IMG/VR virus record: IMGVR_UViG_3300025151_000045
Coordinates: 1-55,316 of that record
From: a virus
Lineage: Duplodnaviria > Caudoviricetes
Length of the DNA stretch: 55,316 nt
Reading direction: 5' to 3' (one strand)
The notes beneath the pieces are model-generated. The model was not told where the DNA came from, did not search any database, and saw only the letters and a list, made by a program, of their open reading frames with translations. The translations under genes and the position numbers were made by a program. The first letter of the stretch is position 1. Each line of letters opens with the position of its first letter. This document shows positions 1 through 55,316 of the stretch, in pieces.

Positions 1-2
1 AT

Positions 3-278
3 GATAGTGAAGGGAAGGTTATAGCCCTTCAGATAGTGAGTGGAAGGGAAGGTATTTCCCTTCGTCAAGCAGAGGCTCTGGTATACTTTAACATTGACTT
101 TAGTGCCACCAGTTACTGGCAGTCCAGGGATCGAATGACTACTAAGGATAGACTACGCAATGATGTGTATTGGGTTTTTAGTAGAGGGGGGATTGAGGAA
201 AAAATATATGAGGTTGTCATGAGTAAAAAGAATTATACATTAAGCCATTTTAAGAAGAATATGTTTGATGGGATCTAA
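3..278 (+). CDS. C-terminal fragment of SNF2-like/SF2 helicase (5' truncated by window)
   Basis: Frame is open from nt 3; SGREGISL (motif V-like) and YWQSRDR (motif VI-like), followed by IEEKIY typical of phage SNF2 helicases. Confidence 0.8.
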   Translation, partial: DSEGKVIALQIVSGREGISLRQAEALVYFNIDFSATSYWQSRDRMTTKDRLRNDVYWVFSRGGIEEKIYEVVMSKKNYTLSHFKKNMFDGI

Positions 279-660
279 ACGCACATGTAAGGTTTGTAAT
301 AAAAAGTTTGATTTGGAATCTTTTCCAATTGCTAACACCAAGCCAGATGGTAGTAGATGGTATAGACACAAATGTAAAAAGTGTTACCATAAATCTCAAA
401 CACACAAGAGGATTAGAAATAGAAAGTGGTTGTATGAATATAAAAAATCTTTGTGTTGTGAGGTTTGTGGGTATTCTCAAAAAACTCATCCAGATACTTT
501 TGTAACACAAGCGTTAGAATTTCATCACCCTAAAAAGAATAAAAGATTTGCTGTAAGCGATGGATCTAACAGAGGTTTTGCAATTAAAACCATATTAAAA
601 GAAATAAAAAAATGTAAAGTCTTATGTAGTAGGTGTCACATTGAGGCGCATTATTCTTGA
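268..660 (+). CDS. HNH endonuclease-like protein with Zn-binding CxxC motifs
   Basis: CKVC, CKKC, CEVCG...ALEFHH...KCKVLCSRCH pattern. Confidence 0.75.
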   Translation: MGSKRTCKVCNKKFDLESFPIANTKPDGSRWYRHKCKKCYHKSQTHKRIRNRKWLYEYKKSLCCEVCGYSQKTHPDTFVTQALEFHHPKKNKRFAVSDGSNRGFAIKTILKEIKKCKVLCSRCHIEAHYS

Positions 661-679
661 CTATTACTATTATTGTTAA

Positions 680-687
680 TATATTTG
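680..687 (+). promoter_or_regulatory. Bacteroidota sigma-A -7 element (TATATTTG), probably giving a leaderless mRNA
   Basis: Exact TAnnTTTG, 3 nt before ATG at 691. Confidence 0.55.
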
Positions 688-690
688 CTT

Positions 691-933
691 ATGACTGAAG
701 GTCAAATACAAAGTAAGAAAATCAAACAACTTGAAGCTGAAGGATACTACGTCTTAAAATTAATGAAGACGAATAAAAATGGTATTCCAGACCTCATCGC
801 ACTTAAACCTAATCGCCCAGCTTTATTCATTGAAGTTAAAACCCCAGTAGGAAAACTTAGTAGACTTCAAGAGTACAGGTTGACAGAACTTCAAAGGTTA
901 GGTTTTGATATAGAAATTTACAATGGAAAATGA
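691..933 (+). CDS. VRR-NUC (PD-(D/E)xK) nuclease
   Basis: MTEGQIQ...GIPDL...FIEVK...GKLSRLQ signature. Confidence 0.85.
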   Translation: MTEGQIQSKKIKQLEAEGYYVLKLMKTNKNGIPDLIALKPNRPALFIEVKTPVGKLSRLQEYRLTELQRLGFDIEIYNGK

Positions 934-1027
934 TAACGACTACCTTTTATTTTTTATAATATGGAGTGCTGCTTCAATGTGGGGTATTCTTTTAACATCT
1001 TATTTAATAAAAACAAGTACATTATGA
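923..1027 (+). CDS. 34-aa single-TM peptide (not in ORF track)
   Basis: MENDNDYLLFFIIWSAASMWGILLTSYLIKTSTL; fills the gap between neighbours and has an ATGA overlap with the next gene. Confidence 0.45.
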   Translation: MENDNDYLLFFIIWSAASMWGILLTSYLIKTSTL

Positions 1028-1419
1028 ACAAAACACAATTATTAAGGGCTATTATCCTGGATCTATTACACCAGGATGTTATGAAGAAATCACAAAAGAG
1101 AGAGATGGTGGATGCTAGAAAGATATATGCCAATATACTTTTTTCTAAAGGGTTTGGTAAAACATTTATTGCTAGAAGCATTTTAAAAAACCATGCCACA
1201 ATATTACACTATTTAAATGACACAGAGGTTTTATTACTTATGGATGCTAGTTTTAAAGAAAAGTATGAGAACATCTCTAATGCTTTTGAAAGGAGATTAG
1301 CTGACAGCAGTATGAACCTAATGAACAGAACAGAGCTGGAGAATGAGCTGGAGAGATTAAGAGAGGAGAATCATGAACTTAAACTTATGTGTTTAAAAAA
1401 AATTAATAAATCAAAATGA
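1024..1419 (+). CDS. DnaA C-terminal (domain IV)-like HTH protein with coiled coil
   Basis: KREMVDARKIY...IARSILKNHATILHY resembles the DnaA-C signature; ATG 1024 preferred over 961. Confidence 0.65.
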   Translation: MNKTQLLRAIILDLLHQDVMKKSQKREMVDARKIYANILFSKGFGKTFIARSILKNHATILHYLNDTEVLLLMDASFKEKYENISNAFERRLADSSMNLMNRTELENELERLREENHELKLMCLKKINKSK

Positions 1420-1604
1420 TACCAGATTATAGGGAACGCATTAAACTCAATCGTGTAAATCAAACAATGGATGATCTTCATGATCGAACCAATGACATTT
1501 ATGAGCATTGGGTGGAAGATGATTTTCCAGAAATGAAGGAAGCTATAAAAAAGCAAATTATAGAATTAAAAAAACTACTACATGGACTCCAAGAAGAAAC
1601 CTAG
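1416..1604 (+). CDS. hypothetical protein
   Basis: ATGA-coupled ORF in a tight + strand run. Confidence 0.65.
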   Translation: MIPDYRERIKLNRVNQTMDDLHDRTNDIYEHWVEDDFPEMKEAIKKQIIELKKLLHGLQEET

Positions 1605-1806
1605 AAAACGAGGATTAAATTATTACAGACAAGTAAAGGACACAGTATATAAACATCCTAAGAAATCAACTAACGACTTTAGATACCAGAATTTACTGGG
1701 GGACCTGAAAGCCTTGTCTTTAAGACATGGTAACGACCAGGAGTTAGGTGGTGCAGTTAGAAGATTAATACTTAAAAACAATGAGAGGGAACAACACAGG
1801 TGCTAA
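1582..1806 (+). CDS. hypothetical protein
   Basis: Overlapping ORF in the same run; ND.ELG..VR motif seen in small phage proteins. Confidence 0.65.
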   Translation: MDSKKKPRKRGLNYYRQVKDTVYKHPKKSTNDFRYQNLLGDLKALSLRHGNDQELGGAVRRLILKNNEREQHRC

Positions 1807-2257
1807 GGCTAGACTTAAGATCGCACAACTAAAAGAAGACAGCTTTAGAAAACTTTTTAAAAACACACAACTTCCTACTAAGAAGCAAGACATGTTTGAA
1901 CATTGGGATGTTCAAGTAAACTTCAAGGTTGATGTAAAGGGTTTGAAGAAAGTTAAAATGAAAGACAAAAAGCCTGATGAAAACATCCACTGGATTGAAA
2001 TAAAAAACGTGTTAGGTAATAAAGGGTGGCTATATGGCGAGGCTGATTTTTTTGCCTTTGAAACTCATAAGTATTGGATAGTAGTCCCTAAGGTCCCTTT
2101 GCAGGATTGGGTCGCTAAGAACGTGTCTAAGGAGTTTTTCAGTCATCCAGAGATGTATAAACTCTACAGCAGAGCTGGGAGACAAGATATAATCACCTTA
2201 GTTTCCAGTCACGACCTATATTTTCTAAGCGAAGTGGTGTTAGAGAAGGAAGGTTAG
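1781..2257 (+). CDS. putative PD-(D/E)xK nuclease
   Basis: DMFEHWD...VDVKG...WIEIKNVLGNKGWLYGEAD pattern. Confidence 0.6.
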   Translation: MRGNNTGAKARLKIAQLKEDSFRKLFKNTQLPTKKQDMFEHWDVQVNFKVDVKGLKKVKMKDKKPDENIHWIEIKNVLGNKGWLYGEADFFAFETHKYWIVVPKVPLQDWVAKNVSKEFFSHPEMYKLYSRAGRQDIITLVSSHDLYFLSEVVLEKEG

Positions 2258-5200
2258 TTATTTTTAAGCATCTCTGTAATTGCTTCGTTAACGTCTTCTT
2301 TCGCTTCGTTTTGTAATTTTTCTATTTCCTGAACTTCTGGAAGGTTTTCATGATATTCTTCTTGAGCTTTCTTTTCCTGATAAGCTTCAAAGTCTATCCA
2401 TCTTAATGGTTTAGCTGGATCTATTTGATCTTTTAGTGCACCTTTAGGGAAGCCTAGAATAGCTGGTATAGTTTCATCTAACTCTACGTCATCTTTAAAA
2501 AGATCAGACATTGCTAACAGTGGATCTATATTAACACTAGATAGATAAAGCATTTTTGTAGCCATTCTTCTATATGCACTCTCCACTTCTTTATCAGTTT
2601 TTGTTTTGTCACTCACGTCTTGGAGTCCAGCGTAAAACTCAAAAAACGTATCTACTATTGGGTTGTACTGCTTTGATGCTCTATTTCTAGCAGAGTATGG
2701 ATCCATATCGTTGAGGTACATTAAATTTACAGCTTCAAAAATGTCACCTAATATTATTAATGAAGATTGAAACATCTTTAACCCTGTAGCATAAGCAGTG
2801 AGATCTCTCACAAACTTCTCTTCATCTTCTTCATCTCCTGTGAGTCTTAAAAAGTTTCCAGCTGTGAAAAATAAAGCGTTAGCTAAGCTTACATTTAAAG
2901 CCATACTCCTTACAGTTCTCTTACTGAAGTCTTTATTGATAACCATGTTATAGCTTTCTTGCATAAACTTATTAAGCTGTAGTATAGATGTAGATGCAAA
3001 AGCTGTAAACAGTCTAAGAAATGGACTTTTCATTAATTGTATTGCACTTAAATCTTGTGCTCTCCTGGTTTGTTGGGTTTCATTATATTTATTAAAAGCT
3101 CTTAACGCTTTGTCCCTAGACATTCCATTTTCTATATTTCTTTTGTAGTTAATAAAATACCCCATTACACCTAACTGATCACCCACCTGTGTGGTCCACC
3201 CTGCAGCTTTTTCAAATTTCCTGGCAAACTTACCTTTATTTAATACACTTCTATTACGTTGTATACCAGTTGCTAATGAATACAAATCTCCATCTTCTAC
3301 TCTATCTCTAAACGTAGCTGAAACTTTTTTAGCTTCTTGAAAATTCTTTCTATAGTTTATAGCCATTCTAGCTGTGTCATAAGCAAAACCTAAAGCATCT
3401 TGAATTTCTTTTGCAATCACTCCCCCTGCACCTTTTGGCTTGAAGTTTGGATTATAATTATAATCTGCATAGGCAGTAATAAAAGATGTAGCCTGCTTTA
3501 ATATCTGAACAGCTTTAAATGCTAAAACACCAACAGTAAACCTAGATAAGTTTTTATCCAGAAGATCATTACTCATCAACTCCATGAGTGCTTCAGGGTT
3601 TATAGTTTGTGTCAATTGTTTTAAGATTCTGCTGTTTGAACCAGTAACAAGCATAGCCTTGCTAATACCATCAGATTTAAACACTGCACTTACATCTTTT
3701 AACCCTTCAGCATAGGCTTTAAATTTTTCCATTTCTGAAAAATGGTTGTCTAAGACGCTAAAAAAGTCTCTGCCTCTTGTTTGCACTTGACCTAAGTTAG
3801 CTGATCTATTTTTTAAAGCTGATGCGTATTGAGCATTAAAAGCTTTATGAAAATCTCCATCTTTAACAGCATCTACTAACTGTTGTTGTGTTTTTTGATC
3901 TGTTTTAACTTGTCTAGGAAAATAGTTTTTAGTCTTAGGAAGAGACACATAGTTAGTAGCTTCATAAACTTCATTAACTCCTTCGTAGTACTGATCACTT
4001 AAATACTCTACAGTCCTGTCTACAAACTCTTTTGTTTTTGAATCAAGTATCTCATCAAGCTGTTGTTGTAGATCGCTTCTAAATTTAAAAGATCCCCTGC
4101 CTCCCTCTAAAATCATTAAAGCTGTCTCTTCGTTTTTCATTAAAGCGTATAGGTTCATTAACTCTCCAATGTTAAAGTTTTTAACACCCTTCTCCATTTT
4201 TAAGTCTACATTCTTAGAAGCATTATCCATCACCCCCTGAATGCCTTTGTCAAAACCAAAGATACTATTAGCCAGAGCATCCATATAATCTTTCTGATTA
4301 AACTTTCCTCTTATATAGTCCTCACTCATGTCAGCTAACTTATCAATAACATTTTCGCTTAAAAATTTATTGTTTTTCGTTTCCATTAACCTAAGCAGAG
4401 TATTGGTGCTTGATGCAGGGTTTTTAGCTAGCTGATTAAAAAACTTTATATAAAACCTTTTATCTTTTATTTTTTTGAAAGACTTAAGCATTTCATTTAC
4501 AATTTTTCCTGCTGCCTTATCTTTACCTTTAGCACTTAAAATTCTTTCTCTTAAGGAAGCCCAGTTGTCTTTAATTTCATCTTCAGTTAAAAACTCTTTC
4601 TCCTGTATTTGAATAACATTTTTAGTAGATATCTTTTTAGTTTTTTCACTTACAGTTTCTTCGATAACAACTCTAAATGTCTTGCCATCAACCTCTACTG
4701 TGCTTTCAGAGTTACCATCCCACTTATCTAATACCTTAGTACCAAATGTTGTTTTTTCCTCATTACTAACAGGTCTAAAGGTAGTACGATCACTAGTGAT
4801 TATGTCATTGAAAGACTCAGACATTAAATTGTCAGTACCCTCTTTTATCTCTCTATTTCTTCTGGCTCTTTGATAGATCTGATTACCTAGTTGTTGTCTA
4901 GATGCATCCTCTACATTCTTAAAGTTTTGTAAAATACTTTTAATATCTTCTAATGACTTAGAGTTAATTTGAGAAAGTAAACTATAAATTCCTAATTTAT
5001 TCACTAAAGCCATTTCTTCTCTAGTTGCTTTGGAATCTTTAGTCTCGCTTTCCATCTTATCTACAGCTGCTTGCACCTCAGCTTTAACACCTGTCACTAA
5101 TCCATCAACAACATCAAACAATTCTGCTTGCAACCTGTTAATTGTCTTCTCATCATTCTTAGCAAAAGCTTTCAACTGTTTAGCAGCCTCTGCAAAAAAC

Positions 5201-8200
5201 CTAATTCCACTAGCATCTATTCTGCCTTTAGAAACTGTTCTCCCAGATTTACTTCTACCAACCTTAGCTAGATTGGTAAAGTTTTTAATAGTCTCAGCTA
5301 TCAACGCTTTCTTTTGCCTTACCTCAATGTCTTCTGCTAACTTTTCAATCTTAAGCATGCTGGCATCGAAGTTATCTAACTTAGCATCTCTGAGTATCCT
5401 TAAGGCTTTGTTGTATTCACTCTTAGTAACCTCTTTGATAGCTACCTGTTGACGAAGTAAGCTGGTAATTCTTTTCTTCATGGATTGAAGGTTGCTTTCA
5501 TTTACCTTCATGCTTCTTATTTGAGTCTTAAGAAGATCCATTCTTTCGCTTAGATTCTTACCCTCATCAATATCCATTAACTTATCTAGATCCACCTCTA
5601 GCTGTTTCTGAAGTTGTTTGTTTCCAGTCAACAGCTTATATACCTCATGATTCCTTAACAGCTTTCCAGCCATCTCTCTCATCTGGATCCTGGTAAGTGG
5701 CTTACCTTCTTTGTCTCTTTTCTTTTTAGTTTTTTTAAGGGTGTTTCTTATGTCACTAAGCATGGCTATTCCTTCACGCATACCTCCAATTACATTACCA
5801 AAAGATGCAGGGACATTGTAGTCCTGGAATAAACCAATCTGCCCACCTTCAAAATCTATTGTAGATTTTATTTCTTCTATAGTAAGCTTTGGATACATAG
5901 ATTTTACAACCTCTATTATTGAAGCGTCTGTAAAACCTTGCTTTCTACCTTCTCTTATTATCTCTATGGCTGATAAGCCACCCATTACTTCAAACCTAGC
6001 CCTGGAAGTTTTGCCAGCCTCAAATGCTGGATCAAAGGCAGCTGCTTCTTTTTCCATAGCAGTCTTGCCAGAAAACAAATCAGCAAGTGCAATGTTTTGA
6101 AAGTCATCAATACTTAAGTTGGCAATGTCCTCCATCTTAGTTTCTTTACTGGTAGTAAATTTTTCTTGTATGTATTTGTACATACCATTTAACCAAGATA
6201 AAAAATTAGATCTCACACTAGCTTTCGCAATGTTCTCTCCTTTGGTAGCTATACCTTCTACTAATGCTTCTTCTAAAACTAAATCTTCATTAGTTAAATT
6301 ACCATCAGCATCAAACTCACCATACTTTTTCTTTGCTTTCTCATAATAAGAGGTGTCTTTAATTAGTTCCAACCCTTTATTTAAAAGTGCTGTTCCTTTT
6401 TTCCCACTTGCCTTTGATCTTAAAAAGTCAATCCATATGTGACCAAACTCGTGTATAGGTGTTGCTAGGGTTGCTTTATCTGGATTAAGATATATCTGTC
6501 CATCTTTAGTAAGACCCAAAATGACTTTTCCTTTAACCTTACTCGTCAGCACTCCAGGCTCATTAATTTTTTTATTAAACTCTTGTTGACTATTAATAAC
6601 ATTTACTTGAGGAAAAGCATATCTCAATTTTGCTGTTATAATTTCAATTGGCGACATTTTACTGGCTTTAATTCTTGCACCAACAAATGCGTTGTCAATA
6701 AAAAACGAACCACCAACTTGATCCCTAACTTTTTCTTTACTTGGTAAAGATTTAGGTTTACCAGTGGCTTTTTCTATTTCAGGTTTAAATACTCTAGATG
6801 CTTTTGCAAAAAACTCTGGAAACACATTGATGCCATTAGTAGGGGTTTCAAGTACTCCCAAGAATTTACCCTTTGGTCCCCATCCATAATTTTGATGATC
6901 AGCTCTAACTACTTTAGGATTAATTACATCAATACCCATAAACCCCATGACGTCACCTTTTCTAGCTTGCATCATTGCAGGCTCTCCAATATCATCAAGT
7001 AATAATTTTTCACTAAACATACTTTTTTGATCAGGCTGGGAATCAATATCGTTTAACGTTTTTGCAATAAGTCTACCACCAACCTTCTGAGTTTTAGCTG
7101 GACTAAAAATCTTATGAAATAAATATTTTTTAGAATCTAAAGGTAAGTGACCAGCTTCAGCTGTAGCATCTTCTTTAGTTTTTTTCTTAGCTCGTTCTTG
7201 ACTGTCTTTAACAACTGCATCTAATAATTGATCTATGGTTTTAATTTCTGGGTTATTTTCTAAAAACTTTTTAAAGTCAGCTTTAGCTTTTTTTAAATCT
7301 TTCCCTGTTATTGGCTTGTCTAAATCTTTTACAAAAGTTTTAAATGCTTCAGTCCTAGCTTCTAAAGAATATTTTTTTATTGTTGGGTTAATCCATCTAA
7401 ATGTAGCTTCATTAGAATATATGGCACTATCTGCCATTCTCATTACAGTTAAAGGAACCATTCCTTTGTATTTAGGATTATCTGCCCACCAGTTATTAAA
7501 ATACTCTTTATTGTTTTGGTACACTTTTACAGCGTTATCAACCATTTTTTGAGCACCTTCAAAATCTACTCCTGCCCATGCTAGATTTTTATTAGGACCT
7601 AAAAGATTATACATTAGTCCACCTCGAACATCTATAGGATTACCTTGTGAATCTTTGAGAGACTTACCTGTAGCCAACACATCAGACATCGCCATAAGCG
7701 TTGGAGTATTGTCAAATTCTTCTAAAGTAACTATTACTTCATCTTCATTTAATCCCAGTTTTTTTAATGCCTTAGCTATTTCTTTTTTATTTACTTTAGA
7801 TACTTTAACAGCATTCACCTTAGTATCTGGCTGGCTCGTAGGCTCTGTGAATTGTATCTGAGCATCCAGCATTTTGTTCATTGCATCCTCAATCTTTTTA
7901 ATAGACACCTCGTCTTCTAACTCAACCTCTTCTGCAATTTCAAATCTAGCATCTCCTTTCTTAGAGGAGATGTTAAGACCTAGTGCTTGAGCCAATACTT
8001 CAGCCTCATCCTTCACTACTTTTTCAACCTCTTGATCTACTTTGGTTTCTTCTACAACTTCACTAACCTCAGTAGTGGGGGTTTCTGTTTTAGGTGACAT
8101 TAAGAATCTACTAGGACCAATCTTTTCTATTACTTCAAAACCTTTAGATTTAAGCATTTTTTCCATTACAGGGCTAACAACATCTACTTCTACTGTAGCT

Positions 8201-11200
8201 TCAGGATTCATATCTTGTATTTCAAAGGGTAAATCTTTTACTTGGTCTAACAACTTAGAACCAACTCCCTTGCCCTCTACAGACTTATCTACCACAACAT
8301 CAAAAGTATATTTACCTGTTGAATTATCATAAGAAGTGTATGCACCTCCTACAATTTTACCATCTTTATCTCTTGCTATAAATGCTATTTCTCTATCTGA
8401 AGTAATTCCTAAATCTCTTTCTTTAGCAATATTTCTAACTTTGTCTTCTGCTTCGTAATCTATCTCCCCATCTTCTGTTACAGCAGGTTCTAATGTAACC
8501 TCTTGATCTACTTCTTTTTTCGCTTGGTCAACTTGGACTTCTTCTTGATTTAATAAATTATAATATTCGTCTTTACTTAAATTCTTTATACTAATTCCCC
8601 CTCTATCAATTTCAGATACTTGATATCTAGCTGTACCATCATCATATAATTGAACAGTAAATTTATATTTTTTACCTCCTATTTCTATAATTTGCACTCT
8701 TTCTCTAACAGCTACTAAATCTGTTCCTCTCTGTCCTTTTTTTCCTTCAGCTTTTGCTTTTTCTACCGCTTCTTTTCCTATAATTTTTTCTATAACTTTA
8801 TCTGTTCCTTCTTCATATATTGTTAAAGTTGGTATATTATCTTTTGCTTCTTTAAATTCAGGAGTAATTCCATCTATTTCTAATTGTTTTTCTATTTTTA
8901 CTTGCGTCTGGTCAACTTGGATTTTTTCTTGACTCTCTTGGGTAGGCGTTTCTTGGGTGTCTCTTGTTCCCAACGTTTCGCCATCTGTGGATTGTTGCTG
9001 TACATCCACTTTCTCTGTGCTTGGCTTTTGAATGGCATCTATCTCTTGGTTTTTAGTTTTTAAAATGTCTTGAACCTCTTGGTTAGGGTTTCTTATAATA
9101 ATGTTGCTATTAATAAGATCCTTAGAACTCATCTTATTTAAGATCTTAACAAACTGTTTAGCGTTGTATTTTCTACCATTAACAGTATAGCTTTGTCCTA
9201 GCTGTGGAAGCTTAACCTGATTCTCTTTACTTCTTACTTTTCCTGAAGTTATAATCTCATTTATCTCTTTGTTGATTTCAGAGATCTGAGGTCCATAAAT
9301 TTCTTTGCTTTGCTGGTAAAAGTTTCTAGACTTTATCAATTCAGCTACCCTGCTTTTTAATTTTGCCTTTCTCCCTCTACCTCTTACTTTCTGAATTACT
9401 GATTCTACAGTAGTTTTTTGAGATACTGTTTCTTGATCTGTTGGAGCCACATCTTCTGTTACAGCCTCAGTAGTAGTTTCAGTAGTGCTTTCTAATACAG
9501 GTAGTTTTATTTTTATTTTAACTTTACCTGGACCTCCTTTAATGGTAGATGTTTCAATTCCTGGGTATATCTCTTGAAGTTCATTAACAATATTATCAGC
9601 CTCAGCTTTACTAACTACAACATCTTTGTAGTCTGTAGACTTTCCAGTTATACCTTCTTTTGTGGCTTGATTTAATGTTACCTCTTTAGTAATTACATTT
9701 CCATTTTCATCAACACTTTCTTTATACCCTTTCTCTTTAGATTTATTCCAAACCCTTAATCCATCTTTAGAAACACTTTTAGTCTCCATCCATTGATGAC
9801 CTTCAGGTAATTGAGTTTGAGCATTGGCTATCATTTTTCCAAACCCTTTGCCATCTACTACCTGCATTTTAGATGTAAACTTATTAGTTGGCTTACCATT
9901 TTCATAAACTCTGTAATAACCTACAAAATTTTGATTAGTGCCTGTGCTACTAATAATTATATCTACTTGACCATTTTCATTTGAATAAACGCCTGTAGAA
10001 ACTTCACCATCAGTAGTCACATCAGAAATCTTAGGAGCACCAGGAATTCCTGGAGCTTCTTGAGTTTCATCAAATAATTTTTTATCTCTATTCTTTACTC
10101 TTTGAGCAGCCTCTTCAGTAGTAGTTTCTTGATCTGCTCTAAGTTTTTTGTTAGTAAACGCCCCCTTAAATCTTGGAGCCACATCTTCTACTGCTTCTTC
10201 AGTAGCAACTTCAGACGCAACCTCTTCTTCTGCTATTGCTAAGTCAGGGTTGCCATTTTTAATATATTCCTGAGCTGTCTTCTTAGCTGCCAGGTTGTCT
10301 GTAATCTGTTGATATGTCACATCATCAATCTGCCCAGTCTCCCTCATGTTGTTGGTCCAAGCTAAAATTTTCTTAGGGCTTGCAGTTTCTTTCATGATGT
10401 TTTTTACATCTGTCAGCGACTCAGCAAATTGAATTTTTTGAGCACGACTATTAACGTCATACATGTTTTTAGCTATATTGGCATACTGAACAGGAGCACC
10501 TAATGATCCTAACATCTCATCTCCTACTTCATTCCAAGCAAACTTATCCTGATCTCCAATAAAAGCCATTCTTGATGCCTGAGCAGCTACCTCTCCTAAT
10601 CCTTCACCTAAAGTTACTGTTGAAAACTCAGCACCTACCATCGCACTTTTTGCTACAGCAGATTGAGTAAACGCCCTTCTCCCAGCACCAAAGATTTTAC
10701 CACCCATTTTTACAGTCAACATGTTAACCAAAGCAATAGGCACACCTCTAGCTAACCCTCTGTTTCTAGCGTCTTTCCAAACCTCATCATCTTCCATTGC
10801 AGTCTTCCAGTCTTGTGGTAATGTAGGGTTGTAACCCTTCTCAGCAGCCACATCTAATATAGCATTGGTGTATTCTACTAGTCCACTAGCTATAGCAAAA
10901 GTTTCACCTGCACCTTCAATAGCACCTAGTCCTGCACCAATAGCAAGCCCTGGAATACCACCTTCACCACCAACAGCAGCAGTGGCAGCAGCCCCACCAA
11001 TAGCACCCTGCCTACCTCTTTGAACTATTCTAGCACCCATTATAGGGACAGCTATTTTTAATCCATAAGGTAGCATTTGGCTCATAGAGTTAGCAAATAA
11101 TGCACCTGCTACCTCAAAAGGATCTCTAAAAACAGTTGCCCAATACTCACTTCCAGAATCAAAAAAACCTTTTCTAGTGTATCTATTGTGACGTTTTAAA

Positions 11201-13314
11201 GCTAAACTTTCTGTGCTGTTGTTTGCTGATTGCAAGTAAGCTGCAACCTCTTTAGACATCTCTTCTCTAGTTTGTGAGTCATGACCTGTAAGACCCATGC
11301 CATACCATAACAAGACATCTCCTGCGCTACCCCTTTTATAACCTTTGTTAAACTCACCTTTAAACCCCTCATAATTTCTTTTTGTATTCTCAGTTATGCT
11401 TTTGTCAAACTTCATGTCAAAAAAGGTCCTAGCATTTAAGTATGAATTAGCTGCTTCTTTTTGAGATATGTTTATGCTGTTTATATTATTGCTTAGTTGT
11501 CGATATTGTTCATAATCGTTTAGCGTTTTAAGATCCCCTTGACCTAAAATAATCTCACCTTTCTCATTCACCACCACTTCAATATCTTGAAACTGTTTGC
11601 CAAATATTCTTTCTGACTCTGCCTGTGAAACGTCATATGCTTTTTTTGAAGCTTTATCTACTTCTGCTGCTAAAGCCATACTGTTCTGTCTTTCTTTTTC
11701 AGCAAAGAAATCAAACTCATCCATTGTGTCACTAATGTAGGTATCAAACACTGACCCTGCACCATAAACCTCAGCTAGCTTCTCATATTGTTGTTCCCCA
11801 TCTTCAACAATCTTAGCCAGCGTAGCTGGGGTTTTAGGCACTACTATTCCATTTTTTAAAGTCATAAAAAGATCTGGAAATCTTCTAGTGTCTTCTTCGC
11901 TATACTTCTGATATTGAGAATTAGGGTCTTCCAATAAAGCATCAGCTAAAGTTAATTTGTCTTGTAGGTGTTTATAGTTTCTACCCCCTGCAGATACTGC
12001 ATAATAATTTAATCCTTTATCTTCAAAAAACTTAACAGCTTTTTTATTTGCCACATCCATTAAGTCATCTTTGGGTGAGATGTTAAGGTCAGCATTGTTC
12101 TTTAAGAATTCTGTCAATAAGTCAAAATCTTCTATCTGATCTAAGTCAACGTCAATGACATTTCCATTTATGTCAACAACACCAAAACCATTACCTATTG
12201 CATTAGATATAGTAGGCATAGCACTAAAGCCATATCTACCAAACTGTTTATTAAAAGCCTTTATTCTATCTTCTGCAGAGATATTGTCTTTTGCTATTTT
12301 ACTCAACGAGTCATTAGTCAGCAGCTCTGCAAACTCTTGATCATTAGCAATCTGTTCATTTCGTTGATTAGATAATCTTTCTTTTTCTAACCATTCCTTT
12401 TTTTGATTCTCTATCTCTACTGCTTTTCTCTCAGTATATTTTTTTAGTTCCTGAATCTTATCATCACCAGGAGCAAACTGTCTGCCTGTCTCATCAAAAA
12501 TAGTTTTGTAGGTAGACTTACTTTCATCAACCTCTTTATTGTGCTCAGTTAATGCTGCTTCTTTTTTCTTGTCAACAGCCTCTATATCTTTCTGATCAAT
12601 AACACCATCATTGTTTACGTCATACTGCTTATTGTTTTGGTAAGCTTTAGACATCATGCTAACACTGCCATCTGTTGTACTTTCGTTAGCTATAAAGTTT
12701 TGTATGTTTTGCTTTTCATCTGGAGCTTCAGGTTGACTTGTTAATCCTTTTCCACGTTCTCGTGCAGCTGAAAGCTTTTCAATTCTTGATTTATATTCTT
12801 GATATTGTGGAGAGGCATCTATATAAGCCTGGCTAAATTTAACAGCTTCTGGAGTGTCGTTTAAAGGATTACCTGCGTAAATGTCAAGCTTACGCCCACG
12901 TTCATCTCTAATCTCTCTATACCCTTCTTTCTGTTGGTTTAAGAAACTAAAATCTTGTTTAGCTTCTCCAGATTCCAAAGAGCCATCTGTGCTTTCTTCC
13001 TTGGTAGTAGATTCCATACCTTCCTCTTGAGAAGAAAATTCTGGTTCGTCTTTTTTTTTTAATGTACCATCTTGTACCAAAGAATCAAATTCGTCTCCAT
13101 AATAAGATTTTAGTTCAGACTCTCCAACCTCCATACCATTTGGAGTAGTATAAAGTATTTCACCATTAGATGGCTGAATATTTTCAGTAGAAGACACCTC
13201 AGCTTTTAATGTGCCATCCTCAACTAAAGAATCAAATTCATCTCCATAATAAGATTTTAATTCTGATTCTCCAACCTGCTGTCCATTAGGGGTAGTGTAA
13301 ACTGTTTCTTCCAT
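2254..13314 (-). CDS. giant polyvalent virion/ejection protein (3686 aa) with GNAT-like domains and a zincin metallopeptidase
   Basis: Last gene of the structural block; HEFGH at ~aa 2288 (nt 6439-6453) with downstream EEALVE; GNAT motif A VVVDKSVEGKGVGSKLL; Gly/Ala hydrophobic segment ~aa 750-950; EF-hand-like DVNNDGVIDQKD. Confidence 0.8.
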   Translation of the reverse strand: MEETVYTTPNGQQVGESELKSYYGDEFDSLVEDGTLKAEVSSTENIQPSNGEILYTTPNGMEVGESELKSYYGDEFDSLVQDGTLKKKDEPEFSSQEEGMESTTKEESTDGSLESGEAKQDFSFLNQQKEGYREIRDERGRKLDIYAGNPLNDTPEAVKFSQAYIDASPQYQEYKSRIEKLSAARERGKGLTSQPEAPDEKQNIQNFIANESTTDGSVSMMSKAYQNNKQYDVNNDGVIDQKDIEAVDKKKEAALTEHNKEVDESKSTYKTIFDETGRQFAPGDDKIQELKKYTERKAVEIENQKKEWLEKERLSNQRNEQIANDQEFAELLTNDSLSKIAKDNISAEDRIKAFNKQFGRYGFSAMPTISNAIGNGFGVVDINGNVIDVDLDQIEDFDLLTEFLKNNADLNISPKDDLMDVANKKAVKFFEDKGLNYYAVSAGGRNYKHLQDKLTLADALLEDPNSQYQKYSEEDTRRFPDLFMTLKNGIVVPKTPATLAKIVEDGEQQYEKLAEVYGAGSVFDTYISDTMDEFDFFAEKERQNSMALAAEVDKASKKAYDVSQAESERIFGKQFQDIEVVVNEKGEIILGQGDLKTLNDYEQYRQLSNNINSINISQKEAANSYLNARTFFDMKFDKSITENTKRNYEGFKGEFNKGYKRGSAGDVLLWYGMGLTGHDSQTREEMSKEVAAYLQSANNSTESLALKRHNRYTRKGFFDSGSEYWATVFRDPFEVAGALFANSMSQMLPYGLKIAVPIMGARIVQRGRQGAIGGAAATAAVGGEGGIPGLAIGAGLGAIEGAGETFAIASGLVEYTNAILDVAAEKGYNPTLPQDWKTAMEDDEVWKDARNRGLARGVPIALVNMLTVKMGGKIFGAGRRAFTQSAVAKSAMVGAEFSTVTLGEGLGEVAAQASRMAFIGDQDKFAWNEVGDEMLGSLGAPVQYANIAKNMYDVNSRAQKIQFAESLTDVKNIMKETASPKKILAWTNNMRETGQIDDVTYQQITDNLAAKKTAQEYIKNGNPDLAIAEEEVASEVATEEAVEDVAPRFKGAFTNKKLRADQETTTEEAAQRVKNRDKKLFDETQEAPGIPGAPKISDVTTDGEVSTGVYSNENGQVDIIISSTGTNQNFVGYYRVYENGKPTNKFTSKMQVVDGKGFGKMIANAQTQLPEGHQWMETKSVSKDGLRVWNKSKEKGYKESVDENGNVITKEVTLNQATKEGITGKSTDYKDVVVSKAEADNIVNELQEIYPGIETSTIKGGPGKVKIKIKLPVLESTTETTTEAVTEDVAPTDQETVSQKTTVESVIQKVRGRGRKAKLKSRVAELIKSRNFYQQSKEIYGPQISEINKEINEIITSGKVRSKENQVKLPQLGQSYTVNGRKYNAKQFVKILNKMSSKDLINSNIIIRNPNQEVQDILKTKNQEIDAIQKPSTEKVDVQQQSTDGETLGTRDTQETPTQESQEKIQVDQTQVKIEKQLEIDGITPEFKEAKDNIPTLTIYEEGTDKVIEKIIGKEAVEKAKAEGKKGQRGTDLVAVRERVQIIEIGGKKYKFTVQLYDDGTARYQVSEIDRGGISIKNLSKDEYYNLLNQEEVQVDQAKKEVDQEVTLEPAVTEDGEIDYEAEDKVRNIAKERDLGITSDREIAFIARDKDGKIVGGAYTSYDNSTGKYTFDVVVDKSVEGKGVGSKLLDQVKDLPFEIQDMNPEATVEVDVVSPVMEKMLKSKGFEVIEKIGPSRFLMSPKTETPTTEVSEVVEETKVDQEVEKVVKDEAEVLAQALGLNISSKKGDARFEIAEEVELEDEVSIKKIEDAMNKMLDAQIQFTEPTSQPDTKVNAVKVSKVNKKEIAKALKKLGLNEDEVIVTLEEFDNTPTLMAMSDVLATGKSLKDSQGNPIDVRGGLMYNLLGPNKNLAWAGVDFEGAQKMVDNAVKVYQNNKEYFNNWWADNPKYKGMVPLTVMRMADSAIYSNEATFRWINPTIKKYSLEARTEAFKTFVKDLDKPITGKDLKKAKADFKKFLENNPEIKTIDQLLDAVVKDSQERAKKKTKEDATAEAGHLPLDSKKYLFHKIFSPAKTQKVGGRLIAKTLNDIDSQPDQKSMFSEKLLLDDIGEPAMMQARKGDVMGFMGIDVINPKVVRADHQNYGWGPKGKFLGVLETPTNGINVFPEFFAKASRVFKPEIEKATGKPKSLPSKEKVRDQVGGSFFIDNAFVGARIKASKMSPIEIITAKLRYAFPQVNVINSQQEFNKKINEPGVLTSKVKGKVILGLTKDGQIYLNPDKATLATPIHEFGHIWIDFLRSKASGKKGTALLNKGLELIKDTSYYEKAKKKYGEFDADGNLTNEDLVLEEALVEGIATKGENIAKASVRSNFLSWLNGMYKYIQEKFTTSKETKMEDIANLSIDDFQNIALADLFSGKTAMEKEAAAFDPAFEAGKTSRARFEVMGGLSAIEIIREGRKQGFTDASIIEVVKSMYPKLTIEEIKSTIDFEGGQIGLFQDYNVPASFGNVIGGMREGIAMLSDIRNTLKKTKKKRDKEGKPLTRIQMREMAGKLLRNHEVYKLLTGNKQLQKQLEVDLDKLMDIDEGKNLSERMDLLKTQIRSMKVNESNLQSMKKRITSLLRQQVAIKEVTKSEYNKALRILRDAKLDNFDASMLKIEKLAEDIEVRQKKALIAETIKNFTNLAKVGRSKSGRTVSKGRIDASGIRFFAEAAKQLKAFAKNDEKTINRLQAELFDVVDGLVTGVKAEVQAAVDKMESETKDSKATREEMALVNKLGIYSLLSQINSKSLEDIKSILQNFKNVEDASRQQLGNQIYQRARRNREIKEGTDNLMSESFNDIITSDRTTFRPVSNEEKTTFGTKVLDKWDGNSESTVEVDGKTFRVVIEETVSEKTKKISTKNVIQIQEKEFLTEDEIKDNWASLRERILSAKGKDKAAGKIVNEMLKSFKKIKDKRFYIKFFNQLAKNPASSTNTLLRLMETKNNKFLSENVIDKLADMSEDYIRGKFNQKDYMDALANSIFGFDKGIQGVMDNASKNVDLKMEKGVKNFNIGELMNLYALMKNEETALMILEGGRGSFKFRSDLQQQLDEILDSKTKEFVDRTVEYLSDQYYEGVNEVYEATNYVSLPKTKNYFPRQVKTDQKTQQQLVDAVKDGDFHKAFNAQYASALKNRSANLGQVQTRGRDFFSVLDNHFSEMEKFKAYAEGLKDVSAVFKSDGISKAMLVTGSNSRILKQLTQTINPEALMELMSNDLLDKNLSRFTVGVLAFKAVQILKQATSFITAYADYNYNPNFKPKGAGGVIAKEIQDALGFAYDTARMAINYRKNFQEAKKVSATFRDRVEDGDLYSLATGIQRNRSVLNKGKFARKFEKAAGWTTQVGDQLGVMGYFINYKRNIENGMSRDKALRAFNKYNETQQTRRAQDLSAIQLMKSPFLRLFTAFASTSILQLNKFMQESYNMVINKDFSKRTVRSMALNVSLANALFFTAGNFLRLTGDEEDEEKFVRDLTAYATGLKMFQSSLIILGDIFEAVNLMYLNDMDPYSARNRASKQYNPIVDTFFEFYAGLQDVSDKTKTDKEVESAYRRMATKMLYLSSVNIDPLLAMSDLFKDDVELDETIPAILGFPKGALKDQIDPAKPLRWIDFEAYQEKKAQEEYHENLPEVQEIEKLQNEAKEDVNEAITEMLKNN
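8026..8513. repeat. 17-bp direct repeat AACCTCTTGATCTACTT flanking the GNAT module
   Basis: Copies at 8026-8042 and 8497-8513; offset 471 nt (in frame). Confidence 0.85.
8525..8932. repeat. 24-bp direct repeat (22/24 identical) flanking an AT-rich module
   Basis: TGGTCAACTTGGA(C/T)TT(C/T)TTCTTGA at 8525-8548 and 8909-8932; offset 384 nt (in frame). Confidence 0.8.
8898..9038 (-). CDS. nested +1-frame gene: 46-aa basic protein MPFKSQAQRKWMYSNNPQMAKRWEQETPKKRLPKRVKKKSKLTRRK
   Basis: ATG at 9038 with A-rich upstream sequence, TAA at 8900-8898; resembles the small phage protein family I recall as MPFKS.AQR.WM.AN.P.MAKRW. Confidence 0.7.
   Translation of the reverse strand: MPFKSQAQRKWMYSNNPQMAKRWEQETPKKRLPKRVKKKSKLTRRK
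9428..10189. repeat. nested direct repeats flanking a GNAT-like module
   Basis: TTGGAGCCACATCTTCT 9441/10173; GTTTCTTGATCTG 9428/10124; TCAGTAGTAGTTTC 9467/10115; all offsets are multiples of 3. Confidence 0.8.
13057..13299 (-). repeat. N-terminal tandem protein repeat (2 x 32 aa) of the giant protein
   Basis: YTTPNG..VGESELKSYYGDEFDSLV.DGTLK at aa 6-37 and 55-86. Confidence 0.9.
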
Positions 13315-13316
13315 GC

Positions 13317-15206
13317 TTATAATTTAATTACATAGTTACCTTTTAATTCATCTCCTTGAGCCATCTGTTTGTATAACGCCTCGAAGTTTCCTCCTTGAAT
13401 TTTAAATTCACCATCTGTTTTTGTTAAAGGGAATTTATATTTATTTCCTTTATAACCAAATATAATACCCTCTGAAAACTTACGACCATACTTATCTTCT
13501 GTTTCATCTCCAGAATATTCATAACCAGTAAAGTTAAGGTCTGCATCTAACCCTCCTGACACAAGGGAGCTATAGGCGTCTATTACTGTGTTTATGTTAT
13601 CTTCCTCTATAGGATCTTTAAACACCTTGCTAGGACTAATCTCGTCATTACCAAACTTCATGAGTGGAAGATCTGAATATTTTTTAGAAGAAAGCCTAGT
13701 TGTTGTAGCAGTATAATCTTTATTTGATGTTCCATAAGAATCTACTTGGTTGTAAGAGTTAACTGCATCTTTTGGTGGTGCAAAGCCATACATAAAAGAG
13801 AAATAAGCATTCATAAACTGCCTATTGTTCATGCCAGTCATATCAATCTGATCTTGTACTGGTTCAGTTGTTTTTTTCCCAGTTTGGGGGTCAATTGTTG
13901 TTATTGTTTTTTCCATGTAAACAATTCCATCTTTTCCTCTCCTAAGATCATCAAGTTTCACCTCTACTTTATCACCTCCCTCACCAGTAACTACAACAAA
14001 GTTTTTTAAAGCACTAACTGATTCATTGTATCCACCTTCGTTACTACTAAAAAGTTTGTTAATTAAATCTAGGTTTGATTTTTGTTCCTTTAACTTATCC
14101 CCTCTTTTATACTGCCACTCTTGCATTTGTGCTGGAGCTCTTCTTTCTGTTATGGTTTCTTTTAATCCAAGTCTAGAGCCTACGCCATTTTCAAAAGTAG
14201 TCTTGGCTTTTTCTGATGCTTTTATAAAGTTTTCATGATCCCTAATAGGATTAAGTCTACCATCCTGTCCAGCCTCAACTAATATTAAATTTTTATTAGC
14301 ATCAGCCTCATCTTTATCTTCTGTGTAATTATATTGAGTGCCAGCTGGCATACCATCTGGTCCTGGAACCCCTTGATCAGTAATAAGGCTTAATATCGAA
14401 TCGTCATTATTACTTACTGTCTCCCACTCAGCATTAATGTATGCCATAGCCTCATCGTTTTGCCTAACATCTGACATAGTCTTTATAAACCTACCTTTAA
14501 CATCAGCTTTTAAGAATACTCCTAGCCCCTCAGCTGTAGTGTCATACACACTGTTCATATCTACATTGTCATACTTTTGAACTACAGCAGACAATGACCC
14601 TGGAAGTGTTCTATAATCCCCCACCTTTTTAGATGGGTTGCCATTTTTATCAAACTTTGCAAATAGCAAATCGCCATTTGCTGTAAACTGAAAGCCATGA
14701 TCTACCATTTGAGCTAAAGCCCCTAAACCTTCCATGTTGTAAGCATCTAATGTAGACCCTTGACTTAAAACTTTCGAGCCTTCCAATGTCCCTGCTTTTT
14801 GTCTAGCCATCGCTTCTTCATACTGAGTGTTAAACTCTGTAATAAAAGCTTTCATTTGAGTAGCAGAATTGTTAATCTTATTGGTTTTATTAAGCCATTG
14901 ATCTCTAGTCATCTTACCCCTTCTGTACAAATTGTTTGCTTCTTGCAACATCAATGAGCCTTCCTCCATGGCTTTAGTAACTCTAGGAACCAACATATCC
15001 CCACTAGCAGCTGTTAGCTCTGCATTTTCCTGGACTGTTTCATTAAAAGCATCTTGAGTTTTGTTGATGTCTGTCAACATGGAGTCCCTAGTAGCTAGTC
15101 CTGACTCAATAGCATCTGAAAAACTTTTTGAAAACGCACTGTAATCTACAGCTGTTTCTTTTATTACTTTTGACTCAAATTGTGTGGGTTGTAATGATTC
15201 TGCCAT
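13317..15206 (-). CDS. putative internal virion/ejection protein
   Basis: 629 aa with helical N-terminal half, between the pilot-like gene and the giant gene as in podovirus ejection trios. Confidence 0.55.
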   Translation of the reverse strand: MAESLQPTQFESKVIKETAVDYSAFSKSFSDAIESGLATRDSMLTDINKTQDAFNETVQENAELTAASGDMLVPRVTKAMEEGSLMLQEANNLYRRGKMTRDQWLNKTNKINNSATQMKAFITEFNTQYEEAMARQKAGTLEGSKVLSQGSTLDAYNMEGLGALAQMVDHGFQFTANGDLLFAKFDKNGNPSKKVGDYRTLPGSLSAVVQKYDNVDMNSVYDTTAEGLGVFLKADVKGRFIKTMSDVRQNDEAMAYINAEWETVSNNDDSILSLITDQGVPGPDGMPAGTQYNYTEDKDEADANKNLILVEAGQDGRLNPIRDHENFIKASEKAKTTFENGVGSRLGLKETITERRAPAQMQEWQYKRGDKLKEQKSNLDLINKLFSSNEGGYNESVSALKNFVVVTGEGGDKVEVKLDDLRRGKDGIVYMEKTITTIDPQTGKKTTEPVQDQIDMTGMNNRQFMNAYFSFMYGFAPPKDAVNSYNQVDSYGTSNKDYTATTTRLSSKKYSDLPLMKFGNDEISPSKVFKDPIEEDNINTVIDAYSSLVSGGLDADLNFTGYEYSGDETEDKYGRKFSEGIIFGYKGNKYKFPLTKTDGEFKIQGGNFEALYKQMAQGDELKGNYVIKL

Positions 15207-15216
15207 TGTAAATTTT

Positions 15217-16101
15217 TTATTGTCCTATGCCACCTATAATTCCTTGCACTGTTTCAAAAGGCAGGTTTTGAAATAAGTAATCTGTAATTTGCTCATCTCC
15301 AGCACCAGAATATAGTAACTCACCAAAACCTTTACCAAATGTTTCATTAGATAACAGTGCTCCTTTTAACGCTTCATTGTTGTCAAAATCAGCAACATCA
15401 CCACCAAACCCTGACATAGTGTTTTTAAAATAATCTTGTATAGGTGTTTCTGATCCAGCAGCTACAGGTGCATTTAAAGATGCTTTATCTAAAAGTTGTT
15501 TTTGAGCAACCTTAGTGTCAATACCTTCAATTAACCCTGGGATTACTGCTTCACCTACTGTAGATATAGCCTCTCCAGCTGATTTTCTAGCTTGAGCTCT
15601 AAGGTCTACCTCTTGTTCTTGATAAGCCTTACCTGCCTCAAATTGCTGATTAGCTTGTCCTAGCTCAATACCACCTATCTGCTCTGCTATTCTTCTATCT
15701 TCCTCAGCAATAGCTTTTTGAATATCTTGTTGTTGTTTTATTTCAAAATCTTGAACTTGACTTAAACCTTTTGTTAAGATAGCTTGTTGTCTAGCAGCTC
15801 CAGCACTTGCACCTCGTTGATCTCCAACTCCTAACTGCTGACTCGCTTGACCAGCAATCAATGCGTCAATAGCATCTTCAGAAGCTTTCTTATTGATAGT
15901 TAGCTGTTTCATATAATTAGAAGCACCTATCCTGTCAATAACTTTTTGCTGTAGTCTTTCACCTTGCCTTAGTGCATCATCAGATCTTCTTTTAGCTTCA
16001 TTAGCTTTACTTAAACTTCCAAGAGCTGAAGCAGTTTGTCCTGTCACAGATAAACCTAAAGCCACTAATGTTCCTGCTGTTAATCCTAATAATGCTACCA
16101 T
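15217..16101 (-). CDS. putative ejection/pilot protein
   Basis: Hydrophobic Gly/Ala N-terminus then Gln/Ala-rich coiled coil; first of three genes after the tail genes. Confidence 0.55.
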   Translation of the reverse strand: MVALLGLTAGTLVALGLSVTGQTASALGSLSKANEAKRRSDDALRQGERLQQKVIDRIGASNYMKQLTINKKASEDAIDALIAGQASQQLGVGDQRGASAGAARQQAILTKGLSQVQDFEIKQQQDIQKAIAEEDRRIAEQIGGIELGQANQQFEAGKAYQEQEVDLRAQARKSAGEAISTVGEAVIPGLIEGIDTKVAQKQLLDKASLNAPVAAGSETPIQDYFKNTMSGFGGDVADFDNNEALKGALLSNETFGKGFGELLYSGAGDEQITDYLFQNLPFETVQGIIGGIGQ

Positions 16102-16152
16102 AATAAATATTTTTATTTTAAATGCCCTTTAAAAGAGCTTAATGCTAATATG

Positions 16153-16160
16153 CAAATATA
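16153..16160 (-). promoter_or_regulatory. -7 promoter element TATATTTG for the ejection-protein genes
   Basis: Exact consensus in the intergenic gap. Confidence 0.55.
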
Positions 16161-16165
16161 CAAAA

Positions 16166-17053
16166 TTACTTTGATCGTGGATTAGGTTCACTAACCATCA
16201 CGTCAGATCCCACAGCAAAAAGCTCTACTGCGTTAGTGTTAATATTTGTTAATTTAAACTCTAAGTAGTGTCCAAGTAAACCATTAGACTCTGCTATTGA
16301 ATTTTTAACTGAGAATAAAAGATCTGTAGGGTTTGGGGCTACACCACTGTATCCAGTAGGATTAACAGTAATGGTATTGGCTGTAATCGCACTTACTAAA
16401 CCTACAGGGTTAGGGTTAGGCGTACCTGCAAAATTATATATTAAATCTCCACCAACACCTGTAGTTGGATCACCAGGCTTTACAAAAACTGGGTTTATAG
16501 TTATGGTACTAGCAAATGTCAACACCCATCCTGTAGGGTTTGTAGTGTCTACACTTAGTAAGTTACCTATGCCATTAACAGACCTTAACTGTAAGTCAGG
16601 ACTTGTAGAATATGAAGTTCCACTTCCAGACTCAGGAAGCTGATTGGTTCTGATAAAAGCAAAAAAGTCAGATTCTTTTTTCTGCCAGTAATTAGCAGCA
16701 GGTGGAGGAGCAATAGCTGAGTTTGAAGTATTACCTTTTATAAACCCAGTAATAACATCAGTAGTAAACTCACCCTCCCAAGTATCATCAGATTCTAAAT
16801 AAAAAGTTTTAAAAACCTTGTTAGCTAAAGGATCTCTGTTGACTATACTTGTAACCTCTGACCTAGCACCTAATGCTGGATCTGTAACGCCATAAAATAC
16901 ATTCCTGTTATCATTGACATTATGTCTATATAGATTTCCATTTTTAAAAGTGTACAGATAATTATTCATCCCTATTATCTTCTCAGGATAAAATGAATAA
17001 AAAGATACCCATCCAGGTATATTAGAGTCCCATGACAATGTGTAGTTTGGCAT
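16166..17053 (-). CDS. tail protein, apparently the detached C-terminal part of the muzzle/stabilisation protein
   Basis: GWVSFYSFYPE..IGMNNYLYTFKNGNLYRH...KVFKTFYLES, motifs recalled from the C-terminus of such proteins. Confidence 0.6.
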   Translation of the reverse strand: MPNYTLSWDSNIPGWVSFYSFYPEKIIGMNNYLYTFKNGNLYRHNVNDNRNVFYGVTDPALGARSEVTSIVNRDPLANKVFKTFYLESDDTWEGEFTTDVITGFIKGNTSNSAIAPPPAANYWQKKESDFFAFIRTNQLPESGSGTSYSTSPDLQLRSVNGIGNLLSVDTTNPTGWVLTFASTITINPVFVKPGDPTTGVGGDLIYNFAGTPNPNPVGLVSAITANTITVNPTGYSGVAPNPTDLLFSVKNSIAESNGLLGHYLEFKLTNINTNAVELFAVGSDVMVSEPNPRSK

Positions 17054-17062
17054 AATATTATT

Positions 17063-18028
17063 TTAAGGTGGACAACTGCCAATAGCAATTATCACACTGT
17101 TAGCGTCAATTTCAAAATATCCACTAGCTGATGAAGAAGTAAAGCCATAAAAACCAGCTCCACTACTTGTTGCTAATTTAGTGCTTCCTGCCACATCTGT
17201 AAATATTACATCATATAAAGCAGGTTCACCAGCTGTCCCTGTAACTGGTCCATTGTAATAGGTGTTTGAATTAGTTGCAGCACAAGCATCTACTGCTGCT
17301 CCAAATCTACCACTCGCACTAAAACTTGTTAAGGCTACTGGACATGTGTTACTCAAAGATACTGAATTTAAATTAGCTCCAACAGGTCCAACGATTCTTA
17401 TTGTAGCAGTTCTAGGTTCAGCTGCAATCTTTGGTATAAATAAGTTAACAACTCCTGGGTTTAAAGCAACTCCAGAAACATCACTAGGGGCAACCACAAT
17501 GTTTTCTGTGGATCCTGAAGGAACAAAGCCTGTGCCTACACCTGAGCCATTAGATAGTCCATCCCAGTTCATTTTATTGACAGCGTATGGAGAAAAGTTA
17601 GGAAAATCATAAGCAGTGATTTCAGAGTTCTTTCCAAAGTATGGACCAGCTAACCAACCATAAGCACTAGAGCTTCCTGCTGAATATACAACACTATTGT
17701 GTGTAACAAAAATACCTGTTGGTATATCTGAGGATGTTAGTTTTACTTGCCAATTAACATTGGTTCCTGTTCCTAAATCTATTTCAAAATCATAAACCCC
17801 TTGACTAGCTGTTGTCCATCCAGCTGTAGGCTTAGTTCCACATACAGCCTTTTCACAAAATGGGCAAATTTGAATAGGACCAAGAACCCCAGATGTTTGC
17901 TGTCTGTATTGTCCACAGTTCTGATAATAACCATCAGGGGCTTTAGTGGTTAGTTGTGCATCAGTATACACTGCTGTAGCAGTGGTAAAGGATTGCGAGT
18001 CTATATAATATGGTGCTGGTGTTGGCAT
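17063..18028 (-). CDS. Cys/Thr/Gly-rich virion (tail-associated) protein
   Basis: Beta-rich composition; C-terminal module similar to the C-terminus of the upstream gene; ATG 18028 preferred. Confidence 0.6.
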   Translation of the reverse strand: MPTPAPYYIDSQSFTTATAVYTDAQLTTKAPDGYYQNCGQYRQQTSGVLGPIQICPFCEKAVCGTKPTAGWTTASQGVYDFEIDLGTGTNVNWQVKLTSSDIPTGIFVTHNSVVYSAGSSSAYGWLAGPYFGKNSEITAYDFPNFSPYAVNKMNWDGLSNGSGVGTGFVPSGSTENIVVAPSDVSGVALNPGVVNLFIPKIAAEPRTATIRIVGPVGANLNSVSLSNTCPVALTSFSASGRFGAAVDACAATNSNTYYNGPVTGTAGEPALYDVIFTDVAGSTKLATSSGAGFYGFTSSSASGYFEIDANSVIIAIGSCPP

Positions 18029-18030
18029 AA

Positions 18031-21000
18031 TTAACAAAGTTGTTTTGAGGTTACTCTAGTATTTGATCCCACAGTTTCTACATAGCATATTTCATTTGGC
18101 GAGGTAGATAGTCTAAACCACCCTGGAGCTAATACCCCCAAAGATGTTCCACTCTGATCCAAAAATATGTTGTCTCCAATTTCAGGAAGCGTACCAGTAC
18201 CATCATGATAATACGTTTGATTATATACAGGGACTGAACATATAGTAGTAAAATCTGCCATAGGTCTAGTTGAAGAAAATGATTTATACTCTGTACAAGT
18301 AGTACACTCACAGCAAACATCATCTATACTCGAACCATCGTAACATAAATCAAGTAACGTAGATTGCCTGTAATCAAAAACTAAATACAAGTAATCATTA
18401 GTGCTAGATGCAGGCATAGTAAATGAACCTCTATAGGTTTGTGGTGCATTACTAGTGTCTGTAGTGACAGGAGTAGCTAAAGACAATAATGTATTGATAT
18501 CAGCTGGAGTATTAGTATATTCTGTTGAAGAAACTAAATATGCAAAATTATCTGTGGCTGTATCAAAAACAAAGTTGTCAGGAGAAATTTGGCGTGAAGA
18601 CATAAACACAACACTTCCATCAATAGGTATAGATGGCGTTCCTTGTGCACCTGACAATACTTGATATTGAGAAACAATAGGAAAGGATCCAGATCCAAAA
18701 ACTACAGCTTGTGAATTTAAAGGTGAAAAAACAGTTGAAGATAAATAGCTGTGTCCATTATGAATACTTTGCCCTGCCTCACTCTGACTTGTCACACATA
18801 CTGAAATAACATTTAATATCTTAGGTACAGGACATTCAAAATTAAAAGTAAATGTAGAAACAGTAGCGTTTCCAGTAATAACAATGTCAGCTGTTTGAAT
18901 ATGAGGTATATCTTTATTAAAAGAAATAGATCCAGATGCAGTAACGTTAGTCTGTGTAGTATCTATACTGTTGTAGGTTACCTTGATGTCAATATCAGAA
19001 CCTGCTAAATCTTCAGTATAGTTCATTACAGCACTACCTACAGCACTATCGTAATCAACACAAAACCTAACCACCTGACCAGCTGTTACAGTTATTTCTT
19101 TTCTACCCCCACAACTAAAACATGGCTCATTAATAGGTATCTCAGTTTCGTTGGAGTGTAAAATATATTCATCCATATAAGGATCATAACCACCTAGTTT
19201 CTGCGTGTAAAAAGATCCTTGAAATAAATCTCTAAACCAAGAGTCCATACCCACTTCAGATACTACGTCAAGCTTTTCTGCTTGCCCTGCACCATCCAGT
19301 TTTAATACCACTCCTCTTTTTGCATCAGTAAAGAACTTCTCTCTTCCCCATTGAACATAACTTTCTGGATTAAAACTTATACCATACTTTTCAGTTCTAG
19401 CAATTTGAGTTCCTAAAACCTCAGGGACAGAAGTAATTGCACCACCACCAGTAGAGTCACTCAACAAGTTTTTCCCCACTAACACATAAGATATTCTATC
19501 TTCTTGCAAAACCAACATGTCTGTTTCTCTTGCATCTAAAACTTGAATATCCCCAAACGTCTGTTCTAAAGTTTTAAAATTTGCTAATCCTAAATTAAAT
19601 TCATTTAATCTATTTATGTTTTGTTCTTGACTATAAGTTCCACTATAAGTTACATCAGCAAACCTTCTAATAGCTCTATAGTTTTCATCTGTGGTTATAT
19701 TAGTTCTATTTCCAAATAAAAAGAATTGCTGACTTAAAGAATCTAATATTCTAAAACTTTCCACGCCATTGCCAAAAGTAAAACAATTGTAAAAATCTAA
19801 ATTAATAACCCCCTCTGTGCCAGCTGCAATATCTTGACTTACATCGTTGTTAGCAGTTATACCTAAGTGATTACCATTAGCATCTATACCATAAGTCTCA
19901 GCACTTTCGTAATAAAGATCAGCATTAGCATCTGTAGGAATAGTTTCAAAAACAATAGTGTTGGGGTTTTTTGTAACTACAATCTCAACCTCTAAAGAGT
20001 TGCCCTTTTTTCTACCACTGCAAAATGGATATCCACCAACTACTCGCATGAATAAATAATCTTGTCCAGCAGTAGCATTTGGAACCTCGTAAAATTGAAT
20101 TTGAGATGTGCCTTGCAATGCTAAATAACTATCACTTCCTGGATCAATTTGGAATGTACCACTAGATGTGCCTTGAGCTAGTGTAGAATAGTACACAGCA
20201 GCTCCAGATCCAGCGTCATCTATGCAATCTATAGTGTCATCAGGAGAGTTTTGCCATCTCGCTACCAATCCCTCTCCTTCAAAAAACTCTTGAAAGTTAG
20301 GGTAATTAGCACTAGAGACAATACTTACTGGTGTTATATCATTAGTACCTAGCAGTGATTCTTTAGCACCACATGTGTCCTTGCATTTCTTTTGAGCATC
20401 TCTTCTTACTCTTACATATATGTCAACTATATCTCCAGCCTCTACAGTCCATCTAGTTGCTGTGGCAGCTGATCCTGAATATACTGGATAATCAACAAAC
20501 AAGTAATCTTTATCTCCAGAACCCACTAAAGAAGCTCCATTAGTGTCTCTATCTTTTTTACTAGTTACATCTATGTTTCCACTTGTAAACACCTGAGTCA
20601 AGCTATTGTCAGCACTAAAACAACTTTCCTTAACTTTCATGTAGACGCCAGCTCTTTGATTAGTAACCTCAACATTACTAGGATCTGTTCCAGTTAAAAA
20701 GTTTCTTTCTTTATTTTGCTTGTCTAAAACCTCAACTTCACAGCATCTATCTACAGGTCCATTAACATCAGCCTTAGGTCTAAGGAAATCTCCAACCTCT
20801 ACTTTTTGTTGGTTTTCTCCCTCCAATTGTATCCAGGTAATATTGGTTCCTGTTTCAGCGTACCAGTTAGTTGCGTATATGGTTTGATATAAATATCTAT
20901 CAGGTTTTATGTACCACCTATAAAACTTAGCCCATGAAGGTGCTTGTTGACTTATAGGAATGTTAGCCACTAAAGTATTTTTAAAACCTACAGCAGAGCA

Positions 21001-22857
21001 AGGCACATAGACACTGTTGTTTTCACTCACCTGAACTGTAGACTGTCTTCCAAACTCATCTAAGTAAGCAATCCCTACCTCATAATTTCTGTCAGTATGT
21101 AAACTTTTATTACTTGTTACATTTTGAGAATAACCAGTTGCTCCTGTTATTTGAAAGGTTTCAGCAAGTAAGGGGTTTAAGTTTGTTGTCTCTTTGTAAG
21201 AGGCAGCTAGTATTCTAAATGAAACAGTGTTGTTTCCTGGAGAGCTAGGAACATACATTGATTCTCCACCATTAGATCCATTGTATCCTGTCCTAAATAT
21301 TGTCCAGGTATTTGAAGCTGAAGTCTTAGGCGTACTGATGTTGCAGTTATAAACATCTGTTAGCGTGCCTCCTAAAGCACAATTATTTACCTGCTGTATG
21401 TTAGTAACTGCTGGATTAGTGTTAGTTAGGTTAGCCCCTATTGCTGATCTAAATTCTGAACTATTTACCACGTCATATACAGTTGCATAGGTTTGTGGTA
21501 GAGTATAAGTTAACTCTATGGTAAATGGTGAGTTACCACCAGTGGGGGCGTCTATAGCTGGTGGAGGCGTATAAAGGGATTGAGTTACATAGTTATGGTG
21601 TTCTATGTTTATAGAAAAATACCATATGGTATTAATATTTAATTCTGCGTTAGATAAATCAAAAGTAACTGTTTGATTAGTAAACGTTCCTTGACTATTA
21701 CCTAAGATAGAAACAGCACCACTTGCAAAACTTGTGGTAAAAGCATTAAAATTTATCGCCTCTCCATTCTGCTCTAAAATGTAATCCATGTTAGTAAGAG
21801 CACCACTACTGGTAGTAAGGTCGTATCCTTCTAAATAATTACCATACATTATTCTATTACCCATTAATGTTTGAGCTTGTGCTAATCTTGGCACATTATC
21901 AAAAAGTCTTAACACTTCAGACTCAGGAAGTATGGTGTATGTTTTACTATTGTCAAAAGCAATAGTGTGTAAAGTGTTGTCAGGAAGATCTTTATCAACC
22001 CTTTCTACTACTCTAATAAAATTGTCATCTGCAAACTTAAAACATATGTCATAGCCAACCACTTCTTCAGGTCCAGTATTAACAGTTACATCAACAGCGT
22101 TAAATTCATTTAACATGCCACTGTTAGTAAAGTTGTCAGTGTTTATAAAAAATGGTCTAGGATCAAAAGCGATCTGAGTAAATGGTGATAAAGAACTATA
22201 TTGCCCATCCTGATATTTATATCTATAAGCAAAACTTACAAACCTATCCTCTAAATAATTAACATTATGCTGGGTGTTAAGAAGATCAATAGTTGGAGCC
22301 AACATAGGTGGCTTTTTAATGACATAAATTAAATGTTCATTACCATTATCCAAACTAGCACCATAAGACCTTTTAACGTTTAACTGTTTGGGAGGATTAT
22401 AGTTATCTGTAAAAAACAATAAGTCCTCTATAATATTAACACTATTGATGAGGTATTTAGGATTAAAGTTTAACGCAGTTCTAATACCTGATCCATCATC
22501 TATAGATTGAACTATGTATGTAAGTGTAGATGAGCTTACATTAAAAGAAACTATTAAGTCAGCTATATTAGTTGAAGATACTGGATTAGCAGGATCATGA
22601 ACAAACCAGTAGAGAGTTTCATTAGCACCATCTTCAAAAGCACCTATACATATAGCTTGAGATGATAAAGCCTGACCTCCATAACTTAATGTGGTAATAG
22701 CAGCATTACCCTTAGTGTTTTCTAAAGATCCAATATCTGTTAGCTCAGTATTACCTACCCTAACATTTAATGCATCAATATACTCACCATCTGGCAATAA
22801 GCGTTCATCAACGCTTTTATTCATCCTACCTTTTATAAAACTACGAACTAACTTCAT
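18031..22857 (-). CDS. tail muzzle/stabilisation (P22 gp10-like) protein, 1608 aa
   Basis: N-terminal FIKGRMNKSVDERLLPDGEYIDALN, FAYRYKY, NGVES and YGISFNPES motifs recalled from crAss/phi38:1-like muzzle proteins. Confidence 0.7.
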   Translation of the reverse strand: MKLVRSFIKGRMNKSVDERLLPDGEYIDALNVRVGNTELTDIGSLENTKGNAAITTLSYGGQALSSQAICIGAFEDGANETLYWFVHDPANPVSSTNIADLIVSFNVSSSTLTYIVQSIDDGSGIRTALNFNPKYLINSVNIIEDLLFFTDNYNPPKQLNVKRSYGASLDNGNEHLIYVIKKPPMLAPTIDLLNTQHNVNYLEDRFVSFAYRYKYQDGQYSSLSPFTQIAFDPRPFFINTDNFTNSGMLNEFNAVDVTVNTGPEEVVGYDICFKFADDNFIRVVERVDKDLPDNTLHTIAFDNSKTYTILPESEVLRLFDNVPRLAQAQTLMGNRIMYGNYLEGYDLTTSSGALTNMDYILEQNGEAINFNAFTTSFASGAVSILGNSQGTFTNQTVTFDLSNAELNINTIWYFSINIEHHNYVTQSLYTPPPAIDAPTGGNSPFTIELTYTLPQTYATVYDVVNSSEFRSAIGANLTNTNPAVTNIQQVNNCALGGTLTDVYNCNISTPKTSASNTWTIFRTGYNGSNGGESMYVPSSPGNNTVSFRILAASYKETTNLNPLLAETFQITGATGYSQNVTSNKSLHTDRNYEVGIAYLDEFGRQSTVQVSENNSVYVPCSAVGFKNTLVANIPISQQAPSWAKFYRWYIKPDRYLYQTIYATNWYAETGTNITWIQLEGENQQKVEVGDFLRPKADVNGPVDRCCEVEVLDKQNKERNFLTGTDPSNVEVTNQRAGVYMKVKESCFSADNSLTQVFTSGNIDVTSKKDRDTNGASLVGSGDKDYLFVDYPVYSGSAATATRWTVEAGDIVDIYVRVRRDAQKKCKDTCGAKESLLGTNDITPVSIVSSANYPNFQEFFEGEGLVARWQNSPDDTIDCIDDAGSGAAVYYSTLAQGTSSGTFQIDPGSDSYLALQGTSQIQFYEVPNATAGQDYLFMRVVGGYPFCSGRKKGNSLEVEIVVTKNPNTIVFETIPTDANADLYYESAETYGIDANGNHLGITANNDVSQDIAAGTEGVINLDFYNCFTFGNGVESFRILDSLSQQFFLFGNRTNITTDENYRAIRRFADVTYSGTYSQEQNINRLNEFNLGLANFKTLEQTFGDIQVLDARETDMLVLQEDRISYVLVGKNLLSDSTGGGAITSVPEVLGTQIARTEKYGISFNPESYVQWGREKFFTDAKRGVVLKLDGAGQAEKLDVVSEVGMDSWFRDLFQGSFYTQKLGGYDPYMDEYILHSNETEIPINEPCFSCGGRKEITVTAGQVVRFCVDYDSAVGSAVMNYTEDLAGSDIDIKVTYNSIDTTQTNVTASGSISFNKDIPHIQTADIVITGNATVSTFTFNFECPVPKILNVISVCVTSQSEAGQSIHNGHSYLSSTVFSPLNSQAVVFGSGSFPIVSQYQVLSGAQGTPSIPIDGSVVFMSSRQISPDNFVFDTATDNFAYLVSSTEYTNTPADINTLLSLATPVTTDTSNAPQTYRGSFTMPASSTNDYLYLVFDYRQSTLLDLCYDGSSIDDVCCECTTCTEYKSFSSTRPMADFTTICSVPVYNQTYYHDGTGTLPEIGDNIFLDQSGTSLGVLAPGWFRLSTSPNEICYVETVGSNTRVTSKQLC

Positions 22858-23780
22858 TATTTAATCCATTTAGCTTGCCCTCTTAAGTTCATTAAAAGCC
22901 TGCCAGGATGAATGTTACTCAATCTTATTTTGGCATTTCTTAATAGAGCAGATTTATTTTTTTGAGTTCTTCTTACTATGTATTCCTGAACCCCTACTTT
23001 ACTTTTTAAAATAGCATATTCTATATATGCATACACATATTCTTCAAACAATTTATTAACTGTTATTTTGCTATTGTCTCCATTGTATAAGCCATCAGAT
23101 ATGTACTCTAAAATGCAGGACTCACCTGACATTCCAGAACTAAAATTTATAACGCCAGCTTTTTGATCAATCCTAAATGTAGGGTTTTGGTTTGCTGTTT
23201 CTGTGTTTAATCCAAATCTTGCACCAATGTTATAATCAAAATACCAGCACCCATCAATATTCCATCCATCCATTCCATGGTAAGGACTCCCTTCGTTTAA
23301 GTAAATACTTGTTTTTGTTTTATCTAATCTTGCCTGATCTATTTCTGAGTTGTTTGGACGTAAAACATTTCCATCAGCGTCAAACAAAATCTTACAATTA
23401 TTGTCTTGCAGATATGCATCAGAGCTAATAGCTTGAATATTTTCAGTTAAAGGGAATAAAGTTCCATTCTTCCATAGTGATATTCTAATCCAATTAACAT
23501 AATCTGGTGGTAAAACAAAACGCAAGTTTTCACACACATCTAATTGTAAAACCTTAGTTTCTTTAAATGCATCGTAATTTAATTCTTGAATAGCTCGTTT
23601 AGCATGAAATAATATTTTGTATCTCTCCTCATTATTTACTAAGGAGTGATTGCCCTGATACATTAATAAAAAATTATTAACAATATCTTCCAATGAAACA
23701 TATTGGTATGAACCCCAGTTAGCATTTTCTGGAGCTACTCCTCCATTCTCATAATATTGATACGCTGATATATATGCCAT
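22857..23780 (-). CDS. tail ring/adaptor protein
   Basis: LPPDYVNWIRIS motif; located between capsid and muzzle genes. Confidence 0.6.
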   Translation of the reverse strand: MAYISAYQYYENGGVAPENANWGSYQYVSLEDIVNNFLLMYQGNHSLVNNEERYKILFHAKRAIQELNYDAFKETKVLQLDVCENLRFVLPPDYVNWIRISLWKNGTLFPLTENIQAISSDAYLQDNNCKILFDADGNVLRPNNSEIDQARLDKTKTSIYLNEGSPYHGMDGWNIDGCWYFDYNIGARFGLNTETANQNPTFRIDQKAGVINFSSGMSGESCILEYISDGLYNGDNSKITVNKLFEEYVYAYIEYAILKSKVGVQEYIVRRTQKNKSALLRNAKIRLSNIHPGRLLMNLRGQAKWIK

Positions 23781-24649
23781 TATCTAGTTCTTTTTGTTGG
23801 TAAATTTACACTCTCCTCAGCATCTTGCTCTTTCTGTTCAGCTTGCCCAAAGTTTACAACTGCAATTTCTCTAATAGACATGCCTGCGTACTGAAGTATC
23901 TTATTAACTATGTCTGTTGAATCTGACAATGGCAATTCAAAGTCTTGATAATTAGCAAGTGATGGGTTAAATATAGCCTCTCCTGTCTCTGCACCAGCAG
24001 CATCTGTTAGCGTTGAATATGTCCAGTTTGGTGTTTTAGGATATCTAACGTAAGTTAGTCCACAAGATAATGTGCATCCAGATGTAGGTGCTGGAAACAA
24101 AGTAATTTGATTACTTAAATTACCATACGTTCCACCTGGAGGAGCTCCTGATCCTGGACCTTCTGTAGCAGGATATCCTTGTTGTGTAAGAATATAAGCT
24201 GGAAAAAGAGTTGATGGTGCAGTTAAATTAGATCTTAACAACCTTCGTATTTGATATTCACTTACTCGTTCTGCTTCCTTATTTGCAACATCGTCAGATG
24301 CTCTAGAACAGTTTTGCCCCCAAATAACCTCTACGAAAGTATACCAATCATTAGGTAAGTCAAATGTTTGTGTAGATACTTGAGGGGTAAGAGATAGTGA
24401 CAAGTTTTGAAATTGAGTAAACGTATCTATAACTTCTTGTATCTGTCTGTTAATATCAGCACTTTCAGTTCCAGAAAGTCTTTGGTTCTCTGCGTTAATC
24501 TGCTTGTTAAATTCATAAAAATAATCCTGAAATAAATCTAACTGTGCCTGCTCTGCAAACAAGTTAAAGTCTATTGGGGATATATATCCATAGTTATTTT
24601 TATTAAGAATAGAGAGTACAGTTTCTCTAACACGATTTATCATTGACAT
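23780..24649 (-). CDS. tail ring/head-tail connector protein
   Basis: NKNNYGYISP.DFNLFA.QAQ, LPNDW and YVRYPK.P motifs; position. Confidence 0.6.
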   Translation of the reverse strand: MSMINRVRETVLSILNKNNYGYISPIDFNLFAEQAQLDLFQDYFYEFNKQINAENQRLSGTESADINRQIQEVIDTFTQFQNLSLSLTPQVSTQTFDLPNDWYTFVEVIWGQNCSRASDDVANKEAERVSEYQIRRLLRSNLTAPSTLFPAYILTQQGYPATEGPGSGAPPGGTYGNLSNQITLFPAPTSGCTLSCGLTYVRYPKTPNWTYSTLTDAAGAETGEAIFNPSLANYQDFELPLSDSTDIVNKILQYAGMSIREIAVVNFGQAEQKEQDAEESVNLPTKRTR

Positions 24650-24667
24650 TTTTCAACCTATTTCTTA

Positions 24668-24675
24668 CAAAGATA
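24668..24675 (-). promoter_or_regulatory. -7 promoter element TATCTTTG
   Basis: Consensus directly downstream of the terminator and upstream of ATG 24649. Confidence 0.6.
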
Positions 24676-24678
24676 ACC

Positions 24679-24711
24679 AAAAAAAAAGAGCACCTTAAAA
24701 AAGTGCTCTTT
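24679..24711 (-). terminator. intrinsic terminator
   Basis: AAAGAGCAC/GTGCTCTTT stem with a T-run on the minus strand. Confidence 0.8.
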
Positions 24712-24732
24712 AGTAGTAGTGAGTAAAATGAA

Positions 24733-25278
24733 TTAAGTTAATTCAATACCAATAACCTTGATGTCATCAGCTGAAATTAATGCATCTCCTATTTCGTTAT
24801 AAGATGGCTCATTCCATTTAGTCTGTAAAGCTCTAACAATTTGTGATTGAACAGTGTCTCTAGCCACCTCACTGCCAGCAGCAATTGGGGTGTGAGTCAA
24901 TGTAATTAAATCATTACCACTAGTAGGGGCATCATACGCTATAGTAGTAGTACTAGTAGAAAGTTGTTCTACTAACCCTACATCAACACCTGAAACCAAT
25001 ACGCCAGTTGAGGCAGTTCCTGAATGAATAAAGAAAGTTTTCCCTGAAACTACAGGAATTACTGCTGATGGCTCTAACTTAGCTAATGTTAAATTGTTGT
25101 CATCAACTTTAGTTAAAACTTCGTAATAATAATTGTCAGTGGATTGATGTAAGATATCTCCAGGGCTTACATTGGCAAATAAATTACCTGTTGTTTTTAT
25201 ATCTACACCAATACTAGGTGTTGTGGACGTTCCAGTTACAACTAAGTCTTGCACTGGTATATTTAAAAACTTTTCCAT
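24733..25278 (-). CDS. putative auxiliary capsid protein, paralogue of 25283-25564 with an inserted beta domain
   Basis: Shares M.KFL.IPV, EQ.ST.T.TI.Y, TLTH and ALQ..W with its neighbour. Confidence 0.6.
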   Translation of the reverse strand: MEKFLNIPVQDLVVTGTSTTPSIGVDIKTTGNLFANVSPGDILHQSTDNYYYEVLTKVDDNNLTLAKLEPSAVIPVVSGKTFFIHSGTASTGVLVSGVDVGLVEQLSTSTTTIAYDAPTSGNDLITLTHTPIAAGSEVARDTVQSQIVRALQTKWNEPSYNEIGDALISADDIKVIGIELT

Positions 25279-25282
25279 AATA

Positions 25283-25564
25283 CTAAGTTAATGCGATTCC
25301 ACTTACTGCGAAAGGCAGGTTAGAAACTGGTTTAGTAACATCTCTCCAAGGCTGTTGTAAAGCTAGCACAACTTCATCTTGAATTTTATCTCTCATTGTT
25401 TCTACTCCTGCACCAGCAGTAGCATGAGTTAGAGTTGCTATCTTTCCAGATCCATAAGAAATAGTCACTGTTGTAGTAGACGCTTGCTCAATTAATTTAA
25501 TGTCATTACAGGAAACGAGCTGATTTTGTTCCCCTGTGACTGGTATACTTAAAAACTTTTGCAT
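25283..25564 (-). CDS. putative auxiliary capsid protein
   Basis: Start MQKFLSIPV at 25564 inferred from the paralogue and the upstream promoter. Confidence 0.6.
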   Translation of the reverse strand: MQKFLSIPVTGEQNQLVSCNDIKLIEQASTTTVTISYGSGKIATLTHATAGAGVETMRDKIQDEVVLALQQPWRDVTKPVSNLPFAVSGIALT

Positions 25565-25594
25565 GTTTAAAAAATTAAGTTGGTTAATAATAAA

Positions 25595-25602
25595 CAAAGG
25601 TA
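25595..25602 (-). promoter_or_regulatory. -7 promoter element TACCTTTG
   Basis: Consensus in the intergenic gap. Confidence 0.55.
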
Positions 25603-25627
25603 ATAAAAAAACCTCAGTCAATATCCT

Positions 25628-26404
25628 TTAAGATTCTAGGTAATTTTCAAGTTGTTTTTCTAAAATCTTTAAAGTTTCTAACCCATCGTCAGACTGTAAA
25701 AAAGAAGCTAATATGTAATCCTTACTTTCTCCATAAGGGACAGTAAGAACTTTCTTCTTATTGGTTTTTAGGTTAAAATAAACATCTTTATTGTTCTTAT
25801 AAGAAAGAATACCATAAGTAAAGAAGTCATGAACTTTAGATACTAACTCTAACATAGGATCATTTAACACATCCATAAAGTCTGAAGGATGTTGTCTAGC
25901 AAAAAGTAGAACATCACGCTTTACTTCTGCTGAACTCATCTTATCTGTATTAGCACCTAACGCTGATCTAGCCACTTGCACAGCCCTGTTAATGTCTAAT
26001 TCTCTAGCTGCAATTAAAGCATCTACTTCAGTAGTAATTCTAGCCACCTCAATATTTGCATCTTTCTCTTCATTTACCTCTTCAAAAAGATATCCATTGT
26101 CTGGATGTAGGTGTAAAAACTTTTGTAATACTTGATTTTCTTTACGCACAGTTAAAAAACCATCTTCAAAAACAATAGGCTGCATGATTGCGTTACCATC
26201 TTGCTCATCTTCATAAGGTGATTTTTGATTTATAGCATATCTTAATGGTCTGTTTTGACCTAAAGATTCATCGAAATATAAAAGGGGTTTTCTTTTAGTG
26301 TGTTTAGAAAGTAACATATACACCAAGGGTGCAGCATCTCTTTTAAGTTTATAGATCTTATCTACATACTTATTCTTAACTGGTTTGTTTTTTGTTTTTT
26401 GCAT
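25628..26404 (-). CDS. conserved hypothetical protein downstream of the capsid gene
   Basis: 258-aa ORF in the structural block. Confidence 0.7.
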   Translation of the reverse strand: MQKTKNKPVKNKYVDKIYKLKRDAAPLVYMLLSKHTKRKPLLYFDESLGQNRPLRYAINQKSPYEDEQDGNAIMQPIVFEDGFLTVRKENQVLQKFLHLHPDNGYLFEEVNEEKDANIEVARITTEVDALIAARELDINRAVQVARSALGANTDKMSSAEVKRDVLLFARQHPSDFMDVLNDPMLELVSKVHDFFTYGILSYKNNKDVYFNLKTNKKKVLTVPYGESKDYILASFLQSDDGLETLKILEKQLENYLES

Positions 26405-26427
26405 TTTATTTTATTTAATTAAATTTT

Positions 26428-26456
26428 AAAAAAGGGGGAGGCGTTAACCTCCCCTT
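26428..26456 (-). terminator. intrinsic terminator after the major capsid gene
   Basis: GGGGAGG/CCTCCCC stem (26435-26454) followed by a T-run on the minus strand. Confidence 0.8.
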
Positions 26457-26470
26457 AATTGTAATCAATA

Positions 26471-27925
26471 CTAATCTTCCATCAAGAAGAAGTTGTTAGC
26501 ACCTAAAGTACAAACAGCTCTTTCAGATAAGAAGTTTACTTCCATAACATCTTTTCCAGAAGTTCTTGCACCACCAGCAGAACCAGTAATCCAAGTTTTG
26601 TAACGTCTGTCTTCAGTTTCAGAAGCTCTGTAACGAACATGAAGGAAAGGTCTTTTAGCGTTCTTCCCTAAGATTTGATCATAAACAGTAGTAGAACCTG
26701 CAGGAACCATAAGTCCATAGATTTTACCAGCGTTAATACCACCTCTCATAGAAGCATCGTTAAGATATTTCCAGTCAGATTTGTAGAAGTCATAACCTCT
26801 TCTAAACCCTGTGAAACCAAGGTTAAGAGCCATTTCTTCATCATTGTCAAATAATCCATAAGAAGTACCACCTGCACCATAAGAATTTTGAGCAGCTAAC
26901 ATGTCATCAATGTCAAAGCTTAATTCTCTGTTTACAAATAATACATTCTCTTCGATAGAACCTTGCTTATCTAATCTCTGAATAATTGCATCAAAGTCAG
27001 CTAAAGCAGCTGGAGCACCTTGGAAAACATTTCCTCTGTTTTTAACAACATAGAAAACACCTTGAGATCCACCTTGACCATCTGTACCACCTGCATTACC
27101 AAAGAATTTAGCAGCACCAGATGCGTTGTCAGCTGGAACAGCTTCAACCATCGCAGTCTCTAAATAATCATCATATCTCATTCGAGTATCAGACTCAGAT
27201 TTTAAATACCAAAGGTATCCATTTGCTCCTTGCTCAGATGTAATTTCAATCCAACCAATTTGAGCCATATCTGAACCATTAACAGCGTACTTGTCTTTAA
27301 TGATTATTGGGTTATTTTCAAAGATGTAGTCATCAGATTCTAAGCTATCTTCCATAGAATCAGTTCCTTTTTTGAACTCTGATCCATAAATGAAAACAGT
27401 TAAAGTATCTGTTGTTGCAAATGTTTGACCACCTGTCTCATAGTAAGCTACATCAAAAGTACCAGCTGCATAATTAACATCAGTAACCACAGCTTTATTA
27501 AATAAAGTTGAAGCACCTGTATTTGCTGAAATCATTACAGTTTGGTTTTTTCTAATAGCAATACCACCTTGACCAGCAGTAGTTGTTCCACCACCTGCAA
27601 GGGTAGGGGCTAATGTGTCACTTACAGTAATAGTTGCTGTTTCTGAAGCAGCAGCTGAACCTGAAGCACAGTCTACATATTTAATGTGCAATCTGCCTTG
27701 TTCTGCCCATTTAATAAGGTCAGAGTTAGAAGGCATTTCTGCTCCTACCATTCTTAGGAAAGAGCTTATACTTCTATTACCATATCTTTCAAATTCTTTT
27801 TCATAAGTATCAGGTAAATACTGATTCATGAAATTAAAATCTGCGTTAGTAAGGTAATTAGTACTAAGGGCTACTCGTTCTGCACTTGGAATCAAGTCAA
27901 ACCCTGGAGTTGCTAATACACTCAT
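26471..27925 (-). CDS. major capsid protein
   Basis: 484 aa after portal and scaffold, followed by a terminator; W.EQGRLH and GSEF.KG motifs. Confidence 0.8.
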   Translation of the reverse strand: MSVLATPGFDLIPSAERVALSTNYLTNADFNFMNQYLPDTYEKEFERYGNRSISSFLRMVGAEMPSNSDLIKWAEQGRLHIKYVDCASGSAAASETATITVSDTLAPTLAGGGTTTAGQGGIAIRKNQTVMISANTGASTLFNKAVVTDVNYAAGTFDVAYYETGGQTFATTDTLTVFIYGSEFKKGTDSMEDSLESDDYIFENNPIIIKDKYAVNGSDMAQIGWIEITSEQGANGYLWYLKSESDTRMRYDDYLETAMVEAVPADNASGAAKFFGNAGGTDGQGGSQGVFYVVKNRGNVFQGAPAALADFDAIIQRLDKQGSIEENVLFVNRELSFDIDDMLAAQNSYGAGGTSYGLFDNDEEMALNLGFTGFRRGYDFYKSDWKYLNDASMRGGINAGKIYGLMVPAGSTTVYDQILGKNAKRPFLHVRYRASETEDRRYKTWITGSAGGARTSGKDVMEVNFLSERAVCTLGANNFFLMED

Positions 27926-27950
27926 TTTTTCATTTTTTTAGTTTAAAAAT

Positions 27951-29054
27951 TTATTTACGTTTTCTAATTCTTAATCTATTTCCATCACTAGGATTGGAAG
28001 TAGACTTAACTTGTAACCCACCCTTAGAGCTTGTTTCTGGAGCTTTATTCATTTTAAGATCAATGTTCTTTGCTTTCTTAGCGTCTGATGTCACTGCATC
28101 AGCTTGACCTTTTTCATAAAAAAACTTCGCAAACTTGTCTGGATAGTTTACTACTGCCAAAGCTTTGTGAAAACCCTTGTAGTCTTTAATTTGCCCATTA
28201 TCATCTAAATAACTTTTAACCCAACCAGTTACATCATTATTTTTAGACTTAAGCTCATCTACACTACCTGGATTATACGAAAAGGTATTATCGTTTATCT
28301 TAAATTCAAAACCTTTGAAATCAGAATTAAACGTTTCGTCTAGTTTCTGCAAATAGTCTTTTCTATTTTTAGCAACCATCTCTTCGTAACCTTGCTTTGT
28401 TTTTTGTTGCTCTCTATAAGCTTCAAGTTCTTTTTGGGTTTTTTCATCAATACCATTTCCAACACTTGACTCAAGGGGAACATTGTATTGACTTTTTCTT
28501 TCCTCAAAGAATTTTTTAGCCTCAGCAACTTGTCTTTTTTTAGCTAACTTTAACTTCTTAATGTCTTTCTCATCATCTAGATCTTCGTCATAATTAAACT
28601 CGTCTAGCATAGAGGCAACATCATCATCATCAAGATATTCATCTTTTGTTTTGTAATAGTTAGCCAAAAGCTCATCAGGATCAACTTTAGAAAAATCTCT
28701 GTTTAACTTAACAAAGTCTTCTATAGATCTCCCAGTTTCTTTTTTGTACTTAAAGTAAGCAGCAACATCTTCAGGTAATTCCTCTGACTTGCCCCTTTCT
28801 TCAAATAACTCATCCAGAGAGTTAATGGTTTTACCATATCTCTCATTAATATGTGAAAGAACATCATCATCGCTATACGATGGTTTTTGATTTTCTACAA
28901 CTTCCTCTGTCTTAGTTTCTGTGTTTTCTGAAACTGGAGTAGATTCTGTAGAGTCTTCAAACTGATCTTCATGCTTCTTTAACAATTCTTCTTCAACTTG
29001 TTGTTTAGATTTCTGTTCTACATCATCTAAAACTCTTACTTTAATATCTCCCAT
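27951..29054 (-). CDS. capsid scaffolding protein
   Basis: Acidic and helical, between portal and MCP; FFYEKGQADA motif and basic C-terminus. Confidence 0.7.
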   Translation of the reverse strand: MGDIKVRVLDDVEQKSKQQVEEELLKKHEDQFEDSTESTPVSENTETKTEEVVENQKPSYSDDDVLSHINERYGKTINSLDELFEERGKSEELPEDVAAYFKYKKETGRSIEDFVKLNRDFSKVDPDELLANYYKTKDEYLDDDDVASMLDEFNYDEDLDDEKDIKKLKLAKKRQVAEAKKFFEERKSQYNVPLESSVGNGIDEKTQKELEAYREQQKTKQGYEEMVAKNRKDYLQKLDETFNSDFKGFEFKINDNTFSYNPGSVDELKSKNNDVTGWVKSYLDDNGQIKDYKGFHKALAVVNYPDKFAKFFYEKGQADAVTSDAKKAKNIDLKMNKAPETSSKGGLQVKSTSNPSDGNRLRIRKRK

Positions 29055-29077
29055 TTTATTTAATTTAATTTGTTATA

Positions 29078-29085
29078 CAAAATTA
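29078..29085 (-). promoter_or_regulatory. -7 promoter element TAATTTTG for scaffold/MCP
   Basis: Consensus in the intergenic gap. Confidence 0.5.
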
Positions 29086-29115
29086 TACAATTTTTAAACA
29101 CGAAAAAACACACTT

Positions 29116-31551
29116 TTATCTAGGCTCAAATTCAGCTAAATCAAAGCCATCTAATGAATCTTCATTTGATTCAAATGATGTAGGTGGTAAATTGTTTTTT
29201 CGTTGATTAATAAGTTTTGACTGCTGAGTGTTGGCTTGATCAATTCGTTGAGCTTTAGCATCTTCTCTTTGAGTCTCTCTTTCTTGTAAAGCTTTTTCAG
29301 ATATATCTCTGAGCTGCTGTTGATAACCAAACTCTTCAGCCATTAGTGCTTTTTTAAGTTCTGCTTCTGCTTGAAGTTTTTGTGTTTCAAACTGTATCTC
29401 TGCTTGAATTACAGCAATCTTAGATTTAGTTTCCATTTCAATCTTAGCCATCTCTGTTTGAGATTTCATTTGCTGTGCTTGTAACTGAGTTTGAGACTGC
29501 ATCTGCTGCATCATGAGTTGCTGCTCTTTGTCAGCCTCTTCTTTCTGTGATCTCTTAAGTTTTAATAACTGATTAGCTAGTTTAATATTTCTCACTTCTC
29601 TAATGTCAATGGCATCTTCAAGATTGATGTCATTTTTAGAGAGAGCCATTTGAATGTTTTGCTCTAACTGAGCTTTTTGAACTTCATCAGGTGATACAGT
29701 AATGTGAATACCAAAGTCATAGAGATACAAACTTTTTATATCGTCAAGTATTTTTAAATTATACTTTCCTATTTTATTAGCAAACTCTTCCTTAAAATCT
29801 GTATATTCTAACACATCAGATATTCTATAAGAAAGACCTTGAGATATTTTTCTCAATATATAAAGACCAGCATCCAGTATGTGCCTAGTGGCTGTATTGG
29901 AGTTTAAAGCTGCAAGTTTTTGAACCCCCACTAATGATCTAGAGTCAGGAGTTGAAGCATCTCTAGCTTCATTAAGTCCTGTTACTGCCCTGATCATGTC
30001 TAAGTAATGGTTATAGTTTTGAATCAGCATTTGCATTTTGCCTGTACCATTATTAGAGTTTAATTGCTGGATAGGCATTTTACCTTGGTTGTACTCTCCA
30101 TCCTGAGTGTAACTTCTACCAATTACTGATCCTGTTTGAAAATACAACCTTAATGCGTCTTGAGGATTATACGCAGCACCTGTACCCAGGTCTACTTCAT
30201 TTAATCCATCAGCATCAATATATACCCCATCAGGAACTACTCTAGATACGACTTGTTGTAATTTTAAATGAGTAACTTGTATTAAATCAGCAAATGGAAT
30301 CATTCTAGAAACTAATGACTCTATGTTGCCTTTGTACATTCTAGGGGCAACTGCAACGTACTGAGGTAACGCATACTGAGAAGCTGACTTAGGTCTAACC
30401 ATGTTTTTTGCCATTTCCCATTTCAATATAATGTTGGTTCCCATTACCATTACACCTTCATACCAAACCTCTATAGTTTTTTCTATCTTTTCAAAATTAC
30501 CCTCTTCCATAATTTCTTCTGGAGGATTAAAGGTGTCTTCTTTTTCAATAACCCTTTCTGCACCACTATCCATTTTCTTTTTCTTATGAACAAACTTTTG
30601 AGTTGTTTTATAGTTAAAGTACATAAGAGTGGCAGTGTCTCTAGCGAAGATGCTATTCTGATACCATTGAGCAACATTAAAATAATCATACCATGTTTGA
30701 CTATACTTAGCAATTTCTTTAAGATCATCATTGGTTAATGTTGGATCAATTTTTAATAACTCAGTGGTTGCTACAGTTTTTATCTCACCCCAATAAAAAC
30801 AATCTTTCAAAAAGGGATCTTCAGAATAACTATAAACCATATTGGCAGGATCTACATACTCTACCTTAATTCCAGCTCCTGGTAAAAAATGTTGTTTCGC
30901 AGCTGCAATACCACAAACCATTAGATCGTAATCAAGTCTTTTGCGTAGATCTTGATATTCATTTTCTTCTAATAAGGTGTTTATACCTATTTCTTCTGCA
31001 ATCTCTATAGCTGGTTTGTATTTCATTTGCATGTACAATCCTAACTGCTCATCATCAGCTGGTATGTCATCAGGGTTCATATCAAATGGGTTCATACCAA
31101 ATGTCTCACCCATACTAGATAAGAAATCTTTAGCCACCATCTGGCGTTCTACATTTTGTTGAAATATGTTTTTTCTTTCAGAAGATAAAGCGTCTTGAGC
31201 TTCACATTTTACTTCAAAGACTCTATCAGACATGCCATTAACAACAATGTCTACAAATTTGGGTAGTATAGGAACTGGGGTCCAGTCTAGGTTTAAGTAA
31301 CTTAAGTCTCCATCTATAGACAACTCATTTTTATATTTCTCTATGGATTGCTCTCCTCTAGCGTAAACTCTTCTTCTTGCAAACTCATTCCATTGATTAT
31401 AAAATCTACATTGATTTCCATCTTTCCTAAACCACTCGTACTGAATAGCCTGCCCAATTTGTAATCCATAGGCGTCTGTTTTTTTCTCAGCATCTGAGAC
31501 ATATTGACTAGGGAAACCATTTGGCGTTATTTCTATACTTATATCTTTCAT
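29116..31551 (-). CDS. portal protein
   Basis: 811 aa directly after terminase; PILPKFVDIVVNG; Gln-rich C-terminal barrel. Confidence 0.8.
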   Translation of the reverse strand: MKDISIEITPNGFPSQYVSDAEKKTDAYGLQIGQAIQYEWFRKDGNQCRFYNQWNEFARRRVYARGEQSIEKYKNELSIDGDLSYLNLDWTPVPILPKFVDIVVNGMSDRVFEVKCEAQDALSSERKNIFQQNVERQMVAKDFLSSMGETFGMNPFDMNPDDIPADDEQLGLYMQMKYKPAIEIAEEIGINTLLEENEYQDLRKRLDYDLMVCGIAAAKQHFLPGAGIKVEYVDPANMVYSYSEDPFLKDCFYWGEIKTVATTELLKIDPTLTNDDLKEIAKYSQTWYDYFNVAQWYQNSIFARDTATLMYFNYKTTQKFVHKKKKMDSGAERVIEKEDTFNPPEEIMEEGNFEKIEKTIEVWYEGVMVMGTNIILKWEMAKNMVRPKSASQYALPQYVAVAPRMYKGNIESLVSRMIPFADLIQVTHLKLQQVVSRVVPDGVYIDADGLNEVDLGTGAAYNPQDALRLYFQTGSVIGRSYTQDGEYNQGKMPIQQLNSNNGTGKMQMLIQNYNHYLDMIRAVTGLNEARDASTPDSRSLVGVQKLAALNSNTATRHILDAGLYILRKISQGLSYRISDVLEYTDFKEEFANKIGKYNLKILDDIKSLYLYDFGIHITVSPDEVQKAQLEQNIQMALSKNDINLEDAIDIREVRNIKLANQLLKLKRSQKEEADKEQQLMMQQMQSQTQLQAQQMKSQTEMAKIEMETKSKIAVIQAEIQFETQKLQAEAELKKALMAEEFGYQQQLRDISEKALQERETQREDAKAQRIDQANTQQSKLINQRKNNLPPTSFESNEDSLDGFDLAEFEPR

Positions 31552-33800
31552 TACTTAATTAATTCACTAATATTACCCTTATTACTATACCTTGCAAAGT
31601 TAATTCTAATTTTTGATTGTTTTTTAACCTGTGGTTGATACAAATGTTTCTGGTTAGCCATTATAGCTAATCCTGAACTTATGGTCGCATCATACTTAGT
31701 TCTATTGTTTATATTAAACTTTGCCCAATCTTCTAACGTCCTTGTAAAGTGCATTTCTCCCATTTCTCCCATAGTCCTAAAATGCCCATCCATATCTAAA
31801 CCTATATGCTTCTCAATATAACTCTCAATGGCTGCAGCGTGTGCTTGCTTTATATCCTCTGAAGAGTTGGGTATTCCTCCAAGTTCCTTTTCAGTTACAG
31901 ATAATTTATTCTTATGCTTGTCTGGTCTATTTAAAGAAAAACCTCTATATCCTCTATTTTTAAAATGATACAATAGTCTAGGTTTATTATTTTCTACCAA
32001 AATAGGCATACCATAAAACACACAAGCCATTAATACTTCTTCAAAAAATATCTCTGCTGTTTGAGGTCTAGCAATATACTGAAGAAAAAACTGATTAGTT
32101 GGACCTTCATCCATGTGAAATTTTGTTAATCCATGAAGTGCTCCATTAGAAGCACCTCCACCAACAGTTCCTGAGATGTCATAGCTATCACAACCAAAGG
32201 ATCCCATGTGTTCATTACCAGGATATTTAACTCCATTTTTTTCAAAAAAATTATTTTGCAAATTTTTACCTGGAGTCCAGGTAACTAAAAATCTTCCCTT
32301 TGGATCTGGAGTCCATATAACTTGAGTATCTTTAACGCCATCCTTCCAATAAAACTTACCCCTAGTTAAAAAATGCTCAGATATTAATGAATCATTATAA
32401 TCTACCTGTTGATATATTTTAGTTAGATTAAATAAAGAAGCTTTACTTTCATCTCTAAAAGCGTGAGACTCAGTTCTTGGGAACTGACGATAAAACTCAT
32501 TTAATGCATCTGGATCAGATTTTTTTGACTCTACTTCGTTTTCAAAATACTCAATGGCTCCCTGGTAAATATATTCTCCATCAACACCCATAACTTCTTT
32601 TTCTGGGTTATTAAACACAGGCATTCCATACCTGTCTATAAAACCCTCCATGTTCCATTCCATAGGAATAAACAAAGAATATAATCCTGACTTAGTCTGT
32701 CCATTAGCATTTCTTGTTTCTAAATTAGAATCGTAATACAGTTTTTTGAAGTTATCACCTCCTTTTTCAAGTGCATTACATGTAGATCCCATCATGCATT
32801 TACCAATAATCTTTCTACCTAATCTTAAGCAGGTTTTAGTAACCCTCCAGTTATTTAGTATATTGGTAGGCTTCAACCATTTACCACTTTCGTCATGTGC
32901 TAAAAATAAAAGCTTCTCTCCATCGTAAGAGTTGTCATCTGTGTTTTTCCAATCAATCGTAGTGTCTAACCCATCAAGTTCATTAGACGCTACCTCATAC
33001 ATGTTTTTCTTGGTAATTTTACTAGCTGGAACTCTGTATGCTAATTCAGTTTTAGGACGATCCATACCATCCTGAATAGGCTTAAAAAAGAATGGATAGT
33101 TGTTAGAAATAGGCACAACCTTGTCAGTAAACATTTTTTTTGCATCATCCCCTTTCTTTGATAATATACCTATACGAGCATCTTTTGATATAGTGCCTAT
33201 ATTTGCACATTCTTCTGAAGCCATAAATGAAAAACCAGAACGTCTAATTTTTAAATAACACATGCCAAAGGATCTAGAGTCAGCCTTACACGCTTCCCAG
33301 TATAAGTAAAATATTCTATTAGCTTCTCTGAAATCTGGTAACCCTACATCTATTTTTGTCCATTGTAAATACATGTAATGGGATCCTGTAAGATACGTTG
33401 GCTCACCATTATTCATAAACCAAAAACCTTGTTCTCTTCTATTAAATTCGTTTTCAATATAGTCTACCCAGTTACTTTTAAAAGCAGCTGGCATTTCATT
33501 CCATTGAAAAATACTTTTTATTTTAGAAAGATCAGTGGGGTATTCAAAAGGTTTCCAATATTGATCTGCTTTTTTTGACGATCTTTTAAAAACACTTTTA
33601 GGACATTTGGGAAGACCTATTCTCAATCCATTGATAACATAAATATCTCCTAACGTACCATCTTTAGAAATAACAACCAAGTCATACTTTGAATCATAAC
33701 CATACTTCCAAGATTTGTTTTTGTTTTTTAAAGAAACAACAGATCCAGGAATGGTTGACTTAGCAACCCTGTATAAACTATTTTGAGTTTCTTTCTGCAA
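31551..33800 (-). CDS. terL: terminase large subunit
   Basis: KIRRSGFS (Walker A-like), LAHDESGKW (Walker B), GST coupling motif, nuclease GCDSYD...D.TISSG. Confidence 0.85.
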   Translation of the reverse strand: MQKETQNSLYRVAKSTIPGSVVSLKNKNKSWKYGYDSKYDLVVISKDGTLGDIYVINGLRIGLPKCPKSVFKRSSKKADQYWKPFEYPTDLSKIKSIFQWNEMPAAFKSNWVDYIENEFNRREQGFWFMNNGEPTYLTGSHYMYLQWTKIDVGLPDFREANRIFYLYWEACKADSRSFGMCYLKIRRSGFSFMASEECANIGTISKDARIGILSKKGDDAKKMFTDKVVPISNNYPFFFKPIQDGMDRPKTELAYRVPASKITKKNMYEVASNELDGLDTTIDWKNTDDNSYDGEKLLFLAHDESGKWLKPTNILNNWRVTKTCLRLGRKIIGKCMMGSTCNALEKGGDNFKKLYYDSNLETRNANGQTKSGLYSLFIPMEWNMEGFIDRYGMPVFNNPEKEVMGVDGEYIYQGAIEYFENEVESKKSDPDALNEFYRQFPRTESHAFRDESKASLFNLTKIYQQVDYNDSLISEHFLTRGKFYWKDGVKDTQVIWTPDPKGRFLVTWTPGKNLQNNFFEKNGVKYPGNEHMGSFGCDSYDISGTVGGGASNGALHGLTKFHMDEGPTNQFFLQYIARPQTAEIFFEEVLMACVFYGMPILVENNKPRLLYHFKNRGYRGFSLNRPDKHKNKLSVTEKELGGIPNSSEDIKQAHAAAIESYIEKHIGLDMDGHFRTMGEMGEMHFTRTLEDWAKFNINNRTKYDATISSGLAIMANQKHLYQPQVKKQSKIRINFARYSNKGNISELIK

Positions 33801-34056
33801 AACCTTGGTTAGTTTTTTTAGTTAAGTTTTTATTAGATAATTCAATGTTTTCTTTTTCTATTTCTATTTTATTTAAAATCTCAAACGCATCATTAATAGC
33901 TAACTTTTTTGTAGCAGCTGCGTTCTTTAATCTGTCTGCTGCTAATTCATCATCAGGATCAGGTTTTATAATTTTTTCTTTAGCAACTTTTATGAGTTGA
34001 TTAACAGCTTCATATCCTGCTTCTATTATTTTTAATTTAATATCATTTGACTTCAT
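33778..34056 (-). CDS. putative terminase small subunit
   Basis: Small helical protein overlapping the terL start; positional inference. Confidence 0.45.
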   Translation of the reverse strand: MKSNDIKLKIIEAGYEAVNQLIKVAKEKIIKPDPDDELAADRLKNAAATKKLAINDAFEILNKIEIEKENIELSNKNLTKKTNQGFAERNSK

Positions 34057-34619
34057 ACTACCATAGTTATATTGTGTGTATACATTCTATACAACTTCTC
34101 TCCATCTACATTAAACTCATATTCACTTTCAGGTTGAAAGCCAACGACATCACCTTCATTTACTCCAAGTGCAGCAAGTGATTCATTGCCATATTTAACT
34201 ATACCCATTAAGGGTTCTTCATTAGTATTCTTTAGTAAATAATGATTATCCTCAACATCTATTGGCTTTACAAAGCAATACTGCAAACAACTATTCCATT
34301 TTCCATCTTTTTTATAAGCATAAAACTGCGTGGTGTCTACAAAAAAAGTGTTGTCTTTTAAAAAACTTTTTCCACTTTTTTCTCTACCCTTCATGTCATT
34401 ATAATATTTAAAAACATTGTGATGAACTAAAATTTTATCTCCTGGAGATATAGGACCTTTGTACCCAAGTGGTGTTTCTACCACAATAGCTTCTCTATTA
34501 GAGAATTTAAAATCTTCTTTAGAGCTGCTAGTTATAAACTCCAAACCACCCCAATCTACAGTGCTGTTATATCTTCTGTCCTTATCAGGAGTTATTATAA
34601 AATAAAAAGGTGACTTCAT
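34053..34619 (-). CDS. tandem GroES-like co-chaperonin
   Basis: Two GroES-like units: AIVVETP...ISPGDKILVHH and FVKPI...GIVKYG...VNEGDVVGF...EFNVDGEKLYRM. Confidence 0.6.
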   Translation of the reverse strand: MKSPFYFIITPDKDRRYNSTVDWGGLEFITSSSKEDFKFSNREAIVVETPLGYKGPISPGDKILVHHNVFKYYNDMKGREKSGKSFLKDNTFFVDTTQFYAYKKDGKWNSCLQYCFVKPIDVEDNHYLLKNTNEEPLMGIVKYGNESLAALGVNEGDVVGFQPESEYEFNVDGEKLYRMYTHNITMVV

Positions 34620-34620
34620 A

Positions 34621-34848
34621 TTAAAAATTTATATTATACTCTATCGAAACTGGCATTTGCTCTCCAAACTCTTTCCACAAATAAACCTCACTGCCTGATA
34701 TAATAAAAATCTTATATGAGTTTCTTTTAATGTCTCTTTTTATACAATGGATTATATACTTTCCATTTAAAACTTCTTGATTTACAATATAATGCATAGC
34801 ACTTGACTTATAGTCAGCACCTACTGATATTTTTCTAATATCATCCAT
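34621..34848 (-). CDS. conserved hypothetical protein
   Basis: IRKISVGADYK..AMHY motif; in operon. Confidence 0.7.
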   Translation of the reverse strand: MDDIRKISVGADYKSSAMHYIVNQEVLNGKYIIHCIKRDIKRNSYKIFIISGSEVYLWKEFGEQMPVSIEYNINF

Positions 34849-34859
34849 TTAATTAAATT

Positions 34860-36179
34860 TTAATACACCACACCCAACTGAGCTGCGTTCCCAGCAGGGA
34901 GAGGTGATGTTCCTACCACATAGATATCTCCAGCTACTAATCCTGCTGCTAAAGCTGCAGTGTTGGTTGGAAATATGTAATTCGTTTTCATTGCTGTAGC
35001 TACAGCACTAGAAATAGCTAACATGGGGTTGCCTGCAATTTTAATTGTTGCTGCAGCTTGCCTCCCTAACGCTATACAAGCTTCATCAGCATTACTGCCT
35101 TGACCTATAGCCACTGCAGTGTCTGAGCTTGAAGCACCTTTTCCTATGACAACTGAGTCTGACACATTGCCAGTAGCTAAAGCACCAGATCCTATTACCA
35201 CATTGTTACTTCCTACTAAGCCAACACCACCACCTTTTCCAGCTTGATATCCTATCAAAGTGTTGTCGTTGTTGTTTTGAATATTTTTACCTGACTCAAA
35301 ACCTAGAGTAGTATTTCTTAATCCAGCTAAAATCTCTTCTGACGAGGCTAACCCTAGAGCTGTATTGTGCGTACCTGTTGCTGCACTTTTTAATAAAGCG
35401 TTTGCTCCATAAGATAAATTGTTATCACCAAAAGGGTGAGTAACATCAGCCCTGTAAGCTCCTAATTGAAGTGTATAATTAGTTCCCCCAACTTTTCCTA
35501 AAGTTACTTTAGGATTAGGAACTACAGCTGCAGGATCTACTAAAACAAAATCACTTGCTACTGCATTACCTGAAGCATCACCAATAAATATGTTTGTCGC
35601 TGTTAATGAAAGTAAACTCGAAACATTACTCCAAACTAAAGGAGATCCAGGACCAGCTGATGATGGAACCTGTCCTGTTGATCCAGAAACAGCATTAAGC
35701 TTTATTTCAGATTTAAAATCTGCGACTCCCTCAACTATTGTTCCATTAGCTGCACTAACAGAAACATTACTACTACTTCCTGAGGGTTCTAAAATAACCA
35801 CTCTACCAACAGGAGCAGCGACCTTAGTGTCATTAGCTCCTGAAGAGGTGTAAAGCCCTCCATCTAAAACAACATCAGAGGTGTTGCCTACTAGAGAAAT
35901 ATCACCTGTAACATTTACATTTCCTGTTCTAGTAATGTTTCCTGAGCCAGTTAAATCTCCACTTAAGGCTATGTTTCCTGTGAGATTTATACTTTGAGTT
36001 GCAGTGTTTCCTGCATCTAATACTTCTTGCAAGGTTACCTGACCATCAATAAAATCTGCCAAAGCCTGGACAGTAACAGTTTTAGTAGCGTTAGAACTAC
36101 TAGTGTCTGTTAATATTAAAAAATCACTAGCTTCTGGAGTGATGTTAGGATAAGCAGAAGTGTTAGATATTTTAGCCAT
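34860..36179 (-). CDS. tail fibre/spike-like protein
   Basis: TLQEVLDAGN motif and beta-roll repeats NTALG/NTTLG/NTLIG/NVVIG/SVVIG/AVAIG. Confidence 0.65.
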   Translation of the reverse strand: MAKISNTSAYPNITPEASDFLILTDTSSSNATKTVTVQALADFIDGQVTLQEVLDAGNTATQSINLTGNIALSGDLTGSGNITRTGNVNVTGDISLVGNTSDVVLDGGLYTSSGANDTKVAAPVGRVVILEPSGSSSNVSVSAANGTIVEGVADFKSEIKLNAVSGSTGQVPSSAGPGSPLVWSNVSSLLSLTATNIFIGDASGNAVASDFVLVDPAAVVPNPKVTLGKVGGTNYTLQLGAYRADVTHPFGDNNLSYGANALLKSAATGTHNTALGLASSEEILAGLRNTTLGFESGKNIQNNNDNTLIGYQAGKGGGVGLVGSNNVVIGSGALATGNVSDSVVIGKGASSSDTAVAIGQGSNADEACIALGRQAAATIKIAGNPMLAISSAVATAMKTNYIFPTNTAALAAGLVAGDIYVVGTSPLPAGNAAQLGVVY

Positions 36180-36426
36180 TTTTGTTTTTAGTTATTTCGC
36201 CTGTATGTAAATTAATTACAGCATCAGACCCATGTTCTTTAATTAGTTTTTTTTCTTCTACAACAAACAAATGCTTAATTTCTTTTACTTTTTCAATTAA
36301 TTCAACTTCTTTTAGTTTATTCTCCCCTAATGCTAGTTTAAGTTTAGAATATTCAGCGTTTAAATCTTGTAAGTGTTTTAATACTTTTTCATCTAATTTG
36401 TTGTTAAGTTCAATAGTTTTTCCCAT
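36172..36426 (-). CDS. small coiled-coil protein
   Basis: 84-aa ORF with its own upstream promoter. Confidence 0.65.
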   Translation of the reverse strand: MGKTIELNNKLDEKVLKHLQDLNAEYSKLKLALGENKLKEVELIEKVKEIKHLFVVEEKKLIKEHGSDAVINLHTGEITKNKNG

Positions 36427-36452
36427 TTTATTTTATTTAATTATTAATGTCC

Positions 36453-36460
36453 CAAAGATA
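36453..36460 (-). promoter_or_regulatory. -7 promoter element TATCTTTG
   Basis: Consensus in the intergenic gap. Confidence 0.55.
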
Positions 36461-36461
36461 G

Positions 36462-36929
36462 TTATTTTTTATCTTTCATGGCTGATCCATAAAAGTATCC
36501 AAAAATACTCAATGTTATACCTTCTGTAATTCCTATTAAGTGTATCCATATTTCTTTATTCCCTTCTGGAATAGTAAGGTATACAATTGCATATACTAAA
36601 AAAGAAAAAGCTGCTAATCCTATAATGCCAGTTAAGTTAAACATAAAGTCAAACTTTTTTACTTTAGCAATCTCTATCTCTCTATTTCTAGCAGAATCTC
36701 TATCAGCAACCTCTGTTTTATAAGACTCAATTAATTGCTGATGAATTAATTTTTTAGTCTCAGGATCTATAGAGTCATCCCTGTCTATTAGGTTTTTTAC
36801 AATGCCTAAAGCACCTTTGTCTGGTAATACATCACCCACGACATCTAAAATGTGTGGAGCTTTTTCTTTAAGAAATATTCCAAACTTAGTGTCTTTAAAT
36901 TTTTTTCTATCTTTTTTCTCTTTAGCCAT
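36462..36929 (-). CDS. holin-like membrane protein
   Basis: ADRDSARNRE motif, two C-terminal TM segments ending GYFYGS; next to the endolysin; ATG 36929 preferred. Confidence 0.65.
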   Translation of the reverse strand: MAKEKKDRKKFKDTKFGIFLKEKAPHILDVVGDVLPDKGALGIVKNLIDRDDSIDPETKKLIHQQLIESYKTEVADRDSARNREIEIAKVKKFDFMFNLTGIIGLAAFSFLVYAIVYLTIPEGNKEIWIHLIGITEGITLSIFGYFYGSAMKDKK

Positions 36930-37302
36930 TCCACCTAGCTTTAGTACCTCTACGATCATAATGCGTAAATGTATCATATCTACCTAACCCACCTTCTTCA
37001 ATAGCTCCTATTCTTATTAATCCCTCAATCACATCAGCTAGTTGTTTGGGAGTGTGATCATGAGCAACCAGGTCACTTGCGTTTCCAGTAAGATGCTGCG
37101 ATTTGGAAGCTCCCCCAACCTTAGAATTGTAGCTAGGGCATCTGTACCCTGAGTTTATTCTTATGGACTCATTTAAAAAGTCTCTAATTACTTGTAAATT
37201 TTTGGCATGCAACTTGACATTATCAAAAACATCTTCTGGCATGTCGCAACCACAATTGCAGTTGAACTCTGATTTGCTAAAGTTTTTAGTTAGATCTCCC
37301 AT
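36922..37302 (-). CDS. endolysin, peptidase M15 family
   Basis: SGYRC..YN..VGGA..SQH..G.ASD...THYD Zn ligands. Confidence 0.9.
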   Translation of the reverse strand: MGDLTKNFSKSEFNCNCGCDMPEDVFDNVKLHAKNLQVIRDFLNESIRINSGYRCPSYNSKVGGASKSQHLTGNASDLVAHDHTPKQLADVIEGLIRIGAIEEGGLGRYDTFTHYDRRGTKARWNG

Positions 37303-37303
37303 T

Positions 37304-37567
37304 TTATTCTACAGGAATTGGCTCTGACCAAGCTGGAGTACTCATCAAGGTAAGTGCCTCTTCGTGTGTTAATGTTTGACTTGGTACAACTGTTCCATCC
37401 TTTATAAAAGTAGGCTCTGCATTGTATTTAATTACAAAGAGAGTGTCATCTAAACTTCTTCTAATAGTTCCAGCAGAACTTTGCCCCACTTGTGAAAAGT
37501 CAATGTTTTGCAAATCTGTGGCAATGTTGCAAATTGCGTATACTAAGTTATTTAATCTTGCTTCCAT
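37304..37567 (-). CDS. small protein associated with the LamG fibre genes
   Basis: 87-aa ORF; positional association. Confidence 0.6.
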   Translation of the reverse strand: MEARLNNLVYAICNIATDLQNIDFSQVGQSSAGTIRRSLDDTLFVIKYNAEPTFIKDGTVVPSQTLTHEEALTLMSTPAWSEPIPVE

Positions 37568-37577
37568 TTTTTATATA

Positions 37578-37985
37578 TTATGTTGAAACTATCCAATATT
37601 CTACTCTTGTACCTCCACACCACTCAGCAAAAATAATATTTAATGCACTTGTTGTGTATGTCCCACTTCCTATTAATACCCATCCTGCTGGTACTGTAGG
37701 GGCTGAACCATCGTTATGGTAAATCTTTTGTACTATTCCTAATTTTGCATCAGTTAAAGAGTTGGTTATGTTTCCTGTTCCTGGTGATGCTGATGTGTTA
37801 TATATTAGCGACTCATTAAACGCTATTACAGTGCCTGTAGTTGCTGTAGCACCTGTGGCTCCACTCTTAATATCTGCATAGGTATATATTGTTCTTGCAC
37901 TATTAGTTTGATTTGAACCTCTTTCAGTCAAATCATAAGTTGAAGTTATTCCTACAAACTGCTCATTACTTGGTATTGTGGGCAT
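37578..37985 (-). CDS. putative virion protein
   Basis: Thr/Gly-rich 135-aa ORF with upstream TACCTTTG. Confidence 0.6.
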   Translation of the reverse strand: MPTIPSNEQFVGITSTYDLTERGSNQTNSARTIYTYADIKSGATGATATTGTVIAFNESLIYNTSASPGTGNITNSLTDAKLGIVQKIYHNDGSAPTVPAGWVLIGSGTYTTSALNIIFAEWCGGTRVEYWIVST

Positions 37986-38001
37986 AATTTAATTGTTTTT
38001 A

Positions 38002-38009
38002 CAAAGGTA
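38002..38009 (-). promoter_or_regulatory. -7 promoter element TACCTTTG
   Basis: Consensus in the intergenic gap. Confidence 0.55.
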
Positions 38010-38021
38010 ATAAATTTATTT

Positions 38022-40112
38022 TTAACTTGGCACATCTGTTTCTCTATCGCTTTCAGTCATATTAAAACTAACTGCGTTGTTTGTGCTATTAGGTGCGTCA
38101 CCTACTCTATCCTCTATTGTCATATTTGCAGATAATCCACCACCAGTATAATTAGGCGCATCACCCTCTAGATCTGCTATTGTCATATTTACACTTGCTA
38201 CTGTACTACTTCCAACTTGGTCAGGAATACTCCAATTAGTATTAAAGGTTGCATTTTCTCCCATTCTCCAATGTGCTACCGCCCCTCTTATTGTAGTAGG
38301 TACTCCGCTGTTGTAAATAGCTGTTATATCACTTGCGCTTTTAGCTGTATTCCAAAGTGCTATTTCATCCAACAAACCTGGAAAACTTGTTGCAGTGCTT
38401 CCATTTCTCATTCCTATTCTACTAAAAGAATGTGCATTTGTATTTTGACCGCTAAAATCAGGTGAAGAAATTGTTGTATATAAAGAACCATTAATATAAC
38501 TTTTTAGCTCATTAGCTGTGCTATCGTAAGTTAAAGCGAAATGGTGCCAAGTATCTATTGCTAATGCTCCACTCATAGCGGTCCAGCCACTTGTTAAAAA
38601 TAAAGTTATGTTAGTTCCATCTAAAGAAACATATCTTAATATACCACCTTTTGCTGTTGAGCTATCTTGCCCAAAAATACCATCAAAATTACCATTACCT
38701 GTTCTATGAAGCCAAACACTTGTTGTAAAATCTGTTAAAGTAGTTGGTGTTGCTACTGTCATATAATCATCCACCCCATCAAAACTAAATGACCTTGTTG
38801 AGTAGTTGCTTAATGCTGAATTGTTTACTAACCAATTATCAGTAAAGTTAGATCCCTCTCCCATTTTCCAATAAGCAGTAGCACCTGTTATGGTAGTAGG
38901 AGTACCGCTATTGTAGATAGAAGCTACATTTGAACTTTGGTCACTATTCCAAACTGCTACCTCGTCAACGTTGCCATTAAGAAGGAAAGTTCCACTACCA
39001 GTACCACCAATCACAAAATTTGCTGGGTCATTGTCAATAGATGCTGGTATTGAAGTTGTATTTTCTTGTTCTAAATTTCCATCAACATATAATCTTAGGT
39101 AAGTAGATGGGTTAAAAACTGCTAACAAATGATGCCAGTTTCCATCGTCAACTCTTGCTCCAGTAGCTGGTGTTTGATGTAATGTTGAAGAGTTGTATAT
39201 AAAAAATGTAGGTTGGTGTGTTCCTCCAAAATCATCAACCCATAAACCATAACTTCTATCACCACCACTTGTATTTGACTTTGTAACTAAAGCCATATCA
39301 TTACCTGTAAATTTAACCCAAGCAGATATACTTAAAGCACCTGTTATTTGTAAACTTGCTGGATTGCCAAAATCTACATAATCATCCACTCCATCAAATT
39401 CAAAACTATAATTAGAAACTTTATCCTTATTACTATTATTAGGTAGTAACCACTGTGGAGATTTGTAAGAACCATTATCGCCATTTCTGTACCAAGCAAC
39501 AGGATTAAGTGAGGATAAATCGTTAGGTACTCCTGAGTTGTAGATCGAAGTTACGTTTTCAGCAGTTAAAGGAGAATTATAAAGCGAAACCTCATCAATA
39601 TTCCCAACAAAATGAGAAAAATTATTTTCGCTTTTTCCTATGTGTAAATCATAACCTGTGCCAGTATCTTGACCACTTCCATCGACTGTAGCTTTTAAAA
39701 CACCATTAACATATAGTTTTAATTGACCAACACCTGCTGTACCTCCATCTTCATCAAAAACCCCAACTATATTATACCAATTATTTATTGTTAAACCACA
39801 ATCTACAAAACCTGTCATACATCTCGTATCTGTTACTCCTGTTCTTCTACTTATAGATACAAAACCTGTGGTTATTTGTAAACCAGCAAAAATTCCTTTT
39901 TTTGTTGTTATTGCTCCACTATCTAAAAAGTAATTATAAGAACTAAAAGAAGTGGGATATATCCAAGTACTAAAAGAAATGTCACCAGTTTGTAAATTAG
40001 GGATTGAACTTCCAGCATTAACAAAATCATCCACACCATCGAAGGCTAAGGAGTAGGTGTTGGCGAATGAGGGGCTCAATACGTTTAATATGCTGCTATA
40101 ATATCTACTCAT
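38022..40112 (-). CDS. LamG/concanavalin-like fibre protein with 3 LamG domains
   Basis: Three FDGVDD...S.W...W.H...LY.NG...G..DE.A.(W/Y)N units. Confidence 0.85.
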   Translation of the reverse strand: MSRYYSSILNVLSPSFANTYSLAFDGVDDFVNAGSSIPNLQTGDISFSTWIYPTSFSSYNYFLDSGAITTKKGIFAGLQITTGFVSISRRTGVTDTRCMTGFVDCGLTINNWYNIVGVFDEDGGTAGVGQLKLYVNGVLKATVDGSGQDTGTGYDLHIGKSENNFSHFVGNIDEVSLYNSPLTAENVTSIYNSGVPNDLSSLNPVAWYRNGDNGSYKSPQWLLPNNSNKDKVSNYSFEFDGVDDYVDFGNPASLQITGALSISAWVKFTGNDMALVTKSNTSGGDRSYGLWVDDFGGTHQPTFFIYNSSTLHQTPATGARVDDGNWHHLLAVFNPSTYLRLYVDGNLEQENTTSIPASIDNDPANFVIGGTGSGTFLLNGNVDEVAVWNSDQSSNVASIYNSGTPTTITGATAYWKMGEGSNFTDNWLVNNSALSNYSTRSFSFDGVDDYMTVATPTTLTDFTTSVWLHRTGNGNFDGIFGQDSSTAKGGILRYVSLDGTNITLFLTSGWTAMSGALAIDTWHHFALTYDSTANELKSYINGSLYTTISSPDFSGQNTNAHSFSRIGMRNGSTATSFPGLLDEIALWNTAKSASDITAIYNSGVPTTIRGAVAHWRMGENATFNTNWSIPDQVGSSTVASVNMTIADLEGDAPNYTGGGLSANMTIEDRVGDAPNSTNNAVSFNMTESDRETDVPS

Positions 40113-40118
40113 AATATC

Positions 40119-41507
40119 TTAACTTGGTACGTTTTCCTCTCTGTCAGATTCAGTCATATTGTAACTTAAGGCGTTTAAAGTAATATTAGGTGCTTCACCT
40201 ACTCTATCTTCTATGGTCATATTTTCAGATAATCCATCAGCACTTCCAACCCCATCTGGAATTGTCCAGTTAGTGCTAAACGTAGCCTCTTCACCCATTT
40301 TGTAATGTGCTACTTTACCACTTGGTAATGTTGTGGGTTCTCCACTATTATAGATTGAAGTTACATTTTCAGAAGTTAAAGCTGTATTGAAAAATGCAAC
40401 ATCATCCATCATACCAACAAACAGCTTTGCACTATAAGAGCCTACTCTTGCAAGTCTAAAATTATTATTAGCCACAAAAGTAGTATCTGGTGTGCCACCA
40501 AGTATGTTAGTTGCTAAAGAGCCATTTAAATATAATTTCATTCTATCTGCTTGAGGTAAAGAGCCATCAAAAACAAAAATAAAATTATTCCAAGTGTTTA
40601 AAGTTACAGGTAAAGGGTCAGCTCTATAAACAGCACTACCATTAAAATTTATTCTTACATCGTCAGTAGATTGCTTCATAGTAAATCTAAAGCTATTATC
40701 ACCCATAAAATATTGCCAATCATTGTAGCTTGTATTAAACCAAAAAGAAATACTAAAAGCCCCTAAACCGTCAAGCACACTTGTTCCTAAGTTTATGTTA
40801 TCCCCAACACCATCAAAAGCAAAACTATAATTCGATACCTTATCTTTATTACTATTTTCAGGTATTAACCATTGTGGAGATTTATAAGAACCATTGTCTC
40901 CCATTCTCCACCAAGCAGTTGGGTTGAGTGAAGTTAAATCAACAGCTCCACTTGCTGAATATATAGAGCCAATGTTTGCGGTTTGGTCAGAGTTCCATAT
41001 TGCTACCTCGTCAATGTTTCCATTAAAGAACCAACCACCAGCCTGATAGGCAATACCAATAGAATTTAAGGTAAAATTACCACTTCTACTTGATGAACTT
41101 CCAAAAGCAGTACCATTTCTAAAAGCTGTTACATTATTTGAAGAATCTCTTATTATTATAATGTGTTGCCAACTATCTAAAACAAGGTCATTTCCTGAAC
41201 TTTCGGTAAATGTTACAGCACCACCAGCACATTTAAATTTTATTGAAGTTGTTGAATCTAATCTTACAAAATTACTATTATTAGAAATATCACCAAGAAT
41301 TGCTTTTGTTGACACGCTTGAAGGTTTTATCCAAAATGAAAAACTAAACGTTGAACTATAAACAACTTCATCTAAAGAAATATAATCATCTGTTCCATCA
41401 AAGGCTAAGGAATAGGTGTTAGAGAAACCTCCACCTCCTCCTCCAGAAGCTGCTGCACCATTCATCTGAGAAGATGAGGTGATCATATTTCCAACAGCTA
41501 TGTACAT
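40119..41507 (-). CDS. LamG/concanavalin-like fibre protein with 2 LamG domains
   Basis: Two LamG units; paralogue of the downstream gene. Confidence 0.85.
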   Translation of the reverse strand: MYIAVGNMITSSSQMNGAAASGGGGGGFSNTYSLAFDGTDDYISLDEVVYSSTFSFSFWIKPSSVSTKAILGDISNNSNFVRLDSTTSIKFKCAGGAVTFTESSGNDLVLDSWQHIIIIRDSSNNVTAFRNGTAFGSSSSRSGNFTLNSIGIAYQAGGWFFNGNIDEVAIWNSDQTANIGSIYSASGAVDLTSLNPTAWWRMGDNGSYKSPQWLIPENSNKDKVSNYSFAFDGVGDNINLGTSVLDGLGAFSISFWFNTSYNDWQYFMGDNSFRFTMKQSTDDVRINFNGSAVYRADPLPVTLNTWNNFIFVFDGSLPQADRMKLYLNGSLATNILGGTPDTTFVANNNFRLARVGSYSAKLFVGMMDDVAFFNTALTSENVTSIYNSGEPTTLPSGKVAHYKMGEEATFSTNWTIPDGVGSADGLSENMTIEDRVGEAPNITLNALSYNMTESDREENVPS

Positions 41508-41508
41508 T

Positions 41509-42018
41509 CTACCAAAGAGCTAGTAAATTAGTAGCTGCTGTTCCTGTAGTTGTTGCAAAAACTCTTATTACTTGAACAGGTAAAAAAGTTCCTGCTAAAA
41601 CACCTATAAACTCTACTTCACTTCCACTAACAGTTTTTACTTTTAAATCTCCAGCTCCACCAATATATAATACGCATCCCTCGCTATGGTTAGCTTTTGG
41701 ATCTAAAAATATTTTATATTCTTTTCCAGCTGTACTAATAATGTCAGCTGATAAACTTAATGTAGTTGCACTGTCAATCGCAGTAACAGTAGCAATAGTC
41801 CCATCTGTAACATTTACCACAATTGCTCCAGGTTTTAATCCTTGGATAGTGTCAAATGCTCCACCTTCAGTAGCTGCATTAGTGTTTACTAACTTACTAG
41901 ATACTGTGGCTCCAGCAGTAGTTCCACTAAGTTTACTAGAAGATTCTAAAGGAATGTCTATAGTGTCGCTAGGAATAACCTTAGCTGCTAAACCAACCTG
42001 TAATTTTTGATATGCCAT
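41509..42018 (-). CDS. head-spike base-like protein (RcGTA Rcc01079-type)
   Basis: VIPSD...VLYIGGAGDLKV...VEF.GVLAG.FLPVQV.RV.AT.T pattern. Confidence 0.6.
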   Translation of the reverse strand: MAYQKLQVGLAAKVIPSDTIDIPLESSSKLSGTTAGATVSSKLVNTNAATEGGAFDTIQGLKPGAIVVNVTDGTIATVTAIDSATTLSLSADIISTAGKEYKIFLDPKANHSEGCVLYIGGAGDLKVKTVSGSEVEFIGVLAGTFLPVQVIRVFATTTGTAATNLLALW

Positions 42019-42020
42019 TT

Positions 42021-42212
42021 TTATTTATTTTTTTTATATGGAAAAACTCTATTTAAAGTGTCTCGTCTTTCAGAACAGCCACAAGGTTTACCTAAAGCTT
42101 TGGATCCTTTTTCTACAATAGACTTAATACCAGTTGCTTTAGTTATCTTTTCTATTGAATCGCCCAATCCTCTAGAGGGACCTTTATATGAGTTAACCTT
42201 AAAATTAGCCAT
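42021..42212 (-). CDS. small protein with GLGD...CGC..R...LN motif
   Basis: ATG 42212; motif common in marine phage ORFs. Confidence 0.65.
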   Translation of the reverse strand: MANFKVNSYKGPSRGLGDSIEKITKATGIKSIVEKGSKALGKPCGCSERRDTLNRVFPYKKNK

Positions 42213-42372
42213 TCTCAACGTTTTCAAAGGCTAAAAGAAATTCTCTAATAGCTACACCAAAGGCTACACCTGCGTATAAAGGGTGCTTTTCTAAAATTAG
42301 AGCTAACCCAATTACTAAACAAACAACTGCTTTAAATAAAGATGAATTAATTGCGTCTTTTAAAAACTTCAT
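42205..42372 (-). CDS. 55-aa two-TM membrane protein (not in ORF track)
   Basis: MKFLKDAINSSLFKAVVCLVIGLALILEKHPLYAGVAFGVAIREFLLAFENVENG; fills the gap. Confidence 0.65.
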   Translation of the reverse strand: MKFLKDAINSSLFKAVVCLVIGLALILEKHPLYAGVAFGVAIREFLLAFENVENG

Positions 42373-42374
42373 AA

Positions 42375-42578
42375 TTATTTTCTAATGTTAGCACTGTTTC
42401 TTTTTTTAACACCTTCATATTTCATTCCATGATCGCCACCATAAGCGTGACCATAAATCTTTTTAGACATTGCTTTACTTTCATCTCTACGATCTTTTAA
42501 AGATTGCTTATGCTTCCCTTTATGTTTGTTTCCTAAAGACTCGTCTAATCTTGCGTTGTAACCTTGTTTCTTTGCCAT
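42375..42578 (-). CDS. small basic protein
   Basis: QGYNARLDESLG...QSLKDRRDESK motif. Confidence 0.7.
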   Translation of the reverse strand: MAKKQGYNARLDESLGNKHKGKHKQSLKDRRDESKAMSKKIYGHAYGGDHGMKYEGVKKRNSANIRK

Positions 42579-42593
42579 TTTTTTTAATTTTTG

Positions 42594-42770
42594 TTATTTT
42601 TTTGCTTTCCCTTTTACTTTTTTAAGATTAGGGTTTTTCTTTTTAGCTTTACCAGAAGACTTTCTAGAAGCACTAGCTAATATTGCACTAGCAGCTTTTT
42701 TTGAATAACCTCCCTTTTTTGCAATACTTGCTGCAACTTTTTTAAAGCCCTTTGGTTTTTTCTTTGCCAT
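42594..42770 (-). CDS. very basic Lys/Ala-rich protein
   Basis: MAKKKPKGFKKVAASIAKK...; TATATTTG 3 nt upstream. Confidence 0.7.
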   Translation of the reverse strand: MAKKKPKGFKKVAASIAKKGGYSKKAASAILASASRKSSGKAKKKNPNLKKVKGKAKK

Positions 42771-42773
42771 ATG

Positions 42774-42781
42774 CAAATATA
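42774..42781 (-). promoter_or_regulatory. -7 element TATATTTG, leaderless arrangement
   Basis: TATATTTG-CAT-ATG. Confidence 0.55.
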
Positions 42782-43078
42782 CTAATATTTTCCTTGCCTA
42801 TTTTTTGGAGAACTTTTTGTAGATCCCCCTTTGCCAGCCCAAAGGTTCTTGCATGCCCAATATCTAGCTGTCAACTTAGACTTGGCAGAAGAACACTTGT
42901 GGCGAGCTTTAAAACTTTTTCTAGCTGCAGATGAGTAGTTATGACCATAACCTTTAGCACCAAAGTGAATTACCTTCTCTTTGCCACCCTCACATCCCTT
43001 AACCATCTTTTTCTTTCCTGGTCTTGTGGATGATCTCACTTTATTGCAAGCCATCTTTGATTTATCTACTCTAGCCAT
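42782..43078 (-). CDS. small basic protein
   Basis: HFGAKG...ARKSFKARHKC...ARYWAC..LW conserved viral motif. Confidence 0.75.
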   Translation of the reverse strand: MARVDKSKMACNKVRSSTRPGKKKMVKGCEGGKEKVIHFGAKGYGHNYSSAARKSFKARHKCSSAKSKLTARYWACKNLWAGKGGSTKSSPKNRQGKY

Positions 43079-43188
43079 TAGTATCCCTTTTTTTTCGATA
43101 CTTTCATACCTTTTTTCTTAGCATACTTCTTTGCTGCTGCTTTTCCTTTTGCAGTGTATGCAAACTTTTTCTTTCCTACTTTTGGCAT
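43078..43188 (-). CDS. 36-aa basic peptide (not in ORF track)
   Basis: MPKVGKKKFAYTAKGKAAAKKYAKKKGMKVSKKKGY; TAATG-coupled to the next gene. Confidence 0.75.
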   Translation of the reverse strand: MPKVGKKKFAYTAKGKAAAKKYAKKKGMKVSKKKGY

Positions 43189-43190
43189 AA

Positions 43191-43547
43191 CTATTTTCTT
43201 TTTACTGGTTTAACTTTTTTACCTCCTGCTCCTTGCATCCCAACTCTTCTTTTTTCTGCTTTTTTTCTAGCAAGTTCAGACTTACTCATCTCCCCTTTTG
43301 TTTTAGGAGTTTTACTAGAAACCCTTTTACTAGGTCTACAATATTCATTCTTACCTCCAGATCCACAAGGTTTTCCTGTTCTGGTGTCCACCCATTTCTC
43401 TGCACCCCACCTTTTTAGATTAGATCCAGCTTTAGTTTTTCTAACTTTACCTTTTCCCTTTCGGCACTTAGCTGTGGCTTGAGCTGCTCTTGCAGACCAC
43501 TTACCATAGCTTTTCATTATCTTTTTATAACAGGCGTCTTTTGGCAT
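43191..43547 (-). CDS. small basic protein
   Basis: WSARAAQ...LKRW..EKW...YCRPSKRVSSKTPKT conserved viral motif. Confidence 0.75.
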   Translation of the reverse strand: MPKDACYKKIMKSYGKWSARAAQATAKCRKGKGKVRKTKAGSNLKRWGAEKWVDTRTGKPCGSGGKNEYCRPSKRVSSKTPKTKGEMSKSELARKKAEKRRVGMQGAGGKKVKPVKRK

Positions 43548-43556
43548 AACTATTTT

Positions 43557-43829
43557 TTATCCCCTAGATCTTTTATCTCCAGGCATATCATCTTTATCTC
43601 CTCTGTTCTTACTCTTCTTACAAAAAGCAATTCTTACTTTGCCTTTGTATTTTTTTTCGCAGGCATCAAGATCATCTCCATTACCATACGTTCCTTTCCT
43701 TCTATTAAACTTATTTAGCTTCGTTCTTTTTTTTGTAGCCTTAGTGGTTTTATTATACTTCTTATCATACGCTTTTTTCTTAGCGTAAGAATCTGGGTTT
43801 GATTTATAATGTTTAGCTGTAGCTTTCAT
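43557..43829 (-). CDS. small basic protein, degenerate HNH-like
   Basis: GNGDDLDA...SKNRG pattern lacking the catalytic His. Confidence 0.6.
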   Translation of the reverse strand: MKATAKHYKSNPDSYAKKKAYDKKYNKTTKATKKRTKLNKFNRRKGTYGNGDDLDACEKKYKGKVRIAFCKKSKNRGDKDDMPGDKRSRG

Positions 43830-44137
43830 TTCATTTTTAACCTTTCGTTTTCTTTTTCTAAAAATTCCACCTTAGTTCTTAATGAAGAAACCTCTGCAGT
43901 AAGATCTAACAAATTTTTTCTTAACTCATCTTTTTCTTTAGCTGACTCTGCTAAGAGTTCTTCTAACTTGGCTACTCGCTTTTTCAAATCATCTCTATAT
44001 TGGTGGCTGTCATTATTTTCAATCTCTTCTTTTTTTTGTTCTGCACGAACTTTAATTCTAGTTTCTGCAAATTTCCATATCCCTGCAGTTCCTAAAATAC
44101 CACCCACTATAGTTACTATTTCTGTTATATTATCCAT
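43826..44137 (-). CDS. N-terminal TM plus coiled-coil protein
   Basis: IVTIVGGILGTAGIW followed by heptad repeats. Confidence 0.7.
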   Translation of the reverse strand: MDNITEIVTIVGGILGTAGIWKFAETRIKVRAEQKKEEIENNDSHQYRDDLKKRVAKLEELLAESAKEKDELRKNLLDLTAEVSSLRTKVEFLEKENERLKMK

Positions 44138-44498
44138 TTCTGTGAAGTTGTTCTCTTTTTAACCTGATTAAACTTCCACCAGAACTTATAGCTAGTAATA
44201 CCCAGCCATAATGTGTAGCGTCATGTAGCCCATAAGGACTGTTAATATATAAAAGTAGTGTGACTACAAATAAACACAATGAGAAAAAAGAAGCTTTTAC
44301 CCTTAAGCATACCCTTTCTTTAGATACAGCATAAAGCTGGTAGATCCCACCAATAATAACTAAAGGTAAAAATATAGGCATAAAACCTATCTCTAAAAAC
44401 AAACATATAGGAGTTAGTGTTATGTTGCATAATCCTAGAGTGATCTCTGTAGGTTGCGAATCGCTATACTTCCATATATGTATCAATTTTTTTAACAT
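44130..44498 (-). CDS. multi-pass membrane protein
   Basis: About 4 hydrophobic segments; start at 44498 uncertain. Confidence 0.65.
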   Translation of the reverse strand: MLKKLIHIWKYSDSQPTEITLGLCNITLTPICLFLEIGFMPIFLPLVIIGGIYQLYAVSKERVCLRVKASFFSLCLFVVTLLLYINSPYGLHDATHYGWVLLAISSGGSLIRLKREQLHRNG

Positions 44499-44506
44499 TT
44501 TTCTAA

Positions 44507-44641
44507 TTAGCTTCCACAGCTGATGCACTCTTCATCATCCAAACTACACTGTCTTTCTGGAACTGGTTGCTCTTCCATCTTCTCTAATAATTTGTCAAAT
44601 TCTGATTTCTCCTCTGTCTTTACATTTTTCTTCTCTTCCAT
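44507..44641 (-). CDS. 44-aa acidic peptide ending CSLDDEECISCGS
   Basis: ATG 44641 with TATCTTTG (44662-44669) upstream. Confidence 0.6.
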   Translation of the reverse strand: MEEKKNVKTEEKSEFDKLLEKMEEQPVPERQCSLDDEECISCGS

Positions 44642-44661
44642 TAGATTTTTGTTTATTTTTA

Positions 44662-44688
44662 CAAAGATACTAAAATTAAATACACTTG
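44662..44688. promoter_or_regulatory. divergent -7 elements
   Basis: TATCTTTG on the minus strand (44662-44669); near-consensus TACACTTG on the plus strand (44681-44688), 5 nt before ATG 44694. Confidence 0.5.
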
Positions 44689-44693
44689 AATTA

Positions 44694-45140
44694 ATGAGCA
44701 GACACATCCCCAGGAACTATTTAAAATACTACAGAGTTATAAGGTATTTTTTTTGTACGAAATACAAAATCACCTATCCTGATCTAGAGCTTTTGTTTTT
44801 TCTGTATTCAGAAAGATATTTCTCCAGGGAAGACTTCGATGGGTACAATGAGCTATTTAGCTGGAACGAACATAAGTTCTATAGACTTACTAATGATGGG
44901 TGGATAGACACCTTCAGAAAAAAAGAAAATGGAAAGAGGACAATGTATAAAGTGTCCTATAAAGGAGCTAGAATGATCGAATCTTTTTATAAGAAATTAG
45001 CTGGAGAAGAAATACCTGAGTCCCCCTCCAGCAATCCTTTGTTTTTAAAAAATGTAAAGTACACTGACAAAGTATACAGGAACATGATAAAAGAAATGAA
45101 TTCGTTTATTCGACAACAACGATATCTCTCTCCTGAATAA
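44694..45140 (+). CDS. putative winged-helix DNA-binding protein
   Basis: DLELLFFLY...RLTNDGWI...YKVSYKG pattern; lone + strand gene in the late block. Confidence 0.6.
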   Translation: MSRHIPRNYLKYYRVIRYFFCTKYKITYPDLELLFFLYSERYFSREDFDGYNELFSWNEHKFYRLTNDGWIDTFRKKENGKRTMYKVSYKGARMIESFYKKLAGEEIPESPSSNPLFLKNVKYTDKVYRNMIKEMNSFIRQQRYLSPE

Positions 45141-45363
45141 TTGTAACTGGATCTTCATTTATAATCATGGTAAAAGCTTGCCTTTTATCATAGTATACTA
45201 CATCGCCTGTGGCGATGTTTTTTACTTCAGTACCTGGAGTAAGCACTTTCCCTTTGGCATATCTCATGCTCTCACGATCTTTCCCTGACAACATGAGCCC
45301 AAACTCTGTGGTTACTGGCTCATCAATGTCTCTGATCATGATGTATTTATTTAAAGTCTTCAA
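45106..45363 (-). CDS. groES: co-chaperonin GroES (TTG start)
   Basis: TEFGLML mobile loop, GKVLTPG, GDVVYY, IIQERDIVVV. Confidence 0.85.
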   Translation of the reverse strand: MKTLNKYIMIRDIDEPVTTEFGLMLSGKDRESMRYAKGKVLTPGTEVKNIATGDVVYYDKRQAFTMIINEDPVTIIQERDIVVVE

Positions 45364-45484
45364 GGTATATTGTTTTAGTTAAAAATTCTTCAAAGGTATA
45401 TCCCAGCTGTTTTATCCCTAGGTATATGTATTCACCCCACAGCTTGTTCTTTTGACCTAGGCTTATAAATTTACTGGCTTTCAT
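45347..45484 (-). CDS. 45-aa ORF bridging groEL and groES (not in ORF track)
   Basis: MKASKFISLGQKNKLWGEYIYLGIKQLGYTFEEFLTKTIYLEDFK overlaps both neighbours. Confidence 0.45.
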   Translation of the reverse strand: MKASKFISLGQKNKLWGEYIYLGIKQLGYTFEEFLTKTIYLEDFK

Positions 45485-47120
45485 AGGTTCTAGCTAAAGT
45501 TATTATTGCGTTAGTAGACATAATGGTGGTGGCTACAGATACTGCATTAAGCAACGCACTCTTAGTTACCTTGGCTGGATCTATTATCCCTTCTTTTATT
45601 AAATTCACCACCTGTTTATTCTTGGCATTAACTCCACGCACATTCCAATGACCCCCTTCTAGAAACTCACCAAAATGGGCAATGTCCTCTCCATCGCAAC
45701 CAGCATTTCTCATGATTGCCTCAAATGGTTTCTTTAAAGCTCTGCTTAATATTAGCCCAGCTGCTAAGTTAGCAGTGGTTCCAGATAGTTTCTTACCCCA
45801 AGACACACTCTTTTTACTAAATAGCATTTCAAAGCTATATAGGCAAACTCCCCCTCCAGGGAGTATTCCATCTTCCAGTGCAGCCTTTACTGCACAAACT
45901 GCGTCTTCTATTCTATCAAACCTTTCTTTCTGCTCAGTGTCAGTAAGCCCACCAGCGTAGATAACGCCAATTGCTCCTACCAGCGAAGCTATCCTATTAT
46001 TAATATGATCTCTATCAACCTTCTTAGTTGCTAGTTTGTACTGCTCCTTAAGTTGTGCAACCCTTTCATCAACACCCTCATTCTCCACTTCACCCTTTAC
46101 AATTACTGTAGTGTCCCTACTTACTGTTACCTTAGCAGCATGACCTAAGTCATTCTCAGTGATCAAGCTTAGATCATCACCAGTCTTTTCAGAAAAATAC
46201 TTCGCCCCCAAAGATAACGCTATGTCTTCCATCATCTCATGCGACTTATAACCAAAGCTTGGTGGTGGAATAATACACACCCTTACGCCATTCTTCATTA
46301 CGTTTGCTGCCAGCGTGTTGATCATGTTGGTTGAGCAGTTAGCAATAATCAATAGCTTATCTTTATTTTTTACCACTGGCTTTAATACATTCTCTATTTG
46401 AAATATATTATCAATGTCAGAATCACAAACCAATACCTTACAGTTCTCATATATACACTCATCCCTCTCATGGTTGTTTACAAACAGATGAGAGCTATAC
46501 CCTCTATCCAATTTAAACCCATCAGTAACGTCAGCGTAAGTAAGCTCAGTCTCTGACTTCTCTACAGTAACCATTCCATCAGGACCCACCTTCTGGTAAG
46601 CGTCAGCTATAATCTTTCCTATCTCCTTATCGTTGTTAGCAGAGATGGTAGCTACATCAATTAATTTTTTTTGATCCAACTTAATTGACTTCTTATTTAA
46701 TATTCCTACAAAGTCATTAGTCAACTTAACAATCTCATTTAAAAGCTCAGTCTTATTTAACGCAACTACACTATCCTCTAAAGCGTAGATGATCTCTTTA
46801 ACTAACGCTTCAGCAAGAACAATAGATGTAGTGGTTCCATCACCTGCGTCCAGTGCTGTCTTGGCAGCTGCCTGCTTCATTACCTTTACTGCTAAATTTT
46901 CTATTGGATCCAACATGTCGATTGACTTAGCTACAGTTACACCATCCTTAGTTACTGTTATTCCATGCGAATGGGACTGCGACTCAATTAACACAGTCTG
47001 TCCCTGGGGACCTAGTGTTGACTTGACAGCCTTAGAAAGTTTTGTGATTCCTGAAATTAATTTATCTCTAGCCTCCTTATCAAAGGTTAGATTTTTGGGA
47101 GAATATCCTAGTTCGTTCAT
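45471..47120 (-). CDS. groEL: phage-encoded chaperonin GroEL
   Basis: TLGPQG, VTKDGVTVAK, AGDGTTT, GILPGGG, GIIDPAKV motifs. Confidence 0.95.
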   Translation of the reverse strand: MNELGYSPKNLTFDKEARDKLISGITKLSKAVKSTLGPQGQTVLIESQSHSHGITVTKDGVTVAKSIDMLDPIENLAVKVMKQAAAKTALDAGDGTTTSIVLAEALVKEIIYALEDSVVALNKTELLNEIVKLTNDFVGILNKKSIKLDQKKLIDVATISANNDKEIGKIIADAYQKVGPDGMVTVEKSETELTYADVTDGFKLDRGYSSHLFVNNHERDECIYENCKVLVCDSDIDNIFQIENVLKPVVKNKDKLLIIANCSTNMINTLAANVMKNGVRVCIIPPPSFGYKSHEMMEDIALSLGAKYFSEKTGDDLSLITENDLGHAAKVTVSRDTTVIVKGEVENEGVDERVAQLKEQYKLATKKVDRDHINNRIASLVGAIGVIYAGGLTDTEQKERFDRIEDAVCAVKAALEDGILPGGGVCLYSFEMLFSKKSVSWGKKLSGTTANLAAGLILSRALKKPFEAIMRNAGCDGEDIAHFGEFLEGGHWNVRGVNAKNKQVVNLIKEGIIDPAKVTKSALLNAVSVATTIMSTNAIITLARTYESQ

Positions 47121-47144
47121 ACTTGATTAAATTTAAATTATAAA

Positions 47145-47152
47145 CAAATATA
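47145..47152 (-). promoter_or_regulatory. -7 promoter element TATATTTG upstream of groEL
   Basis: Consensus 25 nt upstream of the ATG. Confidence 0.55.
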
Positions 47153-47179
47153 AATAAAAAACTATACTATACAAGTATC

Positions 47180-47320
47180 TTATTTTATTTTCACCAGCTC
47201 CAAGAGTGGCATCATAAATACTTTAACAAACCCCTTAGGCTTGTAAGATACTAAAGCATAACTTGTACTAAGGCTCTTTATATAAACCCTTTTACCATTA
47301 TGTGTTAACCTGCGTTTCAT
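47180..47320 (-). CDS. 46-aa hypothetical protein (not in ORF track)
   Basis: MKRRLTHNGKRVYIKSLSTSYALVSYKPKGFVKVFMMPLLELVKIK. Confidence 0.45.
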   Translation of the reverse strand: MKRRLTHNGKRVYIKSLSTSYALVSYKPKGFVKVFMMPLLELVKIK

Positions 47321-47502
47321 TGTGACGACTTTTTAGGTATATACTATTATATATAATACTATGTAAAGGTAAATGTTTTTTTTATTTATTATTACTTTTT
47401 TTTCATCACAATTGTCACAAAAGAAATAAATAACTGATAATCAACTAGTTACACTGTGACGAGACTGTGACGACCTGTGACGATAATACTGATCTGTGAC
47501 GA
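47320..47502. repeat. iteron-like (C/T)TGTGACGA repeats, AT-rich tract and IHF consensus: putative origin
   Basis: Copies at 47320, 47454, 47465, 47475, 47494; inverted degenerate copies 47404-47420; AATCAACTAGTTA at 47439-47451 matches WATCAANNNNTTR. Confidence 0.6.
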
Positions 47503-47518
47503 TCTTATATATAGGCAT

Positions 47519-47550
47519 AAAAAAAGGGTGGTAATTAAACCACCCTCTTT
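47519..47550 (-). terminator. intrinsic terminator, possibly bidirectional
   Basis: AGGGTGGT/ACCACCCT stem flanked by an A-run and CTTT. Confidence 0.75.
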
Positions 47551-47595
47551 CGAACAAACACACCTAATTGAAGGACATTGGTGAGAAGAAAACTC

Positions 47596-47772
47596 TTATA
47601 ACTTCTTGAATAAATTGATATTCGCATTTGCTAATTCATTAGCCTCTGCAATCATTCGAACCTTTTCAGCTCTTTTTAATTCTTTACGCATTCGAGCCAT
47701 TTTTGAAATACCCATTTCTGGCTCAGGTCTATCGTTGATCAACCTTCCTCGTTTTATATTTAATCCATCCAT
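47596..47772 (-). CDS. 58-aa hypothetical protein, leaderless (not in ORF track)
   Basis: MDGLNIKRGRLINDRPEPEMGISKMARMRKELKRAEKVRMIAEANELANANINLFKKL; TATCTTTG at 47777-47784, 4 nt upstream; terminator downstream. Confidence 0.7.
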   Translation of the reverse strand: MDGLNIKRGRLINDRPEPEMGISKMARMRKELKRAEKVRMIAEANELANANINLFKKL

Positions 47773-48329
47773 GAAACAAAGATAAGAAATTTTTTTTAGA
47801 TATCTGGAGATTTTGGGTTCTATAGCGATCTACGTCAAGCACCCCTCAGTGTGAAATGAAAATAAAAAAGGCGACCCTTCAGTGTTGTATCTGAGGTGGT
47901 GGAACTTTTTAGCTTTTTATCTACCTCTGTTGCTCGTCCAGGTCACGCCCTTTTCGTTTATCCTAGGCTACCCCCTTGACCACGTCACTCGACCACCATC
48001 CCAATGGCTCATTACACCTAGGAGTCACCCCTTCCCCCCTACCCCCAAGACAGAAGGAGAGAGTCTGAACACCTTCAGAGAGGAAGACCCTTCCCTCAGC
48101 CCCTGCCCCAACCCCAATCTTCCTAAACAAAACCACCAGAGAGAATGCGAGTCTAACTACCTGACAGTCAGTGGACTGAGAGTTGCACCACCTAAATGTG
48201 TCTAAAAACAGAAAATTCGCTACCTCTGTTAACAGATAAGAGATTTTGTTTAAGGTTGTGTCATATGGAGTAGACAGGTAGAATCTAAAATCAAAATGGT
48301 TAAACAAAACGTAAATAATTCGTCAATAA

Positions 48330-48383
48330 CTTGTCAGTCTCAATCCCTTGCCATATCATTGCACCAACAACGAGTTCTTTGAC
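48330..48383 (+). promoter_or_regulatory. early promoter (-33 CTTG, -7 TATCATTG) followed by boxA-like GTTCTTTGAC
   Basis: 20-nt spacer between elements; boxA-like sequence at 48374-48383. Confidence 0.6.
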
Positions 48384-48394
48384 ATGCTGACCAC

Positions 48395-48801
48395 ACCGAG
48401 ACTATCAGTCGCACCTTCGGTACTCCCTCTAGAGTCCTTCTAGAGAGCACCTTTCGAGTCCTTCGAGAGAGCATATGGAGTGGCAAGGTTAAATGCTTCA
48501 GATATAGAATACTCCACCTGATATGGAGTAGGGAATAAGCCTCTGATAAGAGTCAGAGCAGTGAGTCAGTAAGGTATCTGTTGAGTATGAGGAGCAGTAA
48601 AATGTACACCTCGTCCAGTAAAACCTATGGTAAGATGTTAATCAGAGCATCTAGAGTAAGGCTGGAAATGAAAGACAGAGAATCATCAAGACAACGATGA
48701 GGTTAAATGCAGGGCAACCACTGAAACACAGAAGTCACACAATGGTGGACTTAAACTATACTCAGGGTAGGGAGTTCGATTCTCCCCCTTATCGCTAACC
48801 A
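48395..48801 (+). ncRNA. large structured non-coding RNA/leader with 3' tRNA-like domain
   Basis: No ORF of 60 aa or more; at least 10 helices by eye, a covarying twin hairpin, an 8-bp acceptor-like stem and a GGGAG-TTCGATT-CTCCC T-arm. Confidence 0.65.
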
Positions 48802-48814
48802 TAAAACAATAACA

Positions 48815-49015
48815 ATGAAAAAACACATCATCGAAATCATCAAGAGAAACGTAGAGTTATCTATGAACAGAGTAAAAATCATCGCTTCAAGGCTTCAGGA
48901 AGACATTCAAGAAATGGGTCTTGCTGGTGAAGACATTGAATCGTACATCGAGTGGGCAATGAGTAACGTTGCCTTCTTTGATATAGAGAACAGAGTAGTA
49001 TTAATTAATCAATAA
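48815..49015 (+). CDS. early hypothetical protein
   Basis: A-rich start context; first ORF after the RNA element. Confidence 0.7.
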   Translation: MKKHIIEIIKRNVELSMNRVKIIASRLQEDIQEMGLAGEDIESYIEWAMSNVAFFDIENRVVLINQ

Positions 49016-49032
49016 AATAGGAGGAACATAAG

Positions 49033-49242
49033 ATGGAACAATCACGCAAAATAAAAATGATCGAAACAATAACTAACCTATCTGACGAGAGACTAAAAGA
49101 GGTATATGAGAGAGTTCTTGATGAGCTACTTTCATTCCCTTATGAAGAGGACTTGAAGGTAAGTCAGAAGTTTATGGAGTTCGAGATAGTAAGAAGGTGG
49201 ACGAGGTCACTTGAGGTGAATATAGTAGGGAAGAGACAGTAA
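49033..49242 (+). CDS. early hypothetical protein
   Basis: AGGAGGA upstream; stop codon lies in hammerhead stem I. Confidence 0.7.
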   Translation: MEQSRKIKMIETITNLSDERLKEVYERVLDELLSFPYEEDLKVSQKFMEFEIVRRWTRSLEVNIVGKRQ

Positions 49243-49321
49243 TACTGATGAGTCCTAGAAGGACGAAACCTAGAGGTGAGGTGGCAATGGGGCTACCTCT
49301 TAAACTCGATGGTCTATTACT
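49238..49321 (+). ncRNA. type I hammerhead ribozyme
   Basis: Stem I AGTAATA/TATTACT, CTGATGA, stem II GTCC-TAGAA-GGAC, GAAA, stem III CC...GG, cleavage triplet GTC ending at 49314. Confidence 0.9.
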
Positions 49322-49341
49322 AATCAATTAAAATTAAAATT

Positions 49342-49464
49342 GTGAGACTATACACAAATGGAAACACTTGGAAATACTCATTAAGAATGGGTAGACTTTG
49401 GTTCTATTGGAAGCCAATTAAGAAAGGTAGAAAAAGATTTATTATTCAATTAACTAAAAATTAA
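49342..49464 (+). CDS. 40-aa basic/aromatic peptide with GTG start (not in ORF track)
   Basis: MRLYTNGNTWKYSLRMGRLWFYWKPIKKGRKRFIIQLTKN; same TAAAATT start context as the next gene. Confidence 0.45.
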   Translation: MRLYTNGNTWKYSLRMGRLWFYWKPIKKGRKRFIIQLTKN

Positions 49465-49468
49465 AATT

Positions 49469-49660
49469 ATGAATCAGGAAATAACACTTCAGTTGACAGA
49501 AGGTCAACCAATATTTTACTCACGTTCTGGAAATTTACCGAAGGTACAGAAGGAACTAATACTCATCGATGGACTATCTGAAATAGATGTCCTTCCATTA
49601 TCGAAGATGGGAAAGAGGTTTAAGAAGAACATTCAAGAATTGTCTAATCTAATATTTTAA
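49469..49660 (+). CDS. early hypothetical protein
   Basis: ORF with A-rich start context. Confidence 0.6.
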   Translation: MNQEITLQLTEGQPIFYSRSGNLPKVQKELILIDGLSEIDVLPLSKMGKRFKKNIQELSNLIF

Positions 49661-49663
49661 ATT

Positions 49664-49876
49664 ATGTCAGAGGAAATACAAGAGTTCCTAAAGGAATTAA
49701 ACACAGAGCTAAAGATTACAGTAAAGCAACTGAAAGATTTTTACATCAACAGTGGTCGTCTAGATGAATACGATGATAGACACCAATGGACAGATGAAGA
49801 TATTCTTGACTATGCCCTCAATGATGAAGGGTGGTTGATAGAGTATGATAAATTTATTAATCAACATAAAAAATAG
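49664..49876 (+). CDS. early acidic hypothetical protein
   Basis: ORF in tight run. Confidence 0.65.
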   Translation: MSEEIQEFLKELNTELKITVKQLKDFYINSGRLDEYDDRHQWTDEDILDYALNDEGWLIEYDKFINQHKK

Positions 49877-49880
49877 AGCA

Positions 49881-50852
49881 ATGGCACAGAAGAAAAAAAC
49901 AGATATCTATGAGAAGATTACTAACATAGTTATCAAGGGACTACAAGAGAAGGGCTTGAATTGGTTCAAGTCTTGGACTAACGAATATGGTCAAGAGATG
50001 TTACCAGTGAATCACATCTCAGGTAAAGCGTATAGAGGAATCAATGTCTTTATCTGCTACGCTTCAGCAATGGAGTATGGATATCCAACGAATGAGTGGA
50101 TAGGGTACAAACAAGCCAAGGATATGGGATACAAAGTCCCTAAGGGAGCTACTGAGATATTCTATTGGTATACGATGTACTTCGATGCAACCAAGAAGAA
50201 ATGGATATACTTTGGTGAGTACAAGAAGTTAACCAAAGGGATGAGTGCAGAAGACAAAGCCAATAGGTTTACTCAGAGAATGTTCCCTAAGTCTCAGTTC
50301 GTATGGAACATAGCTCAGTTAACTGAAACGTTAGATGGCAAGTCAGCTACTGTAGAACCTAAGTGGACTCCACAGAAACCAATGATCATTGAAGACAAGA
50401 ACGCAGAGATTAAAAAAGCGAAGGCTGTCTACAAGAATATGGAGCTCAAGCCTTCCTTGAGACATGGAGGTAGCAGAGCATACTACAGACCATCAGCACA
50501 CCACATACAGATGCCTAAGCTAGAGACGTTCAAGACATCAGAGGACTACTACAAGGTACTGTTTCACGAGATGGTACACTCTACAGGTAACGAGCAGATA
50601 CTCAACAGAAAGGGAGTGGCTAAGTTCAATGGCTTTGGCACTGAGACTTACTCAAGAGAGGAACTTGTAGCTGAGGTAGGGTCAATGATGCTGTGCTCTA
50701 AGATAAATCTGATACCATCAGATGAGTACACTAACAGTAAAGCCTACATCAATGGATGGGTGAAGTACTTGAAGAATCACAAGAAAGAAGTGATGACTGC
50801 TTGTGCTCAGTCACAGAAGGCTGTCGAATATATCTTAAATGAAACCAAATAA
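49881..50852 (+). CDS. ardC: ArdC-like antirestriction/ssDNA-binding protein with zincin domain
   Basis: PVNHISGKAYRGIN, IQMP..E.F....YY..LFHEMVHSTG, YSREELVAE; ATG 49881 preferred. Confidence 0.85.
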   Translation: MAQKKKTDIYEKITNIVIKGLQEKGLNWFKSWTNEYGQEMLPVNHISGKAYRGINVFICYASAMEYGYPTNEWIGYKQAKDMGYKVPKGATEIFYWYTMYFDATKKKWIYFGEYKKLTKGMSAEDKANRFTQRMFPKSQFVWNIAQLTETLDGKSATVEPKWTPQKPMIIEDKNAEIKKAKAVYKNMELKPSLRHGGSRAYYRPSAHHIQMPKLETFKTSEDYYKVLFHEMVHSTGNEQILNRKGVAKFNGFGTETYSREELVAEVGSMMLCSKINLIPSDEYTNSKAYINGWVKYLKNHKKEVMTACAQSQKAVEYILNETK

Positions 50853-50884
50853 TTTAATCAGCCCCTCAGTTGAGGGGCACAATA
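50850..50884 (+). repeat. intergenic hairpin motif, copy 1
   Basis: TAATTTAATCA-GCCCCTCA GT TGAGGGGC-ACAATA. Confidence 0.85.
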
Positions 50885-50893
50885 TTTATAACT

Positions 50894-51664
50894 ATGAGTG
50901 AATCTAAAAAATATGTAGTAATAGAAACTTGGAATGGAGAAGGATACTCTGATTCAGGTTGTAGTATAGTAACATCAAATGATATCGTTGCTCACTGCAA
51001 AGCCTTAGCTGAAGAAGAGGTTGCCCCTGTTGAAATGAAGAAAGTTCACAACCTTGACAATGACAAGGTAAAATTTCAATACTCAGTTGGTGAAAATGCA
51101 GGTGCAGTATGCTACGAGGAGCTAGAAGATGATATGTTAGCGATTGCAATTGAGCCCCTAACAAACAGCTACACTGTCCTTAGAGACAAGACAGATGTAG
51201 ACATAATGGCTAACTTTATCAAGAAACATTCTGAAGAGTACCAAGAGACTCAGCAGGTGTATGGTATATGTCACGAGAACTTTGATGGTGGGTTAATCTT
51301 ATGTGCTCTTATTGAAGATGAGCCTGAGGTTAAGCAAACCAAAAAGTACAAGGCAGAGTACTACCTACCAAGACACCTCAATGGGTTTGTACAATACAGA
51401 GGTTATCAGATGTTATGTGTGTTAGCCAATTCGTTATCCTCATTATCTGGCAGAGCAAGGTTTTACCTATCTGAAGAGGAGAGGGTAGATATGAAATGGT
51501 CTACCTATAGAGGTGAGGGTAGCTTTATGTCAGCTGTCGTTGAGGGGGACTTCTTGTCTGCTTATCACAAAGGGAGCACAGACCTACAAAAACTCTTGCT
51601 AGATGCTGTTAACAGTGGAGAGATTGAGCTACCTACTAACAGAGAGATACATAAGAACTATTAA
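50894..51664 (+). CDS. early hypothetical protein
   Basis: ATG 50894 chosen from motif spacing; YVVIETW N-terminus similar to 52659. Confidence 0.7.
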   Translation: MSESKKYVVIETWNGEGYSDSGCSIVTSNDIVAHCKALAEEEVAPVEMKKVHNLDNDKVKFQYSVGENAGAVCYEELEDDMLAIAIEPLTNSYTVLRDKTDVDIMANFIKKHSEEYQETQQVYGICHENFDGGLILCALIEDEPEVKQTKKYKAEYYLPRHLNGFVQYRGYQMLCVLANSLSSLSGRARFYLSEEERVDMKWSTYRGEGSFMSAVVEGDFLSAYHKGSTDLQKLLLDAVNSGEIELPTNREIHKNY

Positions 51665-51698
51665 TTTAATCAGTCCCCTTGTATGAGGGGACACAATA
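51662..51698 (+). repeat. intergenic hairpin motif, copy 2
   Basis: TAATTTAATCA-GTCCCCTT GTAT GAGGGGAC-ACAATA. Confidence 0.85.
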
Positions 51699-51707
51699 CA
51701 TAAAACA

Positions 51708-52100
51708 ATGGCAACAATAAACAATATCGTTAAGCAACTACAAGAGATGCAAGTAGATGGTGAAACTATGCAAGTCATAATAGAAAAGCTAGGTATGGAC
51801 GACCAAATGCTCAGACAGTTAGTGCTTACTAAACCAACTGAGATGACAGTTGAATTACTAGAAGAGAAAGAAACTCTTTATCCTTACCCAAGTTGGATAG
51901 GTGTAGAGTTACCACATCACAATGGAAACGTTAAGGTGTGTATTGGAATCAATCAAGAAGATGGGCATGAGGTATCCTTCTGCAACCAAGCAGACATAGA
52001 GCAATCCCCTAGTGACCCTTGGAATTTCGATGGAGACTTGGTGGTCAAGTATGGTAAAGACGAGAGGGTCTTCGATGACAACCACAAACTAAATAAATAA
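51708..52100 (+). CDS. early hypothetical protein
   Basis: ORF bounded by motif copies 2 and 3. Confidence 0.7.
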   Translation: MATINNIVKQLQEMQVDGETMQVIIEKLGMDDQMLRQLVLTKPTEMTVELLEEKETLYPYPSWIGVELPHHNGNVKVCIGINQEDGHEVSFCNQADIEQSPSDPWNFDGDLVVKYGKDERVFDDNHKLNK

Positions 52101-52134
52101 TTTAATCAGCCCCCTTTTACTAGGGGGCACAATA
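52098..52134 (+). repeat. intergenic hairpin motif, copy 3
   Basis: TAATTTAATCA-GCCCCCT TTTACT AGGGGGC-ACAATA. Confidence 0.85.
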
Positions 52135-52143
52135 CTTATAACA

Positions 52144-52653
52144 ATGAATATAATTAAGAAAAGCAACACCAAGCACATCATCTATGCAGGAGATGATAGA
52201 TTTATGGTATGGAGAATGAACGTTGCAAACCAAGAACTAATAAGCAGACGTAAATGTTGGAACATATATAAATCGAACTACTTAGGTGACTCAGGAAGCT
52301 ATGTGGCAACAGTTGATACCTACGATGAGGCTATCAATTGGATAAAAGAATACCTAGAAGAGCCTGAGATAAACGTAACCATAAACCCAACAGAGATTGG
52401 TAAAGATTACCACAGATTAGTGATGGCAGGGCTACAAGACACAGCTGTAGCACAGATGTTGAGAGATAAGTACCACCAATCATTAGTTAACCAAGCCATC
52501 AATCAGCTATTGAGTTTAGGTTTGAATGCAGTACAGCTACACTATATCTTAAAAGAGATGGGACAAGACGTTCAGGTAGCTGATGAAATGAACAACCCCA
52601 CAAGAGACAGTAAAACAAATATCATTAACAATTTAAATAACTATAATAACTAG
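52144..52653 (+). CDS. early hypothetical protein
   Basis: ORF after motif copy 3. Confidence 0.7.
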   Translation: MNIIKKSNTKHIIYAGDDRFMVWRMNVANQELISRRKCWNIYKSNYLGDSGSYVATVDTYDEAINWIKEYLEEPEINVTINPTEIGKDYHRLVMAGLQDTAVAQMLRDKYHQSLVNQAINQLLSLGLNAVQLHYILKEMGQDVQVADEMNNPTRDSKTNIINNLNNYNN

Positions 52654-52658
52654 AAAAT

Positions 52659-53396
52659 ATGAAGACATATATTATTATCGACACTTGGACTCGAAAGGTA
52701 GAATGGCTAAAAGCAGAAAGCCTTTCGTTAGTACAGAACCACTGCAAAGACCTAGCCATTAAGCACATTGAATCAATCAAGGGCAATGTGCATAGTGCTG
52801 AGGTTTTAGAGAGAAGAACAAAAGGTAGCATTACCTTTCAAGACGACAAGGTAAAAGGTGTAGTGTACTACCACCTAATAGGTAGGATTGCAGAGAATAC
52901 AAAGTTTGTCAAGGCTGTGTACCTCAACCCCACAGACCACAGCTATAAGTTGGTGATGGGAGATGAACTGCAGAAGATTGCACAAGGGTTAGAGCTATAC
53001 GCTGATGAGTACCAGGGTTATAGCTCACTGTTCAACACCCTTCATCAGATGAACCTCAAGCTATACACTAAAGGTAAGGAATACCTGCAGTGGATTGATG
53101 GAGACTTCATATTACTGAAGGTAGAGCCTGAGATAGTAGATGCTGAGTTAATCAACTCAGTGTCTCCACTACTAAGGGATGAGGTGTTGAGACTGATATC
53201 ATTTATCGAACACAACACCATATCTCTATGGACACCTGACCTTGACTCAACTATTGATTGCATATCTTTGGAATCAATGAGTAAAGATGAATATACTCAG
53301 ACATTCATGATCGAAGATGAAGAAGATACAAGAGCATTAAGTGGTGCTGAGATATCGAAATTAATAAGTACAATTAAGAAACGTTTAATAAAATAA
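52659..53396 (+). CDS. early hypothetical protein
   Basis: 245-aa ORF; N-terminus resembles that of 50894-51664. Confidence 0.7.
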   Translation: MKTYIIIDTWTRKVEWLKAESLSLVQNHCKDLAIKHIESIKGNVHSAEVLERRTKGSITFQDDKVKGVVYYHLIGRIAENTKFVKAVYLNPTDHSYKLVMGDELQKIAQGLELYADEYQGYSSLFNTLHQMNLKLYTKGKEYLQWIDGDFILLKVEPEIVDAELINSVSPLLRDEVLRLISFIEHNTISLWTPDLDSTIDCISLESMSKDEYTQTFMIEDEEDTRALSGAEISKLISTIKKRLIK

Positions 53397-53401
53397 ATAA
53401 G

Positions 53402-53605
53402 ATGGAACAATCAATTAAATATGCAATATATTTTGACTATTCAACTCTAGGTCAATGGAATGGGGAAAAAGAATTACAAGTAATAACTAACAACCCTGAG
53501 AAATGGTTAGAGAAACACAATGCTCAAAGAGATGAAGATTCACAAGAATCATTAGATGATTTTATAATTGAAACCCTAACGAGTAAATATATAAATTATG
53601 ACTAG
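53402..53605 (+). CDS. early hypothetical protein
   Basis: ORF in tight run. Confidence 0.65.
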   Translation: MEQSIKYAIYFDYSTLGQWNGEKELQVITNNPEKWLEKHNAQRDEDSQESLDDFIIETLTSKYINYD

Positions 53606-53646
53606 AACGAATCAAAAAAGGAAACGAACCATTTAAATTTTAAATT

Positions 53647-53763
53647 ATGAAGAAAGCAATTCACATGTATGGTTGGGATGTAGCCAAGATAACATCCACA
53701 TTAGTAATCTTCAGTACATTATTTGTGTACTGCATTGTTAAACTTTTAATACAGATATCATGA
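53647..53763 (+). CDS. 38-aa membrane peptide (not in ORF track)
   Basis: MKKAIHMYGWDVAKITSTLVIFSTLFVYCIVKLLIQIS; ATGA overlap with the next gene. Confidence 0.55.
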   Translation: MKKAIHMYGWDVAKITSTLVIFSTLFVYCIVKLLIQIS

Positions 53764-54227
53764 GCCAAGTAATGAGAAATTGGAATACAGATAAAGGGTA
53801 CAAGGTATATTATAACCTGCACCTTAAGACTTACAGCATACTAGGATGGGATGCTGATAAGAATGGATGGAGACTCAAGGCTTATGCTGACAACCTAGTG
53901 CTCACAGATGTAGAGTTTAGGGTATCAGAAAAAGGTAGGCAAAGAGTAATCAAAGAGAAGAGAAAGAATGTACATGCCTTTGCAATAGCGAAGGTAGTAC
54001 AGCCTATATCTTTTGATAGAGTACCTGACCTAATAGTAAACAAAGGCTATAGGTCAGCCACCTACAACCCATACTTATACGATAGCTTTGTAGATGTAAA
54101 GACTAAAGCTAGGGTTAAGGGGTGTAAGGGTGCGATTCTCTTCAACAAAAGAATAGCTTATCTAGATCACCAGACAAACACAAAAACGTTTGAAGAAAAT
54201 CTTCAATCAATTTATAATTTAAAATAA
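53760..54227 (+). CDS. conserved phage hypothetical protein
   Basis: Y.NLH...S...F.VSE.GRQRV..EKRKNVHAF...YNPY motif recalled from many phages. Confidence 0.75.
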   Translation: MSQVMRNWNTDKGYKVYYNLHLKTYSILGWDADKNGWRLKAYADNLVLTDVEFRVSEKGRQRVIKEKRKNVHAFAIAKVVQPISFDRVPDLIVNKGYRSATYNPYLYDSFVDVKTKARVKGCKGAILFNKRIAYLDHQTNTKTFEENLQSIYNLK

Positions 54228-54239
54228 GGAGGAAAACAA

Positions 54240-54440
54240 ATGGTATATATATTCCCTATAACAGAAGCAGAGAAAAAGATGTTGATTACAGCAATGGCTC
54301 AGTTAGTAGCAGAATACAAAGAGGCAGCAGATTTTTACGATAGCATACCTGATGGTGAGCCACGAATAACTTGTGGTACTGATTGGAGATTAATGGAACA
54401 ACAAGCAAGAGAAATTATTAATAAACTTATAAAAAAATAA
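54240..54440 (+). CDS. hypothetical protein
   Basis: TAAGGAGG upstream. Confidence 0.65.
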   Translation: MVYIFPITEAEKKMLITAMAQLVAEYKEAADFYDSIPDGEPRITCGTDWRLMEQQAREIINKLIKK

Positions 54441-54444
54441 AATC

Positions 54445-54954
54445 ATGGAACAAGCAGAAAAAAAGACAAGACTTATGTATGAGATTTACAACACAGTAAA
54501 GAACATAAAACCACAGAGCGTTGATAGAGCATTAGCATTATTAGGTGATGCCTATCTTTATTTTAACAGTGCAGAAAATAGGAAGGGTGAGCCATTGACT
54601 ATTGAAGAAAAGATTGCATCTTTGCCATATGGCAGATTGGTTCAGCTGAGGGCATACCTATCAGAAGAAAAATACAATAAGGTCATGGAGGTTAGAGATA
54701 TAATAGGTAGAGTATTGCACACTGGCATGTCACAAGAAAGAAATATTAGATGGGTGTCACCATTAGAATTTAGATGTGATTGGGAAAGGCTACAAGACTT
54801 AGAAAAAAGTTTGATAGAACTCAGAACAGACATGGAGTTGGAGGAAGATGTGCATGAAGATTTTGATGGAGATGATGAGTTTGGCAGAGGAATAAACAGA
54901 ATATTATTTAGTTATAAATTAAAATTTAAACATGGAGACAAAGAAGAAATATAA
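54445..54954 (+). CDS. hypothetical protein
   Basis: 169-aa ORF in run. Confidence 0.7.
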   Translation: MEQAEKKTRLMYEIYNTVKNIKPQSVDRALALLGDAYLYFNSAENRKGEPLTIEEKIASLPYGRLVQLRAYLSEEKYNKVMEVRDIIGRVLHTGMSQERNIRWVSPLEFRCDWERLQDLEKSLIELRTDMELEEDVHEDFDGDDEFGRGINRILFSYKLKFKHGDKEEI

Positions 54955-55316
54955 TCATTCGCTGTACTACAAGACCAATAAAGTCTTAAACATGATGGAT
55001 GGTAACAGTGCTGATGAGCAGGAGTTTTTAAACACCATTACAGACATGTTGGTGGCACAGCATTTCGTAGGGGGAAGGGTGTTACTGTTTACCTCTAAGG
55101 AGGAAGCGTTTGAATTCTACATAAAGCAATTAGATGAGATGTTCAAGGATAAGGTTAAGAACCCCTTGAGTAATGCGTTAAACAACGTGTGCAACAATAA
55201 CCTATCATGTGCTGATGAGCTAGTTGACTTTGGAGATAGTAAGGAGAAGAGAGAGGGTGGTGGTATACGTCAAGCCACCTTCAACTTCTTATATGGACTT
55301 GAGAAAATTTACAAAT
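54932..55316 (+). CDS. hypothetical protein (3' truncated)
   Basis: METKKKYNHSLYYK... open to the window end. Confidence 0.65.
   Translation, partial: METKKKYNHSLYYKTNKVLNMMDGNSADEQEFLNTITDMLVAQHFVGGRVLLFTSKEEAFEFYIKQLDEMFKDKVKNPLSNALNNVCNNNLSCADELVDFGDSKEKREGGGIRQATFNFLYGLEKIYK

Follow-up and report, generated by a model that had tools for sequence, protein, structure and literature searches.

The window, the whole 55,316-nucleotide stretch of phage DNA that was analysed, carries on its minus strand a giant ORF of 3686 codons, approximately 11 kb (2254..13314), which is the last gene of the virion operon and lies downstream of the terminase, portal, structural and muzzle-like genes. Syntenic giant genes are present in MW202828.1 and in Flavobacterium phage vB_FspP_elemo. 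The sole Pfam match of the giant protein was a GNAT domain (amino acids 1638-1730, E 2.8e-5). An HEFGH motif (HExxH type) is also present in its sequence, and no MuF or LPD domain was detected in it at E<=0.01. Comparison of window positions 8000-10000 with the phage collection by blastn gave zero matches.

A second ORF (8898..9038, minus strand) is nested in this gene. It has an ATG start and 46 codons, followed by TAA. Its start corresponds to nucleotide offset 4276 of the ORF 13314..2254, that is, to the +1 frame, and it overlaps host codons 1426-1472. Read from 9038 to 8898 on the minus strand, the nested ORF is translated as MPFKSQAQRKWMYSNNPQMAKRWEQETPKKRLPKRVKKKSKLTRRK*, which is letter for letter the peptide of the hidden out-of-frame gene proposed here in a sequence-only reading. 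The host frame across the same nucleotides reads ...DAIQKPSTEKVDVQQQSTDGETLGTRDTQ... and forms a polar, acidic linker of the giant protein. The length of the nested ORF is by itself unremarkable (2 of the 128 out-of-frame ATG ORFs of the giant gene reach 46 codons). It is the existence of homologous small proteins, and not its length, that takes this ORF beyond chance.

The end of the nested ORF (...KKKSKLTRRK*) is contained in one copy of a 42-nt direct repeat (copy A, 8891..8932, minus strand). The other copy (copy B, 8507..8548, minus strand) is 79% identical to it, lies at a spacing of 384 nt and reads KKKSKLTKRKKK* in the same +1 phase. The inter-repeat module (8542..8925, minus strand) is likewise 384 nt long, equal to 128 codons. 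In one public DNA run, the contig of a close relative joins position 8541 to 8926 and lacks exactly this module; it differs from the window at 0 other letters over 8497-8541 and at 9 over 8926-9440. As the module is absent from the close relative's contig, it is, on the alignment of these sequences, an indel polymorphism that preserves both frames. The repeat-flanked module adjoining the ORF is thus as it had been described in the sequence-only reading. The further claim that the overlap predates the module was supported in so far as close relatives without the module keep the ORF intact; the event may have been an insertion or a deletion. Elsewhere in the giant gene there is another long +1 ORF (56 aa, 11372..11202), the translation of which looks unremarkable.

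The family of small basic proteins

A homology search with the 46-aa peptide had been suggested as a check of the nested gene. In a database of 5.8 billion proteins, 22 of 23 candidate small proteins matched the peptide at E<=0.01 (E 4.1e-13 to 1.2e-8, 64-83% identity, 40-67 aa). A profile built from 39 members retrieved 3,682 cluster representatives at E<=1e-3, including 681 at E<=1e-10. Of 600 viral-contig sequences that fitted a pattern, 536 were confirmed. Met-Pro-Phe-Lys-Ser at residue 1 is invariant in the 39 aligned members and present in the window peptide, and the exact MPFxS start is found in 122 of the best 150 of the 3,682 representatives. The window peptide has every one of the invariant or nearly invariant columns of the family (A7, Q8, R9, M12, Y13, P17, A20, W23, E24, T27, L32 and P33). 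Family members share a Thr-Pro...Leu-Pro motif and a Lys/Arg tail; with its 46 aa, the window peptide fits the family length of approximately 40-60 aa, and its tail past residue 28 is rich in Lys/Arg. The fraction of Lys plus Arg in the tail is 0.48 in nested members and 0.46 in free-standing members. The peptide contains neither a Cys nor any hydrophobic stretch among its 46 residues.

AlphaFold2, using the alignment of 39 sequences, gave a model with a mean pLDDT of 82.8 and two helices (residues 6-15 and 17-26) followed by the Lys/Arg-rich tail. The predicted fold is a two-helix hairpin with a Trp/Tyr/Met core. The top Foldseek matches in BFVD were uncharacterised phage proteins (44-85 aa, 41-71% identity), while Foldseek against the PDB returned nothing at E<=0.001, that is, no solved relative. 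Only hypothetical viral clusters were obtained in a feature search of the ESM Atlas. The nearest Pfam-bearing cluster in that atlas (0.85), DUF3008 (PF11450), was treated as a lead only; it gave no HMM match to the peptide at E<=10, and its HMM was matched by 0 of the 39 aligned members. A kinship with SH3BGRL, raised by two matches over 13 residues in a PDB profile search (E 0.3-0.4), was taken as chance.

Pfam contained 0 families matching the peptide at E<=10, and the 39 aligned members were likewise without a useful match. In PHROGs v4, phrog_1375 (unknown function) gave only E=0.91 with the window peptide and was matched at E<=0.01 by 18 of the 39 aligned members (best 5.4e-6). By its similarity to the small proteins described above, the peptide is a member of an extensive family of small, basic proteins of phages, which has no name and is partly phrog_1375. 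The same family includes uncharacterised phage proteins in UniProt (e.g. A0A6J5L1Y8). The phrog_1375 and UniProt entries are free-standing genes, with no nested copy in the annotation examined. The family is very large and has no Pfam model that covers it.

Genomic contexts and selection on the two frames

Genomic contexts were compared at 80 viral loci, which were those most similar to the window peptide among at least 536. The family member was nested in a longer ORF at 54 of these loci, always in the +1 phase as in the window, was a stand-alone small ORF at 20 and formed the in-frame N-terminus of a longer protein at six (one of at least 1,152 aa); as the loci were chosen by similarity to the window peptide, 54/80 is not the nested share of the family. 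In a sample of 80 loci from genome contigs, 64 were stand-alone and 13 were nested in +1. Genes of 34-72 aa that are annotated or clearly free-standing are present in phage 023Pt_psg01, Streptomyces phage FlowerPower and phage C75C1. These stand-alone loci, together with the 3,682 representatives, bear out the sequence-only reading, which had taken the peptide for a widespread stand-alone small phage protein. Nesting as in the window was also seen in MW202828.1 and in 68 records of vB_FspP_elemo, a cultured Flavobacterium phage. In MT497065.1, one of the vB_FspP_elemo records, the giant gene (49982..61066) harbours the nested ORF at 53643, with a peptide of 42 aa. Annotation pipelines discard embedded genes, and the nested gene has indeed been missed by standard annotation, as had been supposed: in all 40 records listed, of 69 GenBank records, the giant CDS alone is named under the match. 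No description of the nested gene was found in the literature; subscription journals and supplementary files (e.g. virion proteomes of Cellulophaga or Flavobacterium phages) may hold one. The matches listed for the string MPFKS were unrelated by title, and the phage paper PMC12919940, in its accessible part, contains a chance C-terminal match.

As visible in the loci, 49 of the nesting hosts have at least 800 aa and five have about 400 aa. The host genes are mosaic. Their identity to the giant gene of the window is 22-40% outside the overlap, and 35 of the 54 hosts give any BLASTP match to the giant protein of the window. Neither the in-frame fusion proteins nor the neighbours of free-standing copies were related to the giant hosts by BLASTP; the exceptions were the hosts of about 400 aa, which match each other, and a 1608-aa ORF (locus L005) with two short matches.

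Selection was analysed in 43 unique nested sequences. Entropy at small-frame codon positions 1, 2 and 3 was 0.418, 0.301 and 0.757 respectively. For the small, host and third frames, pooled pN/pS was 0.215, 1.745 and 1.227 respectively. When each host-gene group contributed a single sequence (n=15), the small frame gave 0.238 and the host frame 1.498; the pairwise statistics pool related sequences that are not phylogenetically independent, and this control lessens the problem and does not remove it. Host-frame pS dropped from 0.6-0.7 to 0.11 in the first 25 overlap codons in one set of 22 loci, and from about 0.5-0.6 to 0.07 in another of 9 loci. In close relatives from public DNA runs, seven differences were listed in the ORF: four leave the small protein unchanged and alter the host protein, one replaces Arg by Lys, and two change the stop to Lys, with a new stop two codons further. 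By these substitution patterns, purifying selection acts on the small frame.

The conserved core of the nested ORF (codons 1-28; 8955..9038, minus strand) is an island of nucleotide conservation in which variation sits at small-frame third positions, and this location of the variation argues for selection on a protein and not on a nucleic acid. The alternative would be a fossil small gene, untranslated, in an island that is retained because it serves as DNA or RNA, for example as a recombination site at a module boundary or as an RNA element. The island does lie at module boundaries of mosaic giant genes, with a module order that varies between phages, and a repeat-mediated indel abuts it. A fossil is nevertheless very improbable, since small-frame four-fold sites, such as those of Ala7, Pro17, Ala20, Thr27 and Pro28, are close to saturation and no change is seen at positions 1 and 2, the ATG start and the stop are preserved in 54 of 54 nested loci, and none of the 8 genomes checked has any copy besides the nested one.

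The overlap could also be apparent only, if the giant ORF were not read through and two genes flanked a free-standing small gene, the open host frame having arisen by accident or from faulty assembly. In favour of this explanation, purifying selection on the host frame itself is missing from the overlap (pN/pS 1.5-1.75). We give it hardly any credence, as the host frame is open over the small ORF in 54 of 54 nested loci and in 69 GenBank records, cultured isolates included, and long ORFs in the same frame extend on both sides. Moreover, at five loci the host ORF begins approximately 42 codons before the small ORF and 15-20 nt past the stop of the preceding gene, and the 384-nt indel preserves the frame. 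The by-product of the overlap in the host frame is itself conserved (D-A-I-Q-E-S-S-T..V-D-V-Q-E) and may have a role of its own.

The constant phase of the nested cases, the codon pattern of the small frame and the loss of host-frame synonymous variation over the overlap all point to the true dual coding claimed in the sequence-only reading. Conservation of the +1 frame and synonymous constraint had been named there as what to look for among giant genes; the frame was kept in 54/54 and the dip in pS was found. We conclude that this is very probably a genuine gene inside a gene, the same DNA encoding both the giant protein and a 46-codon family member. That the nested gene is translated we infer solely from the selection on the small frame. 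Over window positions 7500-10500, no RNA data set was listed, and the public runs compared consist of DNA contigs. The comparative evidence is unusually clean and spans dozens of highly diverged host genes. The nested gene is present in at least 69 GenBank phage records, including those of cultured Flavobacterium phages, and can therefore be tested at the bench now.

Putative initiation of the nested gene

The putative translation initiation region (9039..9058, minus strand) is A-rich and has no Shine-Dalgarno-like motif. In the host frame, the wobble base of an Asp codon coincides with the middle base of the ATG. In 43 nested relatives, A makes up 62% of positions -20 to -1 vs. 36% at 4029 control ATGs, of which 1.1% reach 62%, although this richness is partly expected anyway from the Lys/Glu/Gln-rich host linker. 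An A-rich initiation region had been noted in the window beforehand, and the comparison with control ATGs agrees with it. The minimum free energy of the 61 nt at the start was 0.0 kcal/mol in the window, and its mean was -2.83 kcal/mol at nested starts vs. -8.71 kcal/mol at controls. The other gene starts of the window are also A/T-rich, with a Shine-Dalgarno-like motif in 2 of 37. Such A-rich starts without Shine-Dalgarno motifs are usual in Bacteroidota hosts. Contigs of other organisms match the window only over about 8979-9040, and the similarity breaks at 9038-9042, i.e. at the ATG. We propose that the late virion mRNA carrying the 11-kb giant gene would also carry the 46-codon +1 gene, whose translation would begin at an ATG of its own, in an A-rich and unstructured context without Shine-Dalgarno motif, as is the case for the other genes of the phage.

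Programmed frameshifting might use the +1 segment without any independent gene. Ribosomes translating the giant ORF could shift in and terminate, and the giant protein would then be cut short and end in a basic stretch, or ribosomes starting at the nested ATG could shift -1 and fuse the MPFKS domain to the downstream 2,200 residues. In its favour, longer proteins begin in frame with the domain at the six viral loci mentioned above, 73 of the best 150 of the 3,682 representatives exceed 100 aa, and runs of A encode the tail of the peptide. Set against these points, the ATG is invariant (43 of 43 unique nested sequences), and a small-frame stop lies 0-32 codons upstream of it among nested loci and directly before it in the window, where the stop is TAG; entry from the upstream host frame is therefore excluded. 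Nested members also stop at the length typical of the family (median 51 aa, compared to 50 aa in free-standing members), and hosts of about 400 aa have only approximately 42 aa upstream of the small ORF. Frameshifting in place of an independent gene is accordingly improbable, and a minor -1 frameshift product may exist alongside the nested gene.

Possible origin and function

With an independent nested gene as the preferred explanation, the small frame is most likely the older of the two, and the linker sequence of the giant gene would merely follow what the small gene permits. A free-standing small gene may have become enclosed as the modules on either side were joined over it in a different frame, which would have left its own start and stop intact. 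In-frame internal fusion would probably be disabling, because the domain is nearly always at the extreme N-terminus. Giant mosaic phage genes could in this way grow by fusion across an intervening gene while sparing it, and a second, hidden gene may shape the linkers of giant phage proteins.

Embedded phage genes are known but few, to our knowledge. The spanin genes Rz/Rz1 of lambda occur in embedded, overlapped and separated architectures, and Rz1, the partner of Rz in lysis, is a lipoprotein that carries a signal sequence and a lipobox Cys. Like Rz1 in Rz, the gene described here is a small gene wholly within a larger phage gene on the same strand, in the +1 frame, and its family is also free-standing in other phages, so that one family has several architectures. 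As in embedded genes of this type, both frames are kept open in relatives, with purifying selection on the embedded frame. Unlike Rz1, the nested peptide has neither a Cys nor a hydrophobic signal; it is nested in a giant gene for a virion or cargo protein, and the two products need not cooperate as Rz and Rz1 do.

Overprinting in small viruses is exemplified by phiX174 (B within A, E within D), and such short embedded ORFs are classically regarded as young genes that arose de novo. The window resembles such overprints in having two frames of which one is strongly constrained and the other relaxed and compositionally biased. It differs from them in that the phage is a 55-kb tailed phage, not limited in size. 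Moreover, the polarity of overprinting appears reversed, because the short ORF comes from a huge, widespread family and it is the linker of the long gene that is read in the relaxed frame. In its full form, this reverse overprint would comprise an ancestral small gene, a giant gene grown around it, a peptide that partners the giant protein or the packaged DNA, and a recurrent arrangement; taken as a whole, we consider it rather unlikely. The product of the small gene would need a free Met-Pro-Phe-Lys-Ser N-terminus, so that fusion would be possible only across the gene in another frame, and a widespread small protein would be preserved where a giant virion or cargo protein has a young linker. 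Produced from the late mRNA of the giant gene, the peptide might serve as a packaging or ejection adaptor or as a DNA-binding internal peptide. If all this were true, the nested arrangement would recur, unannotated, across an entire class of aquatic phages.

The giant host protein may be akin to the polyvalent proteins (Iyer et al. 2017, PMC5512222), being a multi-domain protein with GNAT and HExxH at the end of the virion operon; it would differ from them in having no MuF or LPD domain at E<=0.01. In that paper, 'overlapping', 'frameshift' and 'alternative frame' have 0 occurrences. The N-terminal fusions of the small family carry InPase and a Gly-zipper, or DUF5661, and InPase is among the polyvalent-protein domains of PMC5512222, according to which the InPase domains of such phage proteins are probably packaged into the virion. 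Tentatively, the peptide might be a putative virion-associated protein, nucleic-acid-binding or cargo-associated, that is made together with the structural and ejected proteins.

The peptide had also been thought to be one more member of the basic-peptide set of the window at 42-44 kb. It has no sequence homology to that set, and this part of the claim fell; an association in gene order was found, as at 8 of the 20 stand-alone loci the family member adjoins a homologue of the 98-aa or the 36-aa basic protein of the window. At one locus (L011), a free-standing copy lies directly downstream of a portal gene.

The nested ORF and its setting

The nested ORF (9038..8898, minus strand) has an ATG start, 46 codons and a TAA stop, and its translation is MPFKSQAQRKWMYSNNPQMAKRWEQETPKKRLPKRVKKKSKLTRRK*. 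It begins at nucleotide offset 4276 of the 3686-codon giant ORF (13314..2254, minus strand), wholly within it and in its +1 frame; across the overlap the giant frame reads ...DAIQKPSTEKVDVQQQSTDGETLGTRDTQ... A small-frame TAG lies immediately 5' of the nested ATG, and the 20 bases preceding this ATG are rich in A. Two of the 128 out-of-frame ATG ORFs in the giant gene reached at least 46 codons. The length of the nested ORF is by itself not unusual and, consequently, the case for it was built on comparison with other sequences. The only other out-of-frame ORF of such length (11202-11372, minus strand, 56 aa, +1 frame) looked unremarkable in sequence.

The window spans an entire IMG/VR virus record (55,316 bases; completeness estimate 91%). 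Its minus-strand operon comprises, in order, genes for the terminase large subunit (33800..31551), the portal (31551..29116), virion structural proteins, a 1608-aa protein, a 295-aa protein (16166-17053) with a crAss muzzle C-terminal domain (PF25729, E 1.3e-8) and, last, the giant gene, whose product harbours a GNAT domain (aa 1638-1730) and an HEFGH motif. The terminase relatives belong to phages of Flavobacterium (68 records), Cellulophaga (15), Tenacibaculum (2) and Maribacter (1), the nearest being that of MW202828.1 (75% identity), and make a Bacteroidota host likely. The scarcity of Shine-Dalgarno-like motifs (2 of 37 gene starts) and the A/T-rich upstream regions (50% A, 30% T) agree with this host. 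The phage with this crAss-virus muzzle domain has 55 kb and is related to podoviruses of Flavobacterium and Cellulophaga. The phage also encodes GroEL (45471-47120, minus strand; phrog_5725, E 4.5e-128) and a GroES-like 85-aa protein (45106-45363, minus strand), both annotated in a related Flavobacterium phage record, and a 335-aa protein (49845-50852, plus strand) matching phrog_7245, labelled as anti-restriction protein (E 2.1e-64).

The protein family and its genomic contexts

A Pfam search with the nested peptide gave no match, and phrog_1375 (function label unknown) matched it weakly (E=0.91); 18 of the 39 aligned family members matched this group, with a best E of 5.4e-6. In GenBank phages, tblastn gave 12 weak matches (best 6e-3), every alignment starting from residue 1; they included an annotated 39-aa gene of phage 023Pt_psg01, gp48 (72 aa) of Streptomyces phage FlowerPower and a 34-aa ORF without annotation in phage C75C1. 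Of 23 candidates from a 5.8-billion-protein database, 22 gave a match, with E from 4.1e-13 to 1.2e-8 (identity 64-83%, length 40-67 aa), under the pipeline label 'hypothetical protein'. M1, P2, F3, K4, S5, A7, Q8, P17, A20 and T27 were invariant in the family alignments, and R9, M12, Y13, W23, E24, L32 and P33 near-invariant. With a profile of 39 members, 3,682 cluster representatives were reached at E<=1e-3, of which 681 passed E<=1e-10. Among the 150 best-scoring representatives, MPFxS was exactly at the start in 122, and the length was at most 100 aa in 77 and greater in 73, arguing that the family unit occurs either by itself, as a small protein, or as a module at the extreme N-terminus of a longer protein. 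Domain scans of ten longer members revealed InPase plus a glycine zipper in one, DUF5661 in one, weak AAA matches in one and nothing in the other seven. The AlphaFold2 model of the peptide (mean pLDDT 82.8) has two predicted helices, at residues 6-15 and 17-26, and after them a basic tail in extended form. A PDB profile search and a structure search found no solved or annotated structure like this predicted fold, and the best BFVD structure matches were uncharacterised members of the same family.

A pattern search of IMG/VR confirmed 536 of 600 matches as family. The best 80 of these loci, those most like the window's peptide, were fetched, and context proportions are biased accordingly. In 49 loci the small ORF was nested in an ORF on the same strand whose visible part was 800 aa or longer, in 5 it was nested ~42-59 codons into a ~400-aa ORF beginning 15-20 nt after the preceding gene, in 6 it was fused in frame as the N-terminus of proteins ranging from 113 aa to 1,152 aa or more, and in 20 it was free-standing within a tightly packed operon. 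The sequence-only reading had taken the peptide for a widespread stand-alone small phage protein, which is borne out by these free-standing loci, the genes of 34-72 aa in named phages and the profile representatives. All 54 nested loci, like the window, had the small ORF in the host +1 phase. In prokaryote genome assemblies (best 80 of 131 loci, all MAGs), 64 members were free-standing, 13 nested in +1, one fused and two in the other phase, the last probably being spurious open frames. The giant hosts are mosaic: any BLASTP match to the window's giant protein was found in 35 of 54 (22-40% identity outside the overlap), and shared modules around the small ORF are ordered differently from phage to phage. 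The nested copy was the sole copy in all eight genomes searched whole (the window, MT497065.1, MW202828.1 and five IMG/VR records 78-100% complete).

In the phages of five loci (L012, 3105-4307; L037, L081, L054 and L032), several mid-size genes (~800, 400 and 490 aa) replace the giant gene, and the 400-aa gene contains the nested small ORF close to its start; such an arrangement could be intermediate to the giant gene or a split version of it. At two others (L008, 6001-9456, and L009) a protein of 1,152 aa or more starts, in frame, with the small domain, and BLASTP revealed no similarity of this protein to the giant host proteins.

A divergent nested variant was detected by tblastn in 68 Flavobacterium phage records and in MW202828.1, the closest GenBank relative (3859-aa giant gene). 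It is in +1 phase by coordinates both in MW202828.1 and in the giant 'structural protein' gene (49982..61066) of the cultured Flavobacterium phage vB_FspP_elemoA_13-1A. Among the 40 matches listed, the sole CDS named under the match was the giant CDS, in line with the suspicion that standard annotation had missed the small gene. Copies of this lineage lie at MT497065.1 53643-53771 (L087 1501-1629) and MW202828.1 ~9593-9724 (minus strand, L085), and the variant has two Cys (..KACY..WDCKKW..) that the main family lacks. MW202828.1 labels its giant gene 'reticulocyte binding/rhoptry protein', apparently a spurious name.

Selection compared between the two frames

The analysis drew on 43 unique nested sequences, anchored at their first 28 codons, which contain no gaps. 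Entropy was 0.418, 0.301 and 0.757 at small-frame codon positions 1, 2 and 3, and 1.3-1.5 over the 60 nt 5' of the ORF. The most variable base is thus the small frame's third, which is the host's first, and the least variable is the host's wobble base. Four-fold sites, for example those of Ala7, Pro17, Ala20, Thr27 and Pro28, varied freely, while the first two bases of those codons never changed; the ATG was kept in 43 of 43. The pooled Nei-Gojobori estimate of pN/pS for the small frame was 0.215 (pS 0.60); for the host frame it was 1.745 (pS 0.13), and for the third frame 1.227. When each host-gene group contributed a single sequence (n=15), small-frame pN/pS was 0.238 and host-frame pN/pS 1.498. 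In codon alignments of related giant genes (22 loci), host-frame pS was 0.6-0.7 in the flanks vs. 0.11 in the first 25 overlap codons, and in a second group (9 loci) ~0.5-0.6 vs. 0.07.

Contigs of four public DNA runs were aligned to positions 8300-9700. Depth rose only across ~8958-9051 (e.g. 497 vs. ~11), because contigs from other organisms match just 8979/8999-9040, ending at 9038-9042, that is, at the ATG. Seven differences inside the ORF were among those listed, with 16 further entries across the whole stretch lying outside the listing: of the seven, four were silent in the small frame and altered the host protein, one (Arg to Lys) was silent in the host frame, and two jointly converted the TAA to Lys, with the next stop two codons later. 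Entropy, pN/pS, the host pS dip and these population differences argue that the small frame is read as protein and that the conserved host-frame string D-A-I-Q-E-S-S-T..V-D-V-Q-E is a by-product. True dual coding, as originally proposed, is highly probable given this pattern of substitution and the +1 phase shared by every nested locus.

A 42-nt direct repeat, in two copies (79% identical, 384 nt apart), flanks an in-frame module of the giant gene beside the overlap. The first copy (8891-8932) contains the 3' end of the small ORF, and the second (8507-8548), in the same phase, reads KKKSKLTKRKKK*. One contig of a close relative, from a single public DNA run, has the junction 8541|8926 and lacks the 384-nt (128-codon) module at 8542-8925, with both frames intact. 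The proposal that the overlap predates the module stands, the event being an insertion or a deletion.

Probable expression and possible role

A Shine-Dalgarno motif was present in 2 of 43 nested ORFs, compared to the same number among the 37 ordinary genes of the phage. Positions -20 to -1 were 62% A at nested ATGs vs. 36% at 4029 out-of-frame control ATGs of the same giant genes, 1.1% of which reached 62%. The 61-nt start region folded weakly (mean -2.83 kcal/mol vs. -8.71 in 1712 controls; 0.0 at the window's own nested start). Such an A-rich, weakly folded region fits independent initiation on late mRNA, by which the nested ORF would be translated. Expression of the segment as a frameshift product would be an alternative, but the stop has been kept where family members usually end (median length 51 aa when nested, 50 aa when free-standing), which speaks against this as the main form and favours independent termination at the ORF's own stop.

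The arrangement has the same architecture as lambda Rz1 in Rz, and lambda-type Rz1/Rz genes occur embedded as well as separated. A spanin was ruled out for the nested peptide, which has no Cys and no signal in its sequence. Unlike in classical overprinting, the short frame here is the widespread and constrained one and the long gene's frame appears to be the passenger. A literature search, with supplements and subscription journals outside its scope, found no earlier description of such a nested gene. The cultured Flavobacterium phages harbouring it make showing its translation and function feasible.

Family genes are located within or beside virion modules, for instance directly 3' of the portal gene (locus L011) or between portal and head genes (phage 023Pt_psg01). 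Their fusion partners include InPase and DUF5661; one account (PMC5512222) counts InPase among the domains of phage polyvalent proteins and describes it as likely packaged and injected. As a tentative reading, the peptide would be associated with the virion and bind nucleic acid or accompany cargo. Because the domain is so strictly N-terminal, a free N-terminus probably matters to it; fusion of the giant gene across the small gene may have gone out of frame for this reason.

The sequence-only reading also saw in the peptide a possible member of a basic set at 42-44 kb. This set (42375..43829, minus strand) comprises six very basic small proteins of 67, 60, 98, 36, 118 and 90 aa with 15-39 Lys+Arg each, of which the 118-aa protein is DUF5872 and the 98-aa protein weakly DUF5754. 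Kinship failed, as the peptide has no homology to the set, but an association was retained: a homologue of the 98-aa or 36-aa protein lay within ~400 nt of the family member in 8 of the 20 free-standing loci.

Follow-up and report, generated by a model that had tools for sequence, protein, structure and literature searches.

The window (the whole stretch of DNA analyzed here) comprises 55,316 bases from IMG/VR, is estimated to be 91% complete and originates from an uncultured marine podovirus-like phage. Its structural genes occupy the minus strand up to position 47120, and a block of mostly small genes extends along the plus strand from 48815 onwards. The portal protein matches 87 records, 86 of which belong to cultured phages that all infect Flavobacteriia (Flavobacterium, Cellulophaga, Tenacibaculum or Maribacter), with less than 60% identity to cultured phages (43–47% among the matches listed). 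At the DNA level, a blastn search with positions 48800–50900 recovered no close relative among GenBank phages. The portal resemblance suggests a host among the Flavobacteriia, which fits the A-rich leader without a Shine-Dalgarno run that is described below.

Several further features of the window lie outside the plus-strand block. The minus strand encodes a GroEL-like chaperonin (45471–47120; PF00118; phrog_5725, E 4.5e-128), whose closest GenBank record is 55% identical, and an ORF of 3686 amino acids (2254–13314), which has no PHROG match except for a weak acetyltransferase-like stretch at residues 1642–1732. The two gene blocks are separated by a 1.7-kb ORF-poor stretch (47121–48814) containing a G+C-richer patch, in which no tRNA or tmRNA and no Rfam match were found, and whose fold z-scores of −0.8 and +1.0 indicate no excess folding energy. 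Within this divergent region, CTGTGACGA occurs four times in 49 nt (47454–47502, plus strand), and these copies look like operator or iteron elements. Further downstream, two adjacent and similar palindromic hairpins, both with a GUCCU loop, are located at about 48427–48470, and a T-arm-like sequence, GGGAGUUCGAUUCUCCC, at 48770–48786 is followed by an ...ACCA at 48798–48801, 14 nt before the first plus-strand ORF.

A predicted hammerhead ribozyme (49238–49321) stands at the head of the plus-strand block and is followed by small genes and then by a gene for an ArdC-like anti-restriction protein. The ORF directly upstream encodes 69 amino acids (49033–49242, plus strand) and ends with a TAA at 49240–49242. 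Downstream, a 40-amino-acid ORF with a GTG start (49342–49464) and a 63-amino-acid ORF (49469–49660) are found on the same strand. The upstream ORF showed no Pfam domain above cutoff and no PHROG match, and the small ORFs flanking the hammerhead likewise gave nothing above threshold in Pfam or PHROG. The ArdC-like protein (335 amino acids; 49845–50852, plus strand), whose gene begins approximately 520 nt 3′ of the predicted cut, combines an ArdC N-terminal domain (PF08401, E 2e-22) with a zincin peptidase domain (PF18818, E 2e-33) and matches the anti-restriction family phrog_7245 (E 2e-64). It is plausible that the neighbors of the hammerhead are early genes.

A different conserved hairpin module is shared by three consecutive intercistronic gaps that follow the ArdC-like gene in the same operon (50853–50893, 51665–51707 and 52101–52143, plus strand). 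Each copy begins right after a TAA with UUUAAUCAG and continues with a G+C hairpin of 7–8 bp, the first pair of which is changed from C-G to U-A in one copy; the hairpin is followed by ACAAUA..., and the next ATG lies about 15 nt further on. We considered a classic terminator and rejected it, as the U-run is absent. The exact pattern of the UUUAAUCAG module was found in only one other viral contig. The module may be a promoter or a processing site, or may protect a 3′ end, and its position suggests that the true start of ORF 50870 is the ATG at 50894.

Read from the sequence, positions 49238–49321 of the plus strand form a complete type I hammerhead. Its elements follow each other in the order stem I 5′ strand, core, stem II hairpin, GAAA, stem III hairpin, UC and stem I 3′ strand, i.e. 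stem I is open and stems II and III are closed by loops, as is characteristic of type I. The 5′ strand of stem I (AGUAAUA, 49238–49244) pairs over 7 bp with its 3′ strand (UAUUACU, 49315–49321), as seen in the sequence, the fold and the model alignment. The catalytic core CUGAUGA (C3–A9, 49245–49251) is followed by a stem II hairpin of 5 bp with a 3-nt loop (GUCCU-AGA-AGGAC, 49252–49264), which is closed on the core side by the G10.1–C11.1 pair (G49252–C49264), and by the core GAAA (G12, A13, A14 and A15.1, 49265–49268). All invariant letters of the hammerhead core are thus present: C3 U4 G5 A6 N7 G8 A9 at 49245–49251 and G12 A13 A14 at 49265–49267. The A15.1–U16.1 pair is formed by A49268 and U49313, and position H17 is a C (C49314) and not a G. 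The hammerhead consensus places the scissile bond between C49314 (C17) and U49315. Stem III (49268–49313) has a base of three pairs (A49268–U49313, C49269–G49312 and C49270–G49311), followed by an internal loop, a 3-bp helix (49273–49275/49305–49307), a second internal loop and an 8-bp distal helix, in which GAGGUGGC (49278–49285) pairs with GCUACCUC (49292–49299) around a loop at 49286–49291. An earlier, sequence-only reading had proposed a complete type I core with a cut after C49314, a stem III extended by a further helix, an upstream TAA inside stem I and a 27-nt leader before the GTG at 49342. All of these positions proved correct: the TAA agrees with the end of the listed ORF, the predicted A/U-rich leader of the 3′ product (49315–49341) measures exactly 27 nt, and the extension corresponds to the distal helix, which is complementary, though different in sequence, in the closest copies described below.

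RNA folding is consistent with this architecture. The unconstrained minimum-energy fold of 49238–49321 is the hammerhead three-way junction (−26.7 kcal/mol, z −2.80), with stems of 7, 5 and 3+3+8 bp, and a slightly longer segment (49232–49330) folds into exactly the same junction (−28.2 kcal/mol, z −2.35). When 241 nt are folded, the minimum-energy structure at equilibrium retains stem II and distal stem III and loses stem I, but this structure represents a fraction of 0.0013 of the ensemble, was computed without tertiary contacts and is uninformative. We also considered a conformational switch, as the conserved CCUAGA of stem III can pair with the GUCUA at the cut site in the L172 copies described below, and dropped it, as only 4 bp are possible in the window.

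A descriptor of our own (CUGANGA, stem II, GAAA, stem III, UH and stem I), scanned over both strands, found a single site in the whole window. Among 200 first-order Markov resamplings of the window, a loose parse occurred in five (mean 0.035 per window), and stems of at least 6/4/3 bp in none. In Rfam, no match was obtained at gathering score anywhere in the window. In E-value mode, the best match was a partial one to Hammerhead_HH9 (RF02275) with 16.2 bits, against a gathering score of 52, and RAGATH-1-hammerhead (RF03152) gave 15.3 bits, against a gathering score of 56.3; no other ribozyme class was detected in this mode between 48800 and 55316. With Rfam silent at gathering score, the decisive evidence must come from relatives of the element.

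Relatives were collected in two ways. The ArdC-like protein, used as a query against viral contigs, led to four loci, which we refer to as L002 to L005. The ArdC-like protein of L002 is 54% identical to that of the window and is preceded by two hammerheads, and L003 contains one. The hammerheads of both loci have the same stem I as the window but different stems II and III, and the two of L002 share the base of its stem III. No hammerhead was found at the ArdC-like locus of L004, and the one of L005 has another stem I and parses better as type III. Independently of the protein, the exact 5′ half of the element (stem I strand, core and GAAAC) was found in at least 83 stretches of viral contigs. 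The 3′ half (UH and the complementary stem I strand) is present in 81 of these 83 loci; of the other two, L149 ends at the end of its contig and L200 has no such half. These loci yielded 103 distinct parses, 88 of which have the GUAAUA stem I. Similarly, a pattern of core and common stem II occurs in at least 123 stretches of viral contigs, corresponding to 112 distinct type I parses.

A covariance model, R1, was built from 19 compact members of this family, with the window excluded. It matches the window with 49.4 bits (E 6.3e-8) over its full length (1–58). The next matches in the window reach 17.1 and 16.7 bits (34193–34232 and 14376–14417, both minus strand) and lack the core. There is thus no second hammerhead copy in the 55-kb window by either the descriptor or R1, and with a single copy a general “punctuation” role is not evident there. 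The scan with hammerhead models that had been suggested as a check of the sequence-only reading was therefore negative for Rfam at gathering score and positive for the family model. Ten loci of the GUAAUA family also gave no gathering match in Rfam, and a compact relative reached 24.3 bits with HH9 and 21.5 bits with RAGATH-1-hammerhead, again below gathering. As compact relatives fail in Rfam too, the shortfall reflects the construction of the models and not the RNA. The Rfam thresholds miss the GUAAUA-stem I family.

Over the family loci, R1 gave 150 matches from 84 sources. Some contigs are rich in copies: G001 has 15 matches, a few of which belong to the same long-stemmed copy, G003 has 10 and G002 has 6. 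In these three contigs, hammerheads form dense arrays between single small genes (in G001, a 22.5-kb contig that includes loci L144–L148, at 8348–14671), and most copies have the same stem I, followed by a Shine-Dalgarno run. R1 found no match in MW202828.1, the closest GenBank record by GroEL and portal, or in Maribacter phage Panino. A weak match of 32.9 bits was observed in Flavobacterium phage elemoF_6-3D (MT497071.1, 16041–16106, minus strand; L220), in a 150-nt gap between two minus-strand genes over which a small plus-strand CDS is annotated; by our reading its stem II has two mismatches, and we treat it as a lead only.

Sequence variation within the family follows the predicted pairing. 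In an alignment of 101 distinct members, 99.1% of the paired cells can pair, compared with 74.9% after shuffling and 25–45% when the partners are slid, and both partners vary in 13 of 15 pairs. The covariation score of 0.584 (0.110 in shuffled alignments) was reached in 0 of 500 shuffles; the alignment was fitted to the model and thus favors pairing, but the 3′ half was absent from the pattern by which the loci were collected. Within stem II, three of the four modeled pairs show changes on both sides. In the core, where the search pattern fixed the remaining letters, N7 varies freely (U in 63 members, C in 26, A in 6 and G in 6), and H17, which the pattern did not impose, is C in 86 members, A in 15 and never G. 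A free N7 together with an H17 that is C or A but never G is a signature of real hammerheads. Furthermore, the type of loop II and the nucleotide that directly follows stem I on its 3′ side covary: of the 101 members, 73 combine a five-nucleotide U..U loop with an A, and about 19, like the window, combine a U..A closure or an AGAA loop with a U. This pattern in the sequences hints at a possible contact of stem I with loop II, the usual tertiary interaction on which fast cleavage at cellular Mg2+ depends.

Stem III differs widely in length among family members; it can be as short as a 5-bp hairpin or contain an insert of about 100 nt. The closest counterparts of the window in this respect are two copies at L172, on the same contig as L002, which have the same stem III base and the same internal-loop letters. 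Their 8-bp distal helices are wholly unlike that of the window in sequence and yet self-complementary, which shows that the stem III extension is a real helix. In the minimum-energy folds of these L172 copies (1988–2067 and 1450–1531, minus strand), a UAGAC of stem III pairs with the GUCUA at the cut site and displaces stems I and III; this predicted alternative fold is possibly an inactive conformer. With homologues at many loci, 49.4 bits on a model that excludes the window and covariation in 13 of 15 pairs, the identification of 49238–49321 as a hammerhead, with which the sequence-only reading had begun, is strongly supported on comparative grounds.

The position of the element relative to its neighboring genes is also shared by the family. 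Of the 112 parses with the common stem II, 99 are preceded by an open frame of 50 codons or more, nine have too little upstream DNA and four have no such frame. In these sets, which were collected by exact 5′ patterns, include related contigs, rely on crude ORF calls and do not represent independent events, 73 of the 99 upstream frames stop at positions −11 to +12 relative to C3, with peaks in stem I (−3; 20 cases), at the core UGA (+1; 15) and in loop II (+11; 8). For the GUAAUA family, a stop within 12 nt of C3 was found in 68 of 98 cases when the longest ORF was used (34 of the 98 with the TAA in stem I) and in 61 of 98 when the most downstream ORF was used, compared with 481 of 4900 random positions at the same loci (9.8%). 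Approximately 30% of the upstream ORFs in the family end further away. The leaders, counted from the cut to the following start codon, have a median length of 26.5 nt; 73 of 98 are no longer than 40 nt, and 33 of the 98 contain a Shine-Dalgarno-like run. With its stop at −5 and its leader of 27 nt, the window shows the modal layout of the family. A stop codon in or against stem I, combined with a leader of 20–27 nt, is the usual layout of the GUAAUA family.

A stop codon within stem I is also present in both L002 hammerheads, and a corresponding arrangement occurs in cultured phages. In the Pelagibacter phages Eistla EXVC025P and HTVC168P, three of three hammerheads begin on the stop codon (TAA) of the upstream CDS annotated in GenBank. 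These elements (MT375521.1, 8783–8849 and 10037–10108; OR420735.1, 484–555) have the stem I GUAACA/UGUUAC, each fold as a hammerhead and lie ahead of the RNA polymerase gene within the early region. In the GenBank records of these T7-like phages, the hammerheads are unannotated. A literature search on pelagiphage ribozymes returned no relevant paper, and none of the matches listed in a search for DNA-phage hammerheads at stop codons dealt with this subject, as judged by title or abstract; the literature on RAGATH-1 hammerheads likewise offered nothing of use.

Contigs from four other sequencing runs (three studies) retain positions 49203–49341, and the changes listed for them spare the core as well as stems I and II. 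One strain variant, from run X5, carries A49303G, which lies in an internal loop, and C49305A, which breaks the G49275–C49305 pair in the middle helix of stem III. As the strains are close, this conservation across samples is weak evidence of selection. Similarity to the contigs of other samples stops exactly at 49341, which supports 49342 as the true start of the downstream gene. A contig of run X3 matches up to this position and continues with unrelated letters that start with ATG, and one of run X5 has 195 other letters in place of 49342–49456; the alternative letters from 49342 onwards identify the slot after the leader, occupied in the window by the 40-amino-acid ORF, as a variable cassette. 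At L002, a homologue of the following ORF, 49469–49660 (57% identity over 60 amino acids, E 3e-19 by blastp), adjoins the second hammerhead of that contig directly downstream, without a 40-amino-acid ORF in between. An identical 50-nt hammerhead was found in seven contexts, in which the upstream 200 nt are 71–96% alike and the downstream 200 nt about 57–67% in most pairs.

We consider it probable, at roughly 75%, that 49238–49321 is a type I self-cleaving hammerhead between two small phage genes, which splits the rightward operon transcript by cutting itself. Self-processing of the polycistron is, we infer, the most reasonable reading, and the hammerhead most likely cuts the operon transcript upstream of the ArdC-like gene. 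Upon transcription of the rightward operon, the RNA would fold into the three-way junction once the 3′ strand of stem I emerges and would then cut itself between C49314 and U49315. Owing to the type I topology, nearly the whole ribozyme would stay on the upstream message, whose 3′ end, 72 nt beyond the stop codon of that message, would be compactly folded and bear a 2′,3′-cyclic phosphate. The downstream message would start with a 5′-OH and the A/U-rich 27-nt leader, predicted to be unstructured, would carry the 40- and 63-amino-acid genes and would continue toward the ArdC-like gene. The net effect in the infected cell would be to uncouple the stability and translation of the adjacent cistrons.

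Other readings give the stop codon or the gene boundary a larger part. While a ribosome terminates at the stem I TAA, its mRNA channel would enclose the 5′ half of stem I together with some of the core, and cleavage would then depend on how much the upstream gene is translated. The stops inside stem I of the window and of both L002 hammerheads, the enrichment of stops near C3 in the GUAAUA family over random positions (68 of 98 against 9.8%, including the 34 TAAs in stem I) and the annotated TAAs at all three pelagiphage hammerheads are as expected for such gating. However, tight packing alone predicts the same layout: where stem I contains no TAA, the ORFs continue to whichever stop comes next within the ribozyme, at the core UGA (15 of 99) or in loop II (8 of 99), so that packing explains the arrangement equally well. 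In addition, about 30% of the ORFs end further away and, since cleavage is irreversible, transient occupancy by a ribosome would merely delay it. We therefore regard gating as unlikely. A broader version, in which termination and ribozyme folding compete for the same nucleotides, upstream translation sets the rate of cutting, and ribozyme and leader also provide a fixed joint for the exchange of early-gene cassettes between strains, appears improbable to a similar degree. In a related reading, ribozyme and leader would serve mainly as a fixed linker for the recombinational swap of downstream small genes, with cleavage being secondary. The divergence of X3 after 49341, the replaced letters in X5, the greater likeness of upstream than of most downstream flanks around the identical 50-nt hammerhead and the direct junction of the L002 homologue with its hammerhead all agree with such a role. 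On the other hand, the invariant stretches are short (approximately 14 and 9 nt), and the strong covariation in stems II and III indicates selection on the RNA fold and not on DNA identity. Gene boundaries in phages are common mosaic joints, with or without a ribozyme. We judge a primary linker function to be distinctly unlikely; a role as module boundary is compatible with the self-cleavage explanation and does not replace it.

That the element is a chance look-alike or a decayed, inactive relic is very improbable. The scores below the Rfam gathering thresholds, the two internal loops in stem III and the loss of stem I in the 241-nt fold could be taken in its favor, but every core position is intact, the window scores 49.4 bits on a model from which it was excluded, compensatory changes separate it from its closest copies, it is conserved across samples, and comparable stems occurred in 0 of 200 shuffled windows. 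Finally, cuts at two ribozymes, followed by ligation via identical stem I sequences, could give rise to circular or spliced RNA. Stem I is indeed identical in most family copies (88 of 103 parses), some contigs carry many of them (15, 10 and 6 in G001, G003 and G002), and the possibility was raised by Perreault et al (2011; PMC3088659). The window holds a single copy, however, so that no unit is bounded on both sides, and the same paper reports that no such products were detected; for the phage studied here, this outcome is extremely unlikely.

Self-cleavage of the operon transcript, as preferred here, places 49238–49321 among elements of a known kind, of which it is a further member: intergenic phage hammerheads have been in print since 2011. 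According to Perreault et al (2011; PMC3088659), tandem hammerheads flank prophage genes, including ardA in A. tumefaciens, are active in vitro and in E. coli and were proposed to process mRNA. A 2019 review (PMC6765202) repeats the processing role of prophage hammerheads as unproven, and a 2026 paper (PMC13725137) describes type I hammerheads as usually DNA-encoded in bacteria, phages or metazoans. As in the sets of Perreault et al, the element of the window is DNA-encoded, is flanked by phage genes of the same orientation, has an anti-restriction gene nearby (ardA in those sets, an ArdC-like gene in the window) and has the cutting of polycistronic RNA as its proposed role. Unlike the window, the sets tested there come from bacterial prophages, and the term “stop codon” does not occur in the text of that paper. 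The window differs from them in its single copy, its long stem III with two internal loops and its origin in a marine phage with a portal like those of Flavobacteriia phages.

Taken by itself, the element is thus ordinary; what gives it wider significance is the large family of type I phage hammerheads that the Rfam thresholds do not reveal. In this family, the GUAAUA stem I by itself accounts for at least 83 stretches and the common stem II for at least 123. The layout is regular: the upstream stop codon falls within or next to stem I, and the cut is followed by a short leader. With members in cultured Pelagibacter phages, cleavage and any link to translation can be directly tested there.

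The window shares with the Rfam type I models (RF02275 and RF03152, clan CL00010) the core, the type I order of helices and the short stem I, but scores far below gathering and does not match the upstream hairpin of RAGATH-1. With the GUAAUA/UAUUAC family of IMG/VR phage contigs it has in common the sequence of stem I, the TAA within it, the conserved A 5′ of stem I and the length of the leader, and it belongs to a variant, B, with a 7-bp stem I, a 5-bp stem II and a 3-nt loop. Most family members have a stem III hairpin of 5–10 bp, whereas that of the window measures 46 nt with two internal loops, a form common only to the two L172 copies. The pelagiphage copies differ by their GUAACA/UGUUAC stem I.

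Outside the ribozymes, RNase III sites in the early transcript of phage T7 uncouple the stability and translation of neighboring cistrons. These processing sites, reportedly described by Dunn and Studier in 1973, may be viewed as functionally analogous, in that cuts between cistrons give each upstream message a structured 3′ end. In T7, a host protein enzyme is needed and the end chemistry is another, and there is no family relationship. Another analogy is offered by synthetic ribozyme insulators such as RiboJ, which are said to go back to Lou et al in 2012. Although RiboJ is engineered and derives from another hammerhead type and source, and the analogy is functional only, cleavage at 49314/49315 would likewise strip the upstream context, so that the next start codon is preceded by a short leader of defined length.
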